DNA of 64,000 bases from an uncultured Gemmatimonadaceae bacterium (GTDB taxonomy: Bacteria > Gemmatimonadota > Gemmatimonadetes > Gemmatimonadales > GWC2-71-9), in contig CAZFHS010000008.1 of the NCBI GenBank assembly GCA_964518955.1, positions 1,017-65,016 on the forward strand, written 5' to 3'. Of this stretch, positions 1 through 64,000 are shown piece by piece. The stretch's first letter is position 1; each line of letters begins with the position of its first letter. The position numbers and the translations under genes are program-made. The notes beneath the pieces are model-generated. The model was given only the letters and a program-made list of their open reading frames with translations. It ran no database searches and had not been told where the DNA came from.

Positions 1-1035
1 GTGGCACTGGTATCGCTGGATCTCACACACGGTGAGTACAGCGAGGAGGAGGGGATTCAGTTCTTCACAACACTGCTCGACCGATTGAGGTCACTTCCCG
101 GTGCAGAGGGCGCTGCGCTGGCACAGCGAGTACCGCTCGAGGGCGGCAGTAGTCGTTGGGGAGGCGTGGAGCCAGAGGGCTACGAGTTGGGTCAGGGAGA
201 GTACCTGGTCATCGAAACGAACACGGTATCTCCCGACTATTTCGAGCTCGTGCGAATGCCCTTGCTGCAAGGCAGAGACTTCGCTGCAACCGATAGAGTC
301 GGTGAGCCCAAGGTGTTGATCGTGAACCAGGCGTTTGTGGACAGGTTTTGGCCAGGTGAAGACGGAGTCGGCAAACGAATCACGATTCGCGACGACTATG
401 TAGTTGTCGGGGTCATACGAAATGCACTCTACACTTCGGTTACAGCCGAATCTCCACCTTTCATCTGGTCACCCGCTGCGCAGAACCCCGGGTCGATGAA
501 CTTCAGAATCCACGTGCGTACATCCGGCGATCCCTACCTAATACTTGGCGCAATCCGCGAGGAAGTGCACGCGCTGGATCCAGGCCTGCCAATCGTCGGG
601 AGCAACCTTATGAGCAATCTGAGTAGCCGCGCGATGCTCCCATACGCCATCATCTCGGCCATCCTAAGTGCCGCTGGACTGGTGGCGCTCACGATGGCAA
701 CCATGGGCATCTACGGTGTGATCTCCTATGCGGTGAGCCAACGCACGAAGGAAGTCGGTATCCGCGTGGCAATTGGAGCTCGGCGTGAGTCCGTGGTTGG
801 ACTGGTCGTTCGCGAGGGCTTGATGATGGCTGCTGTGGGATCAGCCGTCGCTCTCCCGGTGATACTCGTGATATCTCAGGCGGCAGAGGCGTTTGTCGTT
901 GGCATCAAACCCTTGGATCCGTTGTCCCTCGTCGGCGGAATCGGCCTACTTACGGTCTGCGCTGCTTCGGCGGCCCTCATCCCGGTACTGCGTGCTTCCA
1001 ATGTCGACCCGATGGAGGCACTTCGGAATGAGTGA
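1..1035 (+). CDS. ABC-transporter permease, FtsX/MacB-type, C-terminal part (5' end outside window)
   Basis: ORF open to the window edge. A periplasmic MacB-like core is followed by the FtsX 4-TM module, with the typical loop SQRTKEVGIRVAIGARRESV. Confidence 0.8.
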   Translation: MALVSLDLTHGEYSEEEGIQFFTTLLDRLRSLPGAEGAALAQRVPLEGGSSRWGGVEPEGYELGQGEYLVIETNTVSPDYFELVRMPLLQGRDFAATDRVGEPKVLIVNQAFVDRFWPGEDGVGKRITIRDDYVVVGVIRNALYTSVTAESPPFIWSPAAQNPGSMNFRIHVRTSGDPYLILGAIREEVHALDPGLPIVGSNLMSNLSSRAMLPYAIISAILSAAGLVALTMATMGIYGVISYAVSQRTKEVGIRVAIGARRESVVGLVVREGLMMAAVGSAVALPVILVISQAAEAFVVGIKPLDPLSLVGGIGLLTVCAASAALIPVLRASNVDPMEALRNE

Positions 1036-1228
1036 GTCATGACAGGGCACGGAGTGGCACCTAGTTCTCCATGAGACTAGGTCTTGTGTTGAGCCATTAT
1101 CGTTTAATAATCGATAAACACGTACCACGAAGCATTAAATATTCAAGGTTTGCGCAAACCTGGGCGAATCGCCCCTACGACGGTTCGGAAATGCATCAGA
1201 GAGAGGGAAAGATGATGGGACCGTCGAG

Positions 1229-1498
1229 TTGTTCTCGAGGATGGGCATCGCTGGTGTGCTGGAGTTTTTCGGCGGCGCTATGATAGTGCTCGGCCTCTTC
1301 ACACGACCAATTGCGTTCATTCTGTCCGGACAGATGGCAGTAGCGTATTTCTGGATTCACCGGCCTGGCGGCCTGTTCCCATGGGACAACAGAGGAGAGC
1401 TCGCGGCCCTATACTCATGGGTATTCTTGCTCTACGCCACTCTGGGAGGCGGCAGTTTCGCGCTAGACCGAGTGTTGTTCAAGAACGAGGAGAACTGA
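1229..1498 (+). pseudogene. DoxX-family membrane protein, C-terminal part only (probable 5'-truncated remnant)
   Basis: 89-aa ORF with a TTG start resembling DoxX TM2-TM4 (EFFGGAMIVLGLFTRP, GGGSFALD). An in-frame TAA lies at 1136-1138 and no DoxX-like N-terminus occurs in the other upstream frames. Confidence 0.45.
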
Positions 1499-1507
1499 TG
1501 CTGGCTA

Positions 1508-3316
1508 CTACCCTCCCCTAATCCGTTCGATCATCGCCCGCGCATTCGAGTTGTCTGGATCGAGTTCCAAGGACCTCTCGTATGCGCGGATCGCCTCTTC
1601 GTTGCGCCCCAGCCTCATGAGCGCCTCACCAAGGCTGTCCCAAGTGTTCGACGCATCTGGGAAGGCCCTGGTATTGAGTTCAAAGACTTCGAGTGCTCGT
1701 TCCACCTGCTCATTCCGCATCAACACATAGCCAACGGCATTGACCTCTGCCTCTGTTCGTGTCGCGTCGATACGGTCTGCCAGAGTTCGGATCATTCGAT
1801 CCGCGGCTTCAACCTCACCTCTGAAGAGCTGCACGACCGCTCGTGCCACTCCTACCTGAACGGTCTCCAACCCCTCAGCGAATGTGAGTGCGCGGGTCGC
1901 CTGTTCGGTCCTGCCCTGAGTCGCTGCCGTGATCGCGGCGATCGCAATCGACCGCGCATCGGAAATACCTGCGAATGCTCCAGCCTCATCTCGAACATGG
2001 ACGTACTGCTCATGACTGTCTTCCTCGTGGAGCGTACCATCTGGCTGCAGATACAGCTTGAACGTGCCTGATACCGGTGAGTATCCCACCAGGTGGCCAT
2101 CACCGGCGGTGATTTCCACTGTAGTGAACGAGTTCAAGCCAAGCGTTGACGGAGGGAAATCCCACTCACCCACGAAGGCTTCCAAACGATCTCCTGTCAC
2201 ACTCGTGATCAGCGGGTCAGCACTTTCTTCGATCGGCACGAACGCCGCGTTGGTTACGACCGTACCGGTCCTCGCCTCGAGCACCTGTTCGATCAGGTCG
2301 AGCAAGGCTGGCATGGGTGTGCTTTCGCCCTGATAGGTGTTCGCGCGATTTACGATCACCATATCGGATTTGGGTAGCACGGCGATCAACTGGTTGCCTA
2401 CGCCGAGAGCTGCAAACATACCGTGACTTGTGAAGCGGGGTTCGCGCATCACCCACCACATGAAACCGTAACCCATCACGTCGCTATCGATAGAGTAGAG
2501 CGCCGAGCTGCGGCGAACCCAGTGTTCCGAGAGTATCCGTTCTCCGGCCCACATTCCATCGCGGGCATAGAGGAGTCCGAATCGAGCCGCGTCGCGCGCC
2601 GACATCCTAAACGGGTAAGCCGGATATTGTGATTTATCGCGCTCGTAATGGTAATAGCCATCCGAGACGCGCCAATCCTCCATGCCAAGCGGCTGGCCGA
2701 AATACTCGTTGAAAGCCTCGAAGACATCGGCGCCAGTCTCTTGTTTCAGAATGGCCGCCGCGGTATTGAAGTCCCAGTTGTTATACGCGAAATAGCGGCC
2801 CGGGCCTTCACTGCCACGGGGTCGGGAGTCGGTGCGACCCGCATAAGCAGCAGGGTGGAATACTCCGGAGCGCGCCTTCAACAAGTCGAGAATGCGAGCT
2901 CGTTTTTCGGCATCGAGCAAGGGATCGGGATCGTCGTCGACACCGAGGTCGGCCAGCGTCTTGTTGAGTTCAATCTCGCCCCGGTCCCAGTAGATCCCAT
3001 ACAGGGCAGTGAGGAAACTCTTGCGCACCGAATGACACATGAAGCGGCGGTCCACATCGCCCCAAGAGGCAACCACAGCTCCATCCGCAATCACCAAAAA
3101 CGCCGAAGACGGAAGGCTCTCCCATGTGGTGCGAGCTGCCTCGAGAAGCGCGATGTCGAAACCTGCGTCCGACACGTCCGCATAGCGCATCCAGTCGTCA
3201 CCAGGGACACGATCGCTCGCCGCTTGCCCAAAACAGATTTGCGGAAGTGAAAAAACTGCGCAGAGGATCATTTGGAGCGCGACCAGGCGTCGCGTACTCG
3301 CGAATTTGCTTTGCAT
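1508..3316 (-). CDS. Secreted serine hydrolase (beta-lactamase/PBP fold) with C-terminal TPR repeats
   Basis: N-terminal signal peptide, SxxK motif (SVRKSF), YxN-like motif (YNN). The C-terminus has TPR-like repeats (EEAIRAYERSLELDPDNSNA). Confidence 0.8.
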   Translation of the reverse strand: MQSKFASTRRLVALQMILCAVFSLPQICFGQAASDRVPGDDWMRYADVSDAGFDIALLEAARTTWESLPSSAFLVIADGAVVASWGDVDRRFMCHSVRKSFLTALYGIYWDRGEIELNKTLADLGVDDDPDPLLDAEKRARILDLLKARSGVFHPAAYAGRTDSRPRGSEGPGRYFAYNNWDFNTAAAILKQETGADVFEAFNEYFGQPLGMEDWRVSDGYYHYERDKSQYPAYPFRMSARDAARFGLLYARDGMWAGERILSEHWVRRSSALYSIDSDVMGYGFMWWVMREPRFTSHGMFAALGVGNQLIAVLPKSDMVIVNRANTYQGESTPMPALLDLIEQVLEARTGTVVTNAAFVPIEESADPLITSVTGDRLEAFVGEWDFPPSTLGLNSFTTVEITAGDGHLVGYSPVSGTFKLYLQPDGTLHEEDSHEQYVHVRDEAGAFAGISDARSIAIAAITAATQGRTEQATRALTFAEGLETVQVGVARAVVQLFRGEVEAADRMIRTLADRIDATRTEAEVNAVGYVLMRNEQVERALEVFELNTRAFPDASNTWDSLGEALMRLGRNEEAIRAYERSLELDPDNSNARAMIERIRGG

Positions 3317-3435
3317 AACCTGCCCCTCAGGACTTTGAATTAGTAACGCCTGGACAAATCTCAGTCAGTTTGACACGCGCAACCCCAAAAACGTTCGACT
3401 ACCGCTTCGGCTGACATGCCGTCGGGCGGAATGTC

Positions 3436-6432
3436 TCACGTCACGGGCGGCTCGAGCAGCTCCTCGATCGTGAACACTTGTCCGTTCTTGACGACTACCA
3501 ATACCCGCCGAGCGTCTCTGATGTCCTCGAGCGGGTTTCCCGCAACCATCACAAGGTCGGCTAGCATTCCCGGCGCAACCGACCCTAGTTCATCGCCTAG
3601 GCCGAGCGCTCGAGCGGGCACCACTGTGGCGGTCTGAAGTGCTTCGTAGGGCGAAAGACCGCCATCAACGTAGTTCTCGAGCTCGGTGTGCAGGCTCACA
3701 CCGTAAGGCACGATCGGAGAGTCCGTACCTGCCAAGACCAACCCACCCGCATCCACCACCCGCCGCACCGTGCTCCCGAGTGGTTCCATCGATGCCTCGA
3801 GCCCGGCGAGATTGCGAGCCATTGAGGCCACCCTACCGGTCGCGTATTGCAGATAATCCGTCCCGTAGAACGTATGCATCCTCGGGTCGTCCAGAACCGT
3901 TGCATCGCGCGCTGCGGCCAGCCAGAAGCCACCGGAAATCCCCACTGTTGGTGTAATCGTCATGCCGGATTCGCCGAGCAGCGCGATCACATCCTGATAG
4001 GTCCTGTTCAACCGGGTCACCTTCGGCTGGTATCCTCGCCTAGAGGTGCCGCCTATGTGTTCAACGTGGTCCGTTCCGTATGCAACAGCCGGGTAGATCT
4101 CGTGCGATGTAGTCGGCACACCATGCACATGGCCAAATTCGACGATTCTTTTCTGCATCAGGTCAGGGAGCCGGACATAAGTCTTCAAGAAATCGACATC
4201 CAATGCTTCGGCGCGCTCGAGCATCAGGCCGAGTTGAGGGCCGGCCTCCAGGGGAACTGAAAGACCGCCGTAATAGATTCGACTGCCATCGAGGAGGTTG
4301 CCAGAAGCGATCTCACGAGGTCCGACTCGACGCCCGGACCGCACCGCCTCTCGACGTTCGCGGATTGCATAGGTGTCGGAGCCAGGATCTCGGACGAGTG
4401 TGATGCCGTACGACAGCCAAATCCTGCCGATCGACTCTCCGAGGTCATAACCCAAATGAGAGTGCGCCTCGATCAACCCCGGCATGACCGTCATGTTCGA
4501 TGCGTCCACTACACTGTCGCCGTGCAGATCGTCACTGTGAGGCACCACCTCAACGATGCGCTGCCCCTCTATGACTATGTCGACGTTGGTCAACATGGTC
4601 TCACTATTTCCGTCGAACAGCCGGCCCGCATGCACAACCACGCGCCCAGAGGGATGACTGGGAGCCCACGTGAGATCAACCGGAATCTTTGCCACCGCCC
4701 CATCGTCCAGAGAAACTCGTCGCAGTCCGTCGGTAGTCTGGTACACGATCGACTTCGAGTCGCCAGTCCAGGAGATGGCGTCGGCGAGCTCATTGGAAAG
4801 CACTCTCGGCGGCCCCAGCAGATCTCCCTCGTGGTTGACTGGAACGACCTGAAGGAATCCGCCTGAGACGAACGCCATCATGTTGCCATCAGGTGACCAA
4901 ACAGGACCGTCCAACCCCCTCATTCCAATACTCGTGTGCGGCAAAGGCGAAACCCGCCGGTCCGGTTCTCCATTGAGCGACATGAGGAGAATTTCGTTTC
5001 GACCCTCGCGAAACCGGCTCGAGTACTGATTGAGCGCCGAGAAAGCAATCGTGCTCCCATCGGGCGAAAACGACGCGCGTCCAGGTCCGAACAGATCGTC
5101 ACGCAGCTGCGTCACCTCACCCGTCGCCACGTCCACCATGTTGAGAACTGACGACAACCCGAGTTGCCCATTGAAGACGATGCGACTGCCGTCAGGCGAC
5201 CAAGCCGGAAGAACCGTTCCACCAGTGTGGGTGAGCTGCGTCTCTTCCCCCGTATCCATGTTTCTGATCCACAGGTCGACATTCCCTCCGCGGTCGGATG
5301 CAAACGCGAGTCTGCTGCCGTCGGGAGACCATATCGGGTAGAGATCGATGTACCGGTCGTCCGTGATCCGCTGCGGTTCGCCGCCGACCGGCAAAACCCA
5401 GAGATCCCCCAGCGCCATGAACGCGACATGGTTTCCGTCGGGCGAGACAGCGGGCGATATGATACCCATCACCGGTTCAGGATCCGTCGAATCGTAGTCG
5501 CGGACCTTCCTGGCGTAGTCGTGGCGGGTGAGTTCGAACACAGCGGTGAACGGCACCTCGCCTGGTACGTTGCCGCCTGCGTTGTTCCGTTTGATCCTCC
5601 CATCGGCGGTGTAGAGGAATTCGTTGCCCGAAAGCCAGGCCGCGCGGAACGGAAATACGTCTTCTCGCTCTGCCGACACCAGCCGAGTCTCAGCGATGGA
5701 ATCTCCAATGTCGAACACGAGCAGCTGTGCTTCTCTTCTCGAAGTCGCGTTGAAGGAGATGCTCCTTCCATCGGGACTCCACGACGGACCCGAAAGAGAC
5801 GCGGGTGCGCGAGCCACCGGTCGAAGGGCGCCCGTCGCGTCGCGAATCCAAATCCCCGGTAGTGTGTCCCGCACCGACACGAAGGCTATCGACGACCCAT
5901 CAGGCGAAAACGCCGGACCGTAGTCATTGTCCTCGTGGGTAGTGAGCTGCTGCAATTCGCCACTCGTCACATCCAACAACCAGATGTCGTAATTCTCAGC
6001 CCGGTCGGACGCAAATACGATAGAATTGCCGTCGCTCGACCAGTGTGGCTCACGATCGTCGTACGGCCCAAAGGTGTGTTGTTTCAAGTCGGACCCGTCC
6101 GCCGATATGCTCCAGATATGCCAGTTGGCGTCCCTGAACGACTGGAATACGATACGGCTTCCATCTGGCGACCACGCCGGCTGCCGCGTATCTCCGAACT
6201 CGTCGGTGATCGGAACCGCTTCACCTCCGTCGACCGGCATCGTCCAGATCCTGCCCTGCAGGTCGATGGCAAGGGTGCGCCCATCAGGTGAAAGTGCGAC
6301 AGCCATGTTGGTGCCTTCGTTGACAGTCACCTGGACTTGGCGTTCTTGCTGCGAGAGTACGGAAGCGGGGATTAGCAGGGCTGCACAGGCAAGGATCGAT
6401 AGCTGGGAAAGGTACTGAGCGAATCGAAGCAT
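3436..6432 (-). CDS. TolB-like beta-propeller (PD40 repeats) fused to an amidohydrolase domain, secreted
   Basis: Signal peptide; at least 8 WSPDG/FSPDG PD40-type repeats. C-terminal metal-dependent amidohydrolase signatures (EAHSHL, AGTDSP). Confidence 0.8.
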   Translation of the reverse strand: MLRFAQYLSQLSILACAALLIPASVLSQQERQVQVTVNEGTNMAVALSPDGRTLAIDLQGRIWTMPVDGGEAVPITDEFGDTRQPAWSPDGSRIVFQSFRDANWHIWSISADGSDLKQHTFGPYDDREPHWSSDGNSIVFASDRAENYDIWLLDVTSGELQQLTTHEDNDYGPAFSPDGSSIAFVSVRDTLPGIWIRDATGALRPVARAPASLSGPSWSPDGRSISFNATSRREAQLLVFDIGDSIAETRLVSAEREDVFPFRAAWLSGNEFLYTADGRIKRNNAGGNVPGEVPFTAVFELTRHDYARKVRDYDSTDPEPVMGIISPAVSPDGNHVAFMALGDLWVLPVGGEPQRITDDRYIDLYPIWSPDGSRLAFASDRGGNVDLWIRNMDTGEETQLTHTGGTVLPAWSPDGSRIVFNGQLGLSSVLNMVDVATGEVTQLRDDLFGPGRASFSPDGSTIAFSALNQYSSRFREGRNEILLMSLNGEPDRRVSPLPHTSIGMRGLDGPVWSPDGNMMAFVSGGFLQVVPVNHEGDLLGPPRVLSNELADAISWTGDSKSIVYQTTDGLRRVSLDDGAVAKIPVDLTWAPSHPSGRVVVHAGRLFDGNSETMLTNVDIVIEGQRIVEVVPHSDDLHGDSVVDASNMTVMPGLIEAHSHLGYDLGESIGRIWLSYGITLVRDPGSDTYAIRERREAVRSGRRVGPREIASGNLLDGSRIYYGGLSVPLEAGPQLGLMLERAEALDVDFLKTYVRLPDLMQKRIVEFGHVHGVPTTSHEIYPAVAYGTDHVEHIGGTSRRGYQPKVTRLNRTYQDVIALLGESGMTITPTVGISGGFWLAAARDATVLDDPRMHTFYGTDYLQYATGRVASMARNLAGLEASMEPLGSTVRRVVDAGGLVLAGTDSPIVPYGVSLHTELENYVDGGLSPYEALQTATVVPARALGLGDELGSVAPGMLADLVMVAGNPLEDIRDARRVLVVVKNGQVFTIEELLEPPVT

Positions 6433-6526
6433 CTTCTACACCTCGTGTGAGATCAATTGGTGTTTCGCGCGATTGGTCGGAATCGCCAGCGATACGCTAG
6501 CACAACATCACGTGTTCCGGAAGAAT

Positions 6527-6567
6527 CGAAAAATCCCCGAAGGAACAAGGTGCGCCCTTCGGGGATT
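6527..6567 (-). terminator. Rho-independent terminator downstream of the aldo/keto reductase gene
   Basis: Perfect 12-bp inverted repeat AATCCCCGAAGG (6532-6543) / CCTTCGGGGATT (6556-6567) with a 12-nt loop. It is followed on the minus strand by a TTTTT run (plus-strand AAAAA at 6529-6533). Confidence 0.65.
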
Positions 6568-6603
6568 CTCCGGCCGACTAAGAATAGCTGGCTGGGTGCG
6601 TTC

Positions 6604-7614
6604 CTACGCGTCCATTTGCTGGTCGTCGGCTGCGCCATCCTCCTCTTGAAAACCGGCGGCACCCTCTTTGTAGAATGATGCTTCCAGCGGATAGTCCGCG
6701 ACCTTGTCCTCAATGGACGCCATCTGGGCGCTGTTGAGTGGCTGGAAGCCGGCTGCCACTGAGATGTTCTCCTCGAGTTGAGCGACGTCGTCGCACCCGA
6801 CAATCACAGTGCTGATGGGCTGACTCATCGTCCACCTGAGCGCCTCGGCCATCGAAGTGAGTCCACCCTCCCGGAAGATTCGGCCGCGCGCCGGGATCTT
6901 CATAGCGATGACACCCATTTGTCTGCGATTAGCCTCGGGTAGCAGCTCGTCCATGAAGGGGCGGTGGTATTTGTCGGCGGGGTTCAACGCCAAGAGAATC
7001 GTGTCGAAGTCGAAGCGCCGCATGAATTCCATAAGGACGTCAGGGTTGGCGTGGCCGGTGAGCCCGAGGAATCTCACGGTGCCGTCGTCCCGGGCTTTTT
7101 CCAATGCATGTATTGCACCGTCGTCGGCGAAAATCTGGTCAAGCTCCTCCATGCGCCTCAAGTTGTGGAGTTGCCACAGGTCGAGGTGATCGGTCTGCAG
7201 CGACTCGAGGCTCTGCTCCAGGAGTTGCATCGATTCATCGTAGCTGCGACGGTGCGTCTTCGTAGCCAGGAACACCTCGTTCCTCCGAGTGGCCATCACC
7301 CTACCGATATAAACCTGGCTTATGCCCCTGCCGTACGCCGCCGCAGTGTCTATGTAGTTCACTCCGAGGTCGATGGCCCGGTTGATAATCGCCTCCGACT
7401 CTGCGTCGGTGTCGGCCTGTTCGATAGTGGCCTGCCCGCCGAGACTGAAGAGACGGACGTTATGGCCCGTCTTGCCCAAGGGCCGTTCAGGCATCGGGGG
7501 TGGGGTGGCACTCGTCGGGGTTTCGCAGGCAGCGGGTTCCCCAAGCACAAACCCAGCCGTTCCGATTCCAGAGACCTTCATGAAATCGCGGCGTGAAAAC
7601 TTGGAACCGGACAT
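6604..7614 (-). CDS. Aldo/keto reductase with twin-arginine (Tat) signal peptide
   Basis: N-terminal SRRDFMKVSGIG Tat motif; AKR-family blocks (GVNYIDTAAAYG, HLDLWQLHN). Confidence 0.85.
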   Translation of the reverse strand: MSGSKFSRRDFMKVSGIGTAGFVLGEPAACETPTSATPPPMPERPLGKTGHNVRLFSLGGQATIEQADTDAESEAIINRAIDLGVNYIDTAAAYGRGISQVYIGRVMATRRNEVFLATKTHRRSYDESMQLLEQSLESLQTDHLDLWQLHNLRRMEELDQIFADDGAIHALEKARDDGTVRFLGLTGHANPDVLMEFMRRFDFDTILLALNPADKYHRPFMDELLPEANRRQMGVIAMKIPARGRIFREGGLTSMAEALRWTMSQPISTVIVGCDDVAQLEENISVAAGFQPLNSAQMASIEDKVADYPLEASFYKEGAAGFQEEDGAADDQQMDA

Positions 7615-7737
7615 AATGCCTCCCTAGGCAGATTACTTTTTCGGAATGTTCGTGCAGAGAAATGCCGTGACAATAGGCATGGACTCTTGCCTCTATTAAT
7701 TATGAGGCGAGACGTCGGAGAAGTCTAGCGGCCGCGC

Positions 7738-8778
7738 TTAGGAAAAGCCCCGCGCACGCGCTAGGCGCTTGGCCTCCCTGAAACTCACCAACCGCTCTTC
7801 AGCCTCGTCCCAAAGTGCTAAGCTCATCAGGCGGATCGAATCCCACATTGTGACACGGGTGGGATTCTGAAGCTCCGGTACCGCCTCCATTGCTTCTCTC
7901 AACCGATAGTACGGTATCCGGACGCTCAGATGATGCACGTGGTGTATGCCGATACTGGCAGTGAGCCATTCGAGAGGTTTCGGCAGAGCCAGGTACGAAC
8001 TTCCTCCCAGTGCAGCGTCGAAGTAGTTCCAACTATCAGTTCGGTGCCAGTAGGTGTTCTCAAACTGATGTTGCACATAGAACAACCACACACCAGCGGC
8101 ACAAGTGAAGAGCAATACCGGGCCGTGTACGAGGAGGAAGTCCTCGAGTCCAATGGCAGCAACCATGATAGTGATGACGGCCGCCAGCGCGAGATTGGTC
8201 ATCCATACGCTTTTCCACGCCCGTTTCCACGCTCCCGGAACGTTCCACGGGAAGCGGTGGAACACAACAAAATGAAATACAGCGCCAGGCCCACAGAGAA
8301 TCAGTGGATTTCGATAAACCCGATACGCCAAGCGACCCCAGAACGAACGGACGAAGTACTCCTGTAGAGTGAGTGTGTCGATATCCCCAAAACCTCGATG
8401 GTCCAAATCGCCCGAGTGTGCGTGGTGATGAGCGTGGGTCTTTCGCCAATACTCGTACGGCGTGAGCGTCAGGACACCGATAAGAAATCCAAGAGCATTT
8501 CGGGCGATACGAGACTTAAAGAAGGTATTGTGACCACAGTCGTGTTGGATCATAAAAAGCCGCATCAGGAAGGAGCCAGCTCCAAGACCAAACAGGACTG
8601 CCAGCCAGTAGCTGACATCCAATGCCCAGTACGCCAACGCCCAGAGCCCGAGGAAAGGACCAGCGGACACGAGCAACTGGATCAAGCTTCTACGCGTGTC
8701 GGCCCCGAAGAATGGGGATAGCGTCTTGGTCCAAAATGCTGCCTTGGCTTTACCCGACGTATGAACCTCCTCAGACAT
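7738..8778 (-). CDS. Membrane fatty-acid desaturase
   Basis: Three His boxes (HDCGH, HAHHH, HHVHH) and TM segments. Start trimmed to the ATG at 8778 because the longer ORF (to 8913) overlaps the upstream M20 gene; that ATG lies directly after the upstream stop. Confidence 0.85.
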   Translation of the reverse strand: MSEEVHTSGKAKAAFWTKTLSPFFGADTRRSLIQLLVSAGPFLGLWALAYWALDVSYWLAVLFGLGAGSFLMRLFMIQHDCGHNTFFKSRIARNALGFLIGVLTLTPYEYWRKTHAHHHAHSGDLDHRGFGDIDTLTLQEYFVRSFWGRLAYRVYRNPLILCGPGAVFHFVVFHRFPWNVPGAWKRAWKSVWMTNLALAAVITIMVAAIGLEDFLLVHGPVLLFTCAAGVWLFYVQHQFENTYWHRTDSWNYFDAALGGSSYLALPKPLEWLTASIGIHHVHHLSVRIPYYRLREAMEAVPELQNPTRVTMWDSIRLMSLALWDEAEERLVSFREAKRLARARGFS

Positions 8779-8779
8779 T

Positions 8780-10240
8780 TTACGGCTTTCTTCTGTAATC
8801 CAATGGCGGATCTCTGTCTCCAAGCAGGGGCTCGTACTCGAAGTTCGGACCTCTGCGCCTATCGTGCTCGGCCTTCGCTGCTGCCAAGAGGTCTGGGGTG
8901 GTGAACAGATCAACCGCAGTCATGGCCAGAGTCTTGGCTGCGACCACCATTCCCTTGTTCCCGATGCTCGTCCCGCCAGCGGCGATCGCCTGCCACGAGT
9001 GTCCCGCCGTGCCCGGCACATATGTAGCAGCCGTCATCCCAGTTGTCGGTACAATCCAGCTCACATCGCCAGCATCGGTCGAATAGGCACCCGCCTGCTC
9101 TCGCACGTAGAAAGGCTCTACCTGGGCCGCAGTCTCGAGGGGCGGGGCGTCTTCTGGCAGTGATTGGCGCAGCACGCGAGCAAACTCCAGTTCGTCTTGG
9201 TCGTATTCGACGCCGCCGACCTGTTCAAGGTTGGAGTGCACCGCCCTCGCCAGACTCTCGTTCGGCAACAACGGGTACAGTCCGTGGATGATCTCATAGT
9301 CAACCGTCGTACCGGTGCCCATGGCCGCACCTTCGGCTGCCTTTGCCACCCGCTCGAAGATCGAGTGCACGTTTGCGGGATCGGGGTTCCTGACATAGTA
9401 GAACACTTCCGCAAAGTCGGGCGTGGTGTTCGGCGCCCAACCTCCGTCAGTGATCACATAGTGGATTCGAGTCTCCTGAGGCACGTGTTCGCGCATCATG
9501 TTGACTATCATGTTCATGGCCTCGACACCGTCTAGCGCCGAGCGTGCGCGGTGGGGAGCTCCGGCGGCATGAGCCGACACGCCGTGGAAGCGGAACTTCG
9601 CCGACTTGTTGGCCAAAGAACTCCCTGCCCCGGCGCTGTTGTTGTCTCCAGAGTGCCATTGGAGCACCGCATCCACATCGTCAAACAACCCGGCCCGCAC
9701 CATGTAAACTTTGCCAGCGCCACCCTCCTCGGCAGGCGTGCCGTAGAGGCGGACTGTTCCCGGCGTATTGGTGGCCTCCATCCATTCCTTCACCGCTATC
9801 GCCGCGGCGGTTGACCCGGTGCCGAACAAGTGGTGCCCGCAGGCATGACCTGACTGCTGCCCGGGGATTTGCTGCAGTACCGGAACTCTGTCTTGCGAAG
9901 TTCCGGGAAGGGCGTCGAACTCTGCGAGCAGTCCGATTACCGGCCGACCAGTTCCCCAAGATGCCACGAACGCGGTCGGGATCTCGGCGACGCCCGCCTC
10001 GACGGTGAAGCCAGCATCTTGAAGCGTCGACTGTAAGAGAGCCGAGCTCTGGACCTCCTGATATCCAACCTCAGCAAAGTCCCAGATGGCCTGTGCGATG
10101 TCTCCATAATGTGTCGCTTGCGCATCTATATGCGCCCGCACCATCGTCTTGCCATCTTGCCCCGCTGCCAGCGCGGGCAGCATCGTCATCACACTCACCG
10201 CAGTCATGACAACAACGAGATGCTTCGTGGAAGAAGGCAT
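8780..10240 (-). CDS. M20-family amidohydrolase/peptidase (AbgB-like), secreted
   Basis: Signal peptide; M20D-type motif HACGHH; dimerisation-domain-like middle region. Confidence 0.85.
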   Translation of the reverse strand: MPSSTKHLVVVMTAVSVMTMLPALAAGQDGKTMVRAHIDAQATHYGDIAQAIWDFAEVGYQEVQSSALLQSTLQDAGFTVEAGVAEIPTAFVASWGTGRPVIGLLAEFDALPGTSQDRVPVLQQIPGQQSGHACGHHLFGTGSTAAAIAVKEWMEATNTPGTVRLYGTPAEEGGAGKVYMVRAGLFDDVDAVLQWHSGDNNSAGAGSSLANKSAKFRFHGVSAHAAGAPHRARSALDGVEAMNMIVNMMREHVPQETRIHYVITDGGWAPNTTPDFAEVFYYVRNPDPANVHSIFERVAKAAEGAAMGTGTTVDYEIIHGLYPLLPNESLARAVHSNLEQVGGVEYDQDELEFARVLRQSLPEDAPPLETAAQVEPFYVREQAGAYSTDAGDVSWIVPTTGMTAATYVPGTAGHSWQAIAAGGTSIGNKGMVVAAKTLAMTAVDLFTTPDLLAAAKAEHDRRRGPNFEYEPLLGDRDPPLDYRRKP

Positions 10241-10251
10241 TGAACCTCCGG

Positions 10252-10599
10252 TTAGAGTCTATCTTCGTCCCGCGCTTTGGTGAGTAGCCTCTCCGCGAAC
10301 TCGATCCGGCCCGACAACTCTCTCACCTCGTCACTCTGCGAGTGGAGTACTGCTCGGATGTCATCCATCGACTCGTGCAGAAGATCGAGGGATTCCGCAA
10401 TCTTGGACATGTCGTTTGACGTACCGCCCTGCTTGAGTCGCAAGTATGTTCTCGACCCGATCCAGAACGCCGCTACGCCGCCGGCGGTCATTATCAGTGT
10501 GGGGAGAATCTCGCTCATGAAGATGATGCTGTTCAGATCACCGGGCATCTGGACCAGCATCAGGTTGGTTAGAAATAACCCGATAGGCGCCACGCTCAC
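10252..10599 (-). CDS. Hypothetical small membrane protein with C-terminal coiled coil
   Basis: Two predicted TM helices followed by a heptad-like helix (ELSGRIEFAERLL). No family recognised. Confidence 0.5.
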   Translation of the reverse strand: MSVAPIGLFLTNLMLVQMPGDLNSIIFMSEILPTLIMTAGGVAAFWIGSRTYLRLKQGGTSNDMSKIAESLDLLHESMDDIRAVLHSQSDEVRELSGRIEFAERLLTKARDEDRL

Positions 10600-10818
10600 C
10601 CCCTAACTGAGAATCGGATGTATCTACATCAGGGCGCTACTGTATTGAAGTTACTCGTGGATTCTATCGGCACAACGCGACTGCTCTGCGGATATCAGAC
10701 GGAATAAGGTGTATCCGCGACCGAACGATTACTTTGCGCATCTATGCATAGAGAAGGCTGGCGGACACCCTGCATTCCCCGGGTGTGGTTCATTTACTCA
10801 GATAAATAGTGAGGTCCG

Positions 10819-12030
10819 ATGTTCAACGTCCGTTCTCTTAAAGGTCGGTTGTGGATGGTTCTTGGTCTATTCCCGTTCATCGCAGCTTGCAGCGGTTCCG
10901 GTGGTGAGACTGGCTCAGCTGGCACCCGTGCCACTCGAGTCGAGCTCTCCGAACCCGACGCAACTTTCCCGGAGGCGTTCAGTTCGATCACCGGCATGCG
11001 GGAGTTGAGCAGCGGACGCCTATTCGTATCGGACCGCCTTGGACAGGCGCTGATGTTTGTCGACCTGGCTGCCGGAACGGCAGACACGATAGGGCGGATC
11101 GGCGGAGGCCCGGGAGAATACAGCAGCCCCGGGCCTCTCTATCCATGGCGAGGCGATTCGACTCTGCTGGTGGACATGGGCAATACACGGTTCACGCCGG
11201 TGAGTTCTGACGGCGGTTTCGGCATCAGTGCCCCCCTCATGACCCGAGACGGAGAGTCGATGAGATTTGTGTTGCCTGAGGCAGCCGACCGCCACGGCAA
11301 CGTCTATTTCCAGGCGCGCAGTTTCGGAATGGGTGCTCCTGGTGAAGACCCGCCCGACTCCGCGCGAGTAGTACGCTGGAATCCTGAGACTGGAGCTTCC
11401 GACACGGTGGCTGCTCTCACTACGCCCGAGCGGAAGATCCAGAGGTCTGGCGGAAACGTAATGATGGCTTCCATCCCATTCAGCCCCTACGATCAGTGGG
11501 CGGTATCGTGGGGCGGTGATGTTGGAGTCGCGCGTGCCGCAGGGTTCCGAATCGAGTGGTCCAGCGTGAACGGTGAACTGACTGTCGGTTCGCCGATCGA
11601 ACACCAGCCGGTTGCCATCACCCAGGACGACAAGGACGCATGGCTCGAAGCTCGAGCGAGCGCTGCCAGTGGTGGGATGTTCATAACGATGGAAGCCGGT
11701 GGTGGCGGTGGTGGGAATGTCCGCGCAAGTTCGGCGCCGAGCGGAGCTAGAATGACCGGGCCCCAGATTGCAGACGAAGATTGGCCAGAGGTTAAGCCCC
11801 CATTCCCCCCGTCAGCACTGAGTGCGACGCCGGAAGGTGAGCTATGGGTGCTGAGACACGTCGCTCACGGCGCAGTTCCTGAGTACGATGTGTTCGACGG
11901 GAACGGCGACCGTATCCGTACTGTGGTCCTCGCTGAGAACTCCCGCATAGTCGGATTCGGCAACGGTGTAGTGTACGTCGCGCGAACCGATGAAGACGAT
12001 CTGCAATGGTTGGAGCGGTATAAACGTTAG
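10819..12030 (+). CDS. Hypothetical lipoprotein, probably beta-propeller
   Basis: Lipobox-like FIAAC after a signal peptide; Gly-rich, repeat-like body. No family recognised. Confidence 0.55.
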   Translation: MFNVRSLKGRLWMVLGLFPFIAACSGSGGETGSAGTRATRVELSEPDATFPEAFSSITGMRELSSGRLFVSDRLGQALMFVDLAAGTADTIGRIGGGPGEYSSPGPLYPWRGDSTLLVDMGNTRFTPVSSDGGFGISAPLMTRDGESMRFVLPEAADRHGNVYFQARSFGMGAPGEDPPDSARVVRWNPETGASDTVAALTTPERKIQRSGGNVMMASIPFSPYDQWAVSWGGDVGVARAAGFRIEWSSVNGELTVGSPIEHQPVAITQDDKDAWLEARASAASGGMFITMEAGGGGGGNVRASSAPSGARMTGPQIADEDWPEVKPPFPPSALSATPEGELWVLRHVAHGAVPEYDVFDGNGDRIRTVVLAENSRIVGFGNGVVYVARTDEDDLQWLERYKR

Positions 12031-12032
12031 AG

Positions 12033-12048
12033 CACCTCGAACGAGGTG
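12033..12048. terminator. Small hairpin between convergent genes
   Basis: CACCTC-GAAC-GAGGTG (6-bp stem, 4-nt loop) in the 26-nt gap between two convergent stop codons. Weak, with no U-tract. Confidence 0.3.
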
Positions 12049-12056
12049 TTCGCTGC

Positions 12057-13991
12057 CTAGTTGTTTATCTCTCTAACGTTGTTCTGAATGAAATAGCGCA
12101 GCTGTTCCACTTGAGTCGGAGTGAGTTCCTCGAATTGGACCCCGCACCGGTTGATCGGCTTAGCAGGGGGGGCAGCTCCCGGATCGGTCACGATGTCTGA
12201 AACCTTCTTGCATTTGAGGTTGTCCACCGAACATCCATTGCCAGCCGCACAGACAGTCACTTCATCGTTGGGGCCCAAACTCAGTGCTGCATCCAAGTAT
12301 TTGAACGAAAGTCCAGACAGGCTGATATCCAAAAGTTTGCAGCGGTTTGAGGGATCGGATTTGGATATCACGAAAGCTCCGGTTTTCGCCGGGAACCGCT
12401 GGGTTCTTCTTCGTTCGGTGTCGCGCCCATCCAATACCCTGCGGATGATCTGGGCCAGTTGTTGCATGCCCAGCGGTTTCATGGCGAACTCGGCAACGCC
12501 CAGTTCTTTCGCATCTGCAGAGCAAAAGTTCTCGTTTAGGCCTGAGCAGAGAATGATTGGCAGCAACGGACGGATCTTCTTCATCTCTTCAGCCAGCTGT
12601 TTGCCCGTCAGGTTCGGCATGGTCATATCGGTGACAACCAAGTCGTACTGGTCCGGGTTTTCGCGGAATGTCTCTAATGCAGCACGGCTGTCTGTCGCGG
12701 CATCGACGCGGTAGCCGAGTTTCGAGACCATTTGTTTCACGATATCAGCAACCATCTCCTCATCGTCCACCAGGAGTATCCGCTCTGTTCCGGTGGGCAG
12801 AGTATCCTCTGCCGCCTTTGTGGCCTGTACAGCCTTTGCGTCTGCGATGGGAAGGAAGACTCGGAATTCCGTTTTCACATATGGCTCACTGGAGACCTCG
12901 ATGGCGCCGCCATGGTTCTGCACGATTCCGTGAACGACTGACAAGCCCATGCCGGTCCCCTCGCCAGCGCTCTTCGTAGTAAAGTAGGGGTCGAAAATCC
13001 GGTCTTTTATGGAAGTATCGATACCGTGGCCGGTATCACATACAGTCAAAGTCACATACGGTCCGGTCGCAATTCCATAACGCTCAGCAGCATCGGCATC
13101 AATCATCTGGCTGTCCAGGCTCACCTCGAGCACGCCGCCAGAAGGAACAATTGCGTGTGCTGCATTGGTGCAGAGATTGATCATGATTTGGTGAATCTGG
13201 GTCGAGTCACCACGCACCACGAACGATGCGTCGGGCAAGTTCTGTTTGATGACGATTTTGGTCGGTAGAGATGCACGGAGCAGCTTCAGGGATTCAGAGA
13301 TGATTGTTCGCAGCTCCAAGGGGATCCTTTCGGATTCGGTCTTCCTCGTGAAGCTGAGTAGTTGATTGATCATCTCCTTTGCGCGATTGCTGGCGGTCAG
13401 CACCTTGTCAACGTTCTCTCGAATCTCATTCTGTTCGGAAATGGCAGCTCTCACCAGTTCCGTGTTGCCGAGGATGATGCTGAGGATGTTGTTGAAATCG
13501 TGAGCAATCCCGCCAGCGAGTGTGCCTATTGCCTCCATTTTCTGCGACTGCCGAAGTTGTCTTTCTAGGCTCTTATTCTCTGCTTCGATTTGCCTACGTT
13601 CATCTTTGAGCTGTTTCTGTTTGAACGCGTTGCCAACTCTGATGAATAGTTCGTCGGGTTCGAACGGCTTTCTAACGTAGTCGCTGGCCCCCCTTCGTAT
13701 CGCTTCGATGGCAGAATCGAGTGAAGCATCACCAGTCATGATTATGAATACAGTGTGTACAACCTCCCGATCGAGTTCGTCCAAAATCTGATAACCGGTG
13801 AGACCGGGCATGCCGACGTCGAGTAACGCCACGTCATAAACGGAGGTCTTGAGCATCGCCAACGCTTCGATGGAGTTGTTGGTTGTCTCGATGTCGCAAC
13901 CCTGACCCATGAGTGTAGCCTTCACACTTTCGGTCATCCGCGGCTCATCATCAACAATCAACATCCTTGCGGCGTTGGCAATTTCACTCAT
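12057..13991 (-). CDS. Hybrid histidine kinase: REC - HisKA/HATPase - REC - PilZ
   Basis: REC1 (LLDVGMPG), H-box IAHDFNNIL, HATPase G-boxes (GTGMGLS), REC2 (VVTDMTMPNLTG). C-terminal PilZ with both c-di-GMP motifs intact (RRRTQR = RRxxxR; DISLSG = DxSxxG). Confidence 0.85.
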   Translation of the reverse strand: MSEIANAARMLIVDDEPRMTESVKATLMGQGCDIETTNNSIEALAMLKTSVYDVALLDVGMPGLTGYQILDELDREVVHTVFIIMTGDASLDSAIEAIRRGASDYVRKPFEPDELFIRVGNAFKQKQLKDERRQIEAENKSLERQLRQSQKMEAIGTLAGGIAHDFNNILSIILGNTELVRAAISEQNEIRENVDKVLTASNRAKEMINQLLSFTRKTESERIPLELRTIISESLKLLRASLPTKIVIKQNLPDASFVVRGDSTQIHQIMINLCTNAAHAIVPSGGVLEVSLDSQMIDADAAERYGIATGPYVTLTVCDTGHGIDTSIKDRIFDPYFTTKSAGEGTGMGLSVVHGIVQNHGGAIEVSSEPYVKTEFRVFLPIADAKAVQATKAAEDTLPTGTERILLVDDEEMVADIVKQMVSKLGYRVDAATDSRAALETFRENPDQYDLVVTDMTMPNLTGKQLAEEMKKIRPLLPIILCSGLNENFCSADAKELGVAEFAMKPLGMQQLAQIIRRVLDGRDTERRRTQRFPAKTGAFVISKSDPSNRCKLLDISLSGLSFKYLDAALSLGPNDEVTVCAAGNGCSVDNLKCKKVSDIVTDPGAAPPAKPINRCGVQFEELTPTQVEQLRYFIQNNVREINN

Positions 13992-14021
13992 TCGTTTGCT
14001 CCTTTGGTGTAGCTACCCGCA

Positions 14022-16187
14022 TTAGGAACTCACCACCGGCAAACAAATCGTGAACTGAGTCCCCGATTCGGTTTCCGGATCACAGGAGATGGTGCCACGT
14101 AACTGCCGTATAAGCCCATGTGCGATAGAGAGACCAAGTCCCTCGTGCTCAGCCTTGGATGTCACGAACGGCTGGAAGAGCCGAGCACGCACTGTGTCAG
14201 GTATGCCCGGTCCGTCATCGCGGATGATCAACTTTGCCTTGCCACCACCATTCTCGACCGAGTCGGCGGTGGCATGCTGACCGTCTCTGCCACCTTGCAC
14301 AAACTCGGTCTCAACATGGATGTTGCCGCCATTCGCAAGCGCTTCCGCTGAATTCTTGAGCAAGTTGATGACCGCCTGCTTCAAGATGTCTTTGTCTGTA
14401 AGAGTCATCGGAAGCGAAGAGCTAAGGCGCGAATGCACCTGTATGCCACCCTGATGAAAGAGATCATCTTTCATCAGGCGCAGGAGATCGCTCAACAGAG
14501 CATTTAAGTCGACGGGCGCCATAGACACCGAAGCTTCCTTCGACGACTCGACGAGCGTTGCTAGAATGCTCTTGATCCTGGTGATCTCTTCGTTGATGAT
14601 CCTGATCTCGTCATGCGCGATGTCCTGCTCAGCCAGCCTTCTGGCAAGTACTGCCAAATAGTTCTTGATGATCCCCAACGGATTGTTCACCTCGTGGACA
14701 GCGCGCCGTGTAAGAGTCACCAAAGACTTGACCGCGTCCACCGACGGTGCTCTTTCGAATGCACCCTCCGGTTTGCAGCGTTGTATCGCGCGTGCGGTGT
14801 ACCGGGAGAGCCGGTCTAGAAGCTGCTTCTGACCTGACAGGACTGCGCGGTCGGCGGCGTCGATGCCGAGGGTCATGGTTCCCACCGCTCGGTCGTCCAC
14901 AGCCAGCGGGAAGCAAACGACTCCTTCCTTTCCGAGGAATCGGACGAGCTGTTCGTCCATTATGGATATTTCCGCACCCTCGGACGCTACGAAGCAGTCG
15001 ACCACTCGCTGTTCGGTGAGTGCAAGAACTGGCGAGCTTTTGTCATACGACAGCGGTACAGCAAGTTCTCCGACGTAAGCGCAACAGCTCCCGTGCGCCC
15101 GCAATGTGGTGCCTTCAGGGTCGATCAGGAAGAACACCAAACGGTCGATATCGAAATGACCGTGCAACGTCTGCTCAACCAGTTGCAGTACATCATCTAT
15201 CTCCTCGGCGTGCAAAAGACCGTACGACAGCGTTGCCAGTAGACTGGTGTCGCGCACATGACCCGCCACCGCGGCATGCGCATCGGCGTGCGAAGGAGGC
15301 GCTTGTTCGGTATCCGTAAACGGAGTCGAGAGGTCTATGCCAAGTACCGCAACGGTTTCCGCAAAGGAGCCCAGCGCTGAGTCAACTGCTCGGTCCAGCT
15401 GCGGGCTGCTCAGTCCGAGCAAAGCCACCTCGGGACGGGCGAACGACTCCTGGTCGGGGGATTCAGATTTCAGAAGCTGATTGGCAACATATACGACTTT
15501 CACCAGCGGAAATGCCTGAGCAACGGCGCCTGCCGGGTGATGATGATAGTGAATTGCGTCGGCCAACAACGAATGACGTGGCCAGCGACGCACTAGTGCG
15601 GCCCCCACCGACGCATGATCATCGCCTACCAGGTCCTCTCCCTTGGCCTTCTTACCTTTTGCACCTGCACTACCCGACAACTGCAGCTTGTATTTGGTGG
15701 GGTAGGACGTAAGCAGCAGTAGCTTGCCAATATCATGCAGAAGCCCGGCTAGAAACGCACTTTCGGGTTGGTGAAGTCCGTGTTCCTTGCCCAGCTGCTC
15801 CGCCAGAAACCCGCATTTGACCGAATGCGCCCAGAAATCGGTGAGGTCGCCGGGGGAACAGAATGAATACGTGTCGAATACATCGAGCGTTGACGACCAT
15901 CTGACCAAATGAGCAAGAGTATCGCGGCCGATCAGCTCTGCCGCGCTGGCCACATCCGGTACTGCTGCGCCAGACTTATCCTGCGCCAGACGCATGACGT
16001 TGATGCTGAGCGCTGGATCGAGCTTGAGAACGCCCGCGAGTTCGGGAACGGCGATGGCGGGATCGTCGAGCAGCTCGAGCAGCTTGGCTGTAATGTGTGG
16101 AAGACTTGGAAGACTGTTGGTGCCTGCCAGTTGAGAGACCTGGGCGTTGTGCGGTTTTGCGAGCCGGTTTCTGTTAGTTCTGGCCAT
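14022..16187 (-). CDS. HDOD - GAF-like - histidine kinase
   Basis: HDOD signatures ([34 protein letters not shown]), H-box HEVNNPLGI, HATPase (DDGPGIP, GLGLSIA). Start uncertain: ATG at 16187 or TTG at 16211. Confidence 0.8.
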   Translation of the reverse strand: MARTNRNRLAKPHNAQVSQLAGTNSLPSLPHITAKLLELLDDPAIAVPELAGVLKLDPALSINVMRLAQDKSGAAVPDVASAAELIGRDTLAHLVRWSSTLDVFDTYSFCSPGDLTDFWAHSVKCGFLAEQLGKEHGLHQPESAFLAGLLHDIGKLLLLTSYPTKYKLQLSGSAGAKGKKAKGEDLVGDDHASVGAALVRRWPRHSLLADAIHYHHHPAGAVAQAFPLVKVVYVANQLLKSESPDQESFARPEVALLGLSSPQLDRAVDSALGSFAETVAVLGIDLSTPFTDTEQAPPSHADAHAAVAGHVRDTSLLATLSYGLLHAEEIDDVLQLVEQTLHGHFDIDRLVFFLIDPEGTTLRAHGSCCAYVGELAVPLSYDKSSPVLALTEQRVVDCFVASEGAEISIMDEQLVRFLGKEGVVCFPLAVDDRAVGTMTLGIDAADRAVLSGQKQLLDRLSRYTARAIQRCKPEGAFERAPSVDAVKSLVTLTRRAVHEVNNPLGIIKNYLAVLARRLAEQDIAHDEIRIINEEITRIKSILATLVESSKEASVSMAPVDLNALLSDLLRLMKDDLFHQGGIQVHSRLSSSLPMTLTDKDILKQAVINLLKNSAEALANGGNIHVETEFVQGGRDGQHATADSVENGGGKAKLIIRDDGPGIPDTVRARLFQPFVTSKAEHEGLGLSIAHGLIRQLRGTISCDPETESGTQFTICLPVVSS

Positions 16188-16223
16188 GATTGCGTTCAGA
16201 GTTGAAAACAATACACCAATTCA

Positions 16224-16238
16224 GCTGTGTTCGTGCCA
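16224..16238 (-). promoter_or_regulatory. Possible sigma54 -24/-12 box upstream of the HDOD-GAF-kinase gene
   Basis: Reverse strand reads TGGCACGAACACAGC. The -24 half (TGGCACG) is perfect and the GC sits at the correct spacing, but the -12 half is CAGC rather than TTGC. It lies very close to the start codon. Confidence 0.3.
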
Positions 16239-16519
16239 TCTCAGCATGAGATATGAGATACTTAGTTCGCAACTGCCAGTTGGACCTGAACTCGGCCTCC
16301 TTGTTGGCACGTGCCGCTCCGGCTCACATGCCCGGCTACCGCTAATTTGTGGACACACCCCTCCGACTACAAGTGCTTGTTTGGGACACAAGGGTACGTT
16401 TTTGGGACATTCACCTGCAGTTGGCTAGCGTCCTCGCGTCCCTCACACCCTGAAAGCGGCTGTGTAAGAGATAACCCGTGGCAGGAAGATCTTCAAGAAC
16501 GTTCGGGGTGTATGGGCTA

Positions 16520-16906
16520 CTACCGGAATTCTCCTATTAGTCTTGCCACGACGGTGTCGTGAGCAGCGCGTGCCGCGATGAGCAGTGAGGCGGAACGCGA
16601 GCTGTCACCCTCCGCTCCGGAGACTTCGAGCTGACGTAGGAGCTCCGCAAGCTGTGTTGCACCCATGCTCGCGGCAGCCGACTTGTATGCGTGCGCTGAA
16701 GATCTGACTTCTTCGGGCGCGCTGGCCTCGACGGCCGATTGAATGGCACCCATCCGAATAGGGGCATCTTCGAGAAATGCCTCTACCAGTTCGTCAATGA
16801 TGTCCTCGAGTTCAGCCTCAGCCATCGCCCGTCGGAAGTCCGCGACCTCAAAGGATGCCATCTCGTTACTGACGTCGTTCGTGACTGTCCCGGCTGTATC
16901 TGTCAT
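16520..16906 (-). CDS. Hpt (histidine phosphotransfer) domain protein
   Basis: HxxKS motif (SSAHAYKSAAASMGATQLAELLRQLE) in a roughly 120-aa helical protein. It lies 13 nt downstream of the preceding response regulator gene. Confidence 0.8.
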   Translation of the reverse strand: MTDTAGTVTNDVSNEMASFEVADFRRAMAEAELEDIIDELVEAFLEDAPIRMGAIQSAVEASAPEEVRSSAHAYKSAAASMGATQLAELLRQLEVSGAEGDSSRSASLLIAARAAHDTVVARLIGEFR

Positions 16907-16919
16907 GACGTGATTCCCT

Positions 16920-17492
16920 CTAGGTTTCTAAGGTATCGAACTGCCTCAGCTGCGGCTCGATTCGTGACTGGTAACACTGGGGGCAGATGCCGTGCGTAAA
17001 TGTTGATTCGGTGCGGCTGGATATGTAGGTCTCTACGTCTTGCCAACGGTCGTTTGCGTCGCGGATCTTTCGGCAGTACGAACAGATAGGAAGCAAAGAC
17101 TCTAGTTCCTTAACCTCCGAATACAATCCGAGTATTCGCTCTGCAACACGTACTCTGGCGGCCAGTTCATCTCTATCGAGCGGTTTTCGGATGAAGTCGT
17201 CCGCACCTGCATCCATCGCACGTAGATAACACCGCTTGCCACCTAACACGGTGAGCATGATGATGTACGTATATGCCGGTCGATCTTCCGCCCGCACGGC
17301 TCTGCATAACTCCAGGCCGTCGAGCTGAGGCATCATCCAATCCACAATCAGCAATCGGGGGTGATCTTCTGAGTAGCGTTCCCAGGCAACTGCTCCATTG
17401 TCAGTTTCAACCACCTCATGTCCGAAAGATTCGAGTGTGCTTTTCAACAGCAGCCTCGCAACTCGGTCGTCTTCGGCAATGAGGATCTTCAT
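16920..17492 (-). CDS. Response regulator: REC + C-terminal 4-Cys tail (CxxC...CxxC)
   Basis: REC with DD, acceptor D (LIVDWMMP) and K (IRKP). Tail is LPICSYCRKIRDANDRWQDVETYISSRTESTFTHGICPQCY. Start set to the ATG at 17492, preceded by AGGGGGGA. Confidence 0.85.
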   Translation of the reverse strand: MKILIAEDDRVARLLLKSTLESFGHEVVETDNGAVAWERYSEDHPRLLIVDWMMPQLDGLELCRAVRAEDRPAYTYIIMLTVLGGKRCYLRAMDAGADDFIRKPLDRDELAARVRVAERILGLYSEVKELESLLPICSYCRKIRDANDRWQDVETYISSRTESTFTHGICPQCYQSRIEPQLRQFDTLET

Positions 17493-17590
17493 TACATCCC
17501 CCCTTAGCATCGATGCTCACCTACTCCGCAAACAAAGCAGATCAGGTTGAACCAAACCCTACGTATCCCGCAAATACCCGTTTCGTCTGA

Positions 17591-17618
17591 TTATCGGCGC
17601 GTCGCCGCAGATACCTTA
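17591..17618 (-). promoter_or_regulatory. Sigma28 (FliA)-type promoter for the REC(4-Cys)/Hpt pair
   Basis: Reverse strand reads TAAG-N16-GCCGATAA (perfect -10). The -35 overlaps the TAA stop of the upstream hybrid kinase. About 100 nt upstream of the ATG at 17492. Confidence 0.55.
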
Positions 17619-19838
17619 GCTGTCCACAGGATCAGCGACTTCGGTGTGGATCCACTTCTCGAGGACTTCGACCAGAACCTGACGTTTGATTGGTTTTATC
17701 ACGTGGTCGTCCATGCCGGCTGCCAGGCACTTTTCTCTGTTGCCGTTCGTGATGTTCGCGGTCAAAGCAACGATCGGTGTACGGCATGCGGCCCCTTCTA
17801 ACTCTCGGATGGCCCGGGTAGCCTGGTATCCATCCATGGTCGGCATTTCGCAGTCCATCAGGACAATTTCGTAACAACCGTTTTGCGCCGATCGGACCGC
17901 TTCACTGCCATCGCAGGCGATATCCACGACATATCCGAGTTTCTCGAGCGTTCGTACCATCACCTTTTGATTGACCGGATTGTCCTCGGCCAGCAGTACT
18001 TTGCCCCGATACGATATTGAGGCCGCTGTGCCGGTATTCTCGCTCTCGTCGCTGTTGGCGTTGTCCGATCGCCGCTGCTTTGAGCCCAACGCAGCCACCA
18101 GACAACGCGACAGACGATCACGTCGAATCGGTTTAGGCAGACACGCAGCGAAGTCTGCATTAGTCGCGGCCATCGATTCACCACTTGCACCGATGGGTGC
18201 CATCAATACCAGACGTGCGTCCCTCAACGACGGATCCGCCAGGATCTTGCGACCGAATTCTTCGCCATTCGTCTGCTGTAGTGAGTTGTCCACCATCACA
18301 ACATCATAGGGGGCGGCTTTCTTGATGGCGCTGAGCAGCATATCGATCGCTACATCCGGCGCGTCGGCAACGTCCGCGGCCATATTCCACCCACAAAGAA
18401 GTGCCTGTAGCGATTGGCCACTCGCGGGATGATCCTCCACGATGAGTACCCGTTTCTTTGCGAATTCTCCCGTCTGCAAAGCGGGTATGGCCGCGGGTCC
18501 CTTGTGCCGCCCCATCCTGACGGTGAACCAGAAAGTGCTACCTTCGCCCAGCTGGCTCCTTACTCCAATCTCTCCAGCCATTGCCGCAACCAGGCGCTGT
18601 GAGATCACCAATCCGAGTCCGGTACCCCCGTATTTTCTGGTAGTAGAACTGTCGGCCTGCACGAAAGCCTGGAAGATTCTTTCTTGCGCATCCAAGCTCA
18701 TACCCACACCCGTGTCGCTCACCTCGCCCCGTATCGTCACAGATTCGGAATCGCTGTCTACCACATCGAACCGTGCGACTATCTCTCCGCTTTCCGTGAA
18801 CTTCACCGCGTTACCCATGAGATTCAAAACGATTTGCCGCAAGCGCCCAGGATCACCTACCAGTGTGTCCGGTATCGCCGGTGCAACACTGCTCACCAAT
18901 TCCAGCTGCTTTCCGATCGCTCGCGCAGCGATGAGGTCCGCCGTTTCTTCGACGGTCGTGCGCAGATCGAACGGCACTTCCTCGAGTTCGAATGTGCCGG
19001 CTTCGATCTTGGAGAAGTCGAGGATGTCATTAATGATGTCCAACAGCGACTCGCCAGATACGCGAATAGTTTCAACGAAGTCCCGCTGTTCTTCACTCAG
19101 GCCCGTTTCCCTGAGCAACTCGGTCATTCCGATCACGCCGTTCATCGGAGTGCGAATCTCGTGGCTCATCGTGGCGAGAAACTCACTCTTGGCGCGAGTA
19201 GCTGCCTGCGCTTCTTCATTCGAGCGTTCTAATTCGAGCGTTCGTTTGGCTACCATTCCCTCCAAGTTTTTCGCGTAGCCACTCAACGAACCATAGAGGG
19301 ACAGGTTCTCGATCGCATTTGCGCAGTCAGCAAGTACGATCGAGGTGAATTTCTGCGAGGCTTCGAGTACGTAGTTACGATCCTTTTGCACGACGCCCAT
19401 GAACATCCCGACCACCCTCGACCGGGTAGCCAAAACGTGCAACAGCACCCTACCATCCATCATCTTTCCTGGAACTATCACCGGCCGATTTTGTCTCACA
19501 GCCCACGCGAACGTTCCGGATTCGATGTGCCTCTCCAACTCATTGATAAGTCGCGGTGAGAGTTCCGTGGGATCGAGTTCGATCGGAGAAAAGTCGAAAG
19601 TATCTGCATCGGCAATCCAAAAGCCCACCGCTTCGAAGTCGACTATCGATCTGAGTGTCGACGCAGCAGAGGCACAGATCGCGGCTGGGTCTGCATGTTC
19701 TGTGAGGTCTCGACGTGACCGGAACAACGCGACCACGGAATCGAGACACTCCAGTAGCCATTTGTTCATCCGGGTGGCGCTAAACTCAGCAGACACCTCA
19801 GTTTCGGGTACCGGACGCGAGGCCGGGTTCGCTGTCAT
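17616..19838 (-). CDS. Hybrid histidine kinase: GAF-like - HisKA/HATPase - REC - REC
   Basis: H-box [14 protein letters not shown], HATPase ([15 protein letters not shown]). Two receiver domains (VVMVDNSL; [13 protein letters not shown]). ATGA overlap with the upstream HDOD gene. Confidence 0.85.
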
Positions 19839-20689
19839 TCGGATTCCTCGAGAATCGTACGAACCGCTGCCGCGTATTGTTGGTCGATGTCAGTCAGTAT
19901 GCCGGTGAGAACGTCTTCGGATAGACCTAGTCGCTCCCAAGCGAACCCGGAGAGAGGTGGCACCCACCGCTCACCGCTACTTCCCATCAGCATTGAGTGC
20001 GCCAGTATGTCTGCCAGATGAATGACTGCCACTTCGACTTGAAATCGTGTGGCACGTGCGGGCCTGTGATGATTTGACACGGGTTCTTGCAATGAAACCG
20101 GGAGATTCCAATTAGACAGCAGAGCCTCACCCACTGCTGCATGGTCGTATCCCATGACCACTTCCTCGGCCTCGTGCAGCATCATCTGTTCATCTCGCGC
20201 GTGCTCGATCGCGGTGCGCGCACCGTCTGGGTCGGACATGAATACCAGTAGCTTCCCGATATCGTGCAACAATCCCGCGACGAAGTGCCGCTCCACATTG
20301 GGCGCTCGCAACTCGGTAGCAAGTGACCTTGCGCATACCCCGCACCCAATGCTGTGCTGCCAAAAACTGGACATGTCTACCAGTTCTTGAGGTACATCCT
20401 TGAACATGTCCACAACCGATGTGGCGAGAGCTAGGTCGTGTATCTGCTGAGTGCCGACAACCGTCAACCCTTGCCTCACAGATTCGATCGTGGAGGGGAA
20501 ACCATACATGGCGCTGTTCACGAGACGCAGCAGTCTGGCCGTGAGGCCGATGTCTTCACTAATGACAGCTCCAACGTCATCTGCTGAGCTGTACGGGTCT
20601 TCCATCACCTCTACCAATCTCGTGTAGATCGCCGGTAGGGACGCGATATTCGTAGACTTACGAACGAGGTCATCGATGTTAGGCGCCAT
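19835..20689 (-). CDS. HDOD domain protein
   Basis: Full-length HDOD pattern ([56 protein letters not shown]). Confidence 0.85.
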
Positions 20690-21017
20690 TGTTGCCTCTG
20701 CCGGCTATGCGGCGCGCGCATTCGTCTAGCAAGAGCGCCACCACTGGATGATCTATGTCGCAGTGCTTGAACAGTTCTCGTGCGGCAGCGGCATGCTGTG
20801 GCTCGACCACGAGGTCCTGAGGCGTGTCCTGGGATTCCTCTGCGGGACCGTTACCACCCACGATTTCAATATTCTGCACCCCCCAGATCTTGAACAACCG
20901 CAACTCCTTCTCGGCGAGTACTTTGCCCGCCTTCGCAAGCAGTTGGCCGTTTCTGTCAACGGCATCTGAGGCTAGCTGCATACCAGGATGCGCCTGCTCT
21001 AACCGAATCACACCCAT
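20679..21017 (-). CDS. Small protein carrying a GM-x-LA-x-D module (function unknown)
   Basis: Start set to the ATG at 21017 with GAGGAG 5 nt upstream; the longer ORF reaches 21071. The N-terminal ~50 aa share an ungapped pattern with the C-terminus of the MotB-coupled protein (23952-24119). Confidence 0.55.
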   Translation of the reverse strand: MGVIRLEQAHPGMQLASDAVDRNGQLLAKAGKVLAEKELRLFKIWGVQNIEIVGGNGPAEESQDTPQDLVVEPQHAAAARELFKHCDIDHPVVALLLDECARRIAGRGNNGA

Positions 21018-21121
21018 GACGGCTCCTCGGTTTCGAGGGTTGAGCCAAGTTGACCGCGTCGCCCAGCCCATTCATTGCGACAGCCCCTCACGGCGGACGT
21101 CGCGTTCCTTGTCAACTCAAA

Positions 21122-21149
21122 TTATCGGCTGTGCTAATCAGCTCCTTTA
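21122..21149 (-). promoter_or_regulatory. Sigma28-type promoter for the HDOD/hybrid-kinase operon
   Basis: Reverse strand reads TAAAGGAG-N12-GCCGATAA. About 105 nt upstream of the ATG at 21017. Confidence 0.6.
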
Positions 21150-21181
21150 ACCGCAGGTAGCAATCTCTAAGACGTCTTATC

Positions 21182-21209
21182 TCAAGCTTCTCAGCGTTCG
21201 GTCCGATAC
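21182..21209 (+). promoter_or_regulatory. Sigma28-type promoter for motAB
   Basis: TCAA-N16-TCCGATAC, about 55 nt upstream of the motA ATG. GGAGGA RBS at 21245-21250. Confidence 0.5.
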
Positions 21210-21263
21210 TTCCCCTAGACAGGGATTTTTTCTGATTTCTTAACGGAGGACAGGGACGCAAAC

Positions 21264-22124
21264 ATGCTCGCCATCATCGGCGTGTTGGTCGTCATTGTGT
21301 CAGTACTCGGCGGGTTCAGCCTGGCGGGAGGGCACCTCGCAGCGCTATTCCACGTATCGGAGTTCGTCGTAATCGGTGGTACTGCGCTGGGAACGATTAT
21401 GATATCGACGCCGAGGTCCATTCTGAAGGAGCTGTTCGCCAAACTCACGGGGGTGATCAAGCAGACTCCCTTCTCGAAGGACCTCTACCTCGAAGCTTTG
21501 AAGATGATATTCGAGTTGTTCCAAATTGCTCGGCGCGACGGGCTCGTGGCAATCGAATCGCATATCGAGCGCCCAGCAGAGAGTGAGGTATTCAAGAAGT
21601 ACTCCGCAGTGTCGTCACGTCATCATGCAATCACATTTCTGTGTGATTCCCTCCGCCTCGTCCTCGTCGGGAGTGTGCCACCCCACGATTTGGAAGCATT
21701 GATGGATGCGGACATTGATGTTCATCACGAACAGGAAGCGCGGCCTGTGAACGTGCTGCAAAAGGTCGGCGACGCCCTCCCGGGAATTGGTATCGTTGCG
21801 GCCGTGTTGGGCATCGTCGTCACGATGGGCGCGATCGCCGGGCCCGTAGAACATATCGGCGAGAAGGTGGGCGCTGCTCTGACCGGCACATTCCTCGGTG
21901 TGCTGCTTGCTTATGGCTTCGCTACTCCCCTGTCTAGTAGCATGGAACACCAGAACGCCGAGGAAGCGCGTTTTCATCATTTCATCAAAGCCAGCGTAGT
22001 GGCATTCGCAAAGGGTTTCGCTCCAATAGTCGCAACGGAATTTGCCCGCAGAGCGATCTTTGCCGAGGTGCGTCCATCGTTCGAGGAAATGGAAACCGCC
22101 TGCAAGAGCACGAGGGGCAAGTAG
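21264..22124 (+). CDS. motA: Flagellar stator protein MotA (E. coli MotA-type)
   Basis: 286 aa, collinear with MotA (MLxxxGxLVV start, LPGIGIVAAVLGIV, GTFLGVLLAYGF, ERPSFEEME). Confidence 0.9.
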   Translation: MLAIIGVLVVIVSVLGGFSLAGGHLAALFHVSEFVVIGGTALGTIMISTPRSILKELFAKLTGVIKQTPFSKDLYLEALKMIFELFQIARRDGLVAIESHIERPAESEVFKKYSAVSSRHHAITFLCDSLRLVLVGSVPPHDLEALMDADIDVHHEQEARPVNVLQKVGDALPGIGIVAAVLGIVVTMGAIAGPVEHIGEKVGAALTGTFLGVLLAYGFATPLSSSMEHQNAEEARFHHFIKASVVAFAKGFAPIVATEFARRAIFAEVRPSFEEMETACKSTRGK

Positions 22125-22128
22125 CGAC

Positions 22129-22953
22129 ATGAACAAGGACCGTGAAGCCCCGCTACGAATCATCGTGCGCAAGAAGCGCAGCGATCATGGTGGGCATCAT
22201 GGTGGTGCCTGGAAAGTCGCCTTCGCCGACTTCATGACCGCAATGTTTGCACTGTTCCTCGTGCTCTGGCTCGTCAACCAGAGTTCCGAAGTACGGTCGT
22301 CGATAGCCGGTTACTTCGCCAATCCAATGGGATTCCCGGGTGAGGCTGGAAGCTCACTGTTGCCCGCGGACGGAACGGTGGCTTCAGATATCCGCCCGGT
22401 GCTGCTGGAAACATTCAGCCTGCGTCGGCTTCAACTGCGCGAGCTCGAGGCGAGGTTGCGCACCCGAATGGACGACCTCCCCGGATTGGAGTCAGTATCG
22501 GCAAACATCGAAATGGAGATGGTTGATGAGGGATTGAGGATTCAACTGCTCGAGGATTCGTCCGGCGTATTCTTCGAGACTGGAAGCAGTGATCCGAAGA
22601 CAGAAGGGCTGCAGGTGCTGCAAATCCTCGGGACAGAGCTGGCCCTGCTTCCAAACACCGTTGTCATTGAAGGTCACACAGACTCCCGCCAGTATGCTAT
22701 GGGTAACCGGTATACCAACTGGGAGCTGAGCGCCGACCGTGCTAACGCCGCTCGCCGTATTCTCACCGCAAACGGATTGGATGACTCGAAGATTGGCCAA
22801 ATTCGTGGTCTTGCAGACCGGGAGCTGCGGGACCCTGATAACCCCTTGTCCCCCGGCAACCGACGGGTCACCATAACAATTCAAGAGATCGGGCAAGGCC
22901 AACCTCCCGACTCCAGTGCTACCTCCATTCGAGTTCGTCGGGGCGCGCCATGA
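22129..22953 (+). CDS. motB: Flagellar stator protein MotB (OmpA-like C-terminus)
   Basis: HGGAWKVAFADFMTAMFALFLVLW carries the conserved TM Asp. OmpA-like peptidoglycan-binding domain (NWELSADRANAARR). Start at the ATG at 22129, 4 nt after the motA stop. Confidence 0.9.
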   Translation: MNKDREAPLRIIVRKKRSDHGGHHGGAWKVAFADFMTAMFALFLVLWLVNQSSEVRSSIAGYFANPMGFPGEAGSSLLPADGTVASDIRPVLLETFSLRRLQLRELEARLRTRMDDLPGLESVSANIEMEMVDEGLRIQLLEDSSGVFFETGSSDPKTEGLQVLQILGTELALLPNTVVIEGHTDSRQYAMGNRYTNWELSADRANAARRILTANGLDDSKIGQIRGLADRELRDPDNPLSPGNRRVTITIQEIGQGQPPDSSATSIRVRRGAP

Positions 22954-24122
22954 CACCAGCTGTAACGGTACTGTTGGCGTGCGACGATCCCTTCGCAACG
23001 CGAGGACTCTCGGAGGAGGTGCGTCAGATCCAGGATATGGATCTAACGGTGACAATCGACGGAGATGGTGTCCTTGACCTGGTGTTGGAGCTGTCCCCCG
23101 ATCTAATCATATGCGGAGCGACAGTGGGCGACGCCGACGGCCTCGAGATTTGCCGTTCCATTAAATCCGACGGCCGTATCGCGCATGCGCACTTAGTGTT
23201 CCTCGCTCCTCATGGTGATCGGGACGCAAAAGACGATGCGCTGCAGGCGGGCATTGACGCGTTCTTGACCGTGCCGCTGGACCCCGAAGACGTACGCGCG
23301 ATGCTCAAGCAGGCTGAACGGTTGGCATCCCAACGTGACCAGATTTTACAGAGCGATGTCCGACTCAAGACCGCGGGCCGCGACACCGAGCAGCTGGTGA
23401 CTTTTCTGGTCAGCCTCATTGAGGCCCAAATGTCCGGTGCCGCCAGCCGCGGCGAGACCCTGGCGAACCTCGCAGGCAAGATCGCCGACAGGTTCAAGAT
23501 ACCGTCTCATCTACTCCAGGACCTCGATACCGCCGCACGCCTACAAGAGATCGGAAAGATCGTTGACCCGGCGAATGCGCCGCACGTGGCGCTCGAACAT
23601 AGACCTGCATGCACCGGCCCCTACTACACAGTCGTATCGGCTGCCGTGCTGGCTCAGTTGGACCTGCTTTCTGGAGCGGCTGAGGTAGTCGGCGCAATGT
23701 GCGAGAATTGGGACGGCACAGGGCTGCCTGACAGACTCCGCAAAGGACAGATCCCGCTTCGATCTAGGATTCTCAGAGTCCTCGCCGATTTCCTCGACGA
23801 AATGCCCGACCCCGACCTGCCTAAGGCGGCAAACGTCCTTTCACAGCTTAAGGCCCAAGGCGGCACTCTATACGACCCACTTGTGATAGTGCACCTTCGC
23901 TCGGTGCTCGGAGATGAGGACGGTTCAGATATAGCTGACGGCAACACCCAGCTTACTGTGGCGGACCTGAAGGAGGGTATGGTGCTCGCCGAAGACATGT
24001 TCACGAGCTCAGGGGTGATGCTCCTGGCACGCGGAGCGGTGCTGACAGATGCTACGCTGGAAGTCATCAAGTACCGCAATCAGGTGGATCCTGTCGTTTC
24101 TGGAGTGTCGGTGTGTTGCTAA
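22950..24122 (+). CDS. Pseudo-receiver + degenerate HD-GYP-like domain + GM-x-LA-x-D module; translationally coupled to motB
   Basis: ATGA overlap with motB. REC fold with Gly at the acceptor position (DLIICGATVGDADG), Ala for T/S (LAPHG) and Val for Lys (LTVPLD). HD-GYP-like block has LQEIGK in place of LHDIGK and MCENWDGTGLP in place of HHERWDGSGYP. Confidence 0.75.
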   Translation: MTPAVTVLLACDDPFATRGLSEEVRQIQDMDLTVTIDGDGVLDLVLELSPDLIICGATVGDADGLEICRSIKSDGRIAHAHLVFLAPHGDRDAKDDALQAGIDAFLTVPLDPEDVRAMLKQAERLASQRDQILQSDVRLKTAGRDTEQLVTFLVSLIEAQMSGAASRGETLANLAGKIADRFKIPSHLLQDLDTAARLQEIGKIVDPANAPHVALEHRPACTGPYYTVVSAAVLAQLDLLSGAAEVVGAMCENWDGTGLPDRLRKGQIPLRSRILRVLADFLDEMPDPDLPKAANVLSQLKAQGGTLYDPLVIVHLRSVLGDEDGSDIADGNTQLTVADLKEGMVLAEDMFTSSGVMLLARGAVLTDATLEVIKYRNQVDPVVSGVSVCC

Positions 24123-24215
24123 TGGTATTCGCAGCACCTTGCGCTTTGAGTTGGAACCGCCTACTCTGGCACGGCATCCCCTCATTCTTGCTGGATCTTC
24201 AGCACGTTAGGAGTC

Positions 24216-24983
24216 GTGCCGGCAATGTTGGAACCCGATAAACTCACGTCATATCTGTCTGGGTTGAGCAACGACCAGATCCGAGACATGCTGGCCAAAT
24301 TGGATCGCACCAACCAAGGGCACAGCATGTTTAGAGGAGTTGCACACGACCTCAGCAATGCCTCACAGGCGCTTTCCATGGGAGCGCCCGCGGTTCAGGC
24401 CGGAGATATCGAAGCCGAGAAATGGTTGTCGATGACGCATTGGGTTGACGAGAAGATGAACCGCGCCGCTGCAGTAGCGCGTGACTTTGGAACTCTCGGA
24501 GCCGACGAAGAACATCCTGTCAGCGTTCATGAGGTCGTCAGCACGGTGTTTGATTGGCAGCAACTTCAACGAGCACAACCGGTCGGCAACATCCAATGTC
24601 AGATGGCGCCACACATGCGCCCAGTTCGAGCTTCAGATCGACGACTCCGCCAGATCCTTCTCGCGTTGATTGCCAATTCCAAGGAATCGATTGAGGATCA
24701 GCAGGAAGCAAAGATACTGCTGGAGGCAAATCCAACGGACGGCGGAGTGACAATAGCAGTAGAAGACTCCGGCTCCGGCATCGATCCCGACATTAGAGCC
24801 AAGGTTTTCGACCCATTTTTCACCACAAAGGAGCCTGAGCTACATGTGGGCCTCGGTTTGACGGTGGCTCACGCATCAGCAGAGAGTTGGGGTGGAAGTC
24901 TCACTATCGATGAGCCGAAGGGCGGCGGCACCAGGGCGGAGCTGCTCCTGCCCTACTGGTCCAATCAACCGTCCACTGCGTAG
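24216..24983 (+). CDS. Minimal soluble histidine kinase (DHp + HATPase only)
   Basis: H-box FRGVAHDLSNASQAL; N/G1/F/G2 boxes (LIANSKES, DSGSGID, FDPFFTTK, GLGLTVA). The start could instead be the ATG at 24225. Confidence 0.7.
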   Translation: MPAMLEPDKLTSYLSGLSNDQIRDMLAKLDRTNQGHSMFRGVAHDLSNASQALSMGAPAVQAGDIEAEKWLSMTHWVDEKMNRAAAVARDFGTLGADEEHPVSVHEVVSTVFDWQQLQRAQPVGNIQCQMAPHMRPVRASDRRLRQILLALIANSKESIEDQQEAKILLEANPTDGGVTIAVEDSGSGIDPDIRAKVFDPFFTTKEPELHVGLGLTVAHASAESWGGSLTIDEPKGGGTRAELLLPYWSNQPSTA

Positions 24984-24994
24984 AGTCCAATACC

Positions 24995-26359
24995 TCAGAC
25001 CATCCTCAACAACTCTGTCACCATTTCGTCGGCAATTGTTACGAGTCGAGACGCTGCGGCGAACGCCTGCTGCTGCGCTATCAGCATAATCATCTCTTCG
25101 TCGACGTTCACACCGTTCGAGCTGGCACGCATCATCTGAGCTCGATCGACCATGGTTTCGTGTACTGCCGCAGTCTGTTGCGCATTTAGAACCGTAGACC
25201 CGAAGGATGTGACCGTACTCGTATAGAAATCACCGAACTCACTGCCGCCGAGCGCCGCAATGGACGTCGATCGCAATGCTGCGATCTGTAGCGCAACATC
25301 TCCGTCTCCAGCGGCGGTCGTACTACCGGCGGCGATTTCATCGACGGAATTCTCAACCGCTGCAGACAAGCTTATGGTGTGAGCGGTCACACCTGCTGGG
25401 TCGAAGAAGTCCACGTTGGTTGCACCGCTTGCAGTGAACCCACCGTTGTGAATGGCATTCACTTCCGTCACCAGTGCTTCTGCGAACTCGTCTAGGCTAC
25501 TGCGCAGCCCCTGAAGCTCAACGTTCAATACCTCTGTCATAGCAAGCAGGCTACCAGATCTAGGATCTACATCGCCGCCGCCGACAACCCCTACGCCGGT
25601 TCCACCTCCTGCCAAAACGCGCACTTCCAGAGTTTGCGTCATGCCTCCATCCACCAAAAGAGTGTCTCCTGCGGCGACTCCTACGGTGCCATCGTCGCGC
25701 TGAAGCACCCTCACCCCCATCGACTCTGAAAGCTGATCGATCAACACGTCGCGCCGATCCTCCAGATCGGGCGCCGACTGCGTAGAACCGCCCGACGCAA
25801 GGATCAACTGGTTCAGCCTGGCTATCTCGGAGGTAACGCTGTTCACGTCTTCAACAGTGGCGTTCATCTCGGCGAATGCATTGCGCTCCGTTTCTACGAT
25901 GTTCTCATCCAAGAGGTGCAGCTGATCTTCCAGCCGGCGCGCGTGTTGCTGCACTAACCCACGATGCACACTGCTCGAAGGATCGTTCGCAAGCTCACTG
26001 AAGGCATTGAACATCCCGTCTAACGCTGCACCGATGCCGTACTCTGACGGTTCGTTGATGGCAGCTTCGACCTGGCCAAGGAAATAGCCAAGTGTTTGCG
26101 AGTGGCCCAGCAAACCAGATTCTCTACGCAGGCTGGAGTCGTGCAGCCAATCACGAATTCGGGTTATGCCCGTATCTGACACACCACGCCCCATTGGCCC
26201 CAACAGCGATGCCGACGGATCGGCAGCCGCAAGGTCCAGACGCTGCCGAGAGTACCCTGGCGTCATCGCATTTGCCACGTTATGCCCGGTCACGTCGAGA
26301 GCCCTCTGATGCGTAATGAGGGCGCTACGCGCGATGCCGAGAAGACTGATCAGTGTCAT
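24995..26359 (-). CDS. flgK: Flagellar hook-associated protein 1 FlgK
   Basis: N-terminus LLGIARSALITHQRALDVTGHNVANAMTPGYSRQ; C-terminus GVNVDEEMIMLIAQQQAFAAASRL. Both are typical of FlgK. Confidence 0.9.
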   Translation of the reverse strand: MTLISLLGIARSALITHQRALDVTGHNVANAMTPGYSRQRLDLAAADPSASLLGPMGRGVSDTGITRIRDWLHDSSLRRESGLLGHSQTLGYFLGQVEAAINEPSEYGIGAALDGMFNAFSELANDPSSSVHRGLVQQHARRLEDQLHLLDENIVETERNAFAEMNATVEDVNSVTSEIARLNQLILASGGSTQSAPDLEDRRDVLIDQLSESMGVRVLQRDDGTVGVAAGDTLLVDGGMTQTLEVRVLAGGGTGVGVVGGGDVDPRSGSLLAMTEVLNVELQGLRSSLDEFAEALVTEVNAIHNGGFTASGATNVDFFDPAGVTAHTISLSAAVENSVDEIAAGSTTAAGDGDVALQIAALRSTSIAALGGSEFGDFYTSTVTSFGSTVLNAQQTAAVHETMVDRAQMMRASSNGVNVDEEMIMLIAQQQAFAAASRLVTIADEMVTELLRMV

Positions 26360-26363
26360 CAGT

Positions 26364-26873
26364 TCATGCCTTTCGATTCAAAAACCTTCCTGACATCTCC
26401 CTTTCATTCTCCCCCGGTCCACGACCATATACCGAATCCGAGCGTGCTACTGCAGAGAACAGTTCTTGGAGAAAAGCGTCATTGGCGTCTTTGGCACGTC
26501 GCAGAACCGCTTTATTTACGACAGCCTCACGCGCCACTGACTGCGCAGCCAATCGGAGTTGAGCGCGAGCGGTGTCTAAGTCGAGCGGTAGTGGATCGCC
26601 GAGGAAATACTCTAGCTGATTGAGCGCGAGATCTTCGCGCCCGGTCAGATAGTGCACTATGGATGCTCGCCGTTTCTTTGCTTCTTCGAGCGTTCGTACG
26701 ATTCGTCCGACGGCCTGAGAGCTCGATTGCAACGCTTCGTCTTCGTTCGCGGCAACGGCTGCACGCTGAGATGCCATTGCACGTTCCAACTGGTCCAGTA
26801 CAGTAGCCTCGTCGCGGAGTGCGCGTGAAAGGCCAGCAAGCCAATCGGGTGTTTCTTCAGTCTGGAAGACCAT
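26364..26873 (-). CDS. FlgN-like helical protein (putative FlgK/FlgL chaperone)
   Basis: 169-aa all-helical ORF immediately upstream of flgK (4-nt gap). Position and length fit FlgN, but sequence similarity is weak. Confidence 0.45.
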   Translation of the reverse strand: MVFQTEETPDWLAGLSRALRDEATVLDQLERAMASQRAAVAANEDEALQSSSQAVGRIVRTLEEAKKRRASIVHYLTGREDLALNQLEYFLGDPLPLDLDTARAQLRLAAQSVAREAVVNKAVLRRAKDANDAFLQELFSAVARSDSVYGRGPGENEREMSGRFLNRKA

Positions 26874-26876
26874 CGG

Positions 26877-27182
26877 CTATGACCCGGCAGTGCCTGGTTC
26901 GGTCAATCGACGACTCAACTGCCGATACAAATCTTCGCCCAGCCCGCCCTCCCACTTGAACGCCGCCTCTTTCGCCAGCTGTTCGTCAAGCATCGCAGTG
27001 AACATCTCTTCACCAGGTGATGCCTCTCCGAGCCCACCGTCTGGTACCGATTGACGCATGGCCTGAAATAGCTGATTGAGGAATACGCTCTCTAGTTCAT
27101 CGGCGAGACGACGCAACTTGGCATCGTTGTTGGTTGGCGCAGCGGTTAGTGCGCTCGCGTTGACACCAGACACGCCACTCAT
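26877..27182 (-). CDS. Rod-binding protein (FlgJ N-terminal domain only, no muramidase)
   Basis: LESVFLNQLFQAMRQS and EMFTAMLDEQLAKE blocks typical of the rod-binding domain. ATGA overlap with flgI. Confidence 0.7.
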   Translation of the reverse strand: MSGVSGVNASALTAAPTNNDAKLRRLADELESVFLNQLFQAMRQSVPDGGLGEASPGEEMFTAMLDEQLAKEAAFKWEGGLGEDLYRQLSRRLTEPGTAGS

Positions 27183-28264
27183 CGCACAACCACGCGTGCA
27201 GTCAGTGCACCGGCTGCCTTCAATGACTCGAATACGGCAGCGATCTCCCTGGGTTCAGCGCCAACCGCATGCAACCCTGCCGCAACGTCCTGGACCGTAG
27301 CATCGGGACCTAGCCATACGCTTCCGGGACTAGTGGGGTCTCCGGCACCGGTCGGTTGACCCACCTGGAGAGACAACCCATGATGGCTTACTGCTGCCTG
27401 CCCTATTCTCGTGCCACCACCAGCCACAACAGTTCCCTCACGAGCATCAATGATGACCACAGCCGGTACATGTACCTGCACTGGCAAGGTGTACACTTGG
27501 GCGAGGAAACCATTCACATTATCGGTGAAATCAGCAGTAGGACGCAGTGCCACTGACCCGGGATCGTCAACTATTGCCGTGCCATCTCCTAAGGACCCAT
27601 TGATGGCTTCCGCAATCCTGACGGCGGTGACTTGATCCGGTTGTTTCAGGATCAAGCGCGGTTCGGCTCCCAGCACAACAGGCGGTGGATCGACCTCCAT
27701 CACCCCACCGTCCGGAAGCCGCCCAGAATTACCTCGTCGCGCATACGAGCCCACATTCTGGGGATCGTCAGCTACGACCAAGGGGCCCTGTGCAGTCGCC
27801 ACTGGAGGTGAATTTGGATTTGAAATGAGAGGTGTCATCCACAAGAGTCCGCCGCGCAGCGATGCCGCGTCTCCAAGAGCGGCGACCTGCACCTCAAACC
27901 GCCCTCCAGCGCGCAAATACGGCGAGACTTCCGCCGTCACTAGCACTGCAGCTGCCGTTCGAAGTCTAAGGTGATCTGAAGGCACTTCGATATTGAAGCG
28001 CCGGAGCAGATTCACCACCGACTGCACAGTATGCACCGCGCCATAGTTGGCGCCGTAGCTACGGTCGCCTGTACCATCGAGGCCAACCACGAGCCCGTAA
28101 CCCACGAGTCTTCGCGGAACGGCACCTTGTTGAACCGTGAGATCGGAGATGCTGGTTTGCGCATGGATGCGCGCTTCGATAGAAAGCGCGAATCCCAGCG
28201 ATAGCAGCGCAACAGCCGCGGCTATGCGCAGTATTGATCCTGTTGCTGCGTTGGAATTTGTCAT
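27179..28264 (-). CDS. flgI: Flagellar P-ring protein FlgI
   Basis: Signal peptide, then LVGYGLVVGLDGTGD and the rest collinear with FlgI. Confidence 0.92.
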   Translation of the reverse strand: MTNSNAATGSILRIAAAVALLSLGFALSIEARIHAQTSISDLTVQQGAVPRRLVGYGLVVGLDGTGDRSYGANYGAVHTVQSVVNLLRRFNIEVPSDHLRLRTAAAVLVTAEVSPYLRAGGRFEVQVAALGDAASLRGGLLWMTPLISNPNSPPVATAQGPLVVADDPQNVGSYARRGNSGRLPDGGVMEVDPPPVVLGAEPRLILKQPDQVTAVRIAEAINGSLGDGTAIVDDPGSVALRPTADFTDNVNGFLAQVYTLPVQVHVPAVVIIDAREGTVVAGGGTRIGQAAVSHHGLSLQVGQPTGAGDPTSPGSVWLGPDATVQDVAAGLHAVGAEPREIAAVFESLKAAGALTARVVVR

Positions 28265-28869
28265 GGCCAGAAGATCCCTAGAATCTTGCCGAGGATACCG
28301 CGTCTCGGGCCAACATTATCACCGTCGTAGCTGATGGACGCACCAACTATTCTGCTCGAAAGCACCAGGTTTGTGGATGAGACGTCTTCCGGTCTCACAA
28401 AACCTTCGAGTTTTACCTCTTGGTCCCTCCCGTCCACAGCCACCACCTTCTCACCTTCAATGCGTGCGACACCGTTCGGCTCGATCTCGACGACGCGCAC
28501 ACTGAGTACAGCAGCCAGATCGCCTTGGCGGTTTGCCTCGCCAACGTCCTTCGAGTCAGCACCGATCCCGGTTCCAAATCCGGCCGAACCAGCACCCGAT
28601 ATCGGACTCGTATCTACACTTCCCGACAGATTGGCGGTCTGTTCGCGGTCGGATGTCGCAATCCGTGACACCCGTTCTCTTGCGGTTGACTGTTCATCAA
28701 CCACAATCGTCAGTATGTCACCAACGCGAAGCGGAATTCGATCCGACAGCCATGATGCCCTGCCGGCGGCCGGCACGGCGGTAGTTTGAGTCTGTGCCTG
28801 AGCCAACTCAGCGATAACGCCGAGTAGTAAGAGCATCAGACAAATCCGTGTTGCGTGGTGGTGACTCAT
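28261..28869 (-). CDS. flgH: Flagellar L-ring protein FlgH
   Basis: SWLSDRIPLRVGDILTIVVDE and the C-terminal FlgH pattern. No Cys lipobox is seen in the signal peptide. Confidence 0.88.
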   Translation of the reverse strand: MSHHHATRICLMLLLLGVIAELAQAQTQTTAVPAAGRASWLSDRIPLRVGDILTIVVDEQSTARERVSRIATSDREQTANLSGSVDTSPISGAGSAGFGTGIGADSKDVGEANRQGDLAAVLSVRVVEIEPNGVARIEGEKVVAVDGRDQEVKLEGFVRPEDVSSTNLVLSSRIVGASISYDGDNVGPRRGILGKILGIFWP

Positions 28870-29573
28870 TCGCCACCTCCTCTGAGTTTTGCGGTTCCAG
28901 GGCCGGTAGCGATTCCGTTCACGTGCGTGGACGAGCGACCCGAAATCCGGGCCCGTACTCTTTCACCAACCCGCGCGGCATTCAGAGCCACACCGGTCAG
29001 AGTTATTTGCACCGCGCCCCGGCTCCAGGTGAGCTGGACCGGTTCGCCTGCCGATACGACATATGGTTGCGAGACTGCTGGAAAGGTGAGTTCCTGGCCT
29101 GACGCGATCGGGCGACGAACAACCCAACCCACGTCCGGTCTCGCAATCCGCTTTCTTCTCGGCCTTGGCCAAACCACCCGGAGCTCACTTTGAATGTCAC
29201 CTGCAGCGAGTTCACTGCCCGCATCGAGCGGTCGTGAAGCAACCAGAACTGTATCTTCGATACCCACACGGACACGTGCTGCGACGGTGGACCCATTGTC
29301 TCTCACAAATGAAGCGACAAACCACCCGTCGGCTCCGCTACCAATCAAGCGAAACGGAGTGTCTCCATCCAAAGGAGCATCCAACTCGAGGCGCCCCCAC
29401 TCTGGATGCAGCAGCTCCAGAGCAACGTCCCAATCGTCGGCGACGCGTTCGAGCACCCGAAGCTCTAGCTCCAGCGGTATGGCGGCAGATTGGCCTTGCG
29501 CCGTAGGTACTGCCAGTGCGGCCAACAAACCGAACAGCAGCCAAACTCTACCGAATGATGTCGGTCGTTGCAT
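28866..29573 (-). CDS. flgA: Flagellar P-ring assembly chaperone FlgA
   Basis: Signal peptide; SAF-like segment and C-terminal pattern GERVRARISGRSSTHVNGIATGPGTAKL. Sits between flgG and flgH. Confidence 0.75.
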   Translation of the reverse strand: MQRPTSFGRVWLLFGLLAALAVPTAQGQSAAIPLELELRVLERVADDWDVALELLHPEWGRLELDAPLDGDTPFRLIGSGADGWFVASFVRDNGSTVAARVRVGIEDTVLVASRPLDAGSELAAGDIQSELRVVWPRPRRKRIARPDVGWVVRRPIASGQELTFPAVSQPYVVSAGEPVQLTWSRGAVQITLTGVALNAARVGERVRARISGRSSTHVNGIATGPGTAKLRGGGE

Positions 29574-30336
29574 AAGCCATGTCCTGACCTACCTGGACAG
29601 CCTTTGAGTTGATTTCATATGCCCTCTGTGCGGCAATCATGTCGGTCATTTCCTGCACGATTTCCACGTTGCTGCTTTCGAGGCTGCCTTGCAGAATCCG
29701 CCCGAATCCTTCCTCTTGCGGATATCCCACCATCGGTGGGCCGGACGCATACGTCTCGGCATAAAGATTCTCACCCACTGCAACCAAGCCACTTGGATTC
29801 AGGAACCTCACGAGTTCGATTTTGCCCACTTCGACAGGATGACTCGCTCCTGCCGCAGTGATGCTCACGACGCCGTTTGCGGAGACTGACACGCTCGTGG
29901 CATCCTCGGGGATCGTGATTCCAGGTAGTACCAAGTAACCGCTCGTATTCACGAGGGTACCCGAGTCAGAAAGTGTGAACCCACCGTCACGGGTGTAGCC
30001 AATTGTCCCGTCGGGGCGCTCAACCTGAAACATCCCCGCGCCGTCAATGGCCAGATCCAACGGGCGTTGGGTCATCTCCGGAGCGCCCTGACTGTGGAGC
30101 CGTAGCACACCTGCGACTCTGACGCCTTTTCCGATCTGAATCGGAGCTACCACTTCACTACCCTGATAGCTCACCAGTTCTGCGCCTCTCACCGTCTGAT
30201 ATAGGACATCCTGAAAGCTCACCCGACTACGCTTGAAGCCAGTCGTATTGACGTTGGCGAGATTGTTGGCGATCACATCGATCATCTTTTGCTGCGCCAT
30301 CATACCGGACGCTGATGTTCTCAGACTCGGGTTCAT
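29548..30336 (-). CDS. flgG: Flagellar distal rod protein FlgG
   Basis: N-terminus LRTSASGMMAQQKMIDVIANNLANVNTTGFK; C-terminus LESSNVEIVQEMTDMIAAQRAYE. Confidence 0.92.
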   Translation of the reverse strand: MNPSLRTSASGMMAQQKMIDVIANNLANVNTTGFKRSRVSFQDVLYQTVRGAELVSYQGSEVVAPIQIGKGVRVAGVLRLHSQGAPEMTQRPLDLAIDGAGMFQVERPDGTIGYTRDGGFTLSDSGTLVNTSGYLVLPGITIPEDATSVSVSANGVVSITAAGASHPVEVGKIELVRFLNPSGLVAVGENLYAETYASGPPMVGYPQEEGFGRILQGSLESSNVEIVQEMTDMIAAQRAYEINSKAVQVGQDMAYATTDIIR

Positions 30337-30361
30337 ACGGCACTCTCACTTGCAGTTGTCA

Positions 30362-31054
30362 TCAGACAGTTCCGACGTCGTTTGCAATCGAGCTAAGGAC
30401 GGCGTCCATAGCTTGAAGCGCGTCGACGTTGGCTTTGTATGACTGTTGGATCTTTACGAGCTCTACCATTGACGAGACGGGATCGAGGTTCGCCTCCTCG
30501 ACATATCCCTGCAGTATCTCGGACTGCCCGATTGCTGGCGGTTGGGTTGCCTCTGAAGAGAGATACCGGCCAGCACCTTCCTTCATTAGACCCGACAAAT
30601 CCTCCACCGTCTCAATGCGCAGATTGTCGAGCAGAGCGCCGTCTACCATCACTGCCCCGTCGCTCAACACTTCGATCGTGCCGCCCGCAATCACGATCGG
30701 ACCATCTCTCCCGAGCACCGGTGCACCCAATGCATCGATCAACTGGGCGCCCGCATCCAACCGAAACGACCCGCCTCTCGTCAGCCGCTCTCCGTTCTCG
30801 GTCTGAACCACAAAGAAACCTTCACCCTCGAGTGCGAGGTCGAGTGTGCGCCCAGTCTCACGCAGCGCACCCTGCTGGAAGTCTGTCAATTGCACGGGAA
30901 TCGGAGCATCACTCCCGTCAAATACCCGGGCTGTCACACGATCCACTTTGAAGCCATCTGTGTTGGCGTTTGCCAAGTTATTTGCGACCACCTGCTGCAT
31001 ACGCGTGTAGTACGACAACGTTCGGGCGGTCTCTACTATTCCCTTCAGGGGCAT
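30362..31054 (-). CDS. flgF: Flagellar proximal rod protein FlgF
   Basis: Rod N/C motifs (VANNLANANTDGFK; EEANLDPVSSMVELVKIQQSYKAN). Start at the ATG at 31054, preceded by GGAGG. Confidence 0.85.
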   Translation of the reverse strand: MPLKGIVETARTLSYYTRMQQVVANNLANANTDGFKVDRVTARVFDGSDAPIPVQLTDFQQGALRETGRTLDLALEGEGFFVVQTENGERLTRGGSFRLDAGAQLIDALGAPVLGRDGPIVIAGGTIEVLSDGAVMVDGALLDNLRIETVEDLSGLMKEGAGRYLSSEATQPPAIGQSEILQGYVEEANLDPVSSMVELVKIQQSYKANVDALQAMDAVLSSIANDVGTV

Positions 31055-31095
31055 CGTGCCTCCCTCGAGTGCGTTTCTCTCCTCAGGTAGGAATG

Positions 31096-31110
31096 GCAAA
31101 GGCTATGCCG
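31096..31110 (-). promoter_or_regulatory. Sigma54 -24/-12 promoter for the flgF-flgK operon
   Basis: Reverse strand reads CGGCATAGCCTTTGC (GG-N10-GC with TTGC). 42 nt upstream of the flgF ATG. Confidence 0.55.
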
Positions 31111-31136
31111 CCACCTAGCCATCGCGTACTGACGGC

Positions 31137-31568
31137 TTAAGTCTCTGCTAGTGTTGAGTTTACGAGCTGGGTGCCAGCCTGGTGCAGTGCTTGGAGAGGA
31201 ATGTACTCGTTGCCGCTACCGGCAAAAACTTCCCGCTGATGAGGGCTGCCGTTGCCGGTCGAGCTGGCAGTCAAGAACGCCACCGCATCCTGAGATAGGT
31301 TTGCCGTATTTGCTATCGTGGAGCTCGACGTACCGAACCGAGCTAGCACTCGGACCAGATTGCGGCGCACCACCCAGGTGCGATAGAGCTTCACAAGCGA
31401 AACTAGCCATAGGACGCAAGACACTGTCGAAAGCACAACCACAGTCGAGGGTAGGTTTCGAATCTGTCCGACTAGGCCGGCCATCGTTGGCCATGCACTG
31501 ACCGCGCTCGACGCCAATAGCAACGTCGCCGTCGTGACGACCACTGTGGTCCAGACTCTTCTCCTCAT
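31137..31568 (-). CDS. Hypothetical membrane protein translationally coupled to fliA
   Basis: ATGA overlap with the fliA stop and GGAGG 7 nt upstream. Two TM helices, then a Ser/Thr-rich soluble tail. No family recognised. Confidence 0.45.
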   Translation of the reverse strand: MRRRVWTTVVVTTATLLLASSAVSAWPTMAGLVGQIRNLPSTVVVLSTVSCVLWLVSLVKLYRTWVVRRNLVRVLARFGTSSSTIANTANLSQDAVAFLTASSTGNGSPHQREVFAGSGNEYIPLQALHQAGTQLVNSTLAET

Positions 31569-32329
31569 GTCACCGCCTCCAACAGTTCAGCGTTGGCTCT
31601 GAGACGACCCAGCGCCTGGCTCCTTATTTGCGAGACTCTCGACTCCGTGAGATGCAGTACCTCACCTACCTGTCGCAAATTGAGATTCTCGTAGTAGTAG
31701 AGCGAGAGGACGATTCGTTCCTTCTGTGGCAACCCTGCGATCGCTTCTCTCAAACAGGCAAGATTTTCGTCGTGGGTAATCCTGCTGGACGGGTCCTCTG
31801 CATCGGGATCACAGATTATTTCGTCCAATCGAACAGACCCTGGTGCGAAATCTGGTGCGGAGCTATCCAGCGGGATCGTCTGTGAGCGGTCGCCGTCCAC
31901 CCACCGACGCCAATACGCATCCATGTCAACTTCCAGGAACGCAGCTATCTCCGTATGCGACGGCGCCCTACCCAGTTGTGCTTCTAGCTGGGCAGTTGCT
32001 TCGGCGAGTTTCCGCGTCCTGCTGCGTGCCGTACGAGGTACCCAATCGCGACTCCGCAGGTCATCGAGCATCGCCCCGCGAATGCGCTGCATCGCGTAGG
32101 TGCTGAACACGTGTCCGCGCGATATATCGAAACCCTCTAGCGCTTGGATCAAGCCCAGTGTTCCAGCACTGACCAAATCTTCCAGCTCTACGGTTTGGGG
32201 TATCTTGGCCGCCAGTTCCCGGGCGCTGTAGTGAACCAACCCGAGGTATTGATCGAGTAGGTTGGAGCGTGCCTCCGAGGAACCGGTTTCCTTGTATTTC
32301 TTCCAGAGTTCGTCTGTCACTGTCGTCAT
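31565..32329 (-). CDS. fliA: Flagellar sigma factor FliA (sigma28)
   Basis: Sigma70-family regions 2-4 (LIQALEGFD, RDWVPR, ERIVLSLYYYENLNLRQVGEVLHLTESRVSQIRSQAL). Start at the ATG at 32329. Confidence 0.9.
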   Translation of the reverse strand: MTTVTDELWKKYKETGSSEARSNLLDQYLGLVHYSARELAAKIPQTVELEDLVSAGTLGLIQALEGFDISRGHVFSTYAMQRIRGAMLDDLRSRDWVPRTARSRTRKLAEATAQLEAQLGRAPSHTEIAAFLEVDMDAYWRRWVDGDRSQTIPLDSSAPDFAPGSVRLDEIICDPDAEDPSSRITHDENLACLREAIAGLPQKERIVLSLYYYENLNLRQVGEVLHLTESRVSQIRSQALGRLRANAELLEAVT

Positions 32330-32348
32330 GGCATTCTCCCCACGCAAA

Positions 32349-33182
32349 TCAACTGTGCGTGGTTGACCCTGCAAAGAATTCGGGCTGCTCAGTTACGATG
32401 CCGCGCAACGTCTGCGCTGCCTTGCCTAGCGAACCCCACCGCCTCGAGCTGTCCGGACTCCTAGCTGCAGATTGCAGCTCGGGGTCGTCTGGCACGGCTC
32501 CGATGTAACTCAGTTGGAGGTTGAGGAATCGCTCACCCGCGTGGGCGAGTCTGTCGAAGGCGGCTCGCCCTTCGCTCTCGTCATTCACCTGGTTGACCAG
32601 TACGCCGATCCTCAAACCGGGCACTCGGGAGCTCACTATCTTGATCACGGCGTACGCATCTGCGAGCGCGGTTGGCTCGGCCATAGTGACAATCACCAGA
32701 CCTGACGCCCTGATCGTACAGAGCCTTACGACGTCCTCGATTGAGGGACCGGAATCAACGACAACCGAATCAAAGCCCTGATAGAGGTTGCTCAAGCTGT
32801 AGTGGAGTCTTGCCCGGTCGATCGAGTTGAGCGAGTACACCGACTCCACACCCGAGTCGCTGGGTAGGAGCCAGAGGTTTTCGCCCACAGCACTAATCAT
32901 GTCTTCGGGTCCAACCTCTCCCGCGAGCAACGCATCTAGGCGGCCGAATTTCGAGCAGCCTAGTAGGATGTGCAGGTTGCCGAGGTTCTGAGAGCCGTCC
33001 AACAACAACACTCGTCTCCCGCTGTCGCCCAGTACCGAACCCAGTGTTACCGCAAGGACCGACTTGCCGACACCACCTTTGCCGCTGGCGAGCACTACGG
33101 CCGCCGGCCCCGCGTCCCTGTCCGCAAGCGCCGAATCCATCAGCATGGCGCTATCGTTCGCTGATTGACCGATTTGCATCAT
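32349..33182 (-). CDS. flhG: MinD/ParA-type ATPase FlhG (FleN/YlxH)
   Basis: Deviant Walker A SGKGGVGKS. Located between flhF and fliA, with an ATGA overlap with flhF. Confidence 0.85.
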   Translation of the reverse strand: MMQIGQSANDSAMLMDSALADRDAGPAAVVLASGKGGVGKSVLAVTLGSVLGDSGRRVLLLDGSQNLGNLHILLGCSKFGRLDALLAGEVGPEDMISAVGENLWLLPSDSGVESVYSLNSIDRARLHYSLSNLYQGFDSVVVDSGPSIEDVVRLCTIRASGLVIVTMAEPTALADAYAVIKIVSSRVPGLRIGVLVNQVNDESEGRAAFDRLAHAGERFLNLQLSYIGAVPDDPELQSAARSPDSSRRWGSLGKAAQTLRGIVTEQPEFFAGSTTHS

Positions 33183-34030
33183 GCCGCCGTAGCTCCGTGC
33201 AACAGGATACCGTCCAGCGTGATCGAATCTGGAGCAACCTGTTGGGAAAGCGTGACAATGTCGTTCGGTACATCCTGGCCAAAGCAGACCCAGCGTACTG
33301 GTAGGTCGTTGTCGCGGGCGAGTGCCTCAACCGTTCGCTCGCCGGGATACTCATCCAACTTTGTAGCCAGAAGATGAGTCACTCCACGCCACTTGTATTC
33401 AGCGATTATCCGCGCGGCGTGTTCGGTCATCATCCCTTCGGGTAGTACGAGATGCACTTGTTGAGGGTCAATCCCTTTCAACAACTCCATAACTGCGGCA
33501 GCCTCTTGATTCTTCGCCGGGCCCCTTCCCGGAGTGTCGACCAGGATCACATCACATTTGCGCAGCCGTCGCTTTGCCTTGGCCAAATCCTTCAACTGGA
33601 ACACACGTTCCATGCGGATGCCTGCGGCATTCGCGTACTCCTTGAGTTGATCGGCGCCTCCCGCTCGATGAGTGTCGAGGGTCAGCAGCCCGACTTTCTG
33701 GGTTCCGAACGCCATCGGGTTGAGCGCGAGTTTGGCAATCGTCATTGTCTTTCCAGATCCCGTAGGCCCGACCAGAGCAATCACCTGCTGCACAGAACGC
33801 TGTTCGATGAGTGGATGCGGCTCGGTTGCAGCCTCTACCGGACGTGGGGCGGGAGTACTCACCAAAGCCAGGGCCGAGGCTTCATCGGCTGCTGTGAGCT
33901 CGAAGCGTGCGAGCCCATTTGGCAACCTCGTCCGATTGACATTCACTACAACGGCGTTGCTACCGAGTTCGGCTTGTGCTTGGGCAAGCAACGCTGGCAC
34001 GCGCGGTCCGGCATAAGTCTCAAGAGTCAT
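33179..34030 (-). CDS. flhF: SRP-type GTPase FlhF
   Basis: G1 GPTGSGKT, G3 DTPGR, G4 TKLDE. Start taken at the ATG at 34030; the longer ORF reaches 34084. Short N-terminal region. Confidence 0.85.
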   Translation of the reverse strand: MTLETYAGPRVPALLAQAQAELGSNAVVVNVNRTRLPNGLARFELTAADEASALALVSTPAPRPVEAATEPHPLIEQRSVQQVIALVGPTGSGKTMTIAKLALNPMAFGTQKVGLLTLDTHRAGGADQLKEYANAAGIRMERVFQLKDLAKAKRRLRKCDVILVDTPGRGPAKNQEAAAVMELLKGIDPQQVHLVLPEGMMTEHAARIIAEYKWRGVTHLLATKLDEYPGERTVEALARDNDLPVRWVCFGQDVPNDIVTLSQQVAPDSITLDGILLHGATAA

Positions 34031-36200
34031 TGTCGAGCTCCCATATGGCGAGGCTCTGAACCGGGGTCTGCGTGGGCAATTCACTCAGTGAAATCACTGG
34101 GAGTCGCGGCACTACCGGCTCAACCAAACGACGGATGCCCACCCGCAGACTGGGGGGCGCAATCAAAGGAACCTGTTCGCCTTCGCGCCTTGTCTGATCA
34201 GACAAGGCGGCAAGCGACCTGAGTAGTTCCGTTATCTCTTCGGGAGTCAGAATCCGCGAGCCGTCGGGATTAGACCGAGGGCTGAACAGCTGCATCAGGG
34301 CCGCTTCCAAGCGCGGGCCGACAGTGATGGCGGAAATCACTCCTGCGGCGTCCTTGAACATCTCGACGATCACCGGCGAGAGCGCGCGCCGAACATTCTC
34401 TGCGAGCATCTCGGGGTCTTTCGTCTGATCGGAGGCGTCTGACAGCGCTTCGAGTATGGTGACCAAATCCCGGACGGGCACACCTTCGCGAAGTAGACGT
34501 TGAAGCACGCGGTGTACCGTTCCCAGCGATAGTTTTGCAGGTACCACGTCCTCAATCAGCGCCGGGTGTGTTTCTTTGAGGCCATCGAGCAGTTCGCGCG
34601 TGTCCTGCCTGCTGATCAGTTCGGAAGCGTGTCCCCTGATCGTCTCCATGAGGTGAGTTGCCAACACTGTCTGCGGCTCGACCACATGGTAGCCTCCCGA
34701 CTCAGCCTCAACTCGCCGATCGGGAGTGATCCAAGTGGCGTCGATGCCGAAGCTCGGATCCTTGGTCGGCACGCCCTCGATGGAAACGGCATTCCCATCC
34801 ATATCGAGAGCCAAGAGATGGCGCGGCATAACCTCACCCGACGCAACTCGGACTCCGCGTAACCGGATCAGGTACTCTGTGGCTTTGAGCTGGATGTTGT
34901 CCCGTATGCGCGCTGAGGGAACAATGATGCCAAGTTCGAGCGCGAGTTGTTTGCGCATGATCCCCACTCGCTGAAGCAGGTCGCCCTCTTGGGCCTCATC
35001 CACTAGCGGCACAAGAGCGTATCCCACCTCTAGCTCGAGAGGCTCGACAGCCAGGAGGTCCTGCAGCGGAGTAGCGGGCTCACCAAGAGACTCAGATTGC
35101 TGCGCCACTTCTACTGCTTCTACTTCGGCTTCAACACGCTTCCGCCGGCCCACTCGATACGCGATCGTGGCCGAAAGGACAGCGAGGAGAAGAAACGGAA
35201 TGGCCGGCAATCCCGGAACGGCTGCGAACACAGCGAGGATTCCCGCAGCCATCCAGATAGTTCGCGTATTGCCGGTCAGCTGCGAAGCGATGGCTGGAGC
35301 CATCGTGAGGCCTCTCGAACCGTATGTCACGAGAATGCCCGCGGACGTACTGACAACCAAGGCGGGAATTTGAGTCACCAGCCCGTCACCAACCGAGAGT
35401 GACGAATAGGTCGCCAAAGCATCCGGCGCACTCATGCCTCTCTGGAGCATCCCGATGGTGAAACCGCCGATCAGGTTGATCGCCGTTATGACCAATCCGG
35501 CAATAGCGTCGCCACGAACGAACTTCGCGGCACCATCCATGGAGCCGTAGAAGTCTGCGTATTGGTTTATTTCTTCGCGGCGTCGACGTGCTTCAGATTC
35601 ATCTATGAGGCCTGCACTCAGGTCGGCGTCGATACTCATCTGCCTACCCGGCATGGCATCGAGTGTGAACCGCGCGGCCACCTCAGCAATACGCCCAGCA
35701 CCCTTGGTGATCACCAAGAAGTTGATTACCACCAGAATCAGGAAGATCACGAGGCCAACCACGTAGTTGCCCCCGATCACGAATCCACCGAAGGCCCTGA
35801 TCACTTCGCCCGCCTGCCCCGTGCTCAGAATCAGGCGTGTGCTGCTCACGTTCAGGCCTAGCCGCAATAGCGTGATCAGGAGCAGTAGACTCGGGAAGAT
35901 GCTGAATTCGAGAGGATTGCGGGCCGACAGCGTAACAAGCAGCACTACTATCGAAATCGCAAAGCTGAGCGCCAACAGTGCATCGAGCACGAATGGGCGC
36001 AGCGGCACTACCAGAAGCGCCACAATTACTACTACTCCCAAAGCCAAATACGTCTCAGCCGATGCCGACACGAGTCGGTTTACGACCGCTTCGCTCTTGG
36101 GCACGTGAGCGGGCGTGGTCCCGGCATTCAACGGGGATCCGCTGTTTCCCACGAATGGCGGCGCCGGTGATGCAGCGATCGGTGCACTCGGAGCGGTCAA
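34020..36200 (-). CDS. flhA: Flagellar export apparatus protein FlhA
   Basis: Collinear with FlhA (FLVITKGAGRIAEVAARFTLDAMPGRQMSIDADL). TTG start preceded by AAGGAGG. Confidence 0.95.
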   Translation of the reverse strand: MTAPSAPIAASPAPPFVGNSGSPLNAGTTPAHVPKSEAVVNRLVSASAETYLALGVVVIVALLVVPLRPFVLDALLALSFAISIVVLLVTLSARNPLEFSIFPSLLLLITLLRLGLNVSSTRLILSTGQAGEVIRAFGGFVIGGNYVVGLVIFLILVVINFLVITKGAGRIAEVAARFTLDAMPGRQMSIDADLSAGLIDESEARRRREEINQYADFYGSMDGAAKFVRGDAIAGLVITAINLIGGFTIGMLQRGMSAPDALATYSSLSVGDGLVTQIPALVVSTSAGILVTYGSRGLTMAPAIASQLTGNTRTIWMAAGILAVFAAVPGLPAIPFLLLAVLSATIAYRVGRRKRVEAEVEAVEVAQQSESLGEPATPLQDLLAVEPLELEVGYALVPLVDEAQEGDLLQRVGIMRKQLALELGIIVPSARIRDNIQLKATEYLIRLRGVRVASGEVMPRHLLALDMDGNAVSIEGVPTKDPSFGIDATWITPDRRVEAESGGYHVVEPQTVLATHLMETIRGHASELISRQDTRELLDGLKETHPALIEDVVPAKLSLGTVHRVLQRLLREGVPVRDLVTILEALSDASDQTKDPEMLAENVRRALSPVIVEMFKDAAGVISAITVGPRLEAALMQLFSPRSNPDGSRILTPEEITELLRSLAALSDQTRREGEQVPLIAPPSLRVGIRRLVEPVVPRLPVISLSELPTQTPVQSLAIWELDNDS

Positions 36201-37306
36201 TTGACCTCCTTACCGGCCATCAAACCACCCATGGGAATGTCGGCGCGTTGACGGTAGACAAATGCGAGGATCTCGGCAATCACCGCGTACAAGGCCGGCG
36301 GAATGGGATTCCCGACTGTGGCTGTCGCGAGTAACGCGCGAGCGACCGGCTTGTTTTCGATTACCGGCACGCGTGATTCGAGTGCTAGTTCCTTGATGCG
36401 TGCAGCGAGTTTGCGTTGACCCATCGCGACCACCACGGGCGCAAGAGCAACGTTCAAGTCGTATTTCAATGCGACTGCGATGTGTGTGGGGTTCACCACT
36501 ACAACGTCGGCTGTCGGAACATCCTGTAGCATCCGCTTCCGGGCCATCGACATCGCGATCGATCGAATGCGACTCTTGATTAGAGGATCGCCTTCGGTTT
36601 CCCTGTGCTCCCGAACGACTTCCTGCTTGGTCATCCGAAGGCTCTTCTCGAGCTTGTAGACCTGGTAGCCGTAGTCGGCCGCCGCGAGTATCAGGAACGA
36701 GAATCCGGTTGTAACAGCCAACTTGAGGGCAAGACTCTTTAGCACAGAAACGGCTTCTGCAGCACCTGTCTCACCGAGTGAAACGAGTTCCGGCCAACTA
36801 TTTGAAAGAACGAGATAAGTAATCAGACCGAGCGTCGCGATCTTGAAGACCGCCTTAACCAGGTTTGCTACAGAATCCCACCCCACAATGCGCTTGATGC
36901 CAGATAGCGGGCTCATATTTGAGAATTTGGGAGTCACCGGCTTGACCGATACGACACCCCGAGCCTGTATCAGATTCACCACTAGAACAGCGGCGAGCAC
37001 GACCACGGTAAATGGCACGATGGCCACGAGCGTTGTCGATGCGACCTCCCTTATAACGCCGATTGCAGCGGTGGCAGTCATCGGGCGTGCGGAAATCAGT
37101 CGTGTTGCTTCAACCATCAGCTGGCGCAAGTGAGAAGCCAGCGCACCGCCACCAACTAGCGCAAGTGCCAGGGTGCCGCCCAGTAACACGACGGCCGCCG
37201 AAAGCTCCGGGCTGCGAGCAATACGGCCCTCTTCGCGCGCCCGCTGTCGTTGCTGCGGGGTCGCTTTCTCTGTGCGTTCCTGACTGCTCGTGCGCTCTTC
37301 AGACAT
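36197..37306 (-). CDS. flhB: Flagellar export apparatus protein FlhB
   Basis: N-terminal EKATPQQRQRAREEGRIARS; NPTH autocleavage site (VVVNPTHIAVAL). Confidence 0.92.
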   Translation of the reverse strand: MSEERTSSQERTEKATPQQRQRAREEGRIARSPELSAAVVLLGGTLALALVGGGALASHLRQLMVEATRLISARPMTATAAIGVIREVASTTLVAIVPFTVVVLAAVLVVNLIQARGVVSVKPVTPKFSNMSPLSGIKRIVGWDSVANLVKAVFKIATLGLITYLVLSNSWPELVSLGETGAAEAVSVLKSLALKLAVTTGFSFLILAAADYGYQVYKLEKSLRMTKQEVVREHRETEGDPLIKSRIRSIAMSMARKRMLQDVPTADVVVVNPTHIAVALKYDLNVALAPVVVAMGQRKLAARIKELALESRVPVIENKPVARALLATATVGNPIPPALYAVIAEILAFVYRQRADIPMGGLMAGKEVN

Positions 37307-37308
37307 TG

Positions 37309-38106
37309 TCAGCGTACCCCGGGTTCAAGGGTGTACCCATCAATGACCGTCGTGATGTTCACGGGCAGATCCAGTATCCAGCCATTGACCGCCGACGCGA
37401 TGATCGGCAGCGATACCCCGATCATCAGGAGTCCTATTCCTATCGTCATCGGAAACGAGACCATTATGACGTTTAGCTGCGGTACCGCCCGCGACAGAAT
37501 TGCCAGCGCTATGTTGGTGAGCAAGAGGGCAACCATCGCGGGTGCCGCTACTCGGGCTGCGCTCGAGAAAACCACGCTGAACGCAGATGCCGCGGTCGCA
37601 CCGCCCGCTTCGAGGTTCATTGGTGCACCAGGGGGCAGGACTCGGAGGCTCTCCGCCAACCCCTGCAGCATGATCAGGTGGCCGCCTAATGCCACGTAGA
37701 TGAGTAGCGCAGTCACACTCTTCATCTGGCCTAATCCCGCACCGGGGATGTCACCGCCCGAGAGCGCTGCACCGAGAGACAAACCGGTTTGCAGCGAAAG
37801 CACATCGCCCGCATACGCAACGCCCTGGATGATTACGGCCGCCGTCAAGCCAATCGACATGCCGATGATGAATTCCATCGCGAGCGGCAGTGGTATATCC
37901 AGCACCCTCTCAGGCAGCGGATTTTCCGGCACCGAAGGGAGCAGCAGCAAAGCGAGTACGGCGATCGTGGCTGCTCGAACACTTCGCGGGTAGGTCGGCA
38001 TCGACCAAAGCGGTACTGTGAGTCCAAGCCCTATCAGACGAGCCGTGATGAACACGAACACCGCCCAGCGGTCGGGGCCAAAGAACTCGTTGACGAAAGC
38101 AGGCAT
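37309..38106 (-). CDS. fliR: Flagellar export apparatus protein FliR
   Basis: Polytopic FliR pattern. Start set to the ATG at 38106 (TGATG overlap with the fliQ stop); the 74-aa upstream extension overlaps fliQ. Confidence 0.88.
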   Translation of the reverse strand: MPAFVNEFFGPDRWAVFVFITARLIGLGLTVPLWSMPTYPRSVRAATIAVLALLLLPSVPENPLPERVLDIPLPLAMEFIIGMSIGLTAAVIIQGVAYAGDVLSLQTGLSLGAALSGGDIPGAGLGQMKSVTALLIYVALGGHLIMLQGLAESLRVLPPGAPMNLEAGGATAASAFSVVFSSAARVAAPAMVALLLTNIALAILSRAVPQLNVIMVSFPMTIGIGLLMIGVSLPIIASAVNGWILDLPVNITTVIDGYTLEPGVR

Positions 38107-38375
38107 CAACTCACCACGGTCGGTAAGCTGCGGATCACCGAAACCAGGAACTCCGAGAGTTTCACCAGTATCCACGGCAGCGTGATCACGAGCATCAGTC
38201 CGACCGCCAACAGCTTCGGAATGAACGTGAGGGTCTGCTCCTGTAGCTGTGTGACTGCCTGCACGAGGCTCACGACAACGCCGACCACTAGAGCAGTTAG
38301 TAGCAGTGGGCCTGCCACTAACAGACACAGCGTGACTGCAGAACGTGTGAATTCGATCGCAAGTGCCACTGACAT
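38106..38375 (-). CDS. fliQ: Flagellar export apparatus protein FliQ
   Basis: 89-aa two-TM protein (AVTQLQEQTLTFIPKLL). Start at the ATG at 38375. Confidence 0.9.
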   Translation of the reverse strand: MSVALAIEFTRSAVTLCLLVAGPLLLTALVVGVVVSLVQAVTQLQEQTLTFIPKLLAVGLMLVITLPWILVKLSEFLVSVIRSLPTVVS

Positions 38376-38379
38376 GGCG

Positions 38380-39495
38380 TTAAATCCTGAATCCCGCCAC
38401 AACGTTCTGCACGACGAGTGTCCAACCGTCCGCGAGAACGAAAAGCAGCAATTTGAATGGCAGAGAAACCATGATCGGTGGCAGCATGAACATGCCCATA
38501 CTCATCAACACAGATGCAACGATGAGATCGACCACGATGAACGGGACGTATATCAAAAACCCAATCTGAAACGCGGTTCTCAGTTCGCTTACCACGAACG
38601 CCGAGACAACGACCAGCGTCGAAAGCTCTTCTACCGACTCGACCGGCTCAGCATTACTGAGGTCCGCCAGAGCGGAGAGATCCTGCTCTCGGGTGTTTGC
38701 TAGCATGAAACTGCGAAATGGAACGATGCCGAGTTTGAAGGCTTCGGCCTGCGTGATCTCGCCTTCGAAGTACGGAGTAACCGCGACTCGGTTGGCTTCA
38801 TCGAGCACCGGCGACATGACCACCGCAGTCAACAACACGGCAATCGCAACGAGCAGCTGCCCCGGTGGTGTGGTTTGGGTACCCAGGGCAGACCTGAGAA
38901 AGTGCAGAGTTACCAGTATTCGTGTGAAGCTGGTCATCAGCAGCAAAAGCGCCGGGAGCAGAGTCAGAGCACCCAGGAAGACGACTATGCCGACAGCGCC
39001 TGTCAGTTGGAGGTCGCTCTCACCGTTACTCAGATCGAGGGAGATCGTTGGGGGTGCCGGCGGATCGACCCGGGGTCCACCCTGCACAGTGGCACTGGGC
39101 GGTGTTGGCGCCGTCTGCGCCGTGGTTTGGATCGGCATCAACGCTAGAAGAACGGCGAGTCCAACCCAACCCAGACGAGGCAAGCGCCACCGGCCTACCG
39201 GTCGGTCGATTGTCTCCAGCTCGGTGCTCTCGAGCGCTGCGTCCAAGCCGTCGCCAGAAAGCTCAGTCAGCAGCTTCGTGCCACCTTCACTCACCGAAAC
39301 GAGCAACACCCGATCTCCCACTCGTAACAACGCCACGCCGTGACGCGGTCCCATCGATATTCGCTGCAAGACCTGAAGCGGAACGCCATGCCCGTTCCAC
39401 GGGCGGGCACCCTGATACTGCTTCAACAGCTTCAAGCCCAGTAGCAGCACGCCCAAGGTGACGGCGAGGGCGGCGAGCAAGCCCAAGATTCCCAC
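38380..39495 (-). CDS. fliP: FliO-FliP fusion protein (single ORF)
   Basis: aa 1-~100 are FliO-like: one TM plus LQVLQRISMGPRHGVALLRVGDRVLLVSVSEGG. A second signal-like segment (WVGLAVLLALMPIQTTAQT) and complete FliP follow (LLLLMTSFTRILVTLHFLRSALG ... MVSLPFKLLLFVLADGW). No stop codon between them. GTG start preceded by AAGGAG. Confidence 0.85.
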   Translation of the reverse strand: MGILGLLAALAVTLGVLLLGLKLLKQYQGARPWNGHGVPLQVLQRISMGPRHGVALLRVGDRVLLVSVSEGGTKLLTELSGDGLDAALESTELETIDRPVGRWRLPRLGWVGLAVLLALMPIQTTAQTAPTPPSATVQGGPRVDPPAPPTISLDLSNGESDLQLTGAVGIVVFLGALTLLPALLLLMTSFTRILVTLHFLRSALGTQTTPPGQLLVAIAVLLTAVVMSPVLDEANRVAVTPYFEGEITQAEAFKLGIVPFRSFMLANTREQDLSALADLSNAEPVESVEELSTLVVVSAFVVSELRTAFQIGFLIYVPFIVVDLIVASVLMSMGMFMLPPIMVSLPFKLLLFVLADGWTLVVQNVVAGFRI

Positions 39496-39500
39496 TCCGC

Positions 39501-39818
39501 CTACTCCTTTGCCCCGCCGTTGCGGTCTGAGAGGATTTCGGTGATCTGGATGCCAAAGTGGTCGTCGACGACAACGACCTCACCGGCTGCCAGCTTCCGA
39601 TCGCTCACGTAGATGTCTACTGGTTCACCAACCGTACGGTCCAGTTGTACTACAGAGCCAGGTTGGAGCTCCAACACATCCTGGAGCATCATGCTCGTGC
39701 GTCCGAATTCGATTACAACCGGTACCGATACATCTAGCAGTGCATCGAGCGCACCACGGCCGGTCTTGGTTGCAGTGTTTTCGGTCGTTGGTGCGTCAGT
39801 CTTCTTTGGGTTAGTCAC
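39501..39818 (-). CDS. fliN: Flagellar C-ring protein FliN
   Basis: SpoA domain (LLDVSVPVVIEFGRTSMMLQDVLELQPGSVVQLD ... FGIQITEI). Confidence 0.88.
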   Translation of the reverse strand: MTNPKKTDAPTTENTATKTGRGALDALLDVSVPVVIEFGRTSMMLQDVLELQPGSVVQLDRTVGEPVDIYVSDRKLAAGEVVVVDDHFGIQITEILSDRNGGAKE

Positions 39819-40798
39819 AGGATTCTCCCGCGCGTGGTACTTGCTGGTTTTTCTATTGGGCTGCCAGGAACTGCCTCCGTGAGCTGCACGCCCACATGCC
39901 GGCGAACCTGCCCTAGTGTGCCCACAAATCTCGGGTGTTCGTTGACGTGAACTTCGATCGGCACTTCCACATGCTGTTTGGTCTGAATCACCTGGCCTAC
40001 GGATAGGTCTGCTATCGTCCGGGCAGCTAGTGATAGAGGGGCCAATCGCGCAGAAAGCGACATGCGAGCGTGTTTGAGATCTCCCTCGATCGCAGACCTA
40101 TACTCGCGCGCCTCGATTCGATCGGAGTATTGATGCTTTCCACCGCAAAGATCGTCTTGCAGAAAGCTCTCGAGTGCTTCCATGGGGAGCGCTATGGAAA
40201 GAATGCTGCTGTGTGACTCTATGTTCACCGCAAGGCGGGTGACTAAGGCCTCGCCGCGATCTTTGGTACGTAGGTCTTCAGGCGAAGAAGCAAACGTCGT
40301 TATCTCTGGTGTCAGCTCGATGTGTTCGCTCCACCCGGTCCTCAATGCTTCCAATACCCGTTCGGCTATTCCACTGACTACAGACTGTTCGAGTTCGCTG
40401 AGCGGCCTTCCCTGTTGCGAGGATTCGCCCGAACCACCGAAAAGACGGTCGATGAGGAAGAACGCGCAGTCGGTACCCATGTCGACGGCGCCTTCAGCAC
40501 CAGAAGCGTCCGCTCTGAACACGAAGGCGGCGCACGGATTCACCAGCAGGTCTGTGAAATCGGCAAACGGCATGTTCTCCGTGTTTTCAACCGTGACCTG
40601 AGCCGGTACTCTAGTCAGAGATGACAGCTTTCTTTCCACGGAACTTGCCATCCGATGAGTCACCATCTTGAAAAGGATCTGCTTTTCGTTGGTGATTCTG
40701 GTCGGCCGCACAAAATCGAACGACTGAACGTCAGGCTCTTTCGGCTCGCCTTGGGCTCGCTTCACGGACAGGTTTTTTCTTTCAGTTTTGACGGCCAT
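39815..40798 (-). CDS. fliM: Flagellar C-ring protein FliM (no N-terminal CheY-P docking motif)
   Basis: Collinear with the FliM middle and C-terminal domains. Start at the ATG at 40798, preceded by AGGTGG. The N-terminus MAVKTERKNLSVKRAQGEPKEPD lacks an LSQxEIDALL-type peptide. Confidence 0.85.
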   Translation of the reverse strand: MAVKTERKNLSVKRAQGEPKEPDVQSFDFVRPTRITNEKQILFKMVTHRMASSVERKLSSLTRVPAQVTVENTENMPFADFTDLLVNPCAAFVFRADASGAEGAVDMGTDCAFFLIDRLFGGSGESSQQGRPLSELEQSVVSGIAERVLEALRTGWSEHIELTPEITTFASSPEDLRTKDRGEALVTRLAVNIESHSSILSIALPMEALESFLQDDLCGGKHQYSDRIEAREYRSAIEGDLKHARMSLSARLAPLSLAARTIADLSVGQVIQTKQHVEVPIEVHVNEHPRFVGTLGQVRRHVGVQLTEAVPGSPIEKPASTTRGRIL

Positions 40799-40809
40799 TT
40801 TGCCACCAC

Positions 40810-41370
40810 CTATTGAATGACAAACCTTGGGAGATACACGCGCACCCACTCCATCCCACCACACAACGGCTTCACAACCTCCAACAGATCCGTTTTCAAA
40901 TCGTCTCGTGCGCCTGGATAGGTGAGATCATCGAGTGAGCGTGCCTCCAAGGTCGCGCTGACGACGTCGCGAATCTGTATCTCGCGTTCGTGCAGGTGTT
41001 CGAGTGCCTCTTCATCCGGAACCTCAAACGCAACTGACACCATGAGAAACCGTTCCCCTCGCGAGCCAGCAGGATTTACAAGGAGGTTTTCGAGTTCGAG
41101 GAATTTTCCGGTGACTTCTTCGTGGGCTGCATCGTGCGTTTCCGCGTCCGCCTCAGCGTCCGCCTCAGCACCTGCTTCCGTGTCGGTTTCGTGTTCCTGT
41201 GCGGCCATTTTGGCTACGAGCTTCGGTCCGATGACAAATCCTCCCGAGGCTCCACCAAGGACCACCGCGATCATCACGACACTCATGAGCAGCGGCCTCT
41301 TCTTCGCCGGCGCTCCGGTATTTTCGTCTCCGGATTTGCTCTGAGCCTGGTTCTTTGTTTCGCTCGTCAT
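40810..41370 (-). CDS. fliL: Flagellar basal-body-associated protein FliL
   Basis: Single TM; LENLLVNPAGSRGERFLMVSVAFEV ... VYLPRFVIQ is typical of FliL. Acidic low-complexity linker. Confidence 0.75.
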   Translation of the reverse strand: MTSETKNQAQSKSGDENTGAPAKKRPLLMSVVMIAVVLGGASGGFVIGPKLVAKMAAQEHETDTEAGAEADAEADAETHDAAHEEVTGKFLELENLLVNPAGSRGERFLMVSVAFEVPDEEALEHLHEREIQIRDVVSATLEARSLDDLTYPGARDDLKTDLLEVVKPLCGGMEWVRVYLPRFVIQ

Positions 41371-41426
41371 CTCGTCCTGTCGCTACACGAGTTACCAGTT
41401 GGGCTTCTGTGCGTGGAGCGGAAAAA

Positions 41427-41441
41427 GCAACTGCCGTACCA
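41427..41441 (-). promoter_or_regulatory. Sigma54 -24/-12 promoter for the fliL-fliA operon
   Basis: Reverse strand reads TGGTACGGCAGTTGC. 57 nt upstream of the fliL ATG. Confidence 0.55.
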
Positions 41442-41598
41442 ACCCATATCCGGACCGGCAGCAAGCTCTCAACCGCATATATCACAACACGTTACGGGCT
41501 CACATAGAGACACGGGCGGTCAAAATGTCGTTTGGGCGGAAAGCTTTGACGGGACCTGATGGGAAGAGTGTGCCGGGGGTGGCGGTGAATCTTGCCGG

Positions 41599-41634
41599 TG
41601 AGTGATGCCACTCCACGAGGAGTGGCATCACTCA
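41599..41634 (-). terminator. Perfect 16-bp stem-loop 12 nt downstream of flgE
   Basis: TGAGTGATGCCACTCC-ACGA-GGAGTGGCATCACTCA. No U-tract follows on the minus strand. Likely a 3' stabiliser or terminator marking the operon boundary before the fliL promoter. Confidence 0.55.
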
Positions 41635-41645
41635 GTCTACGTACT

Positions 41646-42899
41646 CTATCTGCGGATGTTGACGAGCTCTTGAAGAATCTCGTCGGCCGTGCTGATCACC
41701 CGTGCATTCGCTTGGAACCCACGCTGAGCGATGATCATGTTTGTGAACTCCTGCGAGATATCTACGTTCGAACTCTCGAGAGCGCCCGGTGTGACCGAAG
41801 AGGAGCTGCCGTCGCCTGCGTAGTCTAGAATCGCCAGACCAGAGTTAGCAGACTCCGTATAGACGTTCTCACCATTTCTCTGTAGACCGGACGGATTGTC
41901 GAAACTAGCGAGAGCGAGCTGTGCGAGGTTCGTGCTCGTGCCGTTGGTGAAGTATCCAGTGATCATTCCGCGATAGTCTACGCTGATATCGACGAGGTTC
42001 CCCGCCTGGAAACCATCTTGTGAATTGACAACTGCACTCGACGACCCCGCGAACCCAGTGAGTCCGTCGATGCCATCTACCGTTCCAGATTCAATAGCGA
42101 CGGTAAACGGGTCTGCCGAGCCAGCCGTTGGCGTGATCGTGAGGTCCGAGCCGCCACCTGGATATGTGAATGACGCGAGCGTTCCATCGCCGTTGAACGT
42201 CACCGCTCCGGCGGCAGCAGGCGTAACCGTGGCCGAGTCGGAGCTAGCGGTCCATGACCATGCTCCAGGGCCGGTGTTCGTGAACTCAATCTCCACCACG
42301 TGAGGCCCGCCGGTGGCATCGTACACGGTGATTCCCATGGTGTGCGTGTCATCTACTGCGGCGTTTGAGTCCAGGTTGCCCGAGAACCCCATGGTCGTCG
42401 TTTCGCGAGCCGGCGAAGTAGCGCCCATGTTGATCTGAATGTCCTCAACCTGATTACCGGACGGGAACTGCCCCAATTCGTCTGCAATCCTACCCTGTGC
42501 AATGAAGCCCACAGGCGTCACCAGTCGGCCGTTGGCGTCGAGTTGGAAGTTGCCAGCCCTCGTGTACACGCTGCGCTGGCCGTTGTTCACGATGAAAAAC
42601 CCATCGCCTTGAATGGCGAGGTCGGTGTTCTGACCGGTGGATTGGAGGCTTCCTTGAGTGAACATCTGGTCGATGCTGCCAACGTTGACACCAGCACCGA
42701 TCTGGATCGGGTTAGTTCCGCCGACACTTGGCGTGGGTTGAGCACCGCCCTGCATCAGCTGGGCGAAAGCCTCTTTGAATGTGACACGCGACGCCTTGAA
42801 AGCCACGGTGTTCACATTCGCGATGTTGTTGCCGATTACGTCCATCCAGGTCTGATGGTTCCTGAGCCCGGAGACGCCGGCGAAGAGTGCACGCATCAT
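41646..42899 (-). CDS. flgE: Flagellar hook protein FlgE
   Basis: N-terminus MMRALFAGVSGLRNHQTWMDVIGNNIANVNTVAFK; C-terminus LESSNVDISQEFTNMIIAQRGFQANARV. Confidence 0.9.
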   Translation of the reverse strand: MMRALFAGVSGLRNHQTWMDVIGNNIANVNTVAFKASRVTFKEAFAQLMQGGAQPTPSVGGTNPIQIGAGVNVGSIDQMFTQGSLQSTGQNTDLAIQGDGFFIVNNGQRSVYTRAGNFQLDANGRLVTPVGFIAQGRIADELGQFPSGNQVEDIQINMGATSPARETTTMGFSGNLDSNAAVDDTHTMGITVYDATGGPHVVEIEFTNTGPGAWSWTASSDSATVTPAAAGAVTFNGDGTLASFTYPGGGSDLTITPTAGSADPFTVAIESGTVDGIDGLTGFAGSSSAVVNSQDGFQAGNLVDISVDYRGMITGYFTNGTSTNLAQLALASFDNPSGLQRNGENVYTESANSGLAILDYAGDGSSSSVTPGALESSNVDISQEFTNMIIAQRGFQANARVISTADEILQELVNIRR

Positions 42900-42956
42900 T
42901 GTTCCACTACTCCTGCTTGAGGTTAGCTTGTTGTCCCGTCATCGGATCGATCTTCG

Positions 42957-43622
42957 TCATGTCGGGAGTGTTGCCGGTCTGATCTCTGCTAGTGAGTGGA
43001 GCGGCACCTCCATCGCCCCAATCCGAAGTACGATGTCGCCGTCTCTGAAGTAGACTCCGTCAACGACACCCGATGAATACGTTACGACGGGGACAGAACC
43101 TCCCTCTCCACCGTCGACTTCAACTGCATACGAGTACTCACCCGGGGCAATTCCAGGAGGAAGTGGAATTGTTTGCCTACCGGGGGGCAAGTTCCCAAGC
43201 TCGACGTTGGCGACTTCACGCCCGTGTTCGTCGAGCACCTTGAGCTGGCCGGAACCTCCCTGACCACCGACCTCGATCTGCACGCTGGCGATGCTACCGT
43301 CGATAACCTGGACCTGGTTTCCTTCAGCAACGACATTCTTTCCGAGTAGCGATGCACTCAGGCTCGTCTCGCTGAGGAACGTGGCCATCTGATTGGATTC
43401 GGTCTGCATGGCTACAGCATCGTTCAGTTCAGTCAGCTGTTCCACACTGGAGAACTGCGCCAGCTGGGCGGCGAACTCATGTGGCTTGAGAGTGCTGAAC
43501 GGATCTTGATTGCGCAGCTGTGCTACCAAGAGCGTGAGGAAGGTGTCTTTGTTCACCGAGGCTTCGGTTGGTTGATTCACCACTGGCGCCGTCACGCCAA
43601 TTGTTGAGACGGGTGCGGTCAT
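42957..43622 (-). CDS. flgD: Flagellar hook cap/scaffold protein FlgD
   Basis: KDTFLTLLVAQLRNQDPFSTLKPHEFAAQLAQFSSVEQL. Start at the ATG at 43622, preceded by AGGAAAGG. Confidence 0.85.
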   Translation of the reverse strand: MTAPVSTIGVTAPVVNQPTEASVNKDTFLTLLVAQLRNQDPFSTLKPHEFAAQLAQFSSVEQLTELNDAVAMQTESNQMATFLSETSLSASLLGKNVVAEGNQVQVIDGSIASVQIEVGGQGGSGQLKVLDEHGREVANVELGNLPPGRQTIPLPPGIAPGEYSYAVEVDGGEGGSVPVVTYSSGVVDGVYFRDGDIVLRIGAMEVPLHSLAEIRPATLPT

Positions 43623-43830
43623 GATTGGCCTACCTTTCCTGCCGCTCTCTGGAGCGTTGCTGCGAGCGACCGCTGTTCTGCTGCTGTTGATCGCGCGTAC
43701 TCGGCTGCTGGCGCTCACGGTTCGCCTGATCGTCTAGCGTTCTAGCGGCCTGTGAACCGGCCGCATTTTCGGGCCCTGCACGCCCCCCCGATGCGATCGC
43801 TAGGCCACCACCTTCATCAGAACCTCGCGC

Positions 43831-45291
43831 CTACTGCACCGTTATCTGTGGGTCGCGAAAACCCTGCTTGTCCAACACACGTTGGAGTTCCGAAATCCCT
43901 GAGCCGATGCGCTCCGCTATCGCTGGATCACCGGACACGATCGTCGCCCGAACCGAATCACCTCTCAGCGCGACTCTGAGCCTGCCCTCCACCCCACCGT
44001 CGTCGGTGAACTTGAGTGTCACTCTATCTTCCGGTTTTGGCTGAAATACGGCATCCTCGACCGAGGTTTTTTGCACCGCAGGTCCGACCTGGCTTTCCAC
44101 CGGACGGTGACCCACCGACCGTTCAGCTCCACCAGGATTGCGCGCGCCAACCACCGGTGACGTCAGATCCGCCTGTGTTGCGGAACCAGAGCCCATGCTG
44201 CTGTTCGGTTGACGCTTTCTGCCCGTCGCAGCTTCTGCATCGCCTTGTGCCAAGACTCGTTGTTCAACTTTGTCTATTCGTGTCGTCCTTGGACCAGACT
44301 CAGTGTCCTCGATGCTTGAATCTGCCGGTCTCAACCCCTGCCGATCCCGAAGACCTTCCCGGTCACGCATGCCGGCACGCGTATGCTCATACATGCGACT
44401 CTGTGCGGGCTGATGTTCGCTGTTTGGAGGCTGTTGCGGCACAGCTTTGCCTGCTGTCGATAGCGATTCTGCCGAAGTAGTTTCCAGCGCTGGTTTGGGA
44501 TTTGACTCTCCGCCTACCGACGTTTTCGGTGGGGTGGAGGTCTCTACTCGATGCGCGTTCTCCATATTGGGTTTCGACAAGGAGACTGCTGAGTACCCAT
44601 TTGGCCCGGCTACTACTTGCGGACGCGCAGGTATGCTGGAGTGTTTGCTGCCGCCAACACGCGATTCGGTCGAGGTCTGAGTTCGTACGTTGGAGATCTC
44701 GGCCGACTCGATCGTTATCTCAGGCAGCGGAGGCCGAGCCCCTGCGCCTTCACTTGCCGATTTCGCCTGCGTCGCAGTTTCGGGCACACTCGGAATTCCA
44801 CCCCGCGGCGTTTGCGGCGCAGCTTCCGTGTGAGCCCTCGACCGTTCAACAGGAGCGATTCCGTCCTTAACATTGGCAGCGATTGCAGGGGTGGCCGGGG
44901 TATCAGGCTGAACCTTTTGGTGCTCCGTTTGATGCGGCACCTGAGCCGGCGTTCCCGCTGTCGCTTTTGTGTTGGGTTCTAGATCGGTCTGCGCCGTGCT
45001 GACCGTTGTGCCAGGAGAACTACCCGCCGTTCGGATGGGGCTGCTACCCGTTTCGTCCAGCACGACTTTCAGCTGATTTCCGGCGTTTTCTGCGTCAACG
45101 TTCGGCTGAGTAGTTGAGCCGGGTGCGGCATCGTCAGTCTGCAATTGAGTTACCGGAGTCGACTGCGGCGCGATCATAGCCAGCAGCATAGAAAGTCCAA
45201 AGGCCTCCGCGTGTGCCCGGTCTTGTGGATTCGACTGACCGACTTTCGAGCATATTCCGGCAGCCGGCGTCGATCCTTGAATGAATGTCAT
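43831..45291 (-). CDS. fliK: Flagellar hook-length control protein FliK
   Basis: Pro/Thr/Ala-rich extended N-terminal part. C-terminal hook-length-control-like domain (VTLKFTDDGGVEGRLRVALRGDSVRATIV). Sits between fliJ and flgD. Confidence 0.7.
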   Translation of the reverse strand: MTFIQGSTPAAGICSKVGQSNPQDRAHAEAFGLSMLLAMIAPQSTPVTQLQTDDAAPGSTTQPNVDAENAGNQLKVVLDETGSSPIRTAGSSPGTTVSTAQTDLEPNTKATAGTPAQVPHQTEHQKVQPDTPATPAIAANVKDGIAPVERSRAHTEAAPQTPRGGIPSVPETATQAKSASEGAGARPPLPEITIESAEISNVRTQTSTESRVGGSKHSSIPARPQVVAGPNGYSAVSLSKPNMENAHRVETSTPPKTSVGGESNPKPALETTSAESLSTAGKAVPQQPPNSEHQPAQSRMYEHTRAGMRDREGLRDRQGLRPADSSIEDTESGPRTTRIDKVEQRVLAQGDAEAATGRKRQPNSSMGSGSATQADLTSPVVGARNPGGAERSVGHRPVESQVGPAVQKTSVEDAVFQPKPEDRVTLKFTDDGGVEGRLRVALRGDSVRATIVSGDPAIAERIGSGISELQRVLDKQGFRDPQITVQ

Positions 45292-45848
45292 CAGTTCTCG
45301 CTCCTAGAGTCGGTTGCCGCCACTAATAGTCGGCGGCTCAACTCAGCCGCCCTCTCACCCGACAGCTGGCTGAGGATTCGTGCCCCCTCACGCGCCGTCA
45401 CGTTGCGCAGAATGACTTCAATCTCCGCATCGTCTATGTGGGCTAGCAGCTGAGCCACTTCTGAATCCCCCATGTTCGCCAAGATTCGAGCAACCTGTCG
45501 ATAAGCCTGTCTCTGCGCTTCAGGATCAGGCCCTGCCGGTTCCGGGGCGGACACTGGTTGCGACTCACTCGCCAAAAGCACGGTCGGGCAACCCCCGTCC
45601 GGCGTAGCCATGCTAGAGTCGACGATCGCCACCTCAATAGGGGTCTCTGTGCCGCTACTATCGAGTGTAGCCGTCACACTGTCCGGCGGCTCTGCGTGTT
45701 GCTCCGCAGTATCGGGTGCCTCAGCAACCACGTGTGAAGAATCACTCACAGCAGCGGCTGGTTCTTTATTGGACTGCAGCGCTACATAACCTGCGGCTGC
45801 CGCCGAACTGGCACCGAGCGCCAACGCGCTCAGCAGCATCCATTTCAT
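45291..45848 (-). CDS. MgtE_N-like flagellar operon protein (YlxF/MotE-like position)
   Basis: N-terminal TM/signal segment; C-terminus VARILANMGDSEVAQLLAHIDDAEIEVILRNVTAREGARILSQL resembles the MgtE N-domain. ATGA overlap with fliJ and TGATG overlap with fliK. Confidence 0.6.
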   Translation of the reverse strand: MKWMLLSALALGASSAAAAGYVALQSNKEPAAAVSDSSHVVAEAPDTAEQHAEPPDSVTATLDSSGTETPIEVAIVDSSMATPDGGCPTVLLASESQPVSAPEPAGPDPEAQRQAYRQVARILANMGDSEVAQLLAHIDDAEIEVILRNVTAREGARILSQLSGERAAELSRRLLVAATDSRSEN

Positions 45849-46297
45849 GTGCTCCACCCCGTCGCTGTCCGAATGCGGGCTGCGGCCTCGTCCATTTCTT
45901 TCTGTTCCGCTCTTGCGGCCCCGTGAGCCCATGCATCCAGTTTGCGCATCCTGAGTTTTTCGATGACCCGACGCTCCACCCTGGCCTTGCCCCATCGTTC
46001 CCGTTCTTGCTCGGTCTCGCGTTGTCTGTCTTCGTGTTGCCCTTTCGCGGTTTCAGCCTGCTCGATCGCGGCACCCAACACGAGTCCTAGATTGCGCAAG
46101 GCTCCGGCGGTTGCGACCGCGCCCATTTCCGACGTGATACAATCCGCCACAGCGTTCAAGCGCTCGGCCTTCGCCTCAGCATCGGCTTTGGACTTCTCCT
46201 CAGCATCGACCGCAGCACCGAGCGCTTCGGCCCTCTCCCGCTCAGCGTGTTTGCGAAGCTTGAGAAAGCGGTCTAGGCGAAAGACGAACGGGCTCAT
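45845..46297 (-). CDS. fliJ: Flagellar export chaperone/stalk protein FliJ
   Basis: 150-aa coiled coil, FVFRLDRFLKLRKHAERE ... EQKEMDEAA. Located directly after fliI. Confidence 0.7.
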   Translation of the reverse strand: MSPFVFRLDRFLKLRKHAERERAEALGAAVDAEEKSKADAEAKAERLNAVADCITSEMGAVATAGALRNLGLVLGAAIEQAETAKGQHEDRQRETEQERERWGKARVERRVIEKLRMRKLDAWAHGAARAEQKEMDEAAARIRTATGWST

Positions 46298-47649
46298 GTG
46301 CTAACCCCTTCCTTGATGGCTGTAGCTTCTGACGCGATGCGGAGCAAAGCCTCTCGCGCATCGACTAGGCCGGCTGGTTCACCAGCCGGTTGTTGTAGAA
46401 AATCCAGCACCTGCGGCCGCATTGCGATTGCAGTATCGACCGCCGGATTCGCACCTGGTTTGTACGCGCCCACGGAAATGAGATCCTCATGGGCGCGATA
46501 CGCGGCTTCGAGCTGCAGGATCGTGTTGGCCGCGTCGCGATGAGTGAGGTCGATTACCTCGTCGCGCACGCGGCTCACGCTGTCTAGAACATCGATCGCG
46601 GGGAAGTGTTTAGCGCTGGCGAGGTTCCGAGCAAGCACGATGTGACCGTCCAGTATTGAACGAGTCGCATCCGCAACAGGCTCATTGAAATCGTCACCCT
46701 CCACCAGGACTGTGTAGAGCCCCGTGATGCTACCCTTCGCGCCTGTACCCGCACGCTCCAGTAGTCGAGGAAGCTGAGCGAATACCGAGGGCGGATAGCC
46801 CTTAGTTGTGGGCGGTTCACCAACCGCCAGCCCAACTTCACGCCAGGCCATGGCAACGCGTGTGACGGAATCCATCATCAACAGCACGTCACGGCCAGTA
46901 TCTCTGAAGTGTTCGGCGATCGCAGTCGCAACCAGTGCTCCGGTCGCGCGCACAACCGCGCTCTGATCACTCGTCGCGGCGATAACAACCGAGCGTTTGA
47001 GACCATCAGGGCCTAGGTCACGCTCGATGAAATGCCGCACCTCACGCCCCCGCTCACCCAACAGCGCTATTACGTTCACGTCCGCCGTGGTCTGGCGGGC
47101 GATCATGCCAATCAAAACACTCTTCCCAACACCACTCCCCGCCATAATCCCGATTCGCTGACCCTTACCGAGGGTGATCAGCCCGTCGATGGCACGCACA
47201 CCTGTGCCAAGCGGGTTCTCGATCTGGGTGCGTTCCAATGGGCTCGGCGGAGCTGCGGTCAATGGACGTCGTCGCGACAGCACATTGTCTTGAAGCCCGT
47301 CGATCGGCTCACCCAGACCATTTAGGACCCGCCCAATCAGGCCGTCACCCACCTTCGCGTAAAGAGCTCGGGCAAGACGCACGACTAGCGCACCTGGGTG
47401 AATTCCTTGTGGATCGCCGAGCGGCATGAGTAGAACGCCACGCTCATGAAATCCAACAACCTGAGCCAGAACGCTCTGGTGATGGTCGGGTTCGATGCGA
47501 CACACCTCTCCCACCGCCACTTCTAACGACGAGACCTCCACCACCTGTCCGATTACACGGGTTACTCTTCCGTGAACGGCGTACGAAGACTGGGCCGCGA
47601 TCTTTGGCAGAAGCTTCGCTACGATATCGGGAGTCGCTGTGTCAATCAT
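46294..47649 (-). CDS. fliI: Flagellum-specific ATPase FliI
   Basis: Walker A GSGVGKS; F1/T3SS ATPase blocks (RDVLLMMDSVTRVAMAWREVGL, GSITGLYTVLVEGDD). Confidence 0.95.
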   Translation of the reverse strand: MIDTATPDIVAKLLPKIAAQSSYAVHGRVTRVIGQVVEVSSLEVAVGEVCRIEPDHHQSVLAQVVGFHERGVLLMPLGDPQGIHPGALVVRLARALYAKVGDGLIGRVLNGLGEPIDGLQDNVLSRRRPLTAAPPSPLERTQIENPLGTGVRAIDGLITLGKGQRIGIMAGSGVGKSVLIGMIARQTTADVNVIALLGERGREVRHFIERDLGPDGLKRSVVIAATSDQSAVVRATGALVATAIAEHFRDTGRDVLLMMDSVTRVAMAWREVGLAVGEPPTTKGYPPSVFAQLPRLLERAGTGAKGSITGLYTVLVEGDDFNEPVADATRSILDGHIVLARNLASAKHFPAIDVLDSVSRVRDEVIDLTHRDAANTILQLEAAYRAHEDLISVGAYKPGANPAVDTAIAMRPQVLDFLQQPAGEPAGLVDAREALLRIASEATAIKEGVST

Positions 47650-48340
47650 GGCCTAACCGTTCGTAGAGCGTTCGGAGGGCTTCATCGGTTCGTCCGTCAA
47701 CCACCCTCAGAGGTGTTTCGAGCAAGAAACTGCCGCGCTCGAGCGAAGCGTCCTCAATCCACTGCACGTTTAGCGGGCGGCCCGCAATCTCCAGCTGATC
47801 TAGTTTCCCGTGTAATACTTCCAGATCCGTGGGATTCAACCGTACTTCGAGCATCAAATCATGGGGAACCAGGTCGAGGGCGCGCTCGATCAGATCGCTG
47901 ACGATGGTCGGGTCTGCCTTCACCTCGCGCTGAATGAGCTGCCTGGCAACCGCCATAGCGAGTGCGTGAAGTCCACGTTCGAGATCTAGTCGAAAATCGG
48001 CGTGTGTTTGTTCGAGGGCTTCAGTCAAACCGCTCAGCGTTTCCAACGCCGGCAGCATCTTCTCGTAGCCCTCGGCGACCCCTTGCTCTCTGCCATCCGC
48101 GAAGCCGCTTTCGTAGCTCAGTTGAATTTCATCTGGCCCAACGGCGGTTTCCGGTTGCTCGAGTGTCGCCACCAGCTCGGGTTCTTGGCTAAATTCCCGG
48201 AGCTCGTGCGTCTCGTAAGAACACGAAGTTTCCTCTCTTTCACCGGCGATCTCCAAGAACGGAAGATCGGTGAGAGATGGGCTCTCCTGGGTCGGCCACA
48301 TCGGGCTGAACTCAGACGATGACATCGTCATCTCCGCCAC
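47642..48340 (-). CDS. fliH: Flagellar export protein FliH
   Basis: Position between fliG and fliI; C-terminal FliH pattern (RGSFLLETPLRVVDGRTDEALRTL). Confidence 0.75.
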   Translation of the reverse strand: MAEMTMSSSEFSPMWPTQESPSLTDLPFLEIAGEREETSCSYETHELREFSQEPELVATLEQPETAVGPDEIQLSYESGFADGREQGVAEGYEKMLPALETLSGLTEALEQTHADFRLDLERGLHALAMAVARQLIQREVKADPTIVSDLIERALDLVPHDLMLEVRLNPTDLEVLHGKLDQLEIAGRPLNVQWIEDASLERGSFLLETPLRVVDGRTDEALRTLYERLGHD

Positions 48341-49346
48341 GGCCCTGAATGATCACTTCACCTGCATCTTCCAGTCGCCGCACGGACTCGATGATCCGTG
48401 CATGAGCAGCTTCGACTTCGCGCGCTTTGACCGGGCCGAGGAATTCCATCTCCTCCTCGAGTGCCGATGCAGCCCGTTCGGACATGTTTTTCATTATGTG
48501 CTGCTTCATTTCATCGCTGGCTACCTTCAGAGCCAGTGCCAGCTCTTTGCCCTCTATCTCCCGTAGCAGGCGCTGCATGCTTCTATCGTCCAAGAGCAGC
48601 AGATCTTCGAACACGAACATGAGACGACGGATCTCGTCTGCTAGCTCAGCGTTGCGGCCTGCGATCTCCTCCATCAGTTTTGACTCGATTTCCTGATCTG
48701 CCTGATTCAATACCTTTGCAACAGCTGCCGGACCGCCGGTCAATGTCATCTCCTGAGACAACGACACATCGCCCTTTTGCGCTAAGCACGCCTCCACTGA
48801 ATCGAGCATCTCGGGAGAGACCTGCGTCATATTGGCTACTCGAAACAGCACATCTGCCGCCAACTCGGATTCCATCGATTCGATGACGGTGAGAGCCTGT
48901 TTCACATCAAGATGTGCCAATACGAGAGCCACCGTTTGCGGATGCTCGCCGCGCAACAGGTTTGAGAGGACCTCCGGCGCCGCACCCTTGAGCTGATTCA
49001 GACTGGATGCTTCGAGGTCGTCTTCAATCTTCTCAACAATGTTTTTGGCTTTGTTTTCACCAAAGGTGTGCTGAAGGACTTGTTTGGCGTATTCCACGCC
49101 ACCGCCAGCCACAGACTCGACCGAGCGTGATACATCACCGAACTCGCCCATAACAGACTCGACTACTTCCGGCGGCACTGCTTGGATCGATGCTATCTCC
49201 CTGGTTACCAGTTCCACCTCTGTTGGAGAAAGCGACTGCAGCACCTGAGCGGCCTGCTCGGCACCCAACGCCATACATAGGACGGCGGCCTTCCGCACGC
49301 CGTTCATTGACGGCGCGGCTTGGGTTTCTGTGGCTTGCTCAGGCAT
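48312..49346 (-). CDS. fliG: Flagellar rotor protein FliG
   Basis: Collinear with FliG (RKAAVLCMALG, MFVFEDLLLLDDRSMQRLLREI, MSERAASALEEEME). Start at the ATG at 49346 (TGATG overlap with fliF); the longer ORF reaches 49367. Confidence 0.92.
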   Translation of the reverse strand: MPEQATETQAAPSMNGVRKAAVLCMALGAEQAAQVLQSLSPTEVELVTREIASIQAVPPEVVESVMGEFGDVSRSVESVAGGGVEYAKQVLQHTFGENKAKNIVEKIEDDLEASSLNQLKGAAPEVLSNLLRGEHPQTVALVLAHLDVKQALTVIESMESELAADVLFRVANMTQVSPEMLDSVEACLAQKGDVSLSQEMTLTGGPAAVAKVLNQADQEIESKLMEEIAGRNAELADEIRRLMFVFEDLLLLDDRSMQRLLREIEGKELALALKVASDEMKQHIMKNMSERAASALEEEMEFLGPVKAREVEAAHARIIESVRRLEDAGEVIIQGRGGDDDVIV

Positions 49347-50854
49347 CAGGTTGTACCACCCAGCCACGCGCGGACTACCTGTGCGGCTAGTTCAGGACGT
49401 TCTGTGGCCTTGCTCAGGTGGTTTTGTAGTTGCGCAGCTGGCACGGCCTCCTCACCTCCCTGCAAATCCGGTTCGTCGCCGGCAGGCAGGTCGCCTTGTT
49501 GTCTTGCACCGGCAACTGCGGGTGGTAGCACTGGCGTCGTCTTGAGTACGCTCCAAGCGAGTGCGATTAGAGCTGCGATCGCGGCCAGGCCTAGTATCGG
49601 GCGACTTAGCCGCTGTATCATGTCGATGACGTCGAAAGATTCTTCGGGCGCGCCAGTCATACCGATAGCTGGCCCATCACCACCTGAGAGCGGCATGAAT
49701 GGGATCGCGGTCACAGTCAACCGATCGCCGCGCGCAGCATCGATACCGATGGCGTCCCGAACCATTGCTTCGACACTCGCGATGCGATTCGCAGTCCCGC
49801 CCTCAGCAAGTTCTCCCGATTCGAGAGCGTTCTCATCGACCAGTACCGCCACGGTCAGTCGTGTCAAACCGCCAACCGCGCCAACGATTCGCTCGAGCCT
49901 TCGAGAATTCTGGTATGAGTTGCTTATGATCTGCTGGGAGCCGGCTCCGGCGGCAGCCGTACCGGTACCAGTCTCGCTGCGCTGCTCCGTCTGGACTACC
50001 TGCCCATCAGGATCAAATGACTCAATCGTACGGTCTACCTGTTCGAAGTTGAGTTGTGCAGCGACCTGAACTCGTGCTCGTCCCAATCCAACTACGGTGG
50101 AGAGAAGGTTCTCTACCTTTGAAACCAGGTGCTCTTCAACACTTTGCTGTATGTCCAGTTGGCGCGACGTGAGGCCACTCACCGAGGCATTGGCCGCCGG
50201 TACAGATAGCACGTGCCCTGCATCGTCCAGGACGGCGACGTCGTCGCTGGTGAGCTGCTCAACACTGTTCGCAACGATGTAGGTGATCCCGCGAACGGTC
50301 TCTGGATTGAGTGAGGATCCCTGGGCGAGTTGAACTACGACCGAAGCTCCAACCTGTTGTTCCTGACTCCTGAAAGAGGTCGTTTTCGGAAGAACCAAGT
50401 GAACCTGTGCGCGCTGGACACCCCTCAATCCGCCAATAGTTCTGGCGAGTTCACCCTCCAGCGCCCGTTGGTAGGTCACTCGCTGCGTGAAGTCGGTCAT
50501 GCCCCAGGAAGGCTGATCGAACAACTCCAGGCCTGGTCGGCCACCCACCGAGAGCCCGTCTCGGGCAAGCGTTACCCTCGCTCGCGCAAGCTGCTCGGAC
50601 GGCACAAGGACTCCCGATCCGCCACTAGCCAAACGGTAGCTGATGTCGGACTGAGAGAGATGTTCGGTGATCGTCCCGACCTCTCCGAGTTCGAGGCCTT
50701 CATAGAGAGGCACGTAGTCCGGTTCGCTGGCCCAACTGCCCACCATCCATATGCCCACCAGCGCAACAGCCGCCACCCCAAGTACCACGAATCGCTTTGT
50801 GGCCGGCATCTTACGGACTGCATCGAGCGGATTAGCTACAAACTGTTCGCTCAT
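49346..50854 (-). CDS. fliF: Flagellar MS-ring protein FliF
   Basis: N-terminal TM; LARARVTLARDGL, YQRALEGELARTI; C-terminal TM plus FliG-binding tail. Confidence 0.9.
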   Translation of the reverse strand: MSEQFVANPLDAVRKMPATKRFVVLGVAAVALVGIWMVGSWASEPDYVPLYEGLELGEVGTITEHLSQSDISYRLASGGSGVLVPSEQLARARVTLARDGLSVGGRPGLELFDQPSWGMTDFTQRVTYQRALEGELARTIGGLRGVQRAQVHLVLPKTTSFRSQEQQVGASVVVQLAQGSSLNPETVRGITYIVANSVEQLTSDDVAVLDDAGHVLSVPAANASVSGLTSRQLDIQQSVEEHLVSKVENLLSTVVGLGRARVQVAAQLNFEQVDRTIESFDPDGQVVQTEQRSETGTGTAAAGAGSQQIISNSYQNSRRLERIVGAVGGLTRLTVAVLVDENALESGELAEGGTANRIASVEAMVRDAIGIDAARGDRLTVTAIPFMPLSGGDGPAIGMTGAPEESFDVIDMIQRLSRPILGLAAIAALIALAWSVLKTTPVLPPAVAGARQQGDLPAGDEPDLQGGEEAVPAAQLQNHLSKATERPELAAQVVRAWLGGTT

Positions 50855-50868
50855 AGTTCACACACCAC

Positions 50869-51177
50869 CTAGGCCTGCATGTTCATCACCGCACGATATG
50901 CGTCGGTGAGCTTATTCCTGATCTCGACCAGGAATTCGAGTGAGATTGCTGCCTCTTCGGCGGCTGCCATAACCTGGTGCAACTCGACCGGCTCACCGCG
51001 TACGAACGCTTCGATGAGACTACGAGAATCGGTCTGGAGTTGGCTGGCGTCGTTGAGGACCCTCGTGAACACTTCGCTGAACGAGGGCGATTCGGTTCCG
51101 AGTTCCAGTTGAATTCCCCGCCCTTGCTCGAGCGGACTGACCACTGGCGGCAACTGAGGACGAACAGGGATGGTCAT
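50869..51177 (-). CDS. fliE: Flagellar hook-basal body protein FliE
   Basis: ELHQVMAAAEEAAISLEFLVEIRNKLTDAYRAVMNMQ is typical of FliE. Confidence 0.85.
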   Translation of the reverse strand: MTIPVRPQLPPVVSPLEQGRGIQLELGTESPSFSEVFTRVLNDASQLQTDSRSLIEAFVRGEPVELHQVMAAAEEAAISLEFLVEIRNKLTDAYRAVMNMQA

Positions 51178-51180
51178 TGA

Positions 51181-51447
51181 TTACACCCTCACGTCGAGAC
51201 GCTGCCCTTTGGGCGGTTCAAGGTGTTCGGCTCTCGCGCCCTTGGGGCCGTAGGTGAGCGCACCTAGTTCAGCTTGCTGCGCAAAGAAGGTCCGTTCCTC
51301 CTCCGTCAGGACGCCCCAGAGAGATTGCTCGCCTGCACTTTCGCTGGCACCGGCGGCTGAAGCAGCCGGCTTATTCGCGACCGGTGCTTCGACACCGGTT
51401 GTTGGCGCCTTAGGCAGAGGTGGGAGAGTTGGACCATAAACAACCAT
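51181..51447 (-). CDS. Hypothetical 88-aa protein inserted between flgC and fliE
   Basis: Own GGAGG RBS 9 nt upstream; the stop lies 3 nt before the fliE ATG. Pro/Ala-rich N-terminus, then LTEEERTFFAQQAELGALTYGPKG. No family recognised. Confidence 0.45.
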   Translation of the reverse strand: MVVYGPTLPPLPKAPTTGVEAPVANKPAASAAGASESAGEQSLWGVLTEEERTFFAQQAELGALTYGPKGARAEHLEPPKGQRLDVRV

Positions 51448-51467
51448 TTCAGAAAGCCTCCATTACT

Positions 51468-51893
51468 TCATATCTCGAGAGCCGTGCGCAGCATGCTCTT
51501 GGCGGCCTGAAAAACACTGGCGTTGGCCTCGTGCATACGCCGCGCTACCATCAGGTCTACGAGTTCAGTGTTGACGTCCACATTTGGATATTCCACGTAT
51601 CCATCTTCATTCGCATCCGGGTGGCCGGGGTCGTAAACCATCTGCCCTGCACTCGGGTCCTCGACGATACGTGTCACCATTTGACCGGTAACCGGGTCAG
51701 GTTCGTTCACGGCGATCTGCCGCCGATAGGGCGTCCCGTCTGGAGTGCGTGTCGTTTCGGCGTTAGCAATGTTTCGCGCAATCGCTTCGAGGAACCGCTG
51801 CTGAGTGGCCATCCCAGCCGCACTCGTACCCAACGGTCGCATCAGCGATCGGACTGGCCGCGGCCAGACTGGAAAACCATTGATGTTAGGCAT
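51468..51893 (-). CDS. flgC: Flagellar proximal rod protein FlgC
   Basis: RFLEAIARNIANAETTRTPDGTPYRR and the C-terminus VEYPNVDVNTELVDLMVARRMHEANASV. Start ATG at 51893 is approximate. Confidence 0.85.
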   Translation of the reverse strand: MPNINGFPVWPRPVRSLMRPLGTSAAGMATQQRFLEAIARNIANAETTRTPDGTPYRRQIAVNEPDPVTGQMVTRIVEDPSAGQMVYDPGHPDANEDGYVEYPNVDVNTELVDLMVARRMHEANASVFQAAKSMLRTALEI

Positions 51894-52176
51894 CGCGCAT
51901 TGCCGTCCGGAGTTGCGTATAGGCGATCTGCAGGAGCTTGGCTTCAGCTTCATAGCGAATCTGAGTATCCGCGAGCGCCGCCATCTCAGTCTGCAAATCG
52001 ATCTCTTCCGGGGCTCCTTGCGCCGCCGCCAGTTGTTCCGCGAACCCTCCCTGGGTGCTCGCGATTGAGGCGCCTGCTACCCGTGAAGAGATTTCACGAT
52101 GGGTGGCGCTGGTCTCTTCCAGCGCACCTCGCAGCATGTACGTTGTCGTATCCGATCCAAACAGTCCCCGCAGCAT
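51886..52176 (-). CDS. flgB: FlgB-like proximal rod protein (short, divergent N-terminus)
   Basis: Sits immediately upstream of flgC. The C-terminus EIDLQTEMAALADTQIRYEAEAKLLQIAYTQLRTAM fits FlgB, but the protein is only 96 aa and lacks the NxANxxTPGY N-terminal rod motif. Confidence 0.6.
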   Translation of the reverse strand: MLRGLFGSDTTTYMLRGALEETSATHREISSRVAGASIASTQGGFAEQLAAAQGAPEEIDLQTEMAALADTQIRYEAEAKLLQIAYTQLRTAMRDA

Positions 52177-52216
52177 TACGACCTCCGAGATTGCGGTTCG
52201 TAACGGCGGTCCTAGG

Positions 52217-52231
52217 GCAATCCCCGTACCG
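52217..52231 (-). promoter_or_regulatory. Sigma54 -24/-12 promoter for the flgB-flgE operon
   Basis: Reverse strand reads CGGTACGGGGATTGC. 41 nt upstream of the flgB ATG. An AT-rich patch (52277-52290) lies further upstream. Confidence 0.6.
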
Positions 52232-52411
52232 CTTGGTTTCTATCCATTTTCCATCACGTTAGTCCGAGCCCTAACCATATGACATATAATGACTTGGCCG
52301 CGTTCGACAGGCCTGCTTCAACGATCGGAAAACCATTTTTCGGGGGAAAACAATGAGCCCGCGATCGGAAGAAAGTTCCGGCCGCGGGCGGGAGATCCTT
52401 GCCGCTTTTAC

Positions 52412-53803
52412 CTAATTGTCGCGGCTCTTCGAAGGGTTGTTGAGCTTGTTGCGGAGGGTCCTCTCACTAATGCCGAGAAGCTGAGCTGCCTTTCGGCGAT
52501 GGCCTTCTGTCGTATTCAAGGCGCGTTCGATTGCGAGTTCTTCTAGTTTGCCCAGATTGTGTGGCAGCGTTTCGGCTTGGGGTGTAGCCTGGGTACCCCC
52601 GTTGAGCTCTTCGTGGCCCGGCCCACCCTGTGAGTTCACCGCTTTTCGCACCCGCTCGAAGTGCTCCATTTTTGGCTTGCCACCCGAAAGAATGACGGCA
52701 CGTTCTACCACATTGGCGAGTTCTCTCACGTTGCCCGGCCAGTCGTATTCCTGGAGGACCAACATCGTTTTTTCTTCAATCGGCTCAGCAGGCACATCCA
52801 GCTCGGAGGCTACACGCATCTGAAAATGCCGCACTAATAAAGGAATGTCTCCTCTTCTCTCCCTGAGCGGTGGAGTATGTATCGGAACCACACTCAGTCG
52901 GAAGAAAAGGTCGTTTCGAAACCGGCCGGCCTCTACTTCTTCCTCTAGATTGCGATTTGTAGTTGCTACAATTCGAATGTCGACCCGGATCGGTTGGGTG
53001 CCTCCTACCCGTTCGAACTCCTGTTCTTGGATCACTCTCAATAGCTTCGACTGCAGGTCGAGCCGCATCTCGGAGATCTCATCCAACAACAACGTTCCCC
53101 GATTTGCTCGCTCGAATGCGCCAAGAGATCTGGAAGATGCCCCGGCAAAAGCGCCTTTCTCATGGCCAAAAAGCGCGCTTTCGACCAAACCCTCAGGCAT
53201 TGCTGCGCAATTGAGGGTAACGAATGGATTCTCGGCGCGTGGGCTTTGCTCATGTATCGCACGCGCCAGCAGTTCCTTGCCGGTACCGGATTCGCCCTCG
53301 AGCAGAACAGTCGCCTTTGTCGGAGCAACCTGCGCAACCATATCCAGCACCCCCTCGAGCGCTGAGCTCTCACCGACAATTGCCCGCCTACCCTTGAGAG
53401 AACTCAATTCCCGCCGGAAAGAGCTGTTCTCTTTGCGAAGGCGTGTTAGCTCAATGGCTTGGTTCACTGCTATGCGAAGCGTCTCGGTCTGGACGGGTTT
53501 GGTCAGATAGTCGATCGCGCCACTGCGCATGAGCTCGACCGCGTTTTCGATGCTCCCGTATCCGGTCATGATGATGACCGGGATTTCGTGCCCAGCCTCT
53601 TCGAGCTGCTTGATCAGGTCCATGCCACTGGCATTGGGCATACTGTAGTCGGATATGACCAGGTCGCATGGCGCGTGGTTGACCTTATCCATTGCTTCTG
53701 CGACGCTATTGGCGATCACTGCCTCGTGCCCGAGGCTGACGAGCGCATTTTCGAGGACTACGCTGACTGGTGCTTCGTCGTCTACACATAGCACGGTTGC
53801 CAT
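52412..53803 (-). CDS. Sigma54-dependent response regulator (REC - AAA+ - Fis-type HTH; FlrC/FleR/FlbD-like)
   Basis: REC with intact D/T/K, Walker A GESGTGKE, L1 loop GAFAGA (variant of GAFTGA), ESALFGHEKG. C-terminal HTH (KAAQLLGISERTLRNKL). Confidence 0.9.
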   Translation of the reverse strand: MATVLCVDDEAPVSVVLENALVSLGHEAVIANSVAEAMDKVNHAPCDLVISDYSMPNASGMDLIKQLEEAGHEIPVIIMTGYGSIENAVELMRSGAIDYLTKPVQTETLRIAVNQAIELTRLRKENSSFRRELSSLKGRRAIVGESSALEGVLDMVAQVAPTKATVLLEGESGTGKELLARAIHEQSPRAENPFVTLNCAAMPEGLVESALFGHEKGAFAGASSRSLGAFERANRGTLLLDEISEMRLDLQSKLLRVIQEQEFERVGGTQPIRVDIRIVATTNRNLEEEVEAGRFRNDLFFRLSVVPIHTPPLRERRGDIPLLVRHFQMRVASELDVPAEPIEEKTMLVLQEYDWPGNVRELANVVERAVILSGGKPKMEHFERVRKAVNSQGGPGHEELNGGTQATPQAETLPHNLGKLEELAIERALNTTEGHRRKAAQLLGISERTLRNKLNNPSKSRDN

Positions 53804-53822
53804 CTATTTGCAGCTCCACGTG

Positions 53823-53837
53823 TGGCTTAAGAATTGC
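53823..53837 (+). promoter_or_regulatory. Sigma54 -24/-12 box upstream of flgL
   Basis: TGGCTTAAGAATTGC, 54 nt upstream of the flgL ATG. A weaker sigma28-like TTAA-N15-TACCGATG overlaps it (53827-53853), so the promoter class is ambiguous. Confidence 0.45.
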
Positions 53838-53890
53838 GTCAAACCTACCGATGCTAGACAGAAGCGGCAACTCCTACCGGTGGTGTAGAT

Positions 53891-54754
53891 ATGAGAATTA
53901 CGAGTCAGTCACATTTGTTACACACTCTTCAGTACCTGCGCACGAGCCAGAAAGCGCTTGCTGATGCCGAGCTCGAAGCTGTTACTGGCAAACGAGTTCG
54001 GACGATTTCCGACGATCCAGTTTCCGCCGGCGCAATAATGCGCATCGATCAGAAACTGAGAGCAACGGAGCAGTTCAGACGTAATGCCGCGTCGGTTCGC
54101 ACACGTCTCGCCGTGGAGGAGGAGGTTTCAACCGCTCTCCGCGACCTTGTGGACCAGGGCAGAGGCGTGGCCATGAGCGGGCATTCAAACTCCCCAACAG
54201 ATCCAGTGCGTTTGGCCGCACTGGACCATGTTCGCAACCTCATCGATCAAGCCATTGCACTGGGCAACTCGCAGGTGGGTAGCGACTACATTTTCGGCGG
54301 CAGTGAGACCGACACGGCACCGTTCCTTGCCGACGGCACGTACGTGGGCGATTCGAATTCCCGGCAGGTCGAGATCCAACAGGGGCTCCGGATAGACACG
54401 AATCACACCGGCGATCAACTGTTTGAGAGTTCGATACAAGCACTTCAAGACCTCGCCACCGAACTCGAGTTCGGTACAGGAGCATCAATACAGGCCACCT
54501 CAGGCGATCTCGGGGCAGCACGGATTGATGTGTTGAACAGCCAGGCTGCGCTTGGATTGCGGCAGCAGGAGATCGATTGGGCCGACCGCCACTTGGCGCA
54601 GCAGACGCACTCTATGCTTCAAACGCGCGACGACATGGCTCAGGCCGATCCGGAAGAGTCGATCGTGCGGTTCTTAGCGGCTCAGACGGCACTCGAACAG
54701 GCTCGTGAAGTCATTGCGCGAATCATGCAGACGAGTCTGATGGACCATCTTTAG
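53891..54754 (+). CDS. flgL: Flagellar hook-associated protein 3 FlgL
   Basis: MRITSQ ... GKRVRTISDDPVSAG N-terminus and a flagellin-like C-terminus. Confidence 0.8.
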   Translation: MRITSQSHLLHTLQYLRTSQKALADAELEAVTGKRVRTISDDPVSAGAIMRIDQKLRATEQFRRNAASVRTRLAVEEEVSTALRDLVDQGRGVAMSGHSNSPTDPVRLAALDHVRNLIDQAIALGNSQVGSDYIFGGSETDTAPFLADGTYVGDSNSRQVEIQQGLRIDTNHTGDQLFESSIQALQDLATELEFGTGASIQATSGDLGAARIDVLNSQAALGLRQQEIDWADRHLAQQTHSMLQTRDDMAQADPEESIVRFLAAQTALEQAREVIARIMQTSLMDHL

Positions 54755-54829
54755 GATTTGACATTAAGGATCCTCCTAATTGTGTCCTCAGTTACAGCAA
54801 AACTGGGAATTCCCATCCGAAATTAAGCC

Positions 54830-54856
54830 TCAAGTTCCCCGCAAGGTTGCCGATAA
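54830..54856 (+). promoter_or_regulatory. Sigma28-type promoter for flagellin
   Basis: TCAAGTTC-N11-GCCGATAA, about 70 nt upstream of the fliC ATG. Confidence 0.7.
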
Positions 54857-54927
54857 AGTGAAGTGTCGGCAGGAAATCCGGTACTTGGCAGAAGCCAGAC
54901 AACCACAACCCTAGAAGGGGAAAAACC

Positions 54928-55725
54928 ATGGCTATCAGTGACATCACCCTGGGCGCGGGCATGCGCCAGAACCTGAACAGTCTGCAGCTCACTTCCGCTC
55001 TGATGGGACGGACGAGCACGAGACTGGCAACAGGGCTCAAGGTGAACAGCGCAGTAGACGATCCGACCGCGTTCTTTGCGGCACAAGCGCACAGAGCTCG
55101 CGCCAGCGATTTGGCTGGGCTCAAAGACGGCATGAACGAGGCTGTCCAGACCGTTCAGGCCGCAAACGAAGGCATCGAGGCCATTACGGAGTTGATCGAG
55201 TCGATCAAAGGTCTAGCCTCGGCTGCTCGTTCAGCATCCGATCTGACTGATCTCGAGGCACAGCTGACGGAGACACTGGCTCAGATCGACGCAATCGCTG
55301 GCGACTCCGGCTACAAGGGCACTAACCTGCTCGGCAGCGATACGTTGACGGTCACATTCAACGAGGACGCATCATCGACCCTCGACATCGTTGGTTTTGA
55401 CGGCACCAACGCCGGCGCCGACCTAGCCATCACCGTTGCCGACTTCTCGGACGTTGACGCGGTAGTGACCGAGATGGATGCCGCCCTCGACACCCTGAGG
55501 AGCAAATCGAGCGTCCTGTCCTCCAACCTGAACGTTGTCAACTCTCGCATGGAGTTCACGACCGGTATGATCACCACCTTGCAGGTCGGTGCTGATAAGC
55601 TCACCGTCGCGGACGAGAACGAGGAGAGCGCCAACATGCTCGCGTTGCAGACCAGGCAGCAAATCAGCATTGCGACAATGGGCATGTCGTCTCAGGCGTC
55701 GCAGAGCATCCTGAGGCTCTTTTAG
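54928..55725 (+). CDS. fliC: Flagellin (short, 265 aa)
   Basis: Flagellin N-domain (RLATGLKVNSAVDDPTAFFAAQ) and C-domain (ESANMLALQTRQQISIATMGMSSQASQSILRLF). Almost no variable middle domain. Confidence 0.92.
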   Translation: MAISDITLGAGMRQNLNSLQLTSALMGRTSTRLATGLKVNSAVDDPTAFFAAQAHRARASDLAGLKDGMNEAVQTVQAANEGIEAITELIESIKGLASAARSASDLTDLEAQLTETLAQIDAIAGDSGYKGTNLLGSDTLTVTFNEDASSTLDIVGFDGTNAGADLAITVADFSDVDAVVTEMDAALDTLRSKSSVLSSNLNVVNSRMEFTTGMITTLQVGADKLTVADENEESANMLALQTRQQISIATMGMSSQASQSILRLF

Positions 55726-55747
55726 CCGAAGATCTAACTACGGATTA

Positions 55748-55773
55748 GGGTGGAGGCCTAACGGCCTCCGCCC
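55748..55773 (+). terminator. Stem-loop downstream of flagellin
   Basis: GGGTGGAGGCC-TAAC-GGCCTCCGCCC (11-bp stem with one G-U pair). No clear U-tract. Confidence 0.45.
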
Positions 55774-55806
55774 GTTCACCCTAAACCACCGCGAGTGAGG
55801 TAGCAG

Positions 55807-56205
55807 ATGCCGTTGAGACTGACACTCAAGTCGCAAGAGCGAGTAATTATCGGCGGAGCGGTGGTTAAAAATGGTGACTCTCGAACCGAACTGCACGTTG
55901 AGAACAAAGTACCGATCCTGAGAGAAACCGACATTCTGAGTCCCAAATTGGTGAAGACTCCGTGCGAACAGATCTACCTGGCGGTGCAGCTCATGTATGT
56001 CGATGGTGACAACATTGAGCAGCACCGCCGGCTCTACAACAATCTGGTCGATGACGTACTAATCGCAGCACCCAGCACAACACCGCTGGTCGGCGCAATG
56101 CACAGCGAGGTTATCGCCGGTCGCCACTACCAGGCGCTGAAGAGCGCCAAAGCACTCATGGAATACGAGAAGGAGCTACTGTACTGTGGGACCGAGAGCA
56201 CTTGA
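55807..56205 (+). CDS. flbT: Flagellin synthesis repressor FlbT
   Basis: MPLRLTLKSQERVIIGGAVVKNGDSRTELHVENKVPILRETDIL matches the FlbT N-terminal signature. Confidence 0.8.
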   Translation: MPLRLTLKSQERVIIGGAVVKNGDSRTELHVENKVPILRETDILSPKLVKTPCEQIYLAVQLMYVDGDNIEQHRRLYNNLVDDVLIAAPSTTPLVGAMHSEVIAGRHYQALKSAKALMEYEKELLYCGTEST

Positions 56206-56584
56206 CGCGTACGAAGCGGCGGGAAAGGCCGCCAGTTCTAATCGCGAGCTAGAGGCGGCTGCGCTTTTCAAAGCGGCGCGAAAGCTCGAGGCAGTACGCC
56301 GTGAGTGGGACTCGCCTGACCGCGGGGAAAGCCTCCAGGCCGCGCTACGTGACAATCAGCACCTCTGGACATTCTTTCAGTCTGAGCTCTCCGTGCCTGA
56401 TCACGAGATGCTGACCGACGTGCGAGTAAACCTGCTCCGCCTGAGCAGTTTCGTGGATCGGCGCACCTTCGAGATCATGTCGGCAAAAGAGCCCGATCCG
56501 GACCAGCTACAAGTACTGATCGACATCAATCGGAATATCGCCGCAGGTCTGAGCGAGAAACCAAGCGGCTCGATTGCCGGCTAG
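56186..56584 (+). CDS. flaF: Flagellin synthesis regulator FlaF
   Basis: AYEAAGKAASSNRELEAAALFKAARKLE ... LRDNQHLWTFFQSEL ... VNLLRLSSFVDRRT fits FlaF. GTG start preceded by AGGAG; 20-nt overlap with flbT. Confidence 0.8.
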   Translation: MGPRALDAYEAAGKAASSNRELEAAALFKAARKLEAVRREWDSPDRGESLQAALRDNQHLWTFFQSELSVPDHEMLTDVRVNLLRLSSFVDRRTFEIMSAKEPDPDQLQVLIDINRNIAAGLSEKPSGSIAG

Positions 56585-56640
56585 TGCCGTAGCGAATTGA
56601 CACGAATTCCTGGTCCAGAGTTGACACAATCACGGAAACC

Positions 56641-56668
56641 TAAAGTATTGAGTCCAGTGTGCCGATAG
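56641..56668 (+). promoter_or_regulatory. Sigma28-type promoter for flgM
   Basis: TAAAGTAT-N12-GCCGATAG, about 80 nt upstream of the ATG at 56750. Confidence 0.65.
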
Positions 56669-56749
56669 TAGATAGTACAGTAGGCAGGTTCACGTCCTTC
56701 AGCTGAAAGGGACCGCGACCCGCCTGTCAGAGTTTATGCCGGAGGCAAT

Positions 56750-57061
56750 ATGACGGTCGAACCAACAAATCGAAGTCATGTACAACCTTCAAAAACGAGC
56801 AAGCCGAAAGACGCTGCCGCCGAAAAACAACCCGACTCCAAGCCCAAACAGGCATCGAGAATCCCGAACACCGTCGTGGACAAGGTGGAAGTTTCTTCCG
56901 CCGCACAGGAACTGCACGAACTAACCGGTTCTGAGCAAATCGATGCCAACACAGTTCCGACTGAGCGTATGCAGGAGATTGTGAAGCGCGTCGCAGACGG
57001 GTTTTATGACCAACCGGAAGTTCTCGATGAGACGGCGAAACGCGTGGCGGACGACATATAG
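56750..57061 (+). CDS. flgM: Anti-sigma28 factor FlgM
   Basis: 103 aa with a disordered N-terminus. C-terminus ERMQEIVKRVADGFYDQPEVLDETAKRVADDI is typical of FlgM. GGAGG RBS. Confidence 0.7.
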   Translation: MTVEPTNRSHVQPSKTSKPKDAAAEKQPDSKPKQASRIPNTVVDKVEVSSAAQELHELTGSEQIDANTVPTERMQEIVKRVADGFYDQPEVLDETAKRVADDI

Positions 57062-57144
57062 CAGACAAAGGGTGAAGGGTTCCGCCAGGCCACCATCTGC
57101 AGTGACCTAGCGGTCTAGTTTGGCAGGACGTCAGGAAGGATGTT

Positions 57145-58200
57145 TTACACCATTGCCAGGACTTCGACGGGCGAACTCTGCCCGCGACGCTTGGCTTTCG
57201 TTTTTGTGGGCTGTTTCACCAAAATCCTGTATGAGGGCCGTTTCGATTTTTCGCGATAAAGGGCCTGGTCTGCTTTCCTCAACAGATCCTCGAGGCATTC
57301 GTCGGAACCCGTCACTACCGTAGTACCAATGCTGAGCGAAAGATCATATTTGAGCTCACCCGATTCATTCGCTCGGACGAGGCAATCCTCGATCTTCTGC
57401 TTCAGCGCTGCCTTTCCGAAATCGTCGATGTCGAATGCGAGCGCGACGAACTCGTCTCCGCCAAACCGTGCCACGATATCCGATTCCCTGAAACAGGACT
57501 TGAGCAATTCGGCGGTTTTGGCAATTGCGCGGTCTCCCTCGTCGTGACCGTATGTATCGTTTATCTCTTTGAGTCCGTCTAGGTCGGCACTCAATATCAG
57601 CGAACGTTTGCGCTGACGCCGCGTCATCCGCACGTGCGAATCAGCCAGCGTCCAGAACCCCCGCCGATTCAGCAATCCCGTCAACGGGTCCGTCATCGAA
57701 AGGTCTCGCAACTGCAGCACCTGACGGTGACGATCGACTGCGCACCTGAGTGAGTGTGCCAGCGAATGAGGCGTCACCTGTTCCCTGATCAGATAGTCTT
57801 GAGCACCACGGCGTACAGCCTCCTGTGCCCGCGGTTCATCCTCCATTCCGACAACGACCACGATCGGAATCCGTTGTGCCAGTGTAGAAAGCATCGAGAA
57901 CGAATCCAGCCCTGTAACGTCGACCAGACTAAGATCCATCATAACCGCATCGAACTTTTCACGACCGAGTCGATCGACACCTGCGCTGACTCGATCCACG
58001 GTTTCTATTCTGAGGTCACCGTAACAGGAGATTTGTATCATTTGCCTGAAGAAAACCGCGTCGGAATCGTTGGCTGACATGATCAGTATCCGCGAGCACG
58101 GCGTTTGTTCGTCGACGAAAGTCGCGAACGGTATCGAATCTCTTAGCGCTGCCTGGCCTGTGGATAGCATCTGTACACTCTGCTCCAATCTCTCGTTCAC
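57145..58200 (-). CDS. Response regulator diguanylate cyclase (REC - GGDEF)
   Basis: REC (AVMMDLSL), coiled linker, GGDEF domain with an intact active site (RFGGDEF). RxxD I-site lies 5 residues upstream (RESD). Confidence 0.88.
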   Translation of the reverse strand: MNERLEQSVQMLSTGQAALRDSIPFATFVDEQTPCSRILIMSANDSDAVFFRQMIQISCYGDLRIETVDRVSAGVDRLGREKFDAVMMDLSLVDVTGLDSFSMLSTLAQRIPIVVVVGMEDEPRAQEAVRRGAQDYLIREQVTPHSLAHSLRCAVDRHRQVLQLRDLSMTDPLTGLLNRRGFWTLADSHVRMTRRQRKRSLILSADLDGLKEINDTYGHDEGDRAIAKTAELLKSCFRESDIVARFGGDEFVALAFDIDDFGKAALKQKIEDCLVRANESGELKYDLSLSIGTTVVTGSDECLEDLLRKADQALYREKSKRPSYRILVKQPTKTKAKRRGQSSPVEVLAMV

Positions 58201-58288
58201 TCAGAATAGATTGTTTCAGGCCACCCATTTCGCAGAAACCGTGCCGAGGCGTTCTAGGCCACCGGACATGCCTCTAAATAATTACCAC

Positions 58289-58308
58289 ACAATGATTTAC
58301 ATCATTGT
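58289..58308. promoter_or_regulatory. 20-bp palindrome in an AT-rich spacer upstream of the REC-GGDEF gene
   Basis: ACAATGAT-TTAC-ATCATTGT (perfect 8-bp arms) inside the 171-nt gap between the REC-HDOD stop and the REC-GGDEF start. Operator or hairpin; undecided. Confidence 0.3.
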
Positions 58309-58371
58309 TCCTACTAGATTCACGCACTCGTCCGGGCCCCCAAAAGCCCATAGAGCGGAAGATACTGCCGG

Positions 58372-59571
58372 TCAGTCAGCGGGTTCGAACAAGTCTCGTA
58401 TCGACTCCCTCCACTCTTCCAGGCGGTCCGCCACACCAACCGAGGCCAAGTAGTCATGGTTCAAGAGAGCAATGGCCCCATTTTCGGTCTGGGGTTCCAA
58501 TTCCCTGACGAGCACGTCCGCGATGTGAACGGCTGTTGCTGAATCCAGCTCCGGAGACGCTAAACCGTCAGGAGCATGGTGATGCGCTACTGCCTCCACT
58601 ACCGCACGCGGCAGTCCCCAAATACCTAGCAAATACCCACCGATTTCCGCGTGCGTGGTGTCCAGTTCTTCCTGTTCGACCGCATACATTGGTCGCCGCT
58701 CGGAACCCGCCCTTTGAACGACCGTCTTCAGTATTTCGGGCAATTTCGCCGCGAGCACTAGCTTGCCGACGTCATGCAGCATGCCGGCCATGAATGAATC
58801 ATCCGCTTCCGCTTTGCCGCGCAGTATCGCAGCTGACGCACGGGCAACGCACAAAGAATGTTGTTGCTCTACGGCCGCTGAGAAACCCGGAATATCCCCG
58901 TTCTGTTTGAACGCCTCGAACACCCCGGCCGTGAGCGCCATGCTCTTGATGACGTTGAACCCGAGGCGCGCGACAGCCTCATCGATACTCGCAGTATCGA
59001 CCTGGGCTCCGAAAAACGCCGAACGCACCATCTGAAGTACCTTCGCACTCATCCCCGGATCCTCTTTGAGGATCTCGGCCACTTCAACCAACGAGGTCTC
59101 CTCACGCGCAAGCAGTTCCACTAGCCGTGTGTACACCTTAGGCGCACTCGGAAGCGAGTCGATCCCGCCGACTAGGCTCTGCAGCTTTGTGTCAGCCATC
59201 AGCTGCCTCAGACCGCACAGCCGGTCTAGCGTGGCTTCGAGGAGCACGACGTCGAACGGCTTGGCCAGGAACTGGTGGGCAACCTTGGCTGCTCGGAGTG
59301 CGGCGCTTCGATCGCTTTGTCCGGACAGAATGATACGAACCACACCAGGGTCGATATCGCGCACTCGCTCGAGCAGTCCAGCTCCGTCCATGCCGGGCAT
59401 TCGCATGTCCGAGACGACGATATCGAAGCTCGCGGTTTCCATAACCTGAAGAGCTGCCGTGCCGCAATCAGCGAACGCCAGCTCCCAATCGGGCCTGCGC
59501 CGTGTGAGCAATCTTCTAATACCGTCCCTAAGGAATGGTTCGTCGTCGACGAACAACAGCCTCGTACTCAT
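58372..59571 (-). CDS. Response regulator with HDOD output domain (REC - HDOD)
   Basis: REC with intact D/S/K (VVSDMRMPGMDG, LAKP). HDOD (LPSAPKVYTRLVELL, AGMLHDVGKL, AHHHAP). ATGA overlap with the upstream kinase. Confidence 0.85.
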   Translation of the reverse strand: MSTRLLFVDDEPFLRDGIRRLLTRRRPDWELAFADCGTAALQVMETASFDIVVSDMRMPGMDGAGLLERVRDIDPGVVRIILSGQSDRSAALRAAKVAHQFLAKPFDVVLLEATLDRLCGLRQLMADTKLQSLVGGIDSLPSAPKVYTRLVELLAREETSLVEVAEILKEDPGMSAKVLQMVRSAFFGAQVDTASIDEAVARLGFNVIKSMALTAGVFEAFKQNGDIPGFSAAVEQQHSLCVARASAAILRGKAEADDSFMAGMLHDVGKLVLAAKLPEILKTVVQRAGSERRPMYAVEQEELDTTHAEIGGYLLGIWGLPRAVVEAVAHHHAPDGLASPELDSATAVHIADVLVRELEPQTENGAIALLNHDYLASVGVADRLEEWRESIRDLFEPAD

Positions 59572-60833
59572 CTCGCTAGCCCTCCTCGAATCCGTTCTTC
59601 CATCTCCACCTTCTCGTTGTCGCCCGTTTCACGAAACGGCAAGAGGATGGTGAAGACCGCCCCTTCTCCCATTTCCGACTCAGCTTGTATCGACCCGCTG
59701 TGTTTGTCGACGATCACAGACCTGGCCAGAGCTAGCCCCTGCCCCGTACCCTTCCCGGCGTCTTTTGTGGTGAAGAACGGGACAAAAATCGCATGCAGAA
59801 GGTCGGACGGAATGCCCACTCCGTTGTCACACACCTGAATTTCGGCATACCCGCCACGTTTCCTTGTCGCGATCGTGATATGGCCCATCTCACCAGGTGA
59901 ACCCGCCACCTTGTCAGCTATCGAATGCGCCGCGTTGGTAACTAGGTTCAGGATTACTTGACTGAATTCGTGAATCCAGCATGAGACGCTGGGCAACCCT
60001 TCGTCGAAATCGAGCTCAACGTCCGCCACGTAGCGCCACTCGTTGCGGCACACGGCCACAGCGTTTTCAATGGCTCTATTTATGTTTGCAGCCGTCTTTT
60101 CGTCTGCAGCGGGATGGAGGAATTCCCTCAGCGCCGCTGCGATCCTGTTTATGCGACCCAGCCCTTCCAACGTCTGCTCCAACGCTTCCGAAATCTCCAG
60201 CTCTAGATCGGCTACGCCCGCCTGCTCGGTCTTGAGGGCTAGTTCGGCGATCGCTTCATCAACCGGTTCGCCGCGTCGTGAACATTCCACGATCCGGTCA
60301 CCGACCCGGACCAATTCCCCTAGCACTGCCAACGCATCCCTGAGGAAGTGCACATTGTCGTTGACGTACTGCGTGGGCGTGTTGATCTCGTGAGCGACGC
60401 CCGCCGCAATTCGTCCGAGCCCTTCCAGTTTCTGCGCATTTACGCTCTCGGTCGTCGGGCGATCTGGTTCGCTGGAACTGTTGAGCGCGACCAATGCGCC
60501 TACAACGGTCCCATCGATCGTCACCGGAACCGTGGCGTAGTCCAAAGAACGTCCGTTTCCATTGCACGAATCCGCTGCCCCGCCGGCGCCTTTGCGCGCA
60601 ACTCCATCGCGAATGCAGCCTCGTACGGGGTGCTCATCTGCGTTGGCGGGTGGCTTCAGTATGCCCTCCACAGGGCATCCTAGTACATCGTCCAGCTGGC
60701 GCCCAATGATCCGCGCAGCAGCGGGACTCGCATAACGAAGCACACCTTGCTCGTCCACCGCCAACACCGCCTCCTTGACGGTCTCGAGCACTCTACCCGC
60801 AAACGAGATTGGGTCCTTCACAACGAACGTCAT
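59568..60833 (-). CDS. Soluble PAS-sensor histidine kinase
   Basis: N-terminal PAS-like segment (AVLAVDEQGVLRYASPAAARIIG), H-box GVAHEINTP, HATPase (DNGVGIP, GTGQGLALA). GAGGAAGGA RBS. Confidence 0.85.
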   Translation of the reverse strand: MTFVVKDPISFAGRVLETVKEAVLAVDEQGVLRYASPAAARIIGRQLDDVLGCPVEGILKPPANADEHPVRGCIRDGVARKGAGGAADSCNGNGRSLDYATVPVTIDGTVVGALVALNSSSEPDRPTTESVNAQKLEGLGRIAAGVAHEINTPTQYVNDNVHFLRDALAVLGELVRVGDRIVECSRRGEPVDEAIAELALKTEQAGVADLELEISEALEQTLEGLGRINRIAAALREFLHPAADEKTAANINRAIENAVAVCRNEWRYVADVELDFDEGLPSVSCWIHEFSQVILNLVTNAAHSIADKVAGSPGEMGHITIATRKRGGYAEIQVCDNGVGIPSDLLHAIFVPFFTTKDAGKGTGQGLALARSVIVDKHSGSIQAESEMGEGAVFTILLPFRETGDNEKVEMEERIRGGLAR

Positions 60834-60912
60834 CTAGTCCTTCCTCTGAGTTGCCCCACCCTCCTTGGTCAGTACAAACACGCCGATCGACGAGACCGGG
60901 GATGTTGATTAA

Positions 60913-60939
60913 GGATCGGCAAGATCCAGGGTTTCTTGA
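60913..60939 (-). promoter_or_regulatory. Sigma28-type promoter for the PAS-kinase/REC-HDOD operon
   Basis: Reverse strand reads TCAA-N15-GCCGATCC, about 80 nt upstream of the ATG at 60833. Confidence 0.5.
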
Positions 60940-60957
60940 GGATCGTTGGGAAGGCGC

Positions 60958-60984
60958 TAAAGAAACGGGCCTCGCGGCCGATCT
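60958..60984 (+). promoter_or_regulatory. Sigma28-type promoter for the second stator operon
   Basis: TAAAGAAA-N11-GCCGATCT, about 75 nt upstream of the GTG at 61058. GAGGAG RBS. Confidence 0.6.
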
Positions 60985-61057
60985 TAGAGACGAATGAGCG
61001 CGCCCCTGCGTACCACGCGGGGGAGTATCCGTATACTGATTTGAGGAGTAATCCACT

Positions 61058-61834
61058 GTGGACAAGGGAACTCTGTTCGGCGTTGTAGCTGGCTTGCTGC
61101 TCGTGGGAGGCTCCATAGCCATGGGCTCAGGGGTCCAGATTTTCTTGAGCCCTTCGTCGCTGCTTATCGTGTTCGGTGGTACTCTTGCGGCTACGGCAAT
61201 AGCGTTCCCGACCAAGGAGCTCAAGCTGATCCCCCCGGTAGTACGGCGTGTATTCAAGGATCCCAAGTCGGAAATGCTCGCGATCATGCAATTTTTGATG
61301 GAGAGCCGGAAGCTCGCCAGCAAAGAAGGTCCCCTCGCTCTGGAAAAGATGGCTCAGGAAGCTCCATCAGACCCTCTGAAGAAGGGGCTGACGCTGATTG
61401 CGGACGGTACCGACGGAACGGCCCTCAGGGAAATCCTCACTACCGACCAGATGACTGTCGAAGACCACCACAGAACCGGGCAACGCATCTTCAACGAGAT
61501 GGGCAAATTTGCGCCCGCGTTCGGGATGATTGGAACACTAATCGGGTTGGTGCAGATGTTGGCCACGCTCGACGACCCTGCCTCCATCGGTCCGTCAATG
61601 GCAGTAGCGCTCCTGACAACCTTCTACGGGGCGCTCCTCGCAAACATGTTTTTCTTGCCGATGGTCACGAAACTAGACCGTCGGATCAAAATCGAAGATC
61701 AGCAGATCGAACTCATGATCGTCGGGATGATGTCTATCAACCACAATGACAGCCTGGCCATCATGCGCGAGAAGATGAAGGCATATTTGGCCGAACAACC
61801 CGAAAACTTCGACGAGCTCCTGAGCGGTAGATGA
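61058..61834 (+). CDS. pomA: Second stator A subunit, PomA/MotC/MotP-type
   Basis: 258 aa, collinear with PomA-type proteins (MDxxTLxG start, FAPAFGMIGTLIGLVQML, DDPASIGPSMAVALLTTFYGALLANMFFLP). Ion specificity cannot be inferred from the sequence. Confidence 0.88.
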   Translation: MDKGTLFGVVAGLLLVGGSIAMGSGVQIFLSPSSLLIVFGGTLAATAIAFPTKELKLIPPVVRRVFKDPKSEMLAIMQFLMESRKLASKEGPLALEKMAQEAPSDPLKKGLTLIADGTDGTALREILTTDQMTVEDHHRTGQRIFNEMGKFAPAFGMIGTLIGLVQMLATLDDPASIGPSMAVALLTTFYGALLANMFFLPMVTKLDRRIKIEDQQIELMIVGMMSINHNDSLAIMREKMKAYLAEQPENFDELLSGR

Positions 61835-62700
61835 GCGCCGCGCCAGTCCTGCAAGTCGAGCCGGATGCGTCCACTACACCAGTAGCACCCGATATTTCGC
61901 AGTCGCCGGCGCCCGAGCGCAAGAAGTCAGACCCCCCCCCGGAGGAAGGTGCGCCTACCTGGATGGTCACCTTTGGCGACATGATGGCGCTGCTACTGAC
62001 ATTCTTCATTCTGTTGTTTTCGATGTCCGAAATCGAAGTCGACAAATTCCGTGAGGCGGCAAAGTCACTGCACGAGGGTTTTGGATCAGCTGCGATAGAC
62101 TATGGGGATTATGTACCCGTTCCAACTCCCGAGGCCACAGATTCGAACGCGCCGGGAGTCGCTGATCCTGTAGATGACCGCCTCGACGAGATCGCTACCG
62201 CTCTCGAGACCTTTGCTGTTGAAAACGGTCTCGAAACCAGCCTGCTAGTTGATCGTACAGACGAGGGCGTCTACCTCAGGATCAACGATGCGGCGCTGTT
62301 CCAGGCCGGATTTGCTGAGGTGGAACCCGATAGGCTTTGGATTATCGAAAAACTCAGCCTCATAACGAGTGCAGTCGACTTCCCGGTCAACGTGGCAGGC
62401 CATTCGGACAACACTCCGATCAGCAGCATCCGATATAGGTCAAACTGGGAACTCTCCGCGGCTAGAGCGGCGGGAGTCGCACGAGCATTGGTGGACTTGG
62501 GGCACAACCCGGCAGAGGTGCAGGTTACAGCGTTTGGTGAGTACCGGCCGATCGCTTCCAACGAGACGACTGAGGGCAGATCCCGCAACCGCCGTGTCGA
62601 CCTGTTCTACTCACGACAGACAGCACTAGAAGCAATGCTCGCGGAAGAAGATGATTCAACCGCGGCAACGGTCGAAGTGTCGCCGGCCGACTCGCTCTGA
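61831..62700 (+). CDS. pomB: Second stator B subunit, PomB/MotD/MotS-type (OmpA-like)
   Basis: ATGA overlap with the A subunit. APTWMVTFGDMMALLLTFFILLF carries the conserved Asp. OmpA-like C-terminus (NWELSAARAAGVAR, SRNRRVDL). Confidence 0.86.
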   Translation: MSAAPVLQVEPDASTTPVAPDISQSPAPERKKSDPPPEEGAPTWMVTFGDMMALLLTFFILLFSMSEIEVDKFREAAKSLHEGFGSAAIDYGDYVPVPTPEATDSNAPGVADPVDDRLDEIATALETFAVENGLETSLLVDRTDEGVYLRINDAALFQAGFAEVEPDRLWIIEKLSLITSAVDFPVNVAGHSDNTPISSIRYRSNWELSAARAAGVARALVDLGHNPAEVQVTAFGEYRPIASNETTEGRSRNRRVDLFYSRQTALEAMLAEEDDSTAATVEVSPADSL

Positions 62701-62760
62701 CAACTAGTTAGGGTTTCGCTGAATCGCAACAAGGCAGGACATTTTCCAACCACCCAAGGG

Positions 62761-63012
62761 TTACCAAACGGTGCGTAACCCGCCTCCTAGGACCCTGGCC
62801 ACGTGGGAAATGATTGCGCTGGCAACCTTTTCGCTGCGCCTCGTAGATGTGAGTCTACGGGCAATATCAGAGAGCGCCTTGCTGGCTGCGTCGTCCACTT
62901 CCACCCAGCACTCCTCCAGGGGTTCTCTAGCGCATAGCGCAGTGGATTGTATCACCATCATGTCTTCATTATCGGCGCGGCAGTGACAAGGCTTGAGCTG
63001 GATTGTCGCCAA
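62761..63012 (-). CDS. Doubtful small ORF (83 aa, TTG start)
   Basis: Lies 6 nt downstream of the RCK/REC gene. No recognisable family and no clear RBS. Kept only because no better-supported feature explains this 300-nt stretch. Confidence 0.2.
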   Translation of the reverse strand: MATIQLKPCHCRADNEDMMVIQSTALCAREPLEECWVEVDDAASKALSDIARRLTSTRRSEKVASAIISHVARVLGGGLRTVW

Positions 63013-63018
63013 CTTCTG

Positions 63019-63996
63019 TCACGCAGCGACGAGCATCTCCTGGATCTTTGATAACAGCTCTGACGTCCTAAAACCTCTCCTCAGACATCTGTCCGCACCT
63101 GCTTCCAACCCTTTCCGATCCGAATCGTCATCGTCCTCAACGGAGTAGAGGACCAGACGGCAGTTCACCAGTTCTGGCATCTGCCGGAGATCGCTGCAGG
63201 TCTTGTAGGTATCAGTCCCAGAAATCTCAGCGTGCAGCGCTATCAGTTGTGGCCTGACGTCACTTGCTACGGCCAGAGCTTCCTCACCTGACGCAGCGAC
63301 CGTGAGCGTATGGCCGGCTGCCCTCAGTTTCCGCACCAGCTGCAGGCGAAGGGCTCGTTGGTCGTCGACAATGAGGACCTTCTTTGGAGATGTCTGGCCC
63401 TTGGCAAGCCCTCTTTCGGCGACCCTGCCATCGATACAAAGGATCACTGCATCGCGAGGTGCTATCACCGTGTCTGGATTGGGCATGGTCTCCGTCGTTC
63501 CGTCGGATCTCCTCAGCGCCAGTGCGGTCATCGCATTCGAAAGTTTGATCACATCACCCACGGTCTTTGCGACTCCGTCATTCTGGTTGAACACACAGAG
63601 CTTGAATCCGGAGTTCGAACCCAGATCGCCAATCGTCTCCAGCATCCCTTCAGATTGATGATTCTCGGCTATGATTCGCGCGATCTGCTGTCCGCCGAGT
63701 GTCAGCGGAGAAACAACTTTATCCGCACCAGCACGCAACATCCTGTCCTCGACGCCTTTCTGTTCGACTCTCGAGACAATCAAGATCTTGGGGTTGAGTT
63801 CGCGTGCCGCTAGCGAGATGAACAAATTGTCGGCGTCGTCGTTCAGAGCCGCCACGACTCCAACCGCCTGCTCGACACCGACTGACTCGAGAGCTCTGTC
63901 GGTCGTGGCGTTCGCTCTCTTCACCAGAAACCCACGGTCTTCGCTCTGTTTCACCAAATCTTCGTCGTGCTCAATGATGACAAACTGGAGCCCCAA
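63019..63996 (-). CDS. RCK (TrkA_N + TrkA_C) domains fused to a C-terminal pseudo-receiver; N-terminus outside window
   Basis: ORF runs off the window edge. TrkA_N-like (VVAALNDDADNLFISLAARELNP), then a TrkA_C-like segment. The REC fold (KKVLIVDDQRAL) has His at the acceptor position (QLIALHAEISGTD) and Arg for the conserved Lys. Confidence 0.7.
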   Translation of the reverse strand: MGLQFVIIEHDEDLVKQSEDRGFLVKRANATTDRALESVGVEQAVGVVAALNDDADNLFISLAARELNPKILIVSRVEQKGVEDRMLRAGADKVVSPLTLGGQQIARIIAENHQSEGMLETIGDLGSNSGFKLCVFNQNDGVAKTVGDVIKLSNAMTALALRRSDGTTETMPNPDTVIAPRDAVILCIDGRVAERGLAKGQTSPKKVLIVDDQRALRLQLVRKLRAAGHTLTVAASGEEALAVASDVRPQLIALHAEISGTDTYKTCSDLRQMPELVNCRLVLYSVEDDDDSDRKGLEAGADRCLRRGFRTSELLSKIQEMLVAA

Positions 63997-64000
63997 CCTC

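Follow-up and report, generated by a model that had tools for sequence, protein, structure and literature searches.

A flagellar switch protein FliM lacking the LSQxEIDALL docking peptide in a small Gemmatimonadota-related clade

The N-terminal peptide of FliM is the entry point of the chemotaxis signal to the flagellar motor and, in polar flagellates, the point at which FlhG couples C-ring assembly to flagellar number. To our knowledge, it is the high-affinity CheY-P site in all systems studied; in model organisms, CheY-P additionally makes secondary, lower-affinity contacts with the FliM middle domain and with FliN. In FlhF/FlhG-type flagellar systems the same EIDAL peptide doubles as the docking site of FlhG (bioRxiv 10.1101/2022.04.21.489128; PMC12826062). 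The flagellar locus analyzed here, a stretch of 64 kb (the window), encodes a FliM in which this peptide could not be recognized, and hence raises the question of whether the protein is a genuine FliM, whether the peptide is truly gone, and what would then control assembly and output of the motor.

The FliM gene and its N-terminus

The fliM coding sequence occupies positions 39815..40798 (-) and encodes 327 amino acids. Its true start is ATG 40798, as follows from the position of the fliL stop codon, 11 nt upstream, and from identical calls in independent assemblies: the same 327-aa product is called in five independent contigs (JGI and ENA assemblies). GGTGGTGG precedes the ATG, and fliL itself (40810..41370 (-), PF03748) lies directly upstream; the ORF and the start are thus as described in the first-pass annotation. 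Some gene callers pick a longer start (P0001, 344 aa).

The middle, CheC-like domain comprises residues 27–213 (40160..40720 (-)), aligned to positions 1–189 of the 192 of PF02154 with 99.6 bits (cut-off 27), and matches the solved FliM middle domains 4FQ0, 4GC8, and 2HP7. The C-terminal SpoA (FliMN_C) domain comprises residues 241–310 (39869..40078 (-); PF01052, 50.7 bits, cut-off 23.8). The GGxG motif, through which FliM contacts FliG, is intact as LFGGSG (40427..40444 (-), read from the sequence as DRLFGGSGES), with F120, G121, G122, and G124 invariant in alignment A1 of 16 FliMs. Given these three features and the gene order fliL-fliM-fliN within the flagellar export/rotor operon, the product of 39815–40798 (-) is a genuine FliM, and belongs, as its FliM ortholog, to a complete FlhF/FlhG-type flagellar regulon. 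The closest relative in the genome database bears the label Gemmatimonadaceae. The clade alignment A2 contains 56 invariant columns, all at F29 or later, hence the core of the protein is under constraint.

The middle domain, GGxG, SpoA, and the fliL/fliN flanks are common to the window protein and canonical FliM (E. coli/Salmonella, T. maritima, H. pylori; 8UMD, 2HP7, 4FQ0), and solved FliM structures are its closest sequence matches. It differs from canonical FliM in the missing LSQxEIDALL and in its score with the NCBIfam equivalog model TIGR01397, which at 164.4 bits is below the cut-off of 219.6, due to divergence and the missing N-terminus. With E. coli FliM as the tblastn query, the window FliM is undetected at E<=1, and profile methods are required.

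The leader, residues 1–26 (MAVKTERKNLSVKRAQGEPKEPDVQS; 40721..40798 (-)), is hydrophilic, basic, and unconserved, and does not contain the LSQxEIDALL motif. Alignment of the N-terminus to the family HMM, proposed as a check in the first-pass annotation, places TIGR01397 position 24 at residue 15 and leaves the motif-bearing positions 1–23 unmatched; the counterpart of residue 17 in full-length Salmonella FliM (8UMD) is residue 28, and position 1 of PF02154 falls on residue 27. The earlier observation that recognizable homology begins after the leader therefore stands. In alignment A1, motif-bearing relatives align across this leader stretch, and A2 shows no invariant column ahead of F29. A scoring matrix derived from 64 real motifs gives the window FliM -11.8 bits; shuffled N-termini have their median at -13.5 and their 99th percentile at 4.1, motif-bearing FliMs range over 4–36 bits, and E. 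coli FliM reaches 31.3.

The motif was also sought elsewhere in the window. A regular-expression scan for EIDAL-like motifs in six frames of all 64 kb yielded zero matches, and a six-frame scan with the matrix gave a single weak one, ILTPEEITELLR at 34218–34253. It was rejected as a relocated motif, being internal to FlhA and scoring 11.2 bits, equal to the shuffled-sequence maximum. FliN (39501..39818 (-), 105 aa) has just a 23-residue N-terminal extension and contains neither an EIDAL motif nor a CheC/FliY domain; its ALDALLDV, with which the SpoA domain conservedly begins (TIGR02480 spans residues 24–98), was likewise rejected. An upstream start or a split gene as the source of the motif was rejected too: the extension from GTG 40864 is motif-free and shares sequence with the 3' end of fliL, and no EIDAL-like peptide is found in any frame. 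Profile coordinates, scoring matrix, and six-frame scans thus agree with the original claim that this FliM is without the CheY-P docking peptide and that a longer ORF does not supply it; judged by sequence, the canonical CheY-P/FlhG tether is gone.

Spread of the loss and the FlhG enhancer motif

A small monophyletic FliM clade (43–99% identity) is motif-free in every member sampled, that is, the window FliM, P0002/L001, P0003, P0005, P0006, P0008–P0011, and P0013. The motif is carried, as L[TS]QKDID[AS]LL, by P0014–P0018 (36–40% identity), and is retained in the nearest Gemmatimonadota and Eisenbacteria FliMs outside the clade. In the NJ tree, the motif-free clade sequences form a single clade nested among motif-bearing FliMs, a topology indicating that the motif was lost once, in the ancestor of this small clade, and has been inherited in this state since. 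The synteny fliF...fliL-fliM-fliN-fliOP-fliQ-fliR-flhB-flhA-flhF-flhG-fliA is kept in clade members. Among the nearest other FliM cluster representatives, roughly one in four is likewise motif-free; the loss of the docking peptide is, by this count, not unique, and similar losses recur in related bacteria, with several independent ones (L016, L017, L035/36, L042, L057, and the metagenomic clusters).

The second partner of the peptide is altered as well. The genes flhF (33179..34084 (-), SRP-type GTPase, with the GPTGSGKT, DTPG, and TKLD motifs present) and flhG (32349..33182 (-), MinD-like ATPase, with the MinD-type deviant Walker A KGGVGKS) follow flhA. The N-terminal enhancer helix of FlhG carries a DQAxxLR motif, whose Gln co-catalyzes GTP hydrolysis by FlhF (PMC12826062). 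The window FlhG retains a degenerate remnant of it (33135..33158 (-)), NDSAMLMD, which lines up with xDQAAxLR in the sister lineages; Ser takes the place of the co-catalytic Gln, and no Arg is left. Of the 12 nearest sister FlhGs, 11 carry DQAxxLR, and it is degenerate in all three sampled lineages of the clade (NDSAMLMD in the window, DDSAVVMD in L084, no match in L088). Compared to the FlhF-FlhG-FliM(EIDAL) circuit that controls flagellar number and placement in Shewanella, Vibrio, and Pseudomonas (with FliY in Bacillus), the window likewise has flhF and flhG after flhA and the MinD-type Walker A, but lacks both EIDAL in FliM and DQAxxLR in FlhG, whereas the nearest sister lineages keep both. 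The co-loss of the FliM and FlhG motifs is one evolutionary event and hence provides no statistical association. The role of EIDAL as the FlhG docking site, the degenerate DQAxxLR of FlhG, and the recurrent loss of the FliM motif had been overlooked in the first-pass annotation.

Chemotaxis and signaling genes around the cluster

A Pfam search of every ORF and gap ORF of the 64-kb window reveals no CheA, CheW, CheR, CheB methylesterase domain, CheZ, or MCP, and tblastn with E. coli Che proteins matches just generic REC and HATPase domains, in agreement with the earlier claim that CheA, CheW, CheB, CheR, and MCPs are missing here. The 18 kb past position 64000 contain housekeeping genes throughout and zero che genes, making the contiguous che-free sequence about 82 kb long. 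The further use of this absence as a pointer to a CheY-free motor was not supported, as a che-free flagellar neighborhood does not speak for a che-free genome. Among 80 related fliM loci (+/-10 kb), the great majority motif-intact, there was one che match, CheB at the edge of the Fibrobacteria locus L066; since che genes are also missing from the 10 kb on either side of fliM in motif-bearing relatives, this comparison is uninformative, and their absence here and carries little weight. A che operon elsewhere in this genome is entirely possible. A literature search for flagella and chemotaxis in Gemmatimonadota returned nothing specific.

The cluster is rich in other signaling proteins, whose genes lie more than 15 kb from fliM. 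As noted earlier, HDOD, PilZ, GGDEF, and degenerate HD-GYP domains are prominent, with three, one, one, and one (HD-GYP-family without HD) instances, respectively. The HDOD proteins are an HDOD-GAF-histidine kinase (14022..16211 (-)), a stand-alone HDOD protein (19835..20689 (-); PF08668, 217 bits), and a REC-HDOD protein (58372..59571 (-)). The only PilZ domain of the window, with both the RxxxR and DxSxxG motifs intact (RRTQR and DISLSG), belongs to a REC-HisKA-HATPase-REC-PilZ hybrid kinase (12057..13991 (-)). A REC-GGDEF diguanylate cyclase with an intact GGDEF is encoded at 57145..58200 (-), a GAF-HisKA-HATPase-REC-REC hybrid kinase at 17616..19838 (-), and a stand-alone HPt phosphotransfer protein at 16520..16906 (-) (PF01627, 45 bits).

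The sole near-stand-alone REC protein (16920..17510 (-)) does carry the four-Cys tail noted in the first pass, in the form CxxC...CPxC. It was considered as a CheY and rejected: the receiver is OmpR/PhoB-like (best NCBIfam matches of the PhoB/OmpR type, 90 bits, vs. 63 bits for the CheY model), the tail is Cys-rich, and the gene adjoins those of the HPt protein and a hybrid kinase. The Cys tail has no match to any solved structure.

Two stator sets are present, motA1-motB1 (21264..22953 (+)) and a divergent motA2-motB2 (61058..62700 (+); 24% and 23% identity to set 1). The start of the gene for a REC and degenerate HD-GYP protein (22950..24122 (+); PF00072 and PF13487), in which the HD dipeptide is absent and GLP replaces GYP, overlaps the motB1 stop, which makes this protein a candidate stator-linked regulator. 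FliG (48312..49367 (-); TIGR00207, 316 bits) retains the EHPQ and MFXF (here MFVF) hinge motifs, hence the rotor shows no visible degeneration as a switch. The cluster further encodes fliA, a REC-bearing sigma-54 activator, two flagellins, FlbT/FlaF, and an FlgM-like protein.

Possible control of the motor

The EIDAL peptide, which serves two partners, is erased; therefore, neither CheY-P nor FlhG would use it here, and, in turn, the motor is most likely not switched by classical CheY-P, and the assembly checkpoint is likely rewired. The reading that we find somewhat probable, if far from assured, is that FliM of this clade, with its core intact, has no CheY-P/FlhG tether, that the FlhF-FlhG-FliM checkpoint is rewired, and that motor output is set by c-di-GMP and phosphorelay proteins. 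The ancestor of the clade lost the docking peptide, and the core is intact; classical CheY-P control of switching would most likely be absent, the checkpoint would be altered, and the output would most plausibly be set at the stator–rotor level by proteins encoded in the cluster. Candidate inputs are the two MotAB sets, the HDOD proteins, the PilZ-bearing hybrid kinase, the HPt and REC proteins, the REC-GGDEF protein, and the REC-degenerate HD-GYP protein, predicted to be translationally coupled to motB1. With these genes in the cluster, control of the motor through c-di-GMP or a phosphorelay is plausible. CheY-independent motors under a PilZ regulator whose gene lies beside motAB have been described (PMC8203827, PMC8042155), and the situation here would resemble that of gamma-proteobacterial lateral motors, which are non-chemotactic and braked by c-di-GMP. 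The original suggestion that non-CheY inputs may govern the motor can thus be kept as a reasonable one. A bolder version, which we put forward tentatively and would not expect to hold in full, is that this small, deep-branching Gemmatimonadota-related clade jointly dismantled the CheY-P/FlhG tether of FliM and the FlhF-activating helix of FlhG, and runs a chemotaxis-independent primary flagellum, in which c-di-GMP and phosphorelay inputs to two alternative stator sets would determine speed or engagement.

The strongest competitor, of appreciable but clearly lower probability than the rewired-checkpoint reading, is that chemotaxis is intact and encoded elsewhere, with CheY-P reaching the FliM middle domain or FliN directly or via an adaptor, and the loss of EIDAL mainly reflecting a dismantled FlhG–FliM assembly link. 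The secondary CheY-P contacts on the FliM middle domain and FliN could in principle be enough; the che-free fliM neighborhoods of motif-bearing relatives imply that the phylum keeps its che genes elsewhere; the decay of the FlhG enhancer motif in the same clade shows that the FlhF/FlhG module has changed; the FliG switch motifs are kept, and the recurrent loss in related lineages suggests that it is easily tolerated. However, a working CheY–FliM pathway should keep the high-affinity peptide regardless of FlhG, no substitute conserved motif is seen in the leader, in FliN, or anywhere in the 64 kb, and the only near-stand-alone REC protein is the OmpR/PhoB-like one with the Cys-rich tail rather than a CheY.

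An improbable alternative is a secondary, non-chemotactic system of the Shewanella or Vibrio lateral type, with a primary system and a motif-bearing FliM elsewhere in the genome. FliM2 of S. putrefaciens is not known to carry an EIDAL motif or to bind FlhG. Lateral motors have escaped chemotactic control and are regulated by c-di-GMP effectors encoded beside motAB (PMC8203827, PMC8042155). The window resembles these systems (S. putrefaciens FliM2, Vibrio lateral FliM) in divergent C-ring proteins, and would also do so in a motor not addressed by chemotaxis and in a c-di-GMP effector beside motAB, for which the REC-degenerate HD-GYP protein is a candidate; it contains two stator sets. On the other hand, its cluster is complete and has regulators of the primary type (flhF, flhG, fliA, the sigma-54 activator, two flagellins, FlbT/FlaF, and the FlgM-like protein), while the lateral gene set of V. 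alginolyticus has neither flhF nor flhG; it belongs to another phylum, and its loss is independent, within the Gemmatimonadota-type FliM lineage. The motif-bearing P0016 and P0018 come from other samples, a weak argument, as only these two were looked up. Finally, that a mis-called start, a frameshift, or an assembly error conceals the motif is extremely improbable: the longer start chosen by some callers speaks for it, but the in-frame extension runs motif-free into the end of fliL, the same protein recurs in the five JGI/ENA contigs, nine of nine divergent clade members are motif-free, and no frame of the window has the motif.

The clade represents a natural experiment, in which a complete, conserved FlhF/FlhG-type flagellum has had the peptide erased and the FlhG enhancer motif degraded, and in which the behavior of motor and placement system can be seen with both couplings gone. 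As motif-free FliMs are frequent among Gemmatimonadota-type FliMs, the presence of FliM or of a full flagellar gene set should not imply chemotactic motility in trait inference from metagenomes. If the logic proposed for this clade also applies to the recurrent EIDAL losses, primary flagella independent of CheY would be common and unrecognized in the phylum; the practical value of the finding is modest pending the che gene content of whole genomes. A reduced switch in a flagellate is also seen in the Aquifex aeolicus type; the window differs from it in that FliM is retained and conserved, and the docking peptide alone is gone.

The FliM product and its N-terminus

The longest fliM ORF, on the minus strand, spans 39815–40864 and overlaps the 3' end of fliL (40810–41370) with its initial 22 codons. 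The start ATG at 40798 lies 11 nt past the fliL stop, preceded by GGTGGTGG, and the identical 327-aa protein starts at the same ATG in independent JGI and ENA assemblies. The product is FliM, as Pfam domains (FliM, 99.6 bits, residues 27–213; FliMN_C, 50.7 bits, residues 241–310), solved-structure matches (best to FliM middle domains and full-length Salmonella FliM), and gene order (fliL-fliM-fliN-fliO/P-fliQ-fliR-flhB-flhA-flhF-flhG-fliA) agree. In the JGI loci L089 and L092, FlhA (667 vs. 726 aa) and FliK (452 vs. 486 aa) are shorter than the ENA and window ORFs, suggesting that the versions of this contig differ slightly in assembly or gene calling.

The canonical tether for CheY-P and FlhG, the N-terminal LSQxEIDALL peptide, is absent from this FliM, as the first-pass annotation had claimed when choosing the same start; profile alignments and motif scoring agree. 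Position 1 of the Pfam FliM profile falls on residue 27; the alignment to the NCBIfam model, whose span takes in the N-terminus, starts only at model position 24, so that homology begins past the motif region; and residue 17 is the counterpart of Salmonella FliM residue 28. A 12-column matrix derived from 64 instances of the motif gives the window FliM −11.8 bits, against a median of −13.5 and a 99th percentile of 4.1 for shuffled N-termini; motif-bearing FliMs range from 4 to 36, with 31.3 for E. coli FliM (NC_000913).

A regular-expression search found no docking motif in any reading frame of the 64 kb. The sole matrix match above 6 bits (11.2 bits) lies inside FlhA and equals the shuffled-sequence maximum. 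FliN has an extension of only 23 residues and no CheC/FliY domain; its "ALDALLDV" was rejected as a docking motif, being an ordinary SpoA domain start.

Phylogenetic distribution of the motif

A search of 5.8 billion proteins turned up only 20 homologues. Those with 43–99% identity (P0001–P0003, P0005, P0006, P0008–P0011, and P0013) all lack the motif and have hydrophilic, variable leaders; those with 36–40% identity (P0014–P0018) start with L[TS]QKDID[AS]LL. The window clade is tiny: when 1.84 billion cluster representatives were searched with a profile, it amounted to about three clusters at the 50% identity level, after which the bit score falls from 525 to 357. Neighbour-joining of 228 FliM cores places these motif-less sequences in a single clade on a long stem, nested among motif-bearing FliMs of MAGs labelled Gemmatimonadota or Candidatus Eisenbacteria. 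All 56 invariant columns of the clade alignment are at or after F29, hence constraint acts on the core but not on the leader, where no replacement motif has emerged. The clade stably lacks the motif.

Outside the window clade, 37 of about 138 full-length nearest representatives (~27%) are motif-negative by the matrix, including a subset of P0041–P0167. At least 17 of the 37 have at least 25 residues ahead of the YDFxRP anchor, and a truncated gene call cannot explain these. In genome loci, where the whole in-frame region upstream of FliM is readable, the motif is absent from three Gemmatimonadota MAG loci (L016, L017, L057) and degenerate in L035/L036 and L042. The scatter of such cases in the tree implies several independent losses; motif loss is not unique to the window clade. 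The opposite trend is seen in Candidatus Eisenbacteria and one related MAG (L002–L005, L007), with two tandem EIDAL-type motifs, e.g., LNQKDVDSLLKRTSSGGKVTADSLTQREIDAILQK, just upstream of the FliM match.

FlhG and other flagellar genes

In FlhF/FlhG-type systems the EIDAL peptide also binds the MinD-like ATPase FlhG; Shewanella cells without the peptide become hyperflagellated, and their FlhG is delocalised (bioRxiv 10.1101/2022.04.21.489128; PMC12826062). The window retains both flhF and flhG. The N-terminal enhancer helix of FlhG normally carries DQAxxLR, whose glutamine co-catalyses GTP hydrolysis by FlhF (PMC12826062). This motif is present in 11 of the 12 nearest sister FlhGs (49–55% identity); at its site the window FlhG reads NDSAMLMD and that of clade lineage L084 DDSAVVMD, and in lineage L088 the site has no match. 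With EIDAL gone from FliM and DQAxxLR degenerate in FlhG, the clade has lost both flagellum-specific interaction motifs of the FlhF/FlhG circuit; this co-loss is one evolutionary event, not a statistical association. Erasure of a peptide with two partners suggests that neither CheY-P nor FlhG needs it in this clade.

The cluster also encodes a 371-aa FliO-FliP fusion (38380–39495; PF04347 and PF00813), kept in every clade member examined, and, between fliJ and fliK, a protein of 185 aa (45294–45848), with weak MgtE_N/FliG-like similarity (E = 2e-4), that keeps its position in clade members. Two flagellin genes are followed by FlbT and FlaF, flagellin synthesis regulators best known from alpha-proteobacteria, and then by a weak FlgM-like ORF (55807–56584 and 56750–57061 for this group). 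Two other ORFs match no family: one of 143 aa directly after fliA (31137–31568; 58% identity in L083/L084) and one of 130 aa between an HDOD gene and motA1 (20679–21071).

Signalling genes and possible control of the motor

As first annotated, the 64 kb contains no CheA, CheW, CheB, CheR, or MCP: tblastn with E. coli CheA, CheW, CheR, CheB, CheZ, CheY, Tar, and Tap gave no matches beyond generic receiver domains and kinase ATPase domains, nor did Pfam reveal a che gene in any ORF or gap ORF of the window. The window corresponds to much of a 136,943-bp JGI contig. A further 18 kb past position 64000 is again without che genes. However, among 80 related loci (±10 kb of fliM), mostly motif-intact, the sole che match is CheB in one Fibrobacteria locus; che absence near the window fliM therefore says little, che genes simply not being kept beside fliM in this part of the tree.

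The main rival explanation is that chemotaxis is intact and encoded elsewhere, with CheY-P acting in a tether-independent way. In line with this rival, the EHPQ and MFXF motifs are still present in FliG, and as a switch the rotor shows no sign of decay. The annotation's observation of a motif-less FliM is correct; its interpretation, that non-CheY inputs may govern the motor, is partly supported, by the missing tether, the che-free 64 kb, and the signalling genes, although nearby che absence carries little weight. We infer a motor whose switching is not under classical CheY-P control; c-di-GMP or phosphorelay proteins would instead act on stator–rotor engagement. A likeness is proposed to the lateral motors of gamma-proteobacteria, which are non-chemotactic and under the control of a PilZ protein whose gene adjoins motAB (PMC8203827, PMC8042155). 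Even so, with its flagellins, its sigma-54 activator, and flhF, flhG, and fliA, the window cluster looks like a primary flagellar system.

The annotated signalling repertoire holds: three HDOD proteins, a hybrid kinase with a terminal PilZ domain (RRTQR and DISLSG motifs intact), a REC-GGDEF protein, and a REC-HD-GYP-family protein lacking the HD dipeptide and with GLP replacing GYP. The gene of the last follows motAB set 1 (21264–22953), overlapping the motB1 stop codon; a kinase-like HATPase gene also follows this set. A REC protein with a Cys-rich tail (16920–17510), nearer OmpR/PhoB-type receivers than CheY, adjoins a stand-alone HPt protein (16520–16906) and a GAF hybrid kinase, suggesting a phosphorelay. 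Its C-terminal tail, reading LPICSYCRKIRD...W...THGICPQC, has four Cys and is zinc-ribbon-like, with no Pfam or PDB match.

MotAB set 2 (61058–62700) is very divergent (24% MotA and 23% MotB identity to set 1) and resembles the MotAB encoded next to fliM at loci of Fibrobacterota and Firmicutes (MotA 41–47%). Beyond it (63019–64000 and on; L094/L095/L136) are a K+ channel-TrkA-REC fusion protein, a type II secretion-family ATPase whose MshEN domain is a known c-di-GMP-binding module, and a fourth HDOD protein, followed by housekeeping genes.
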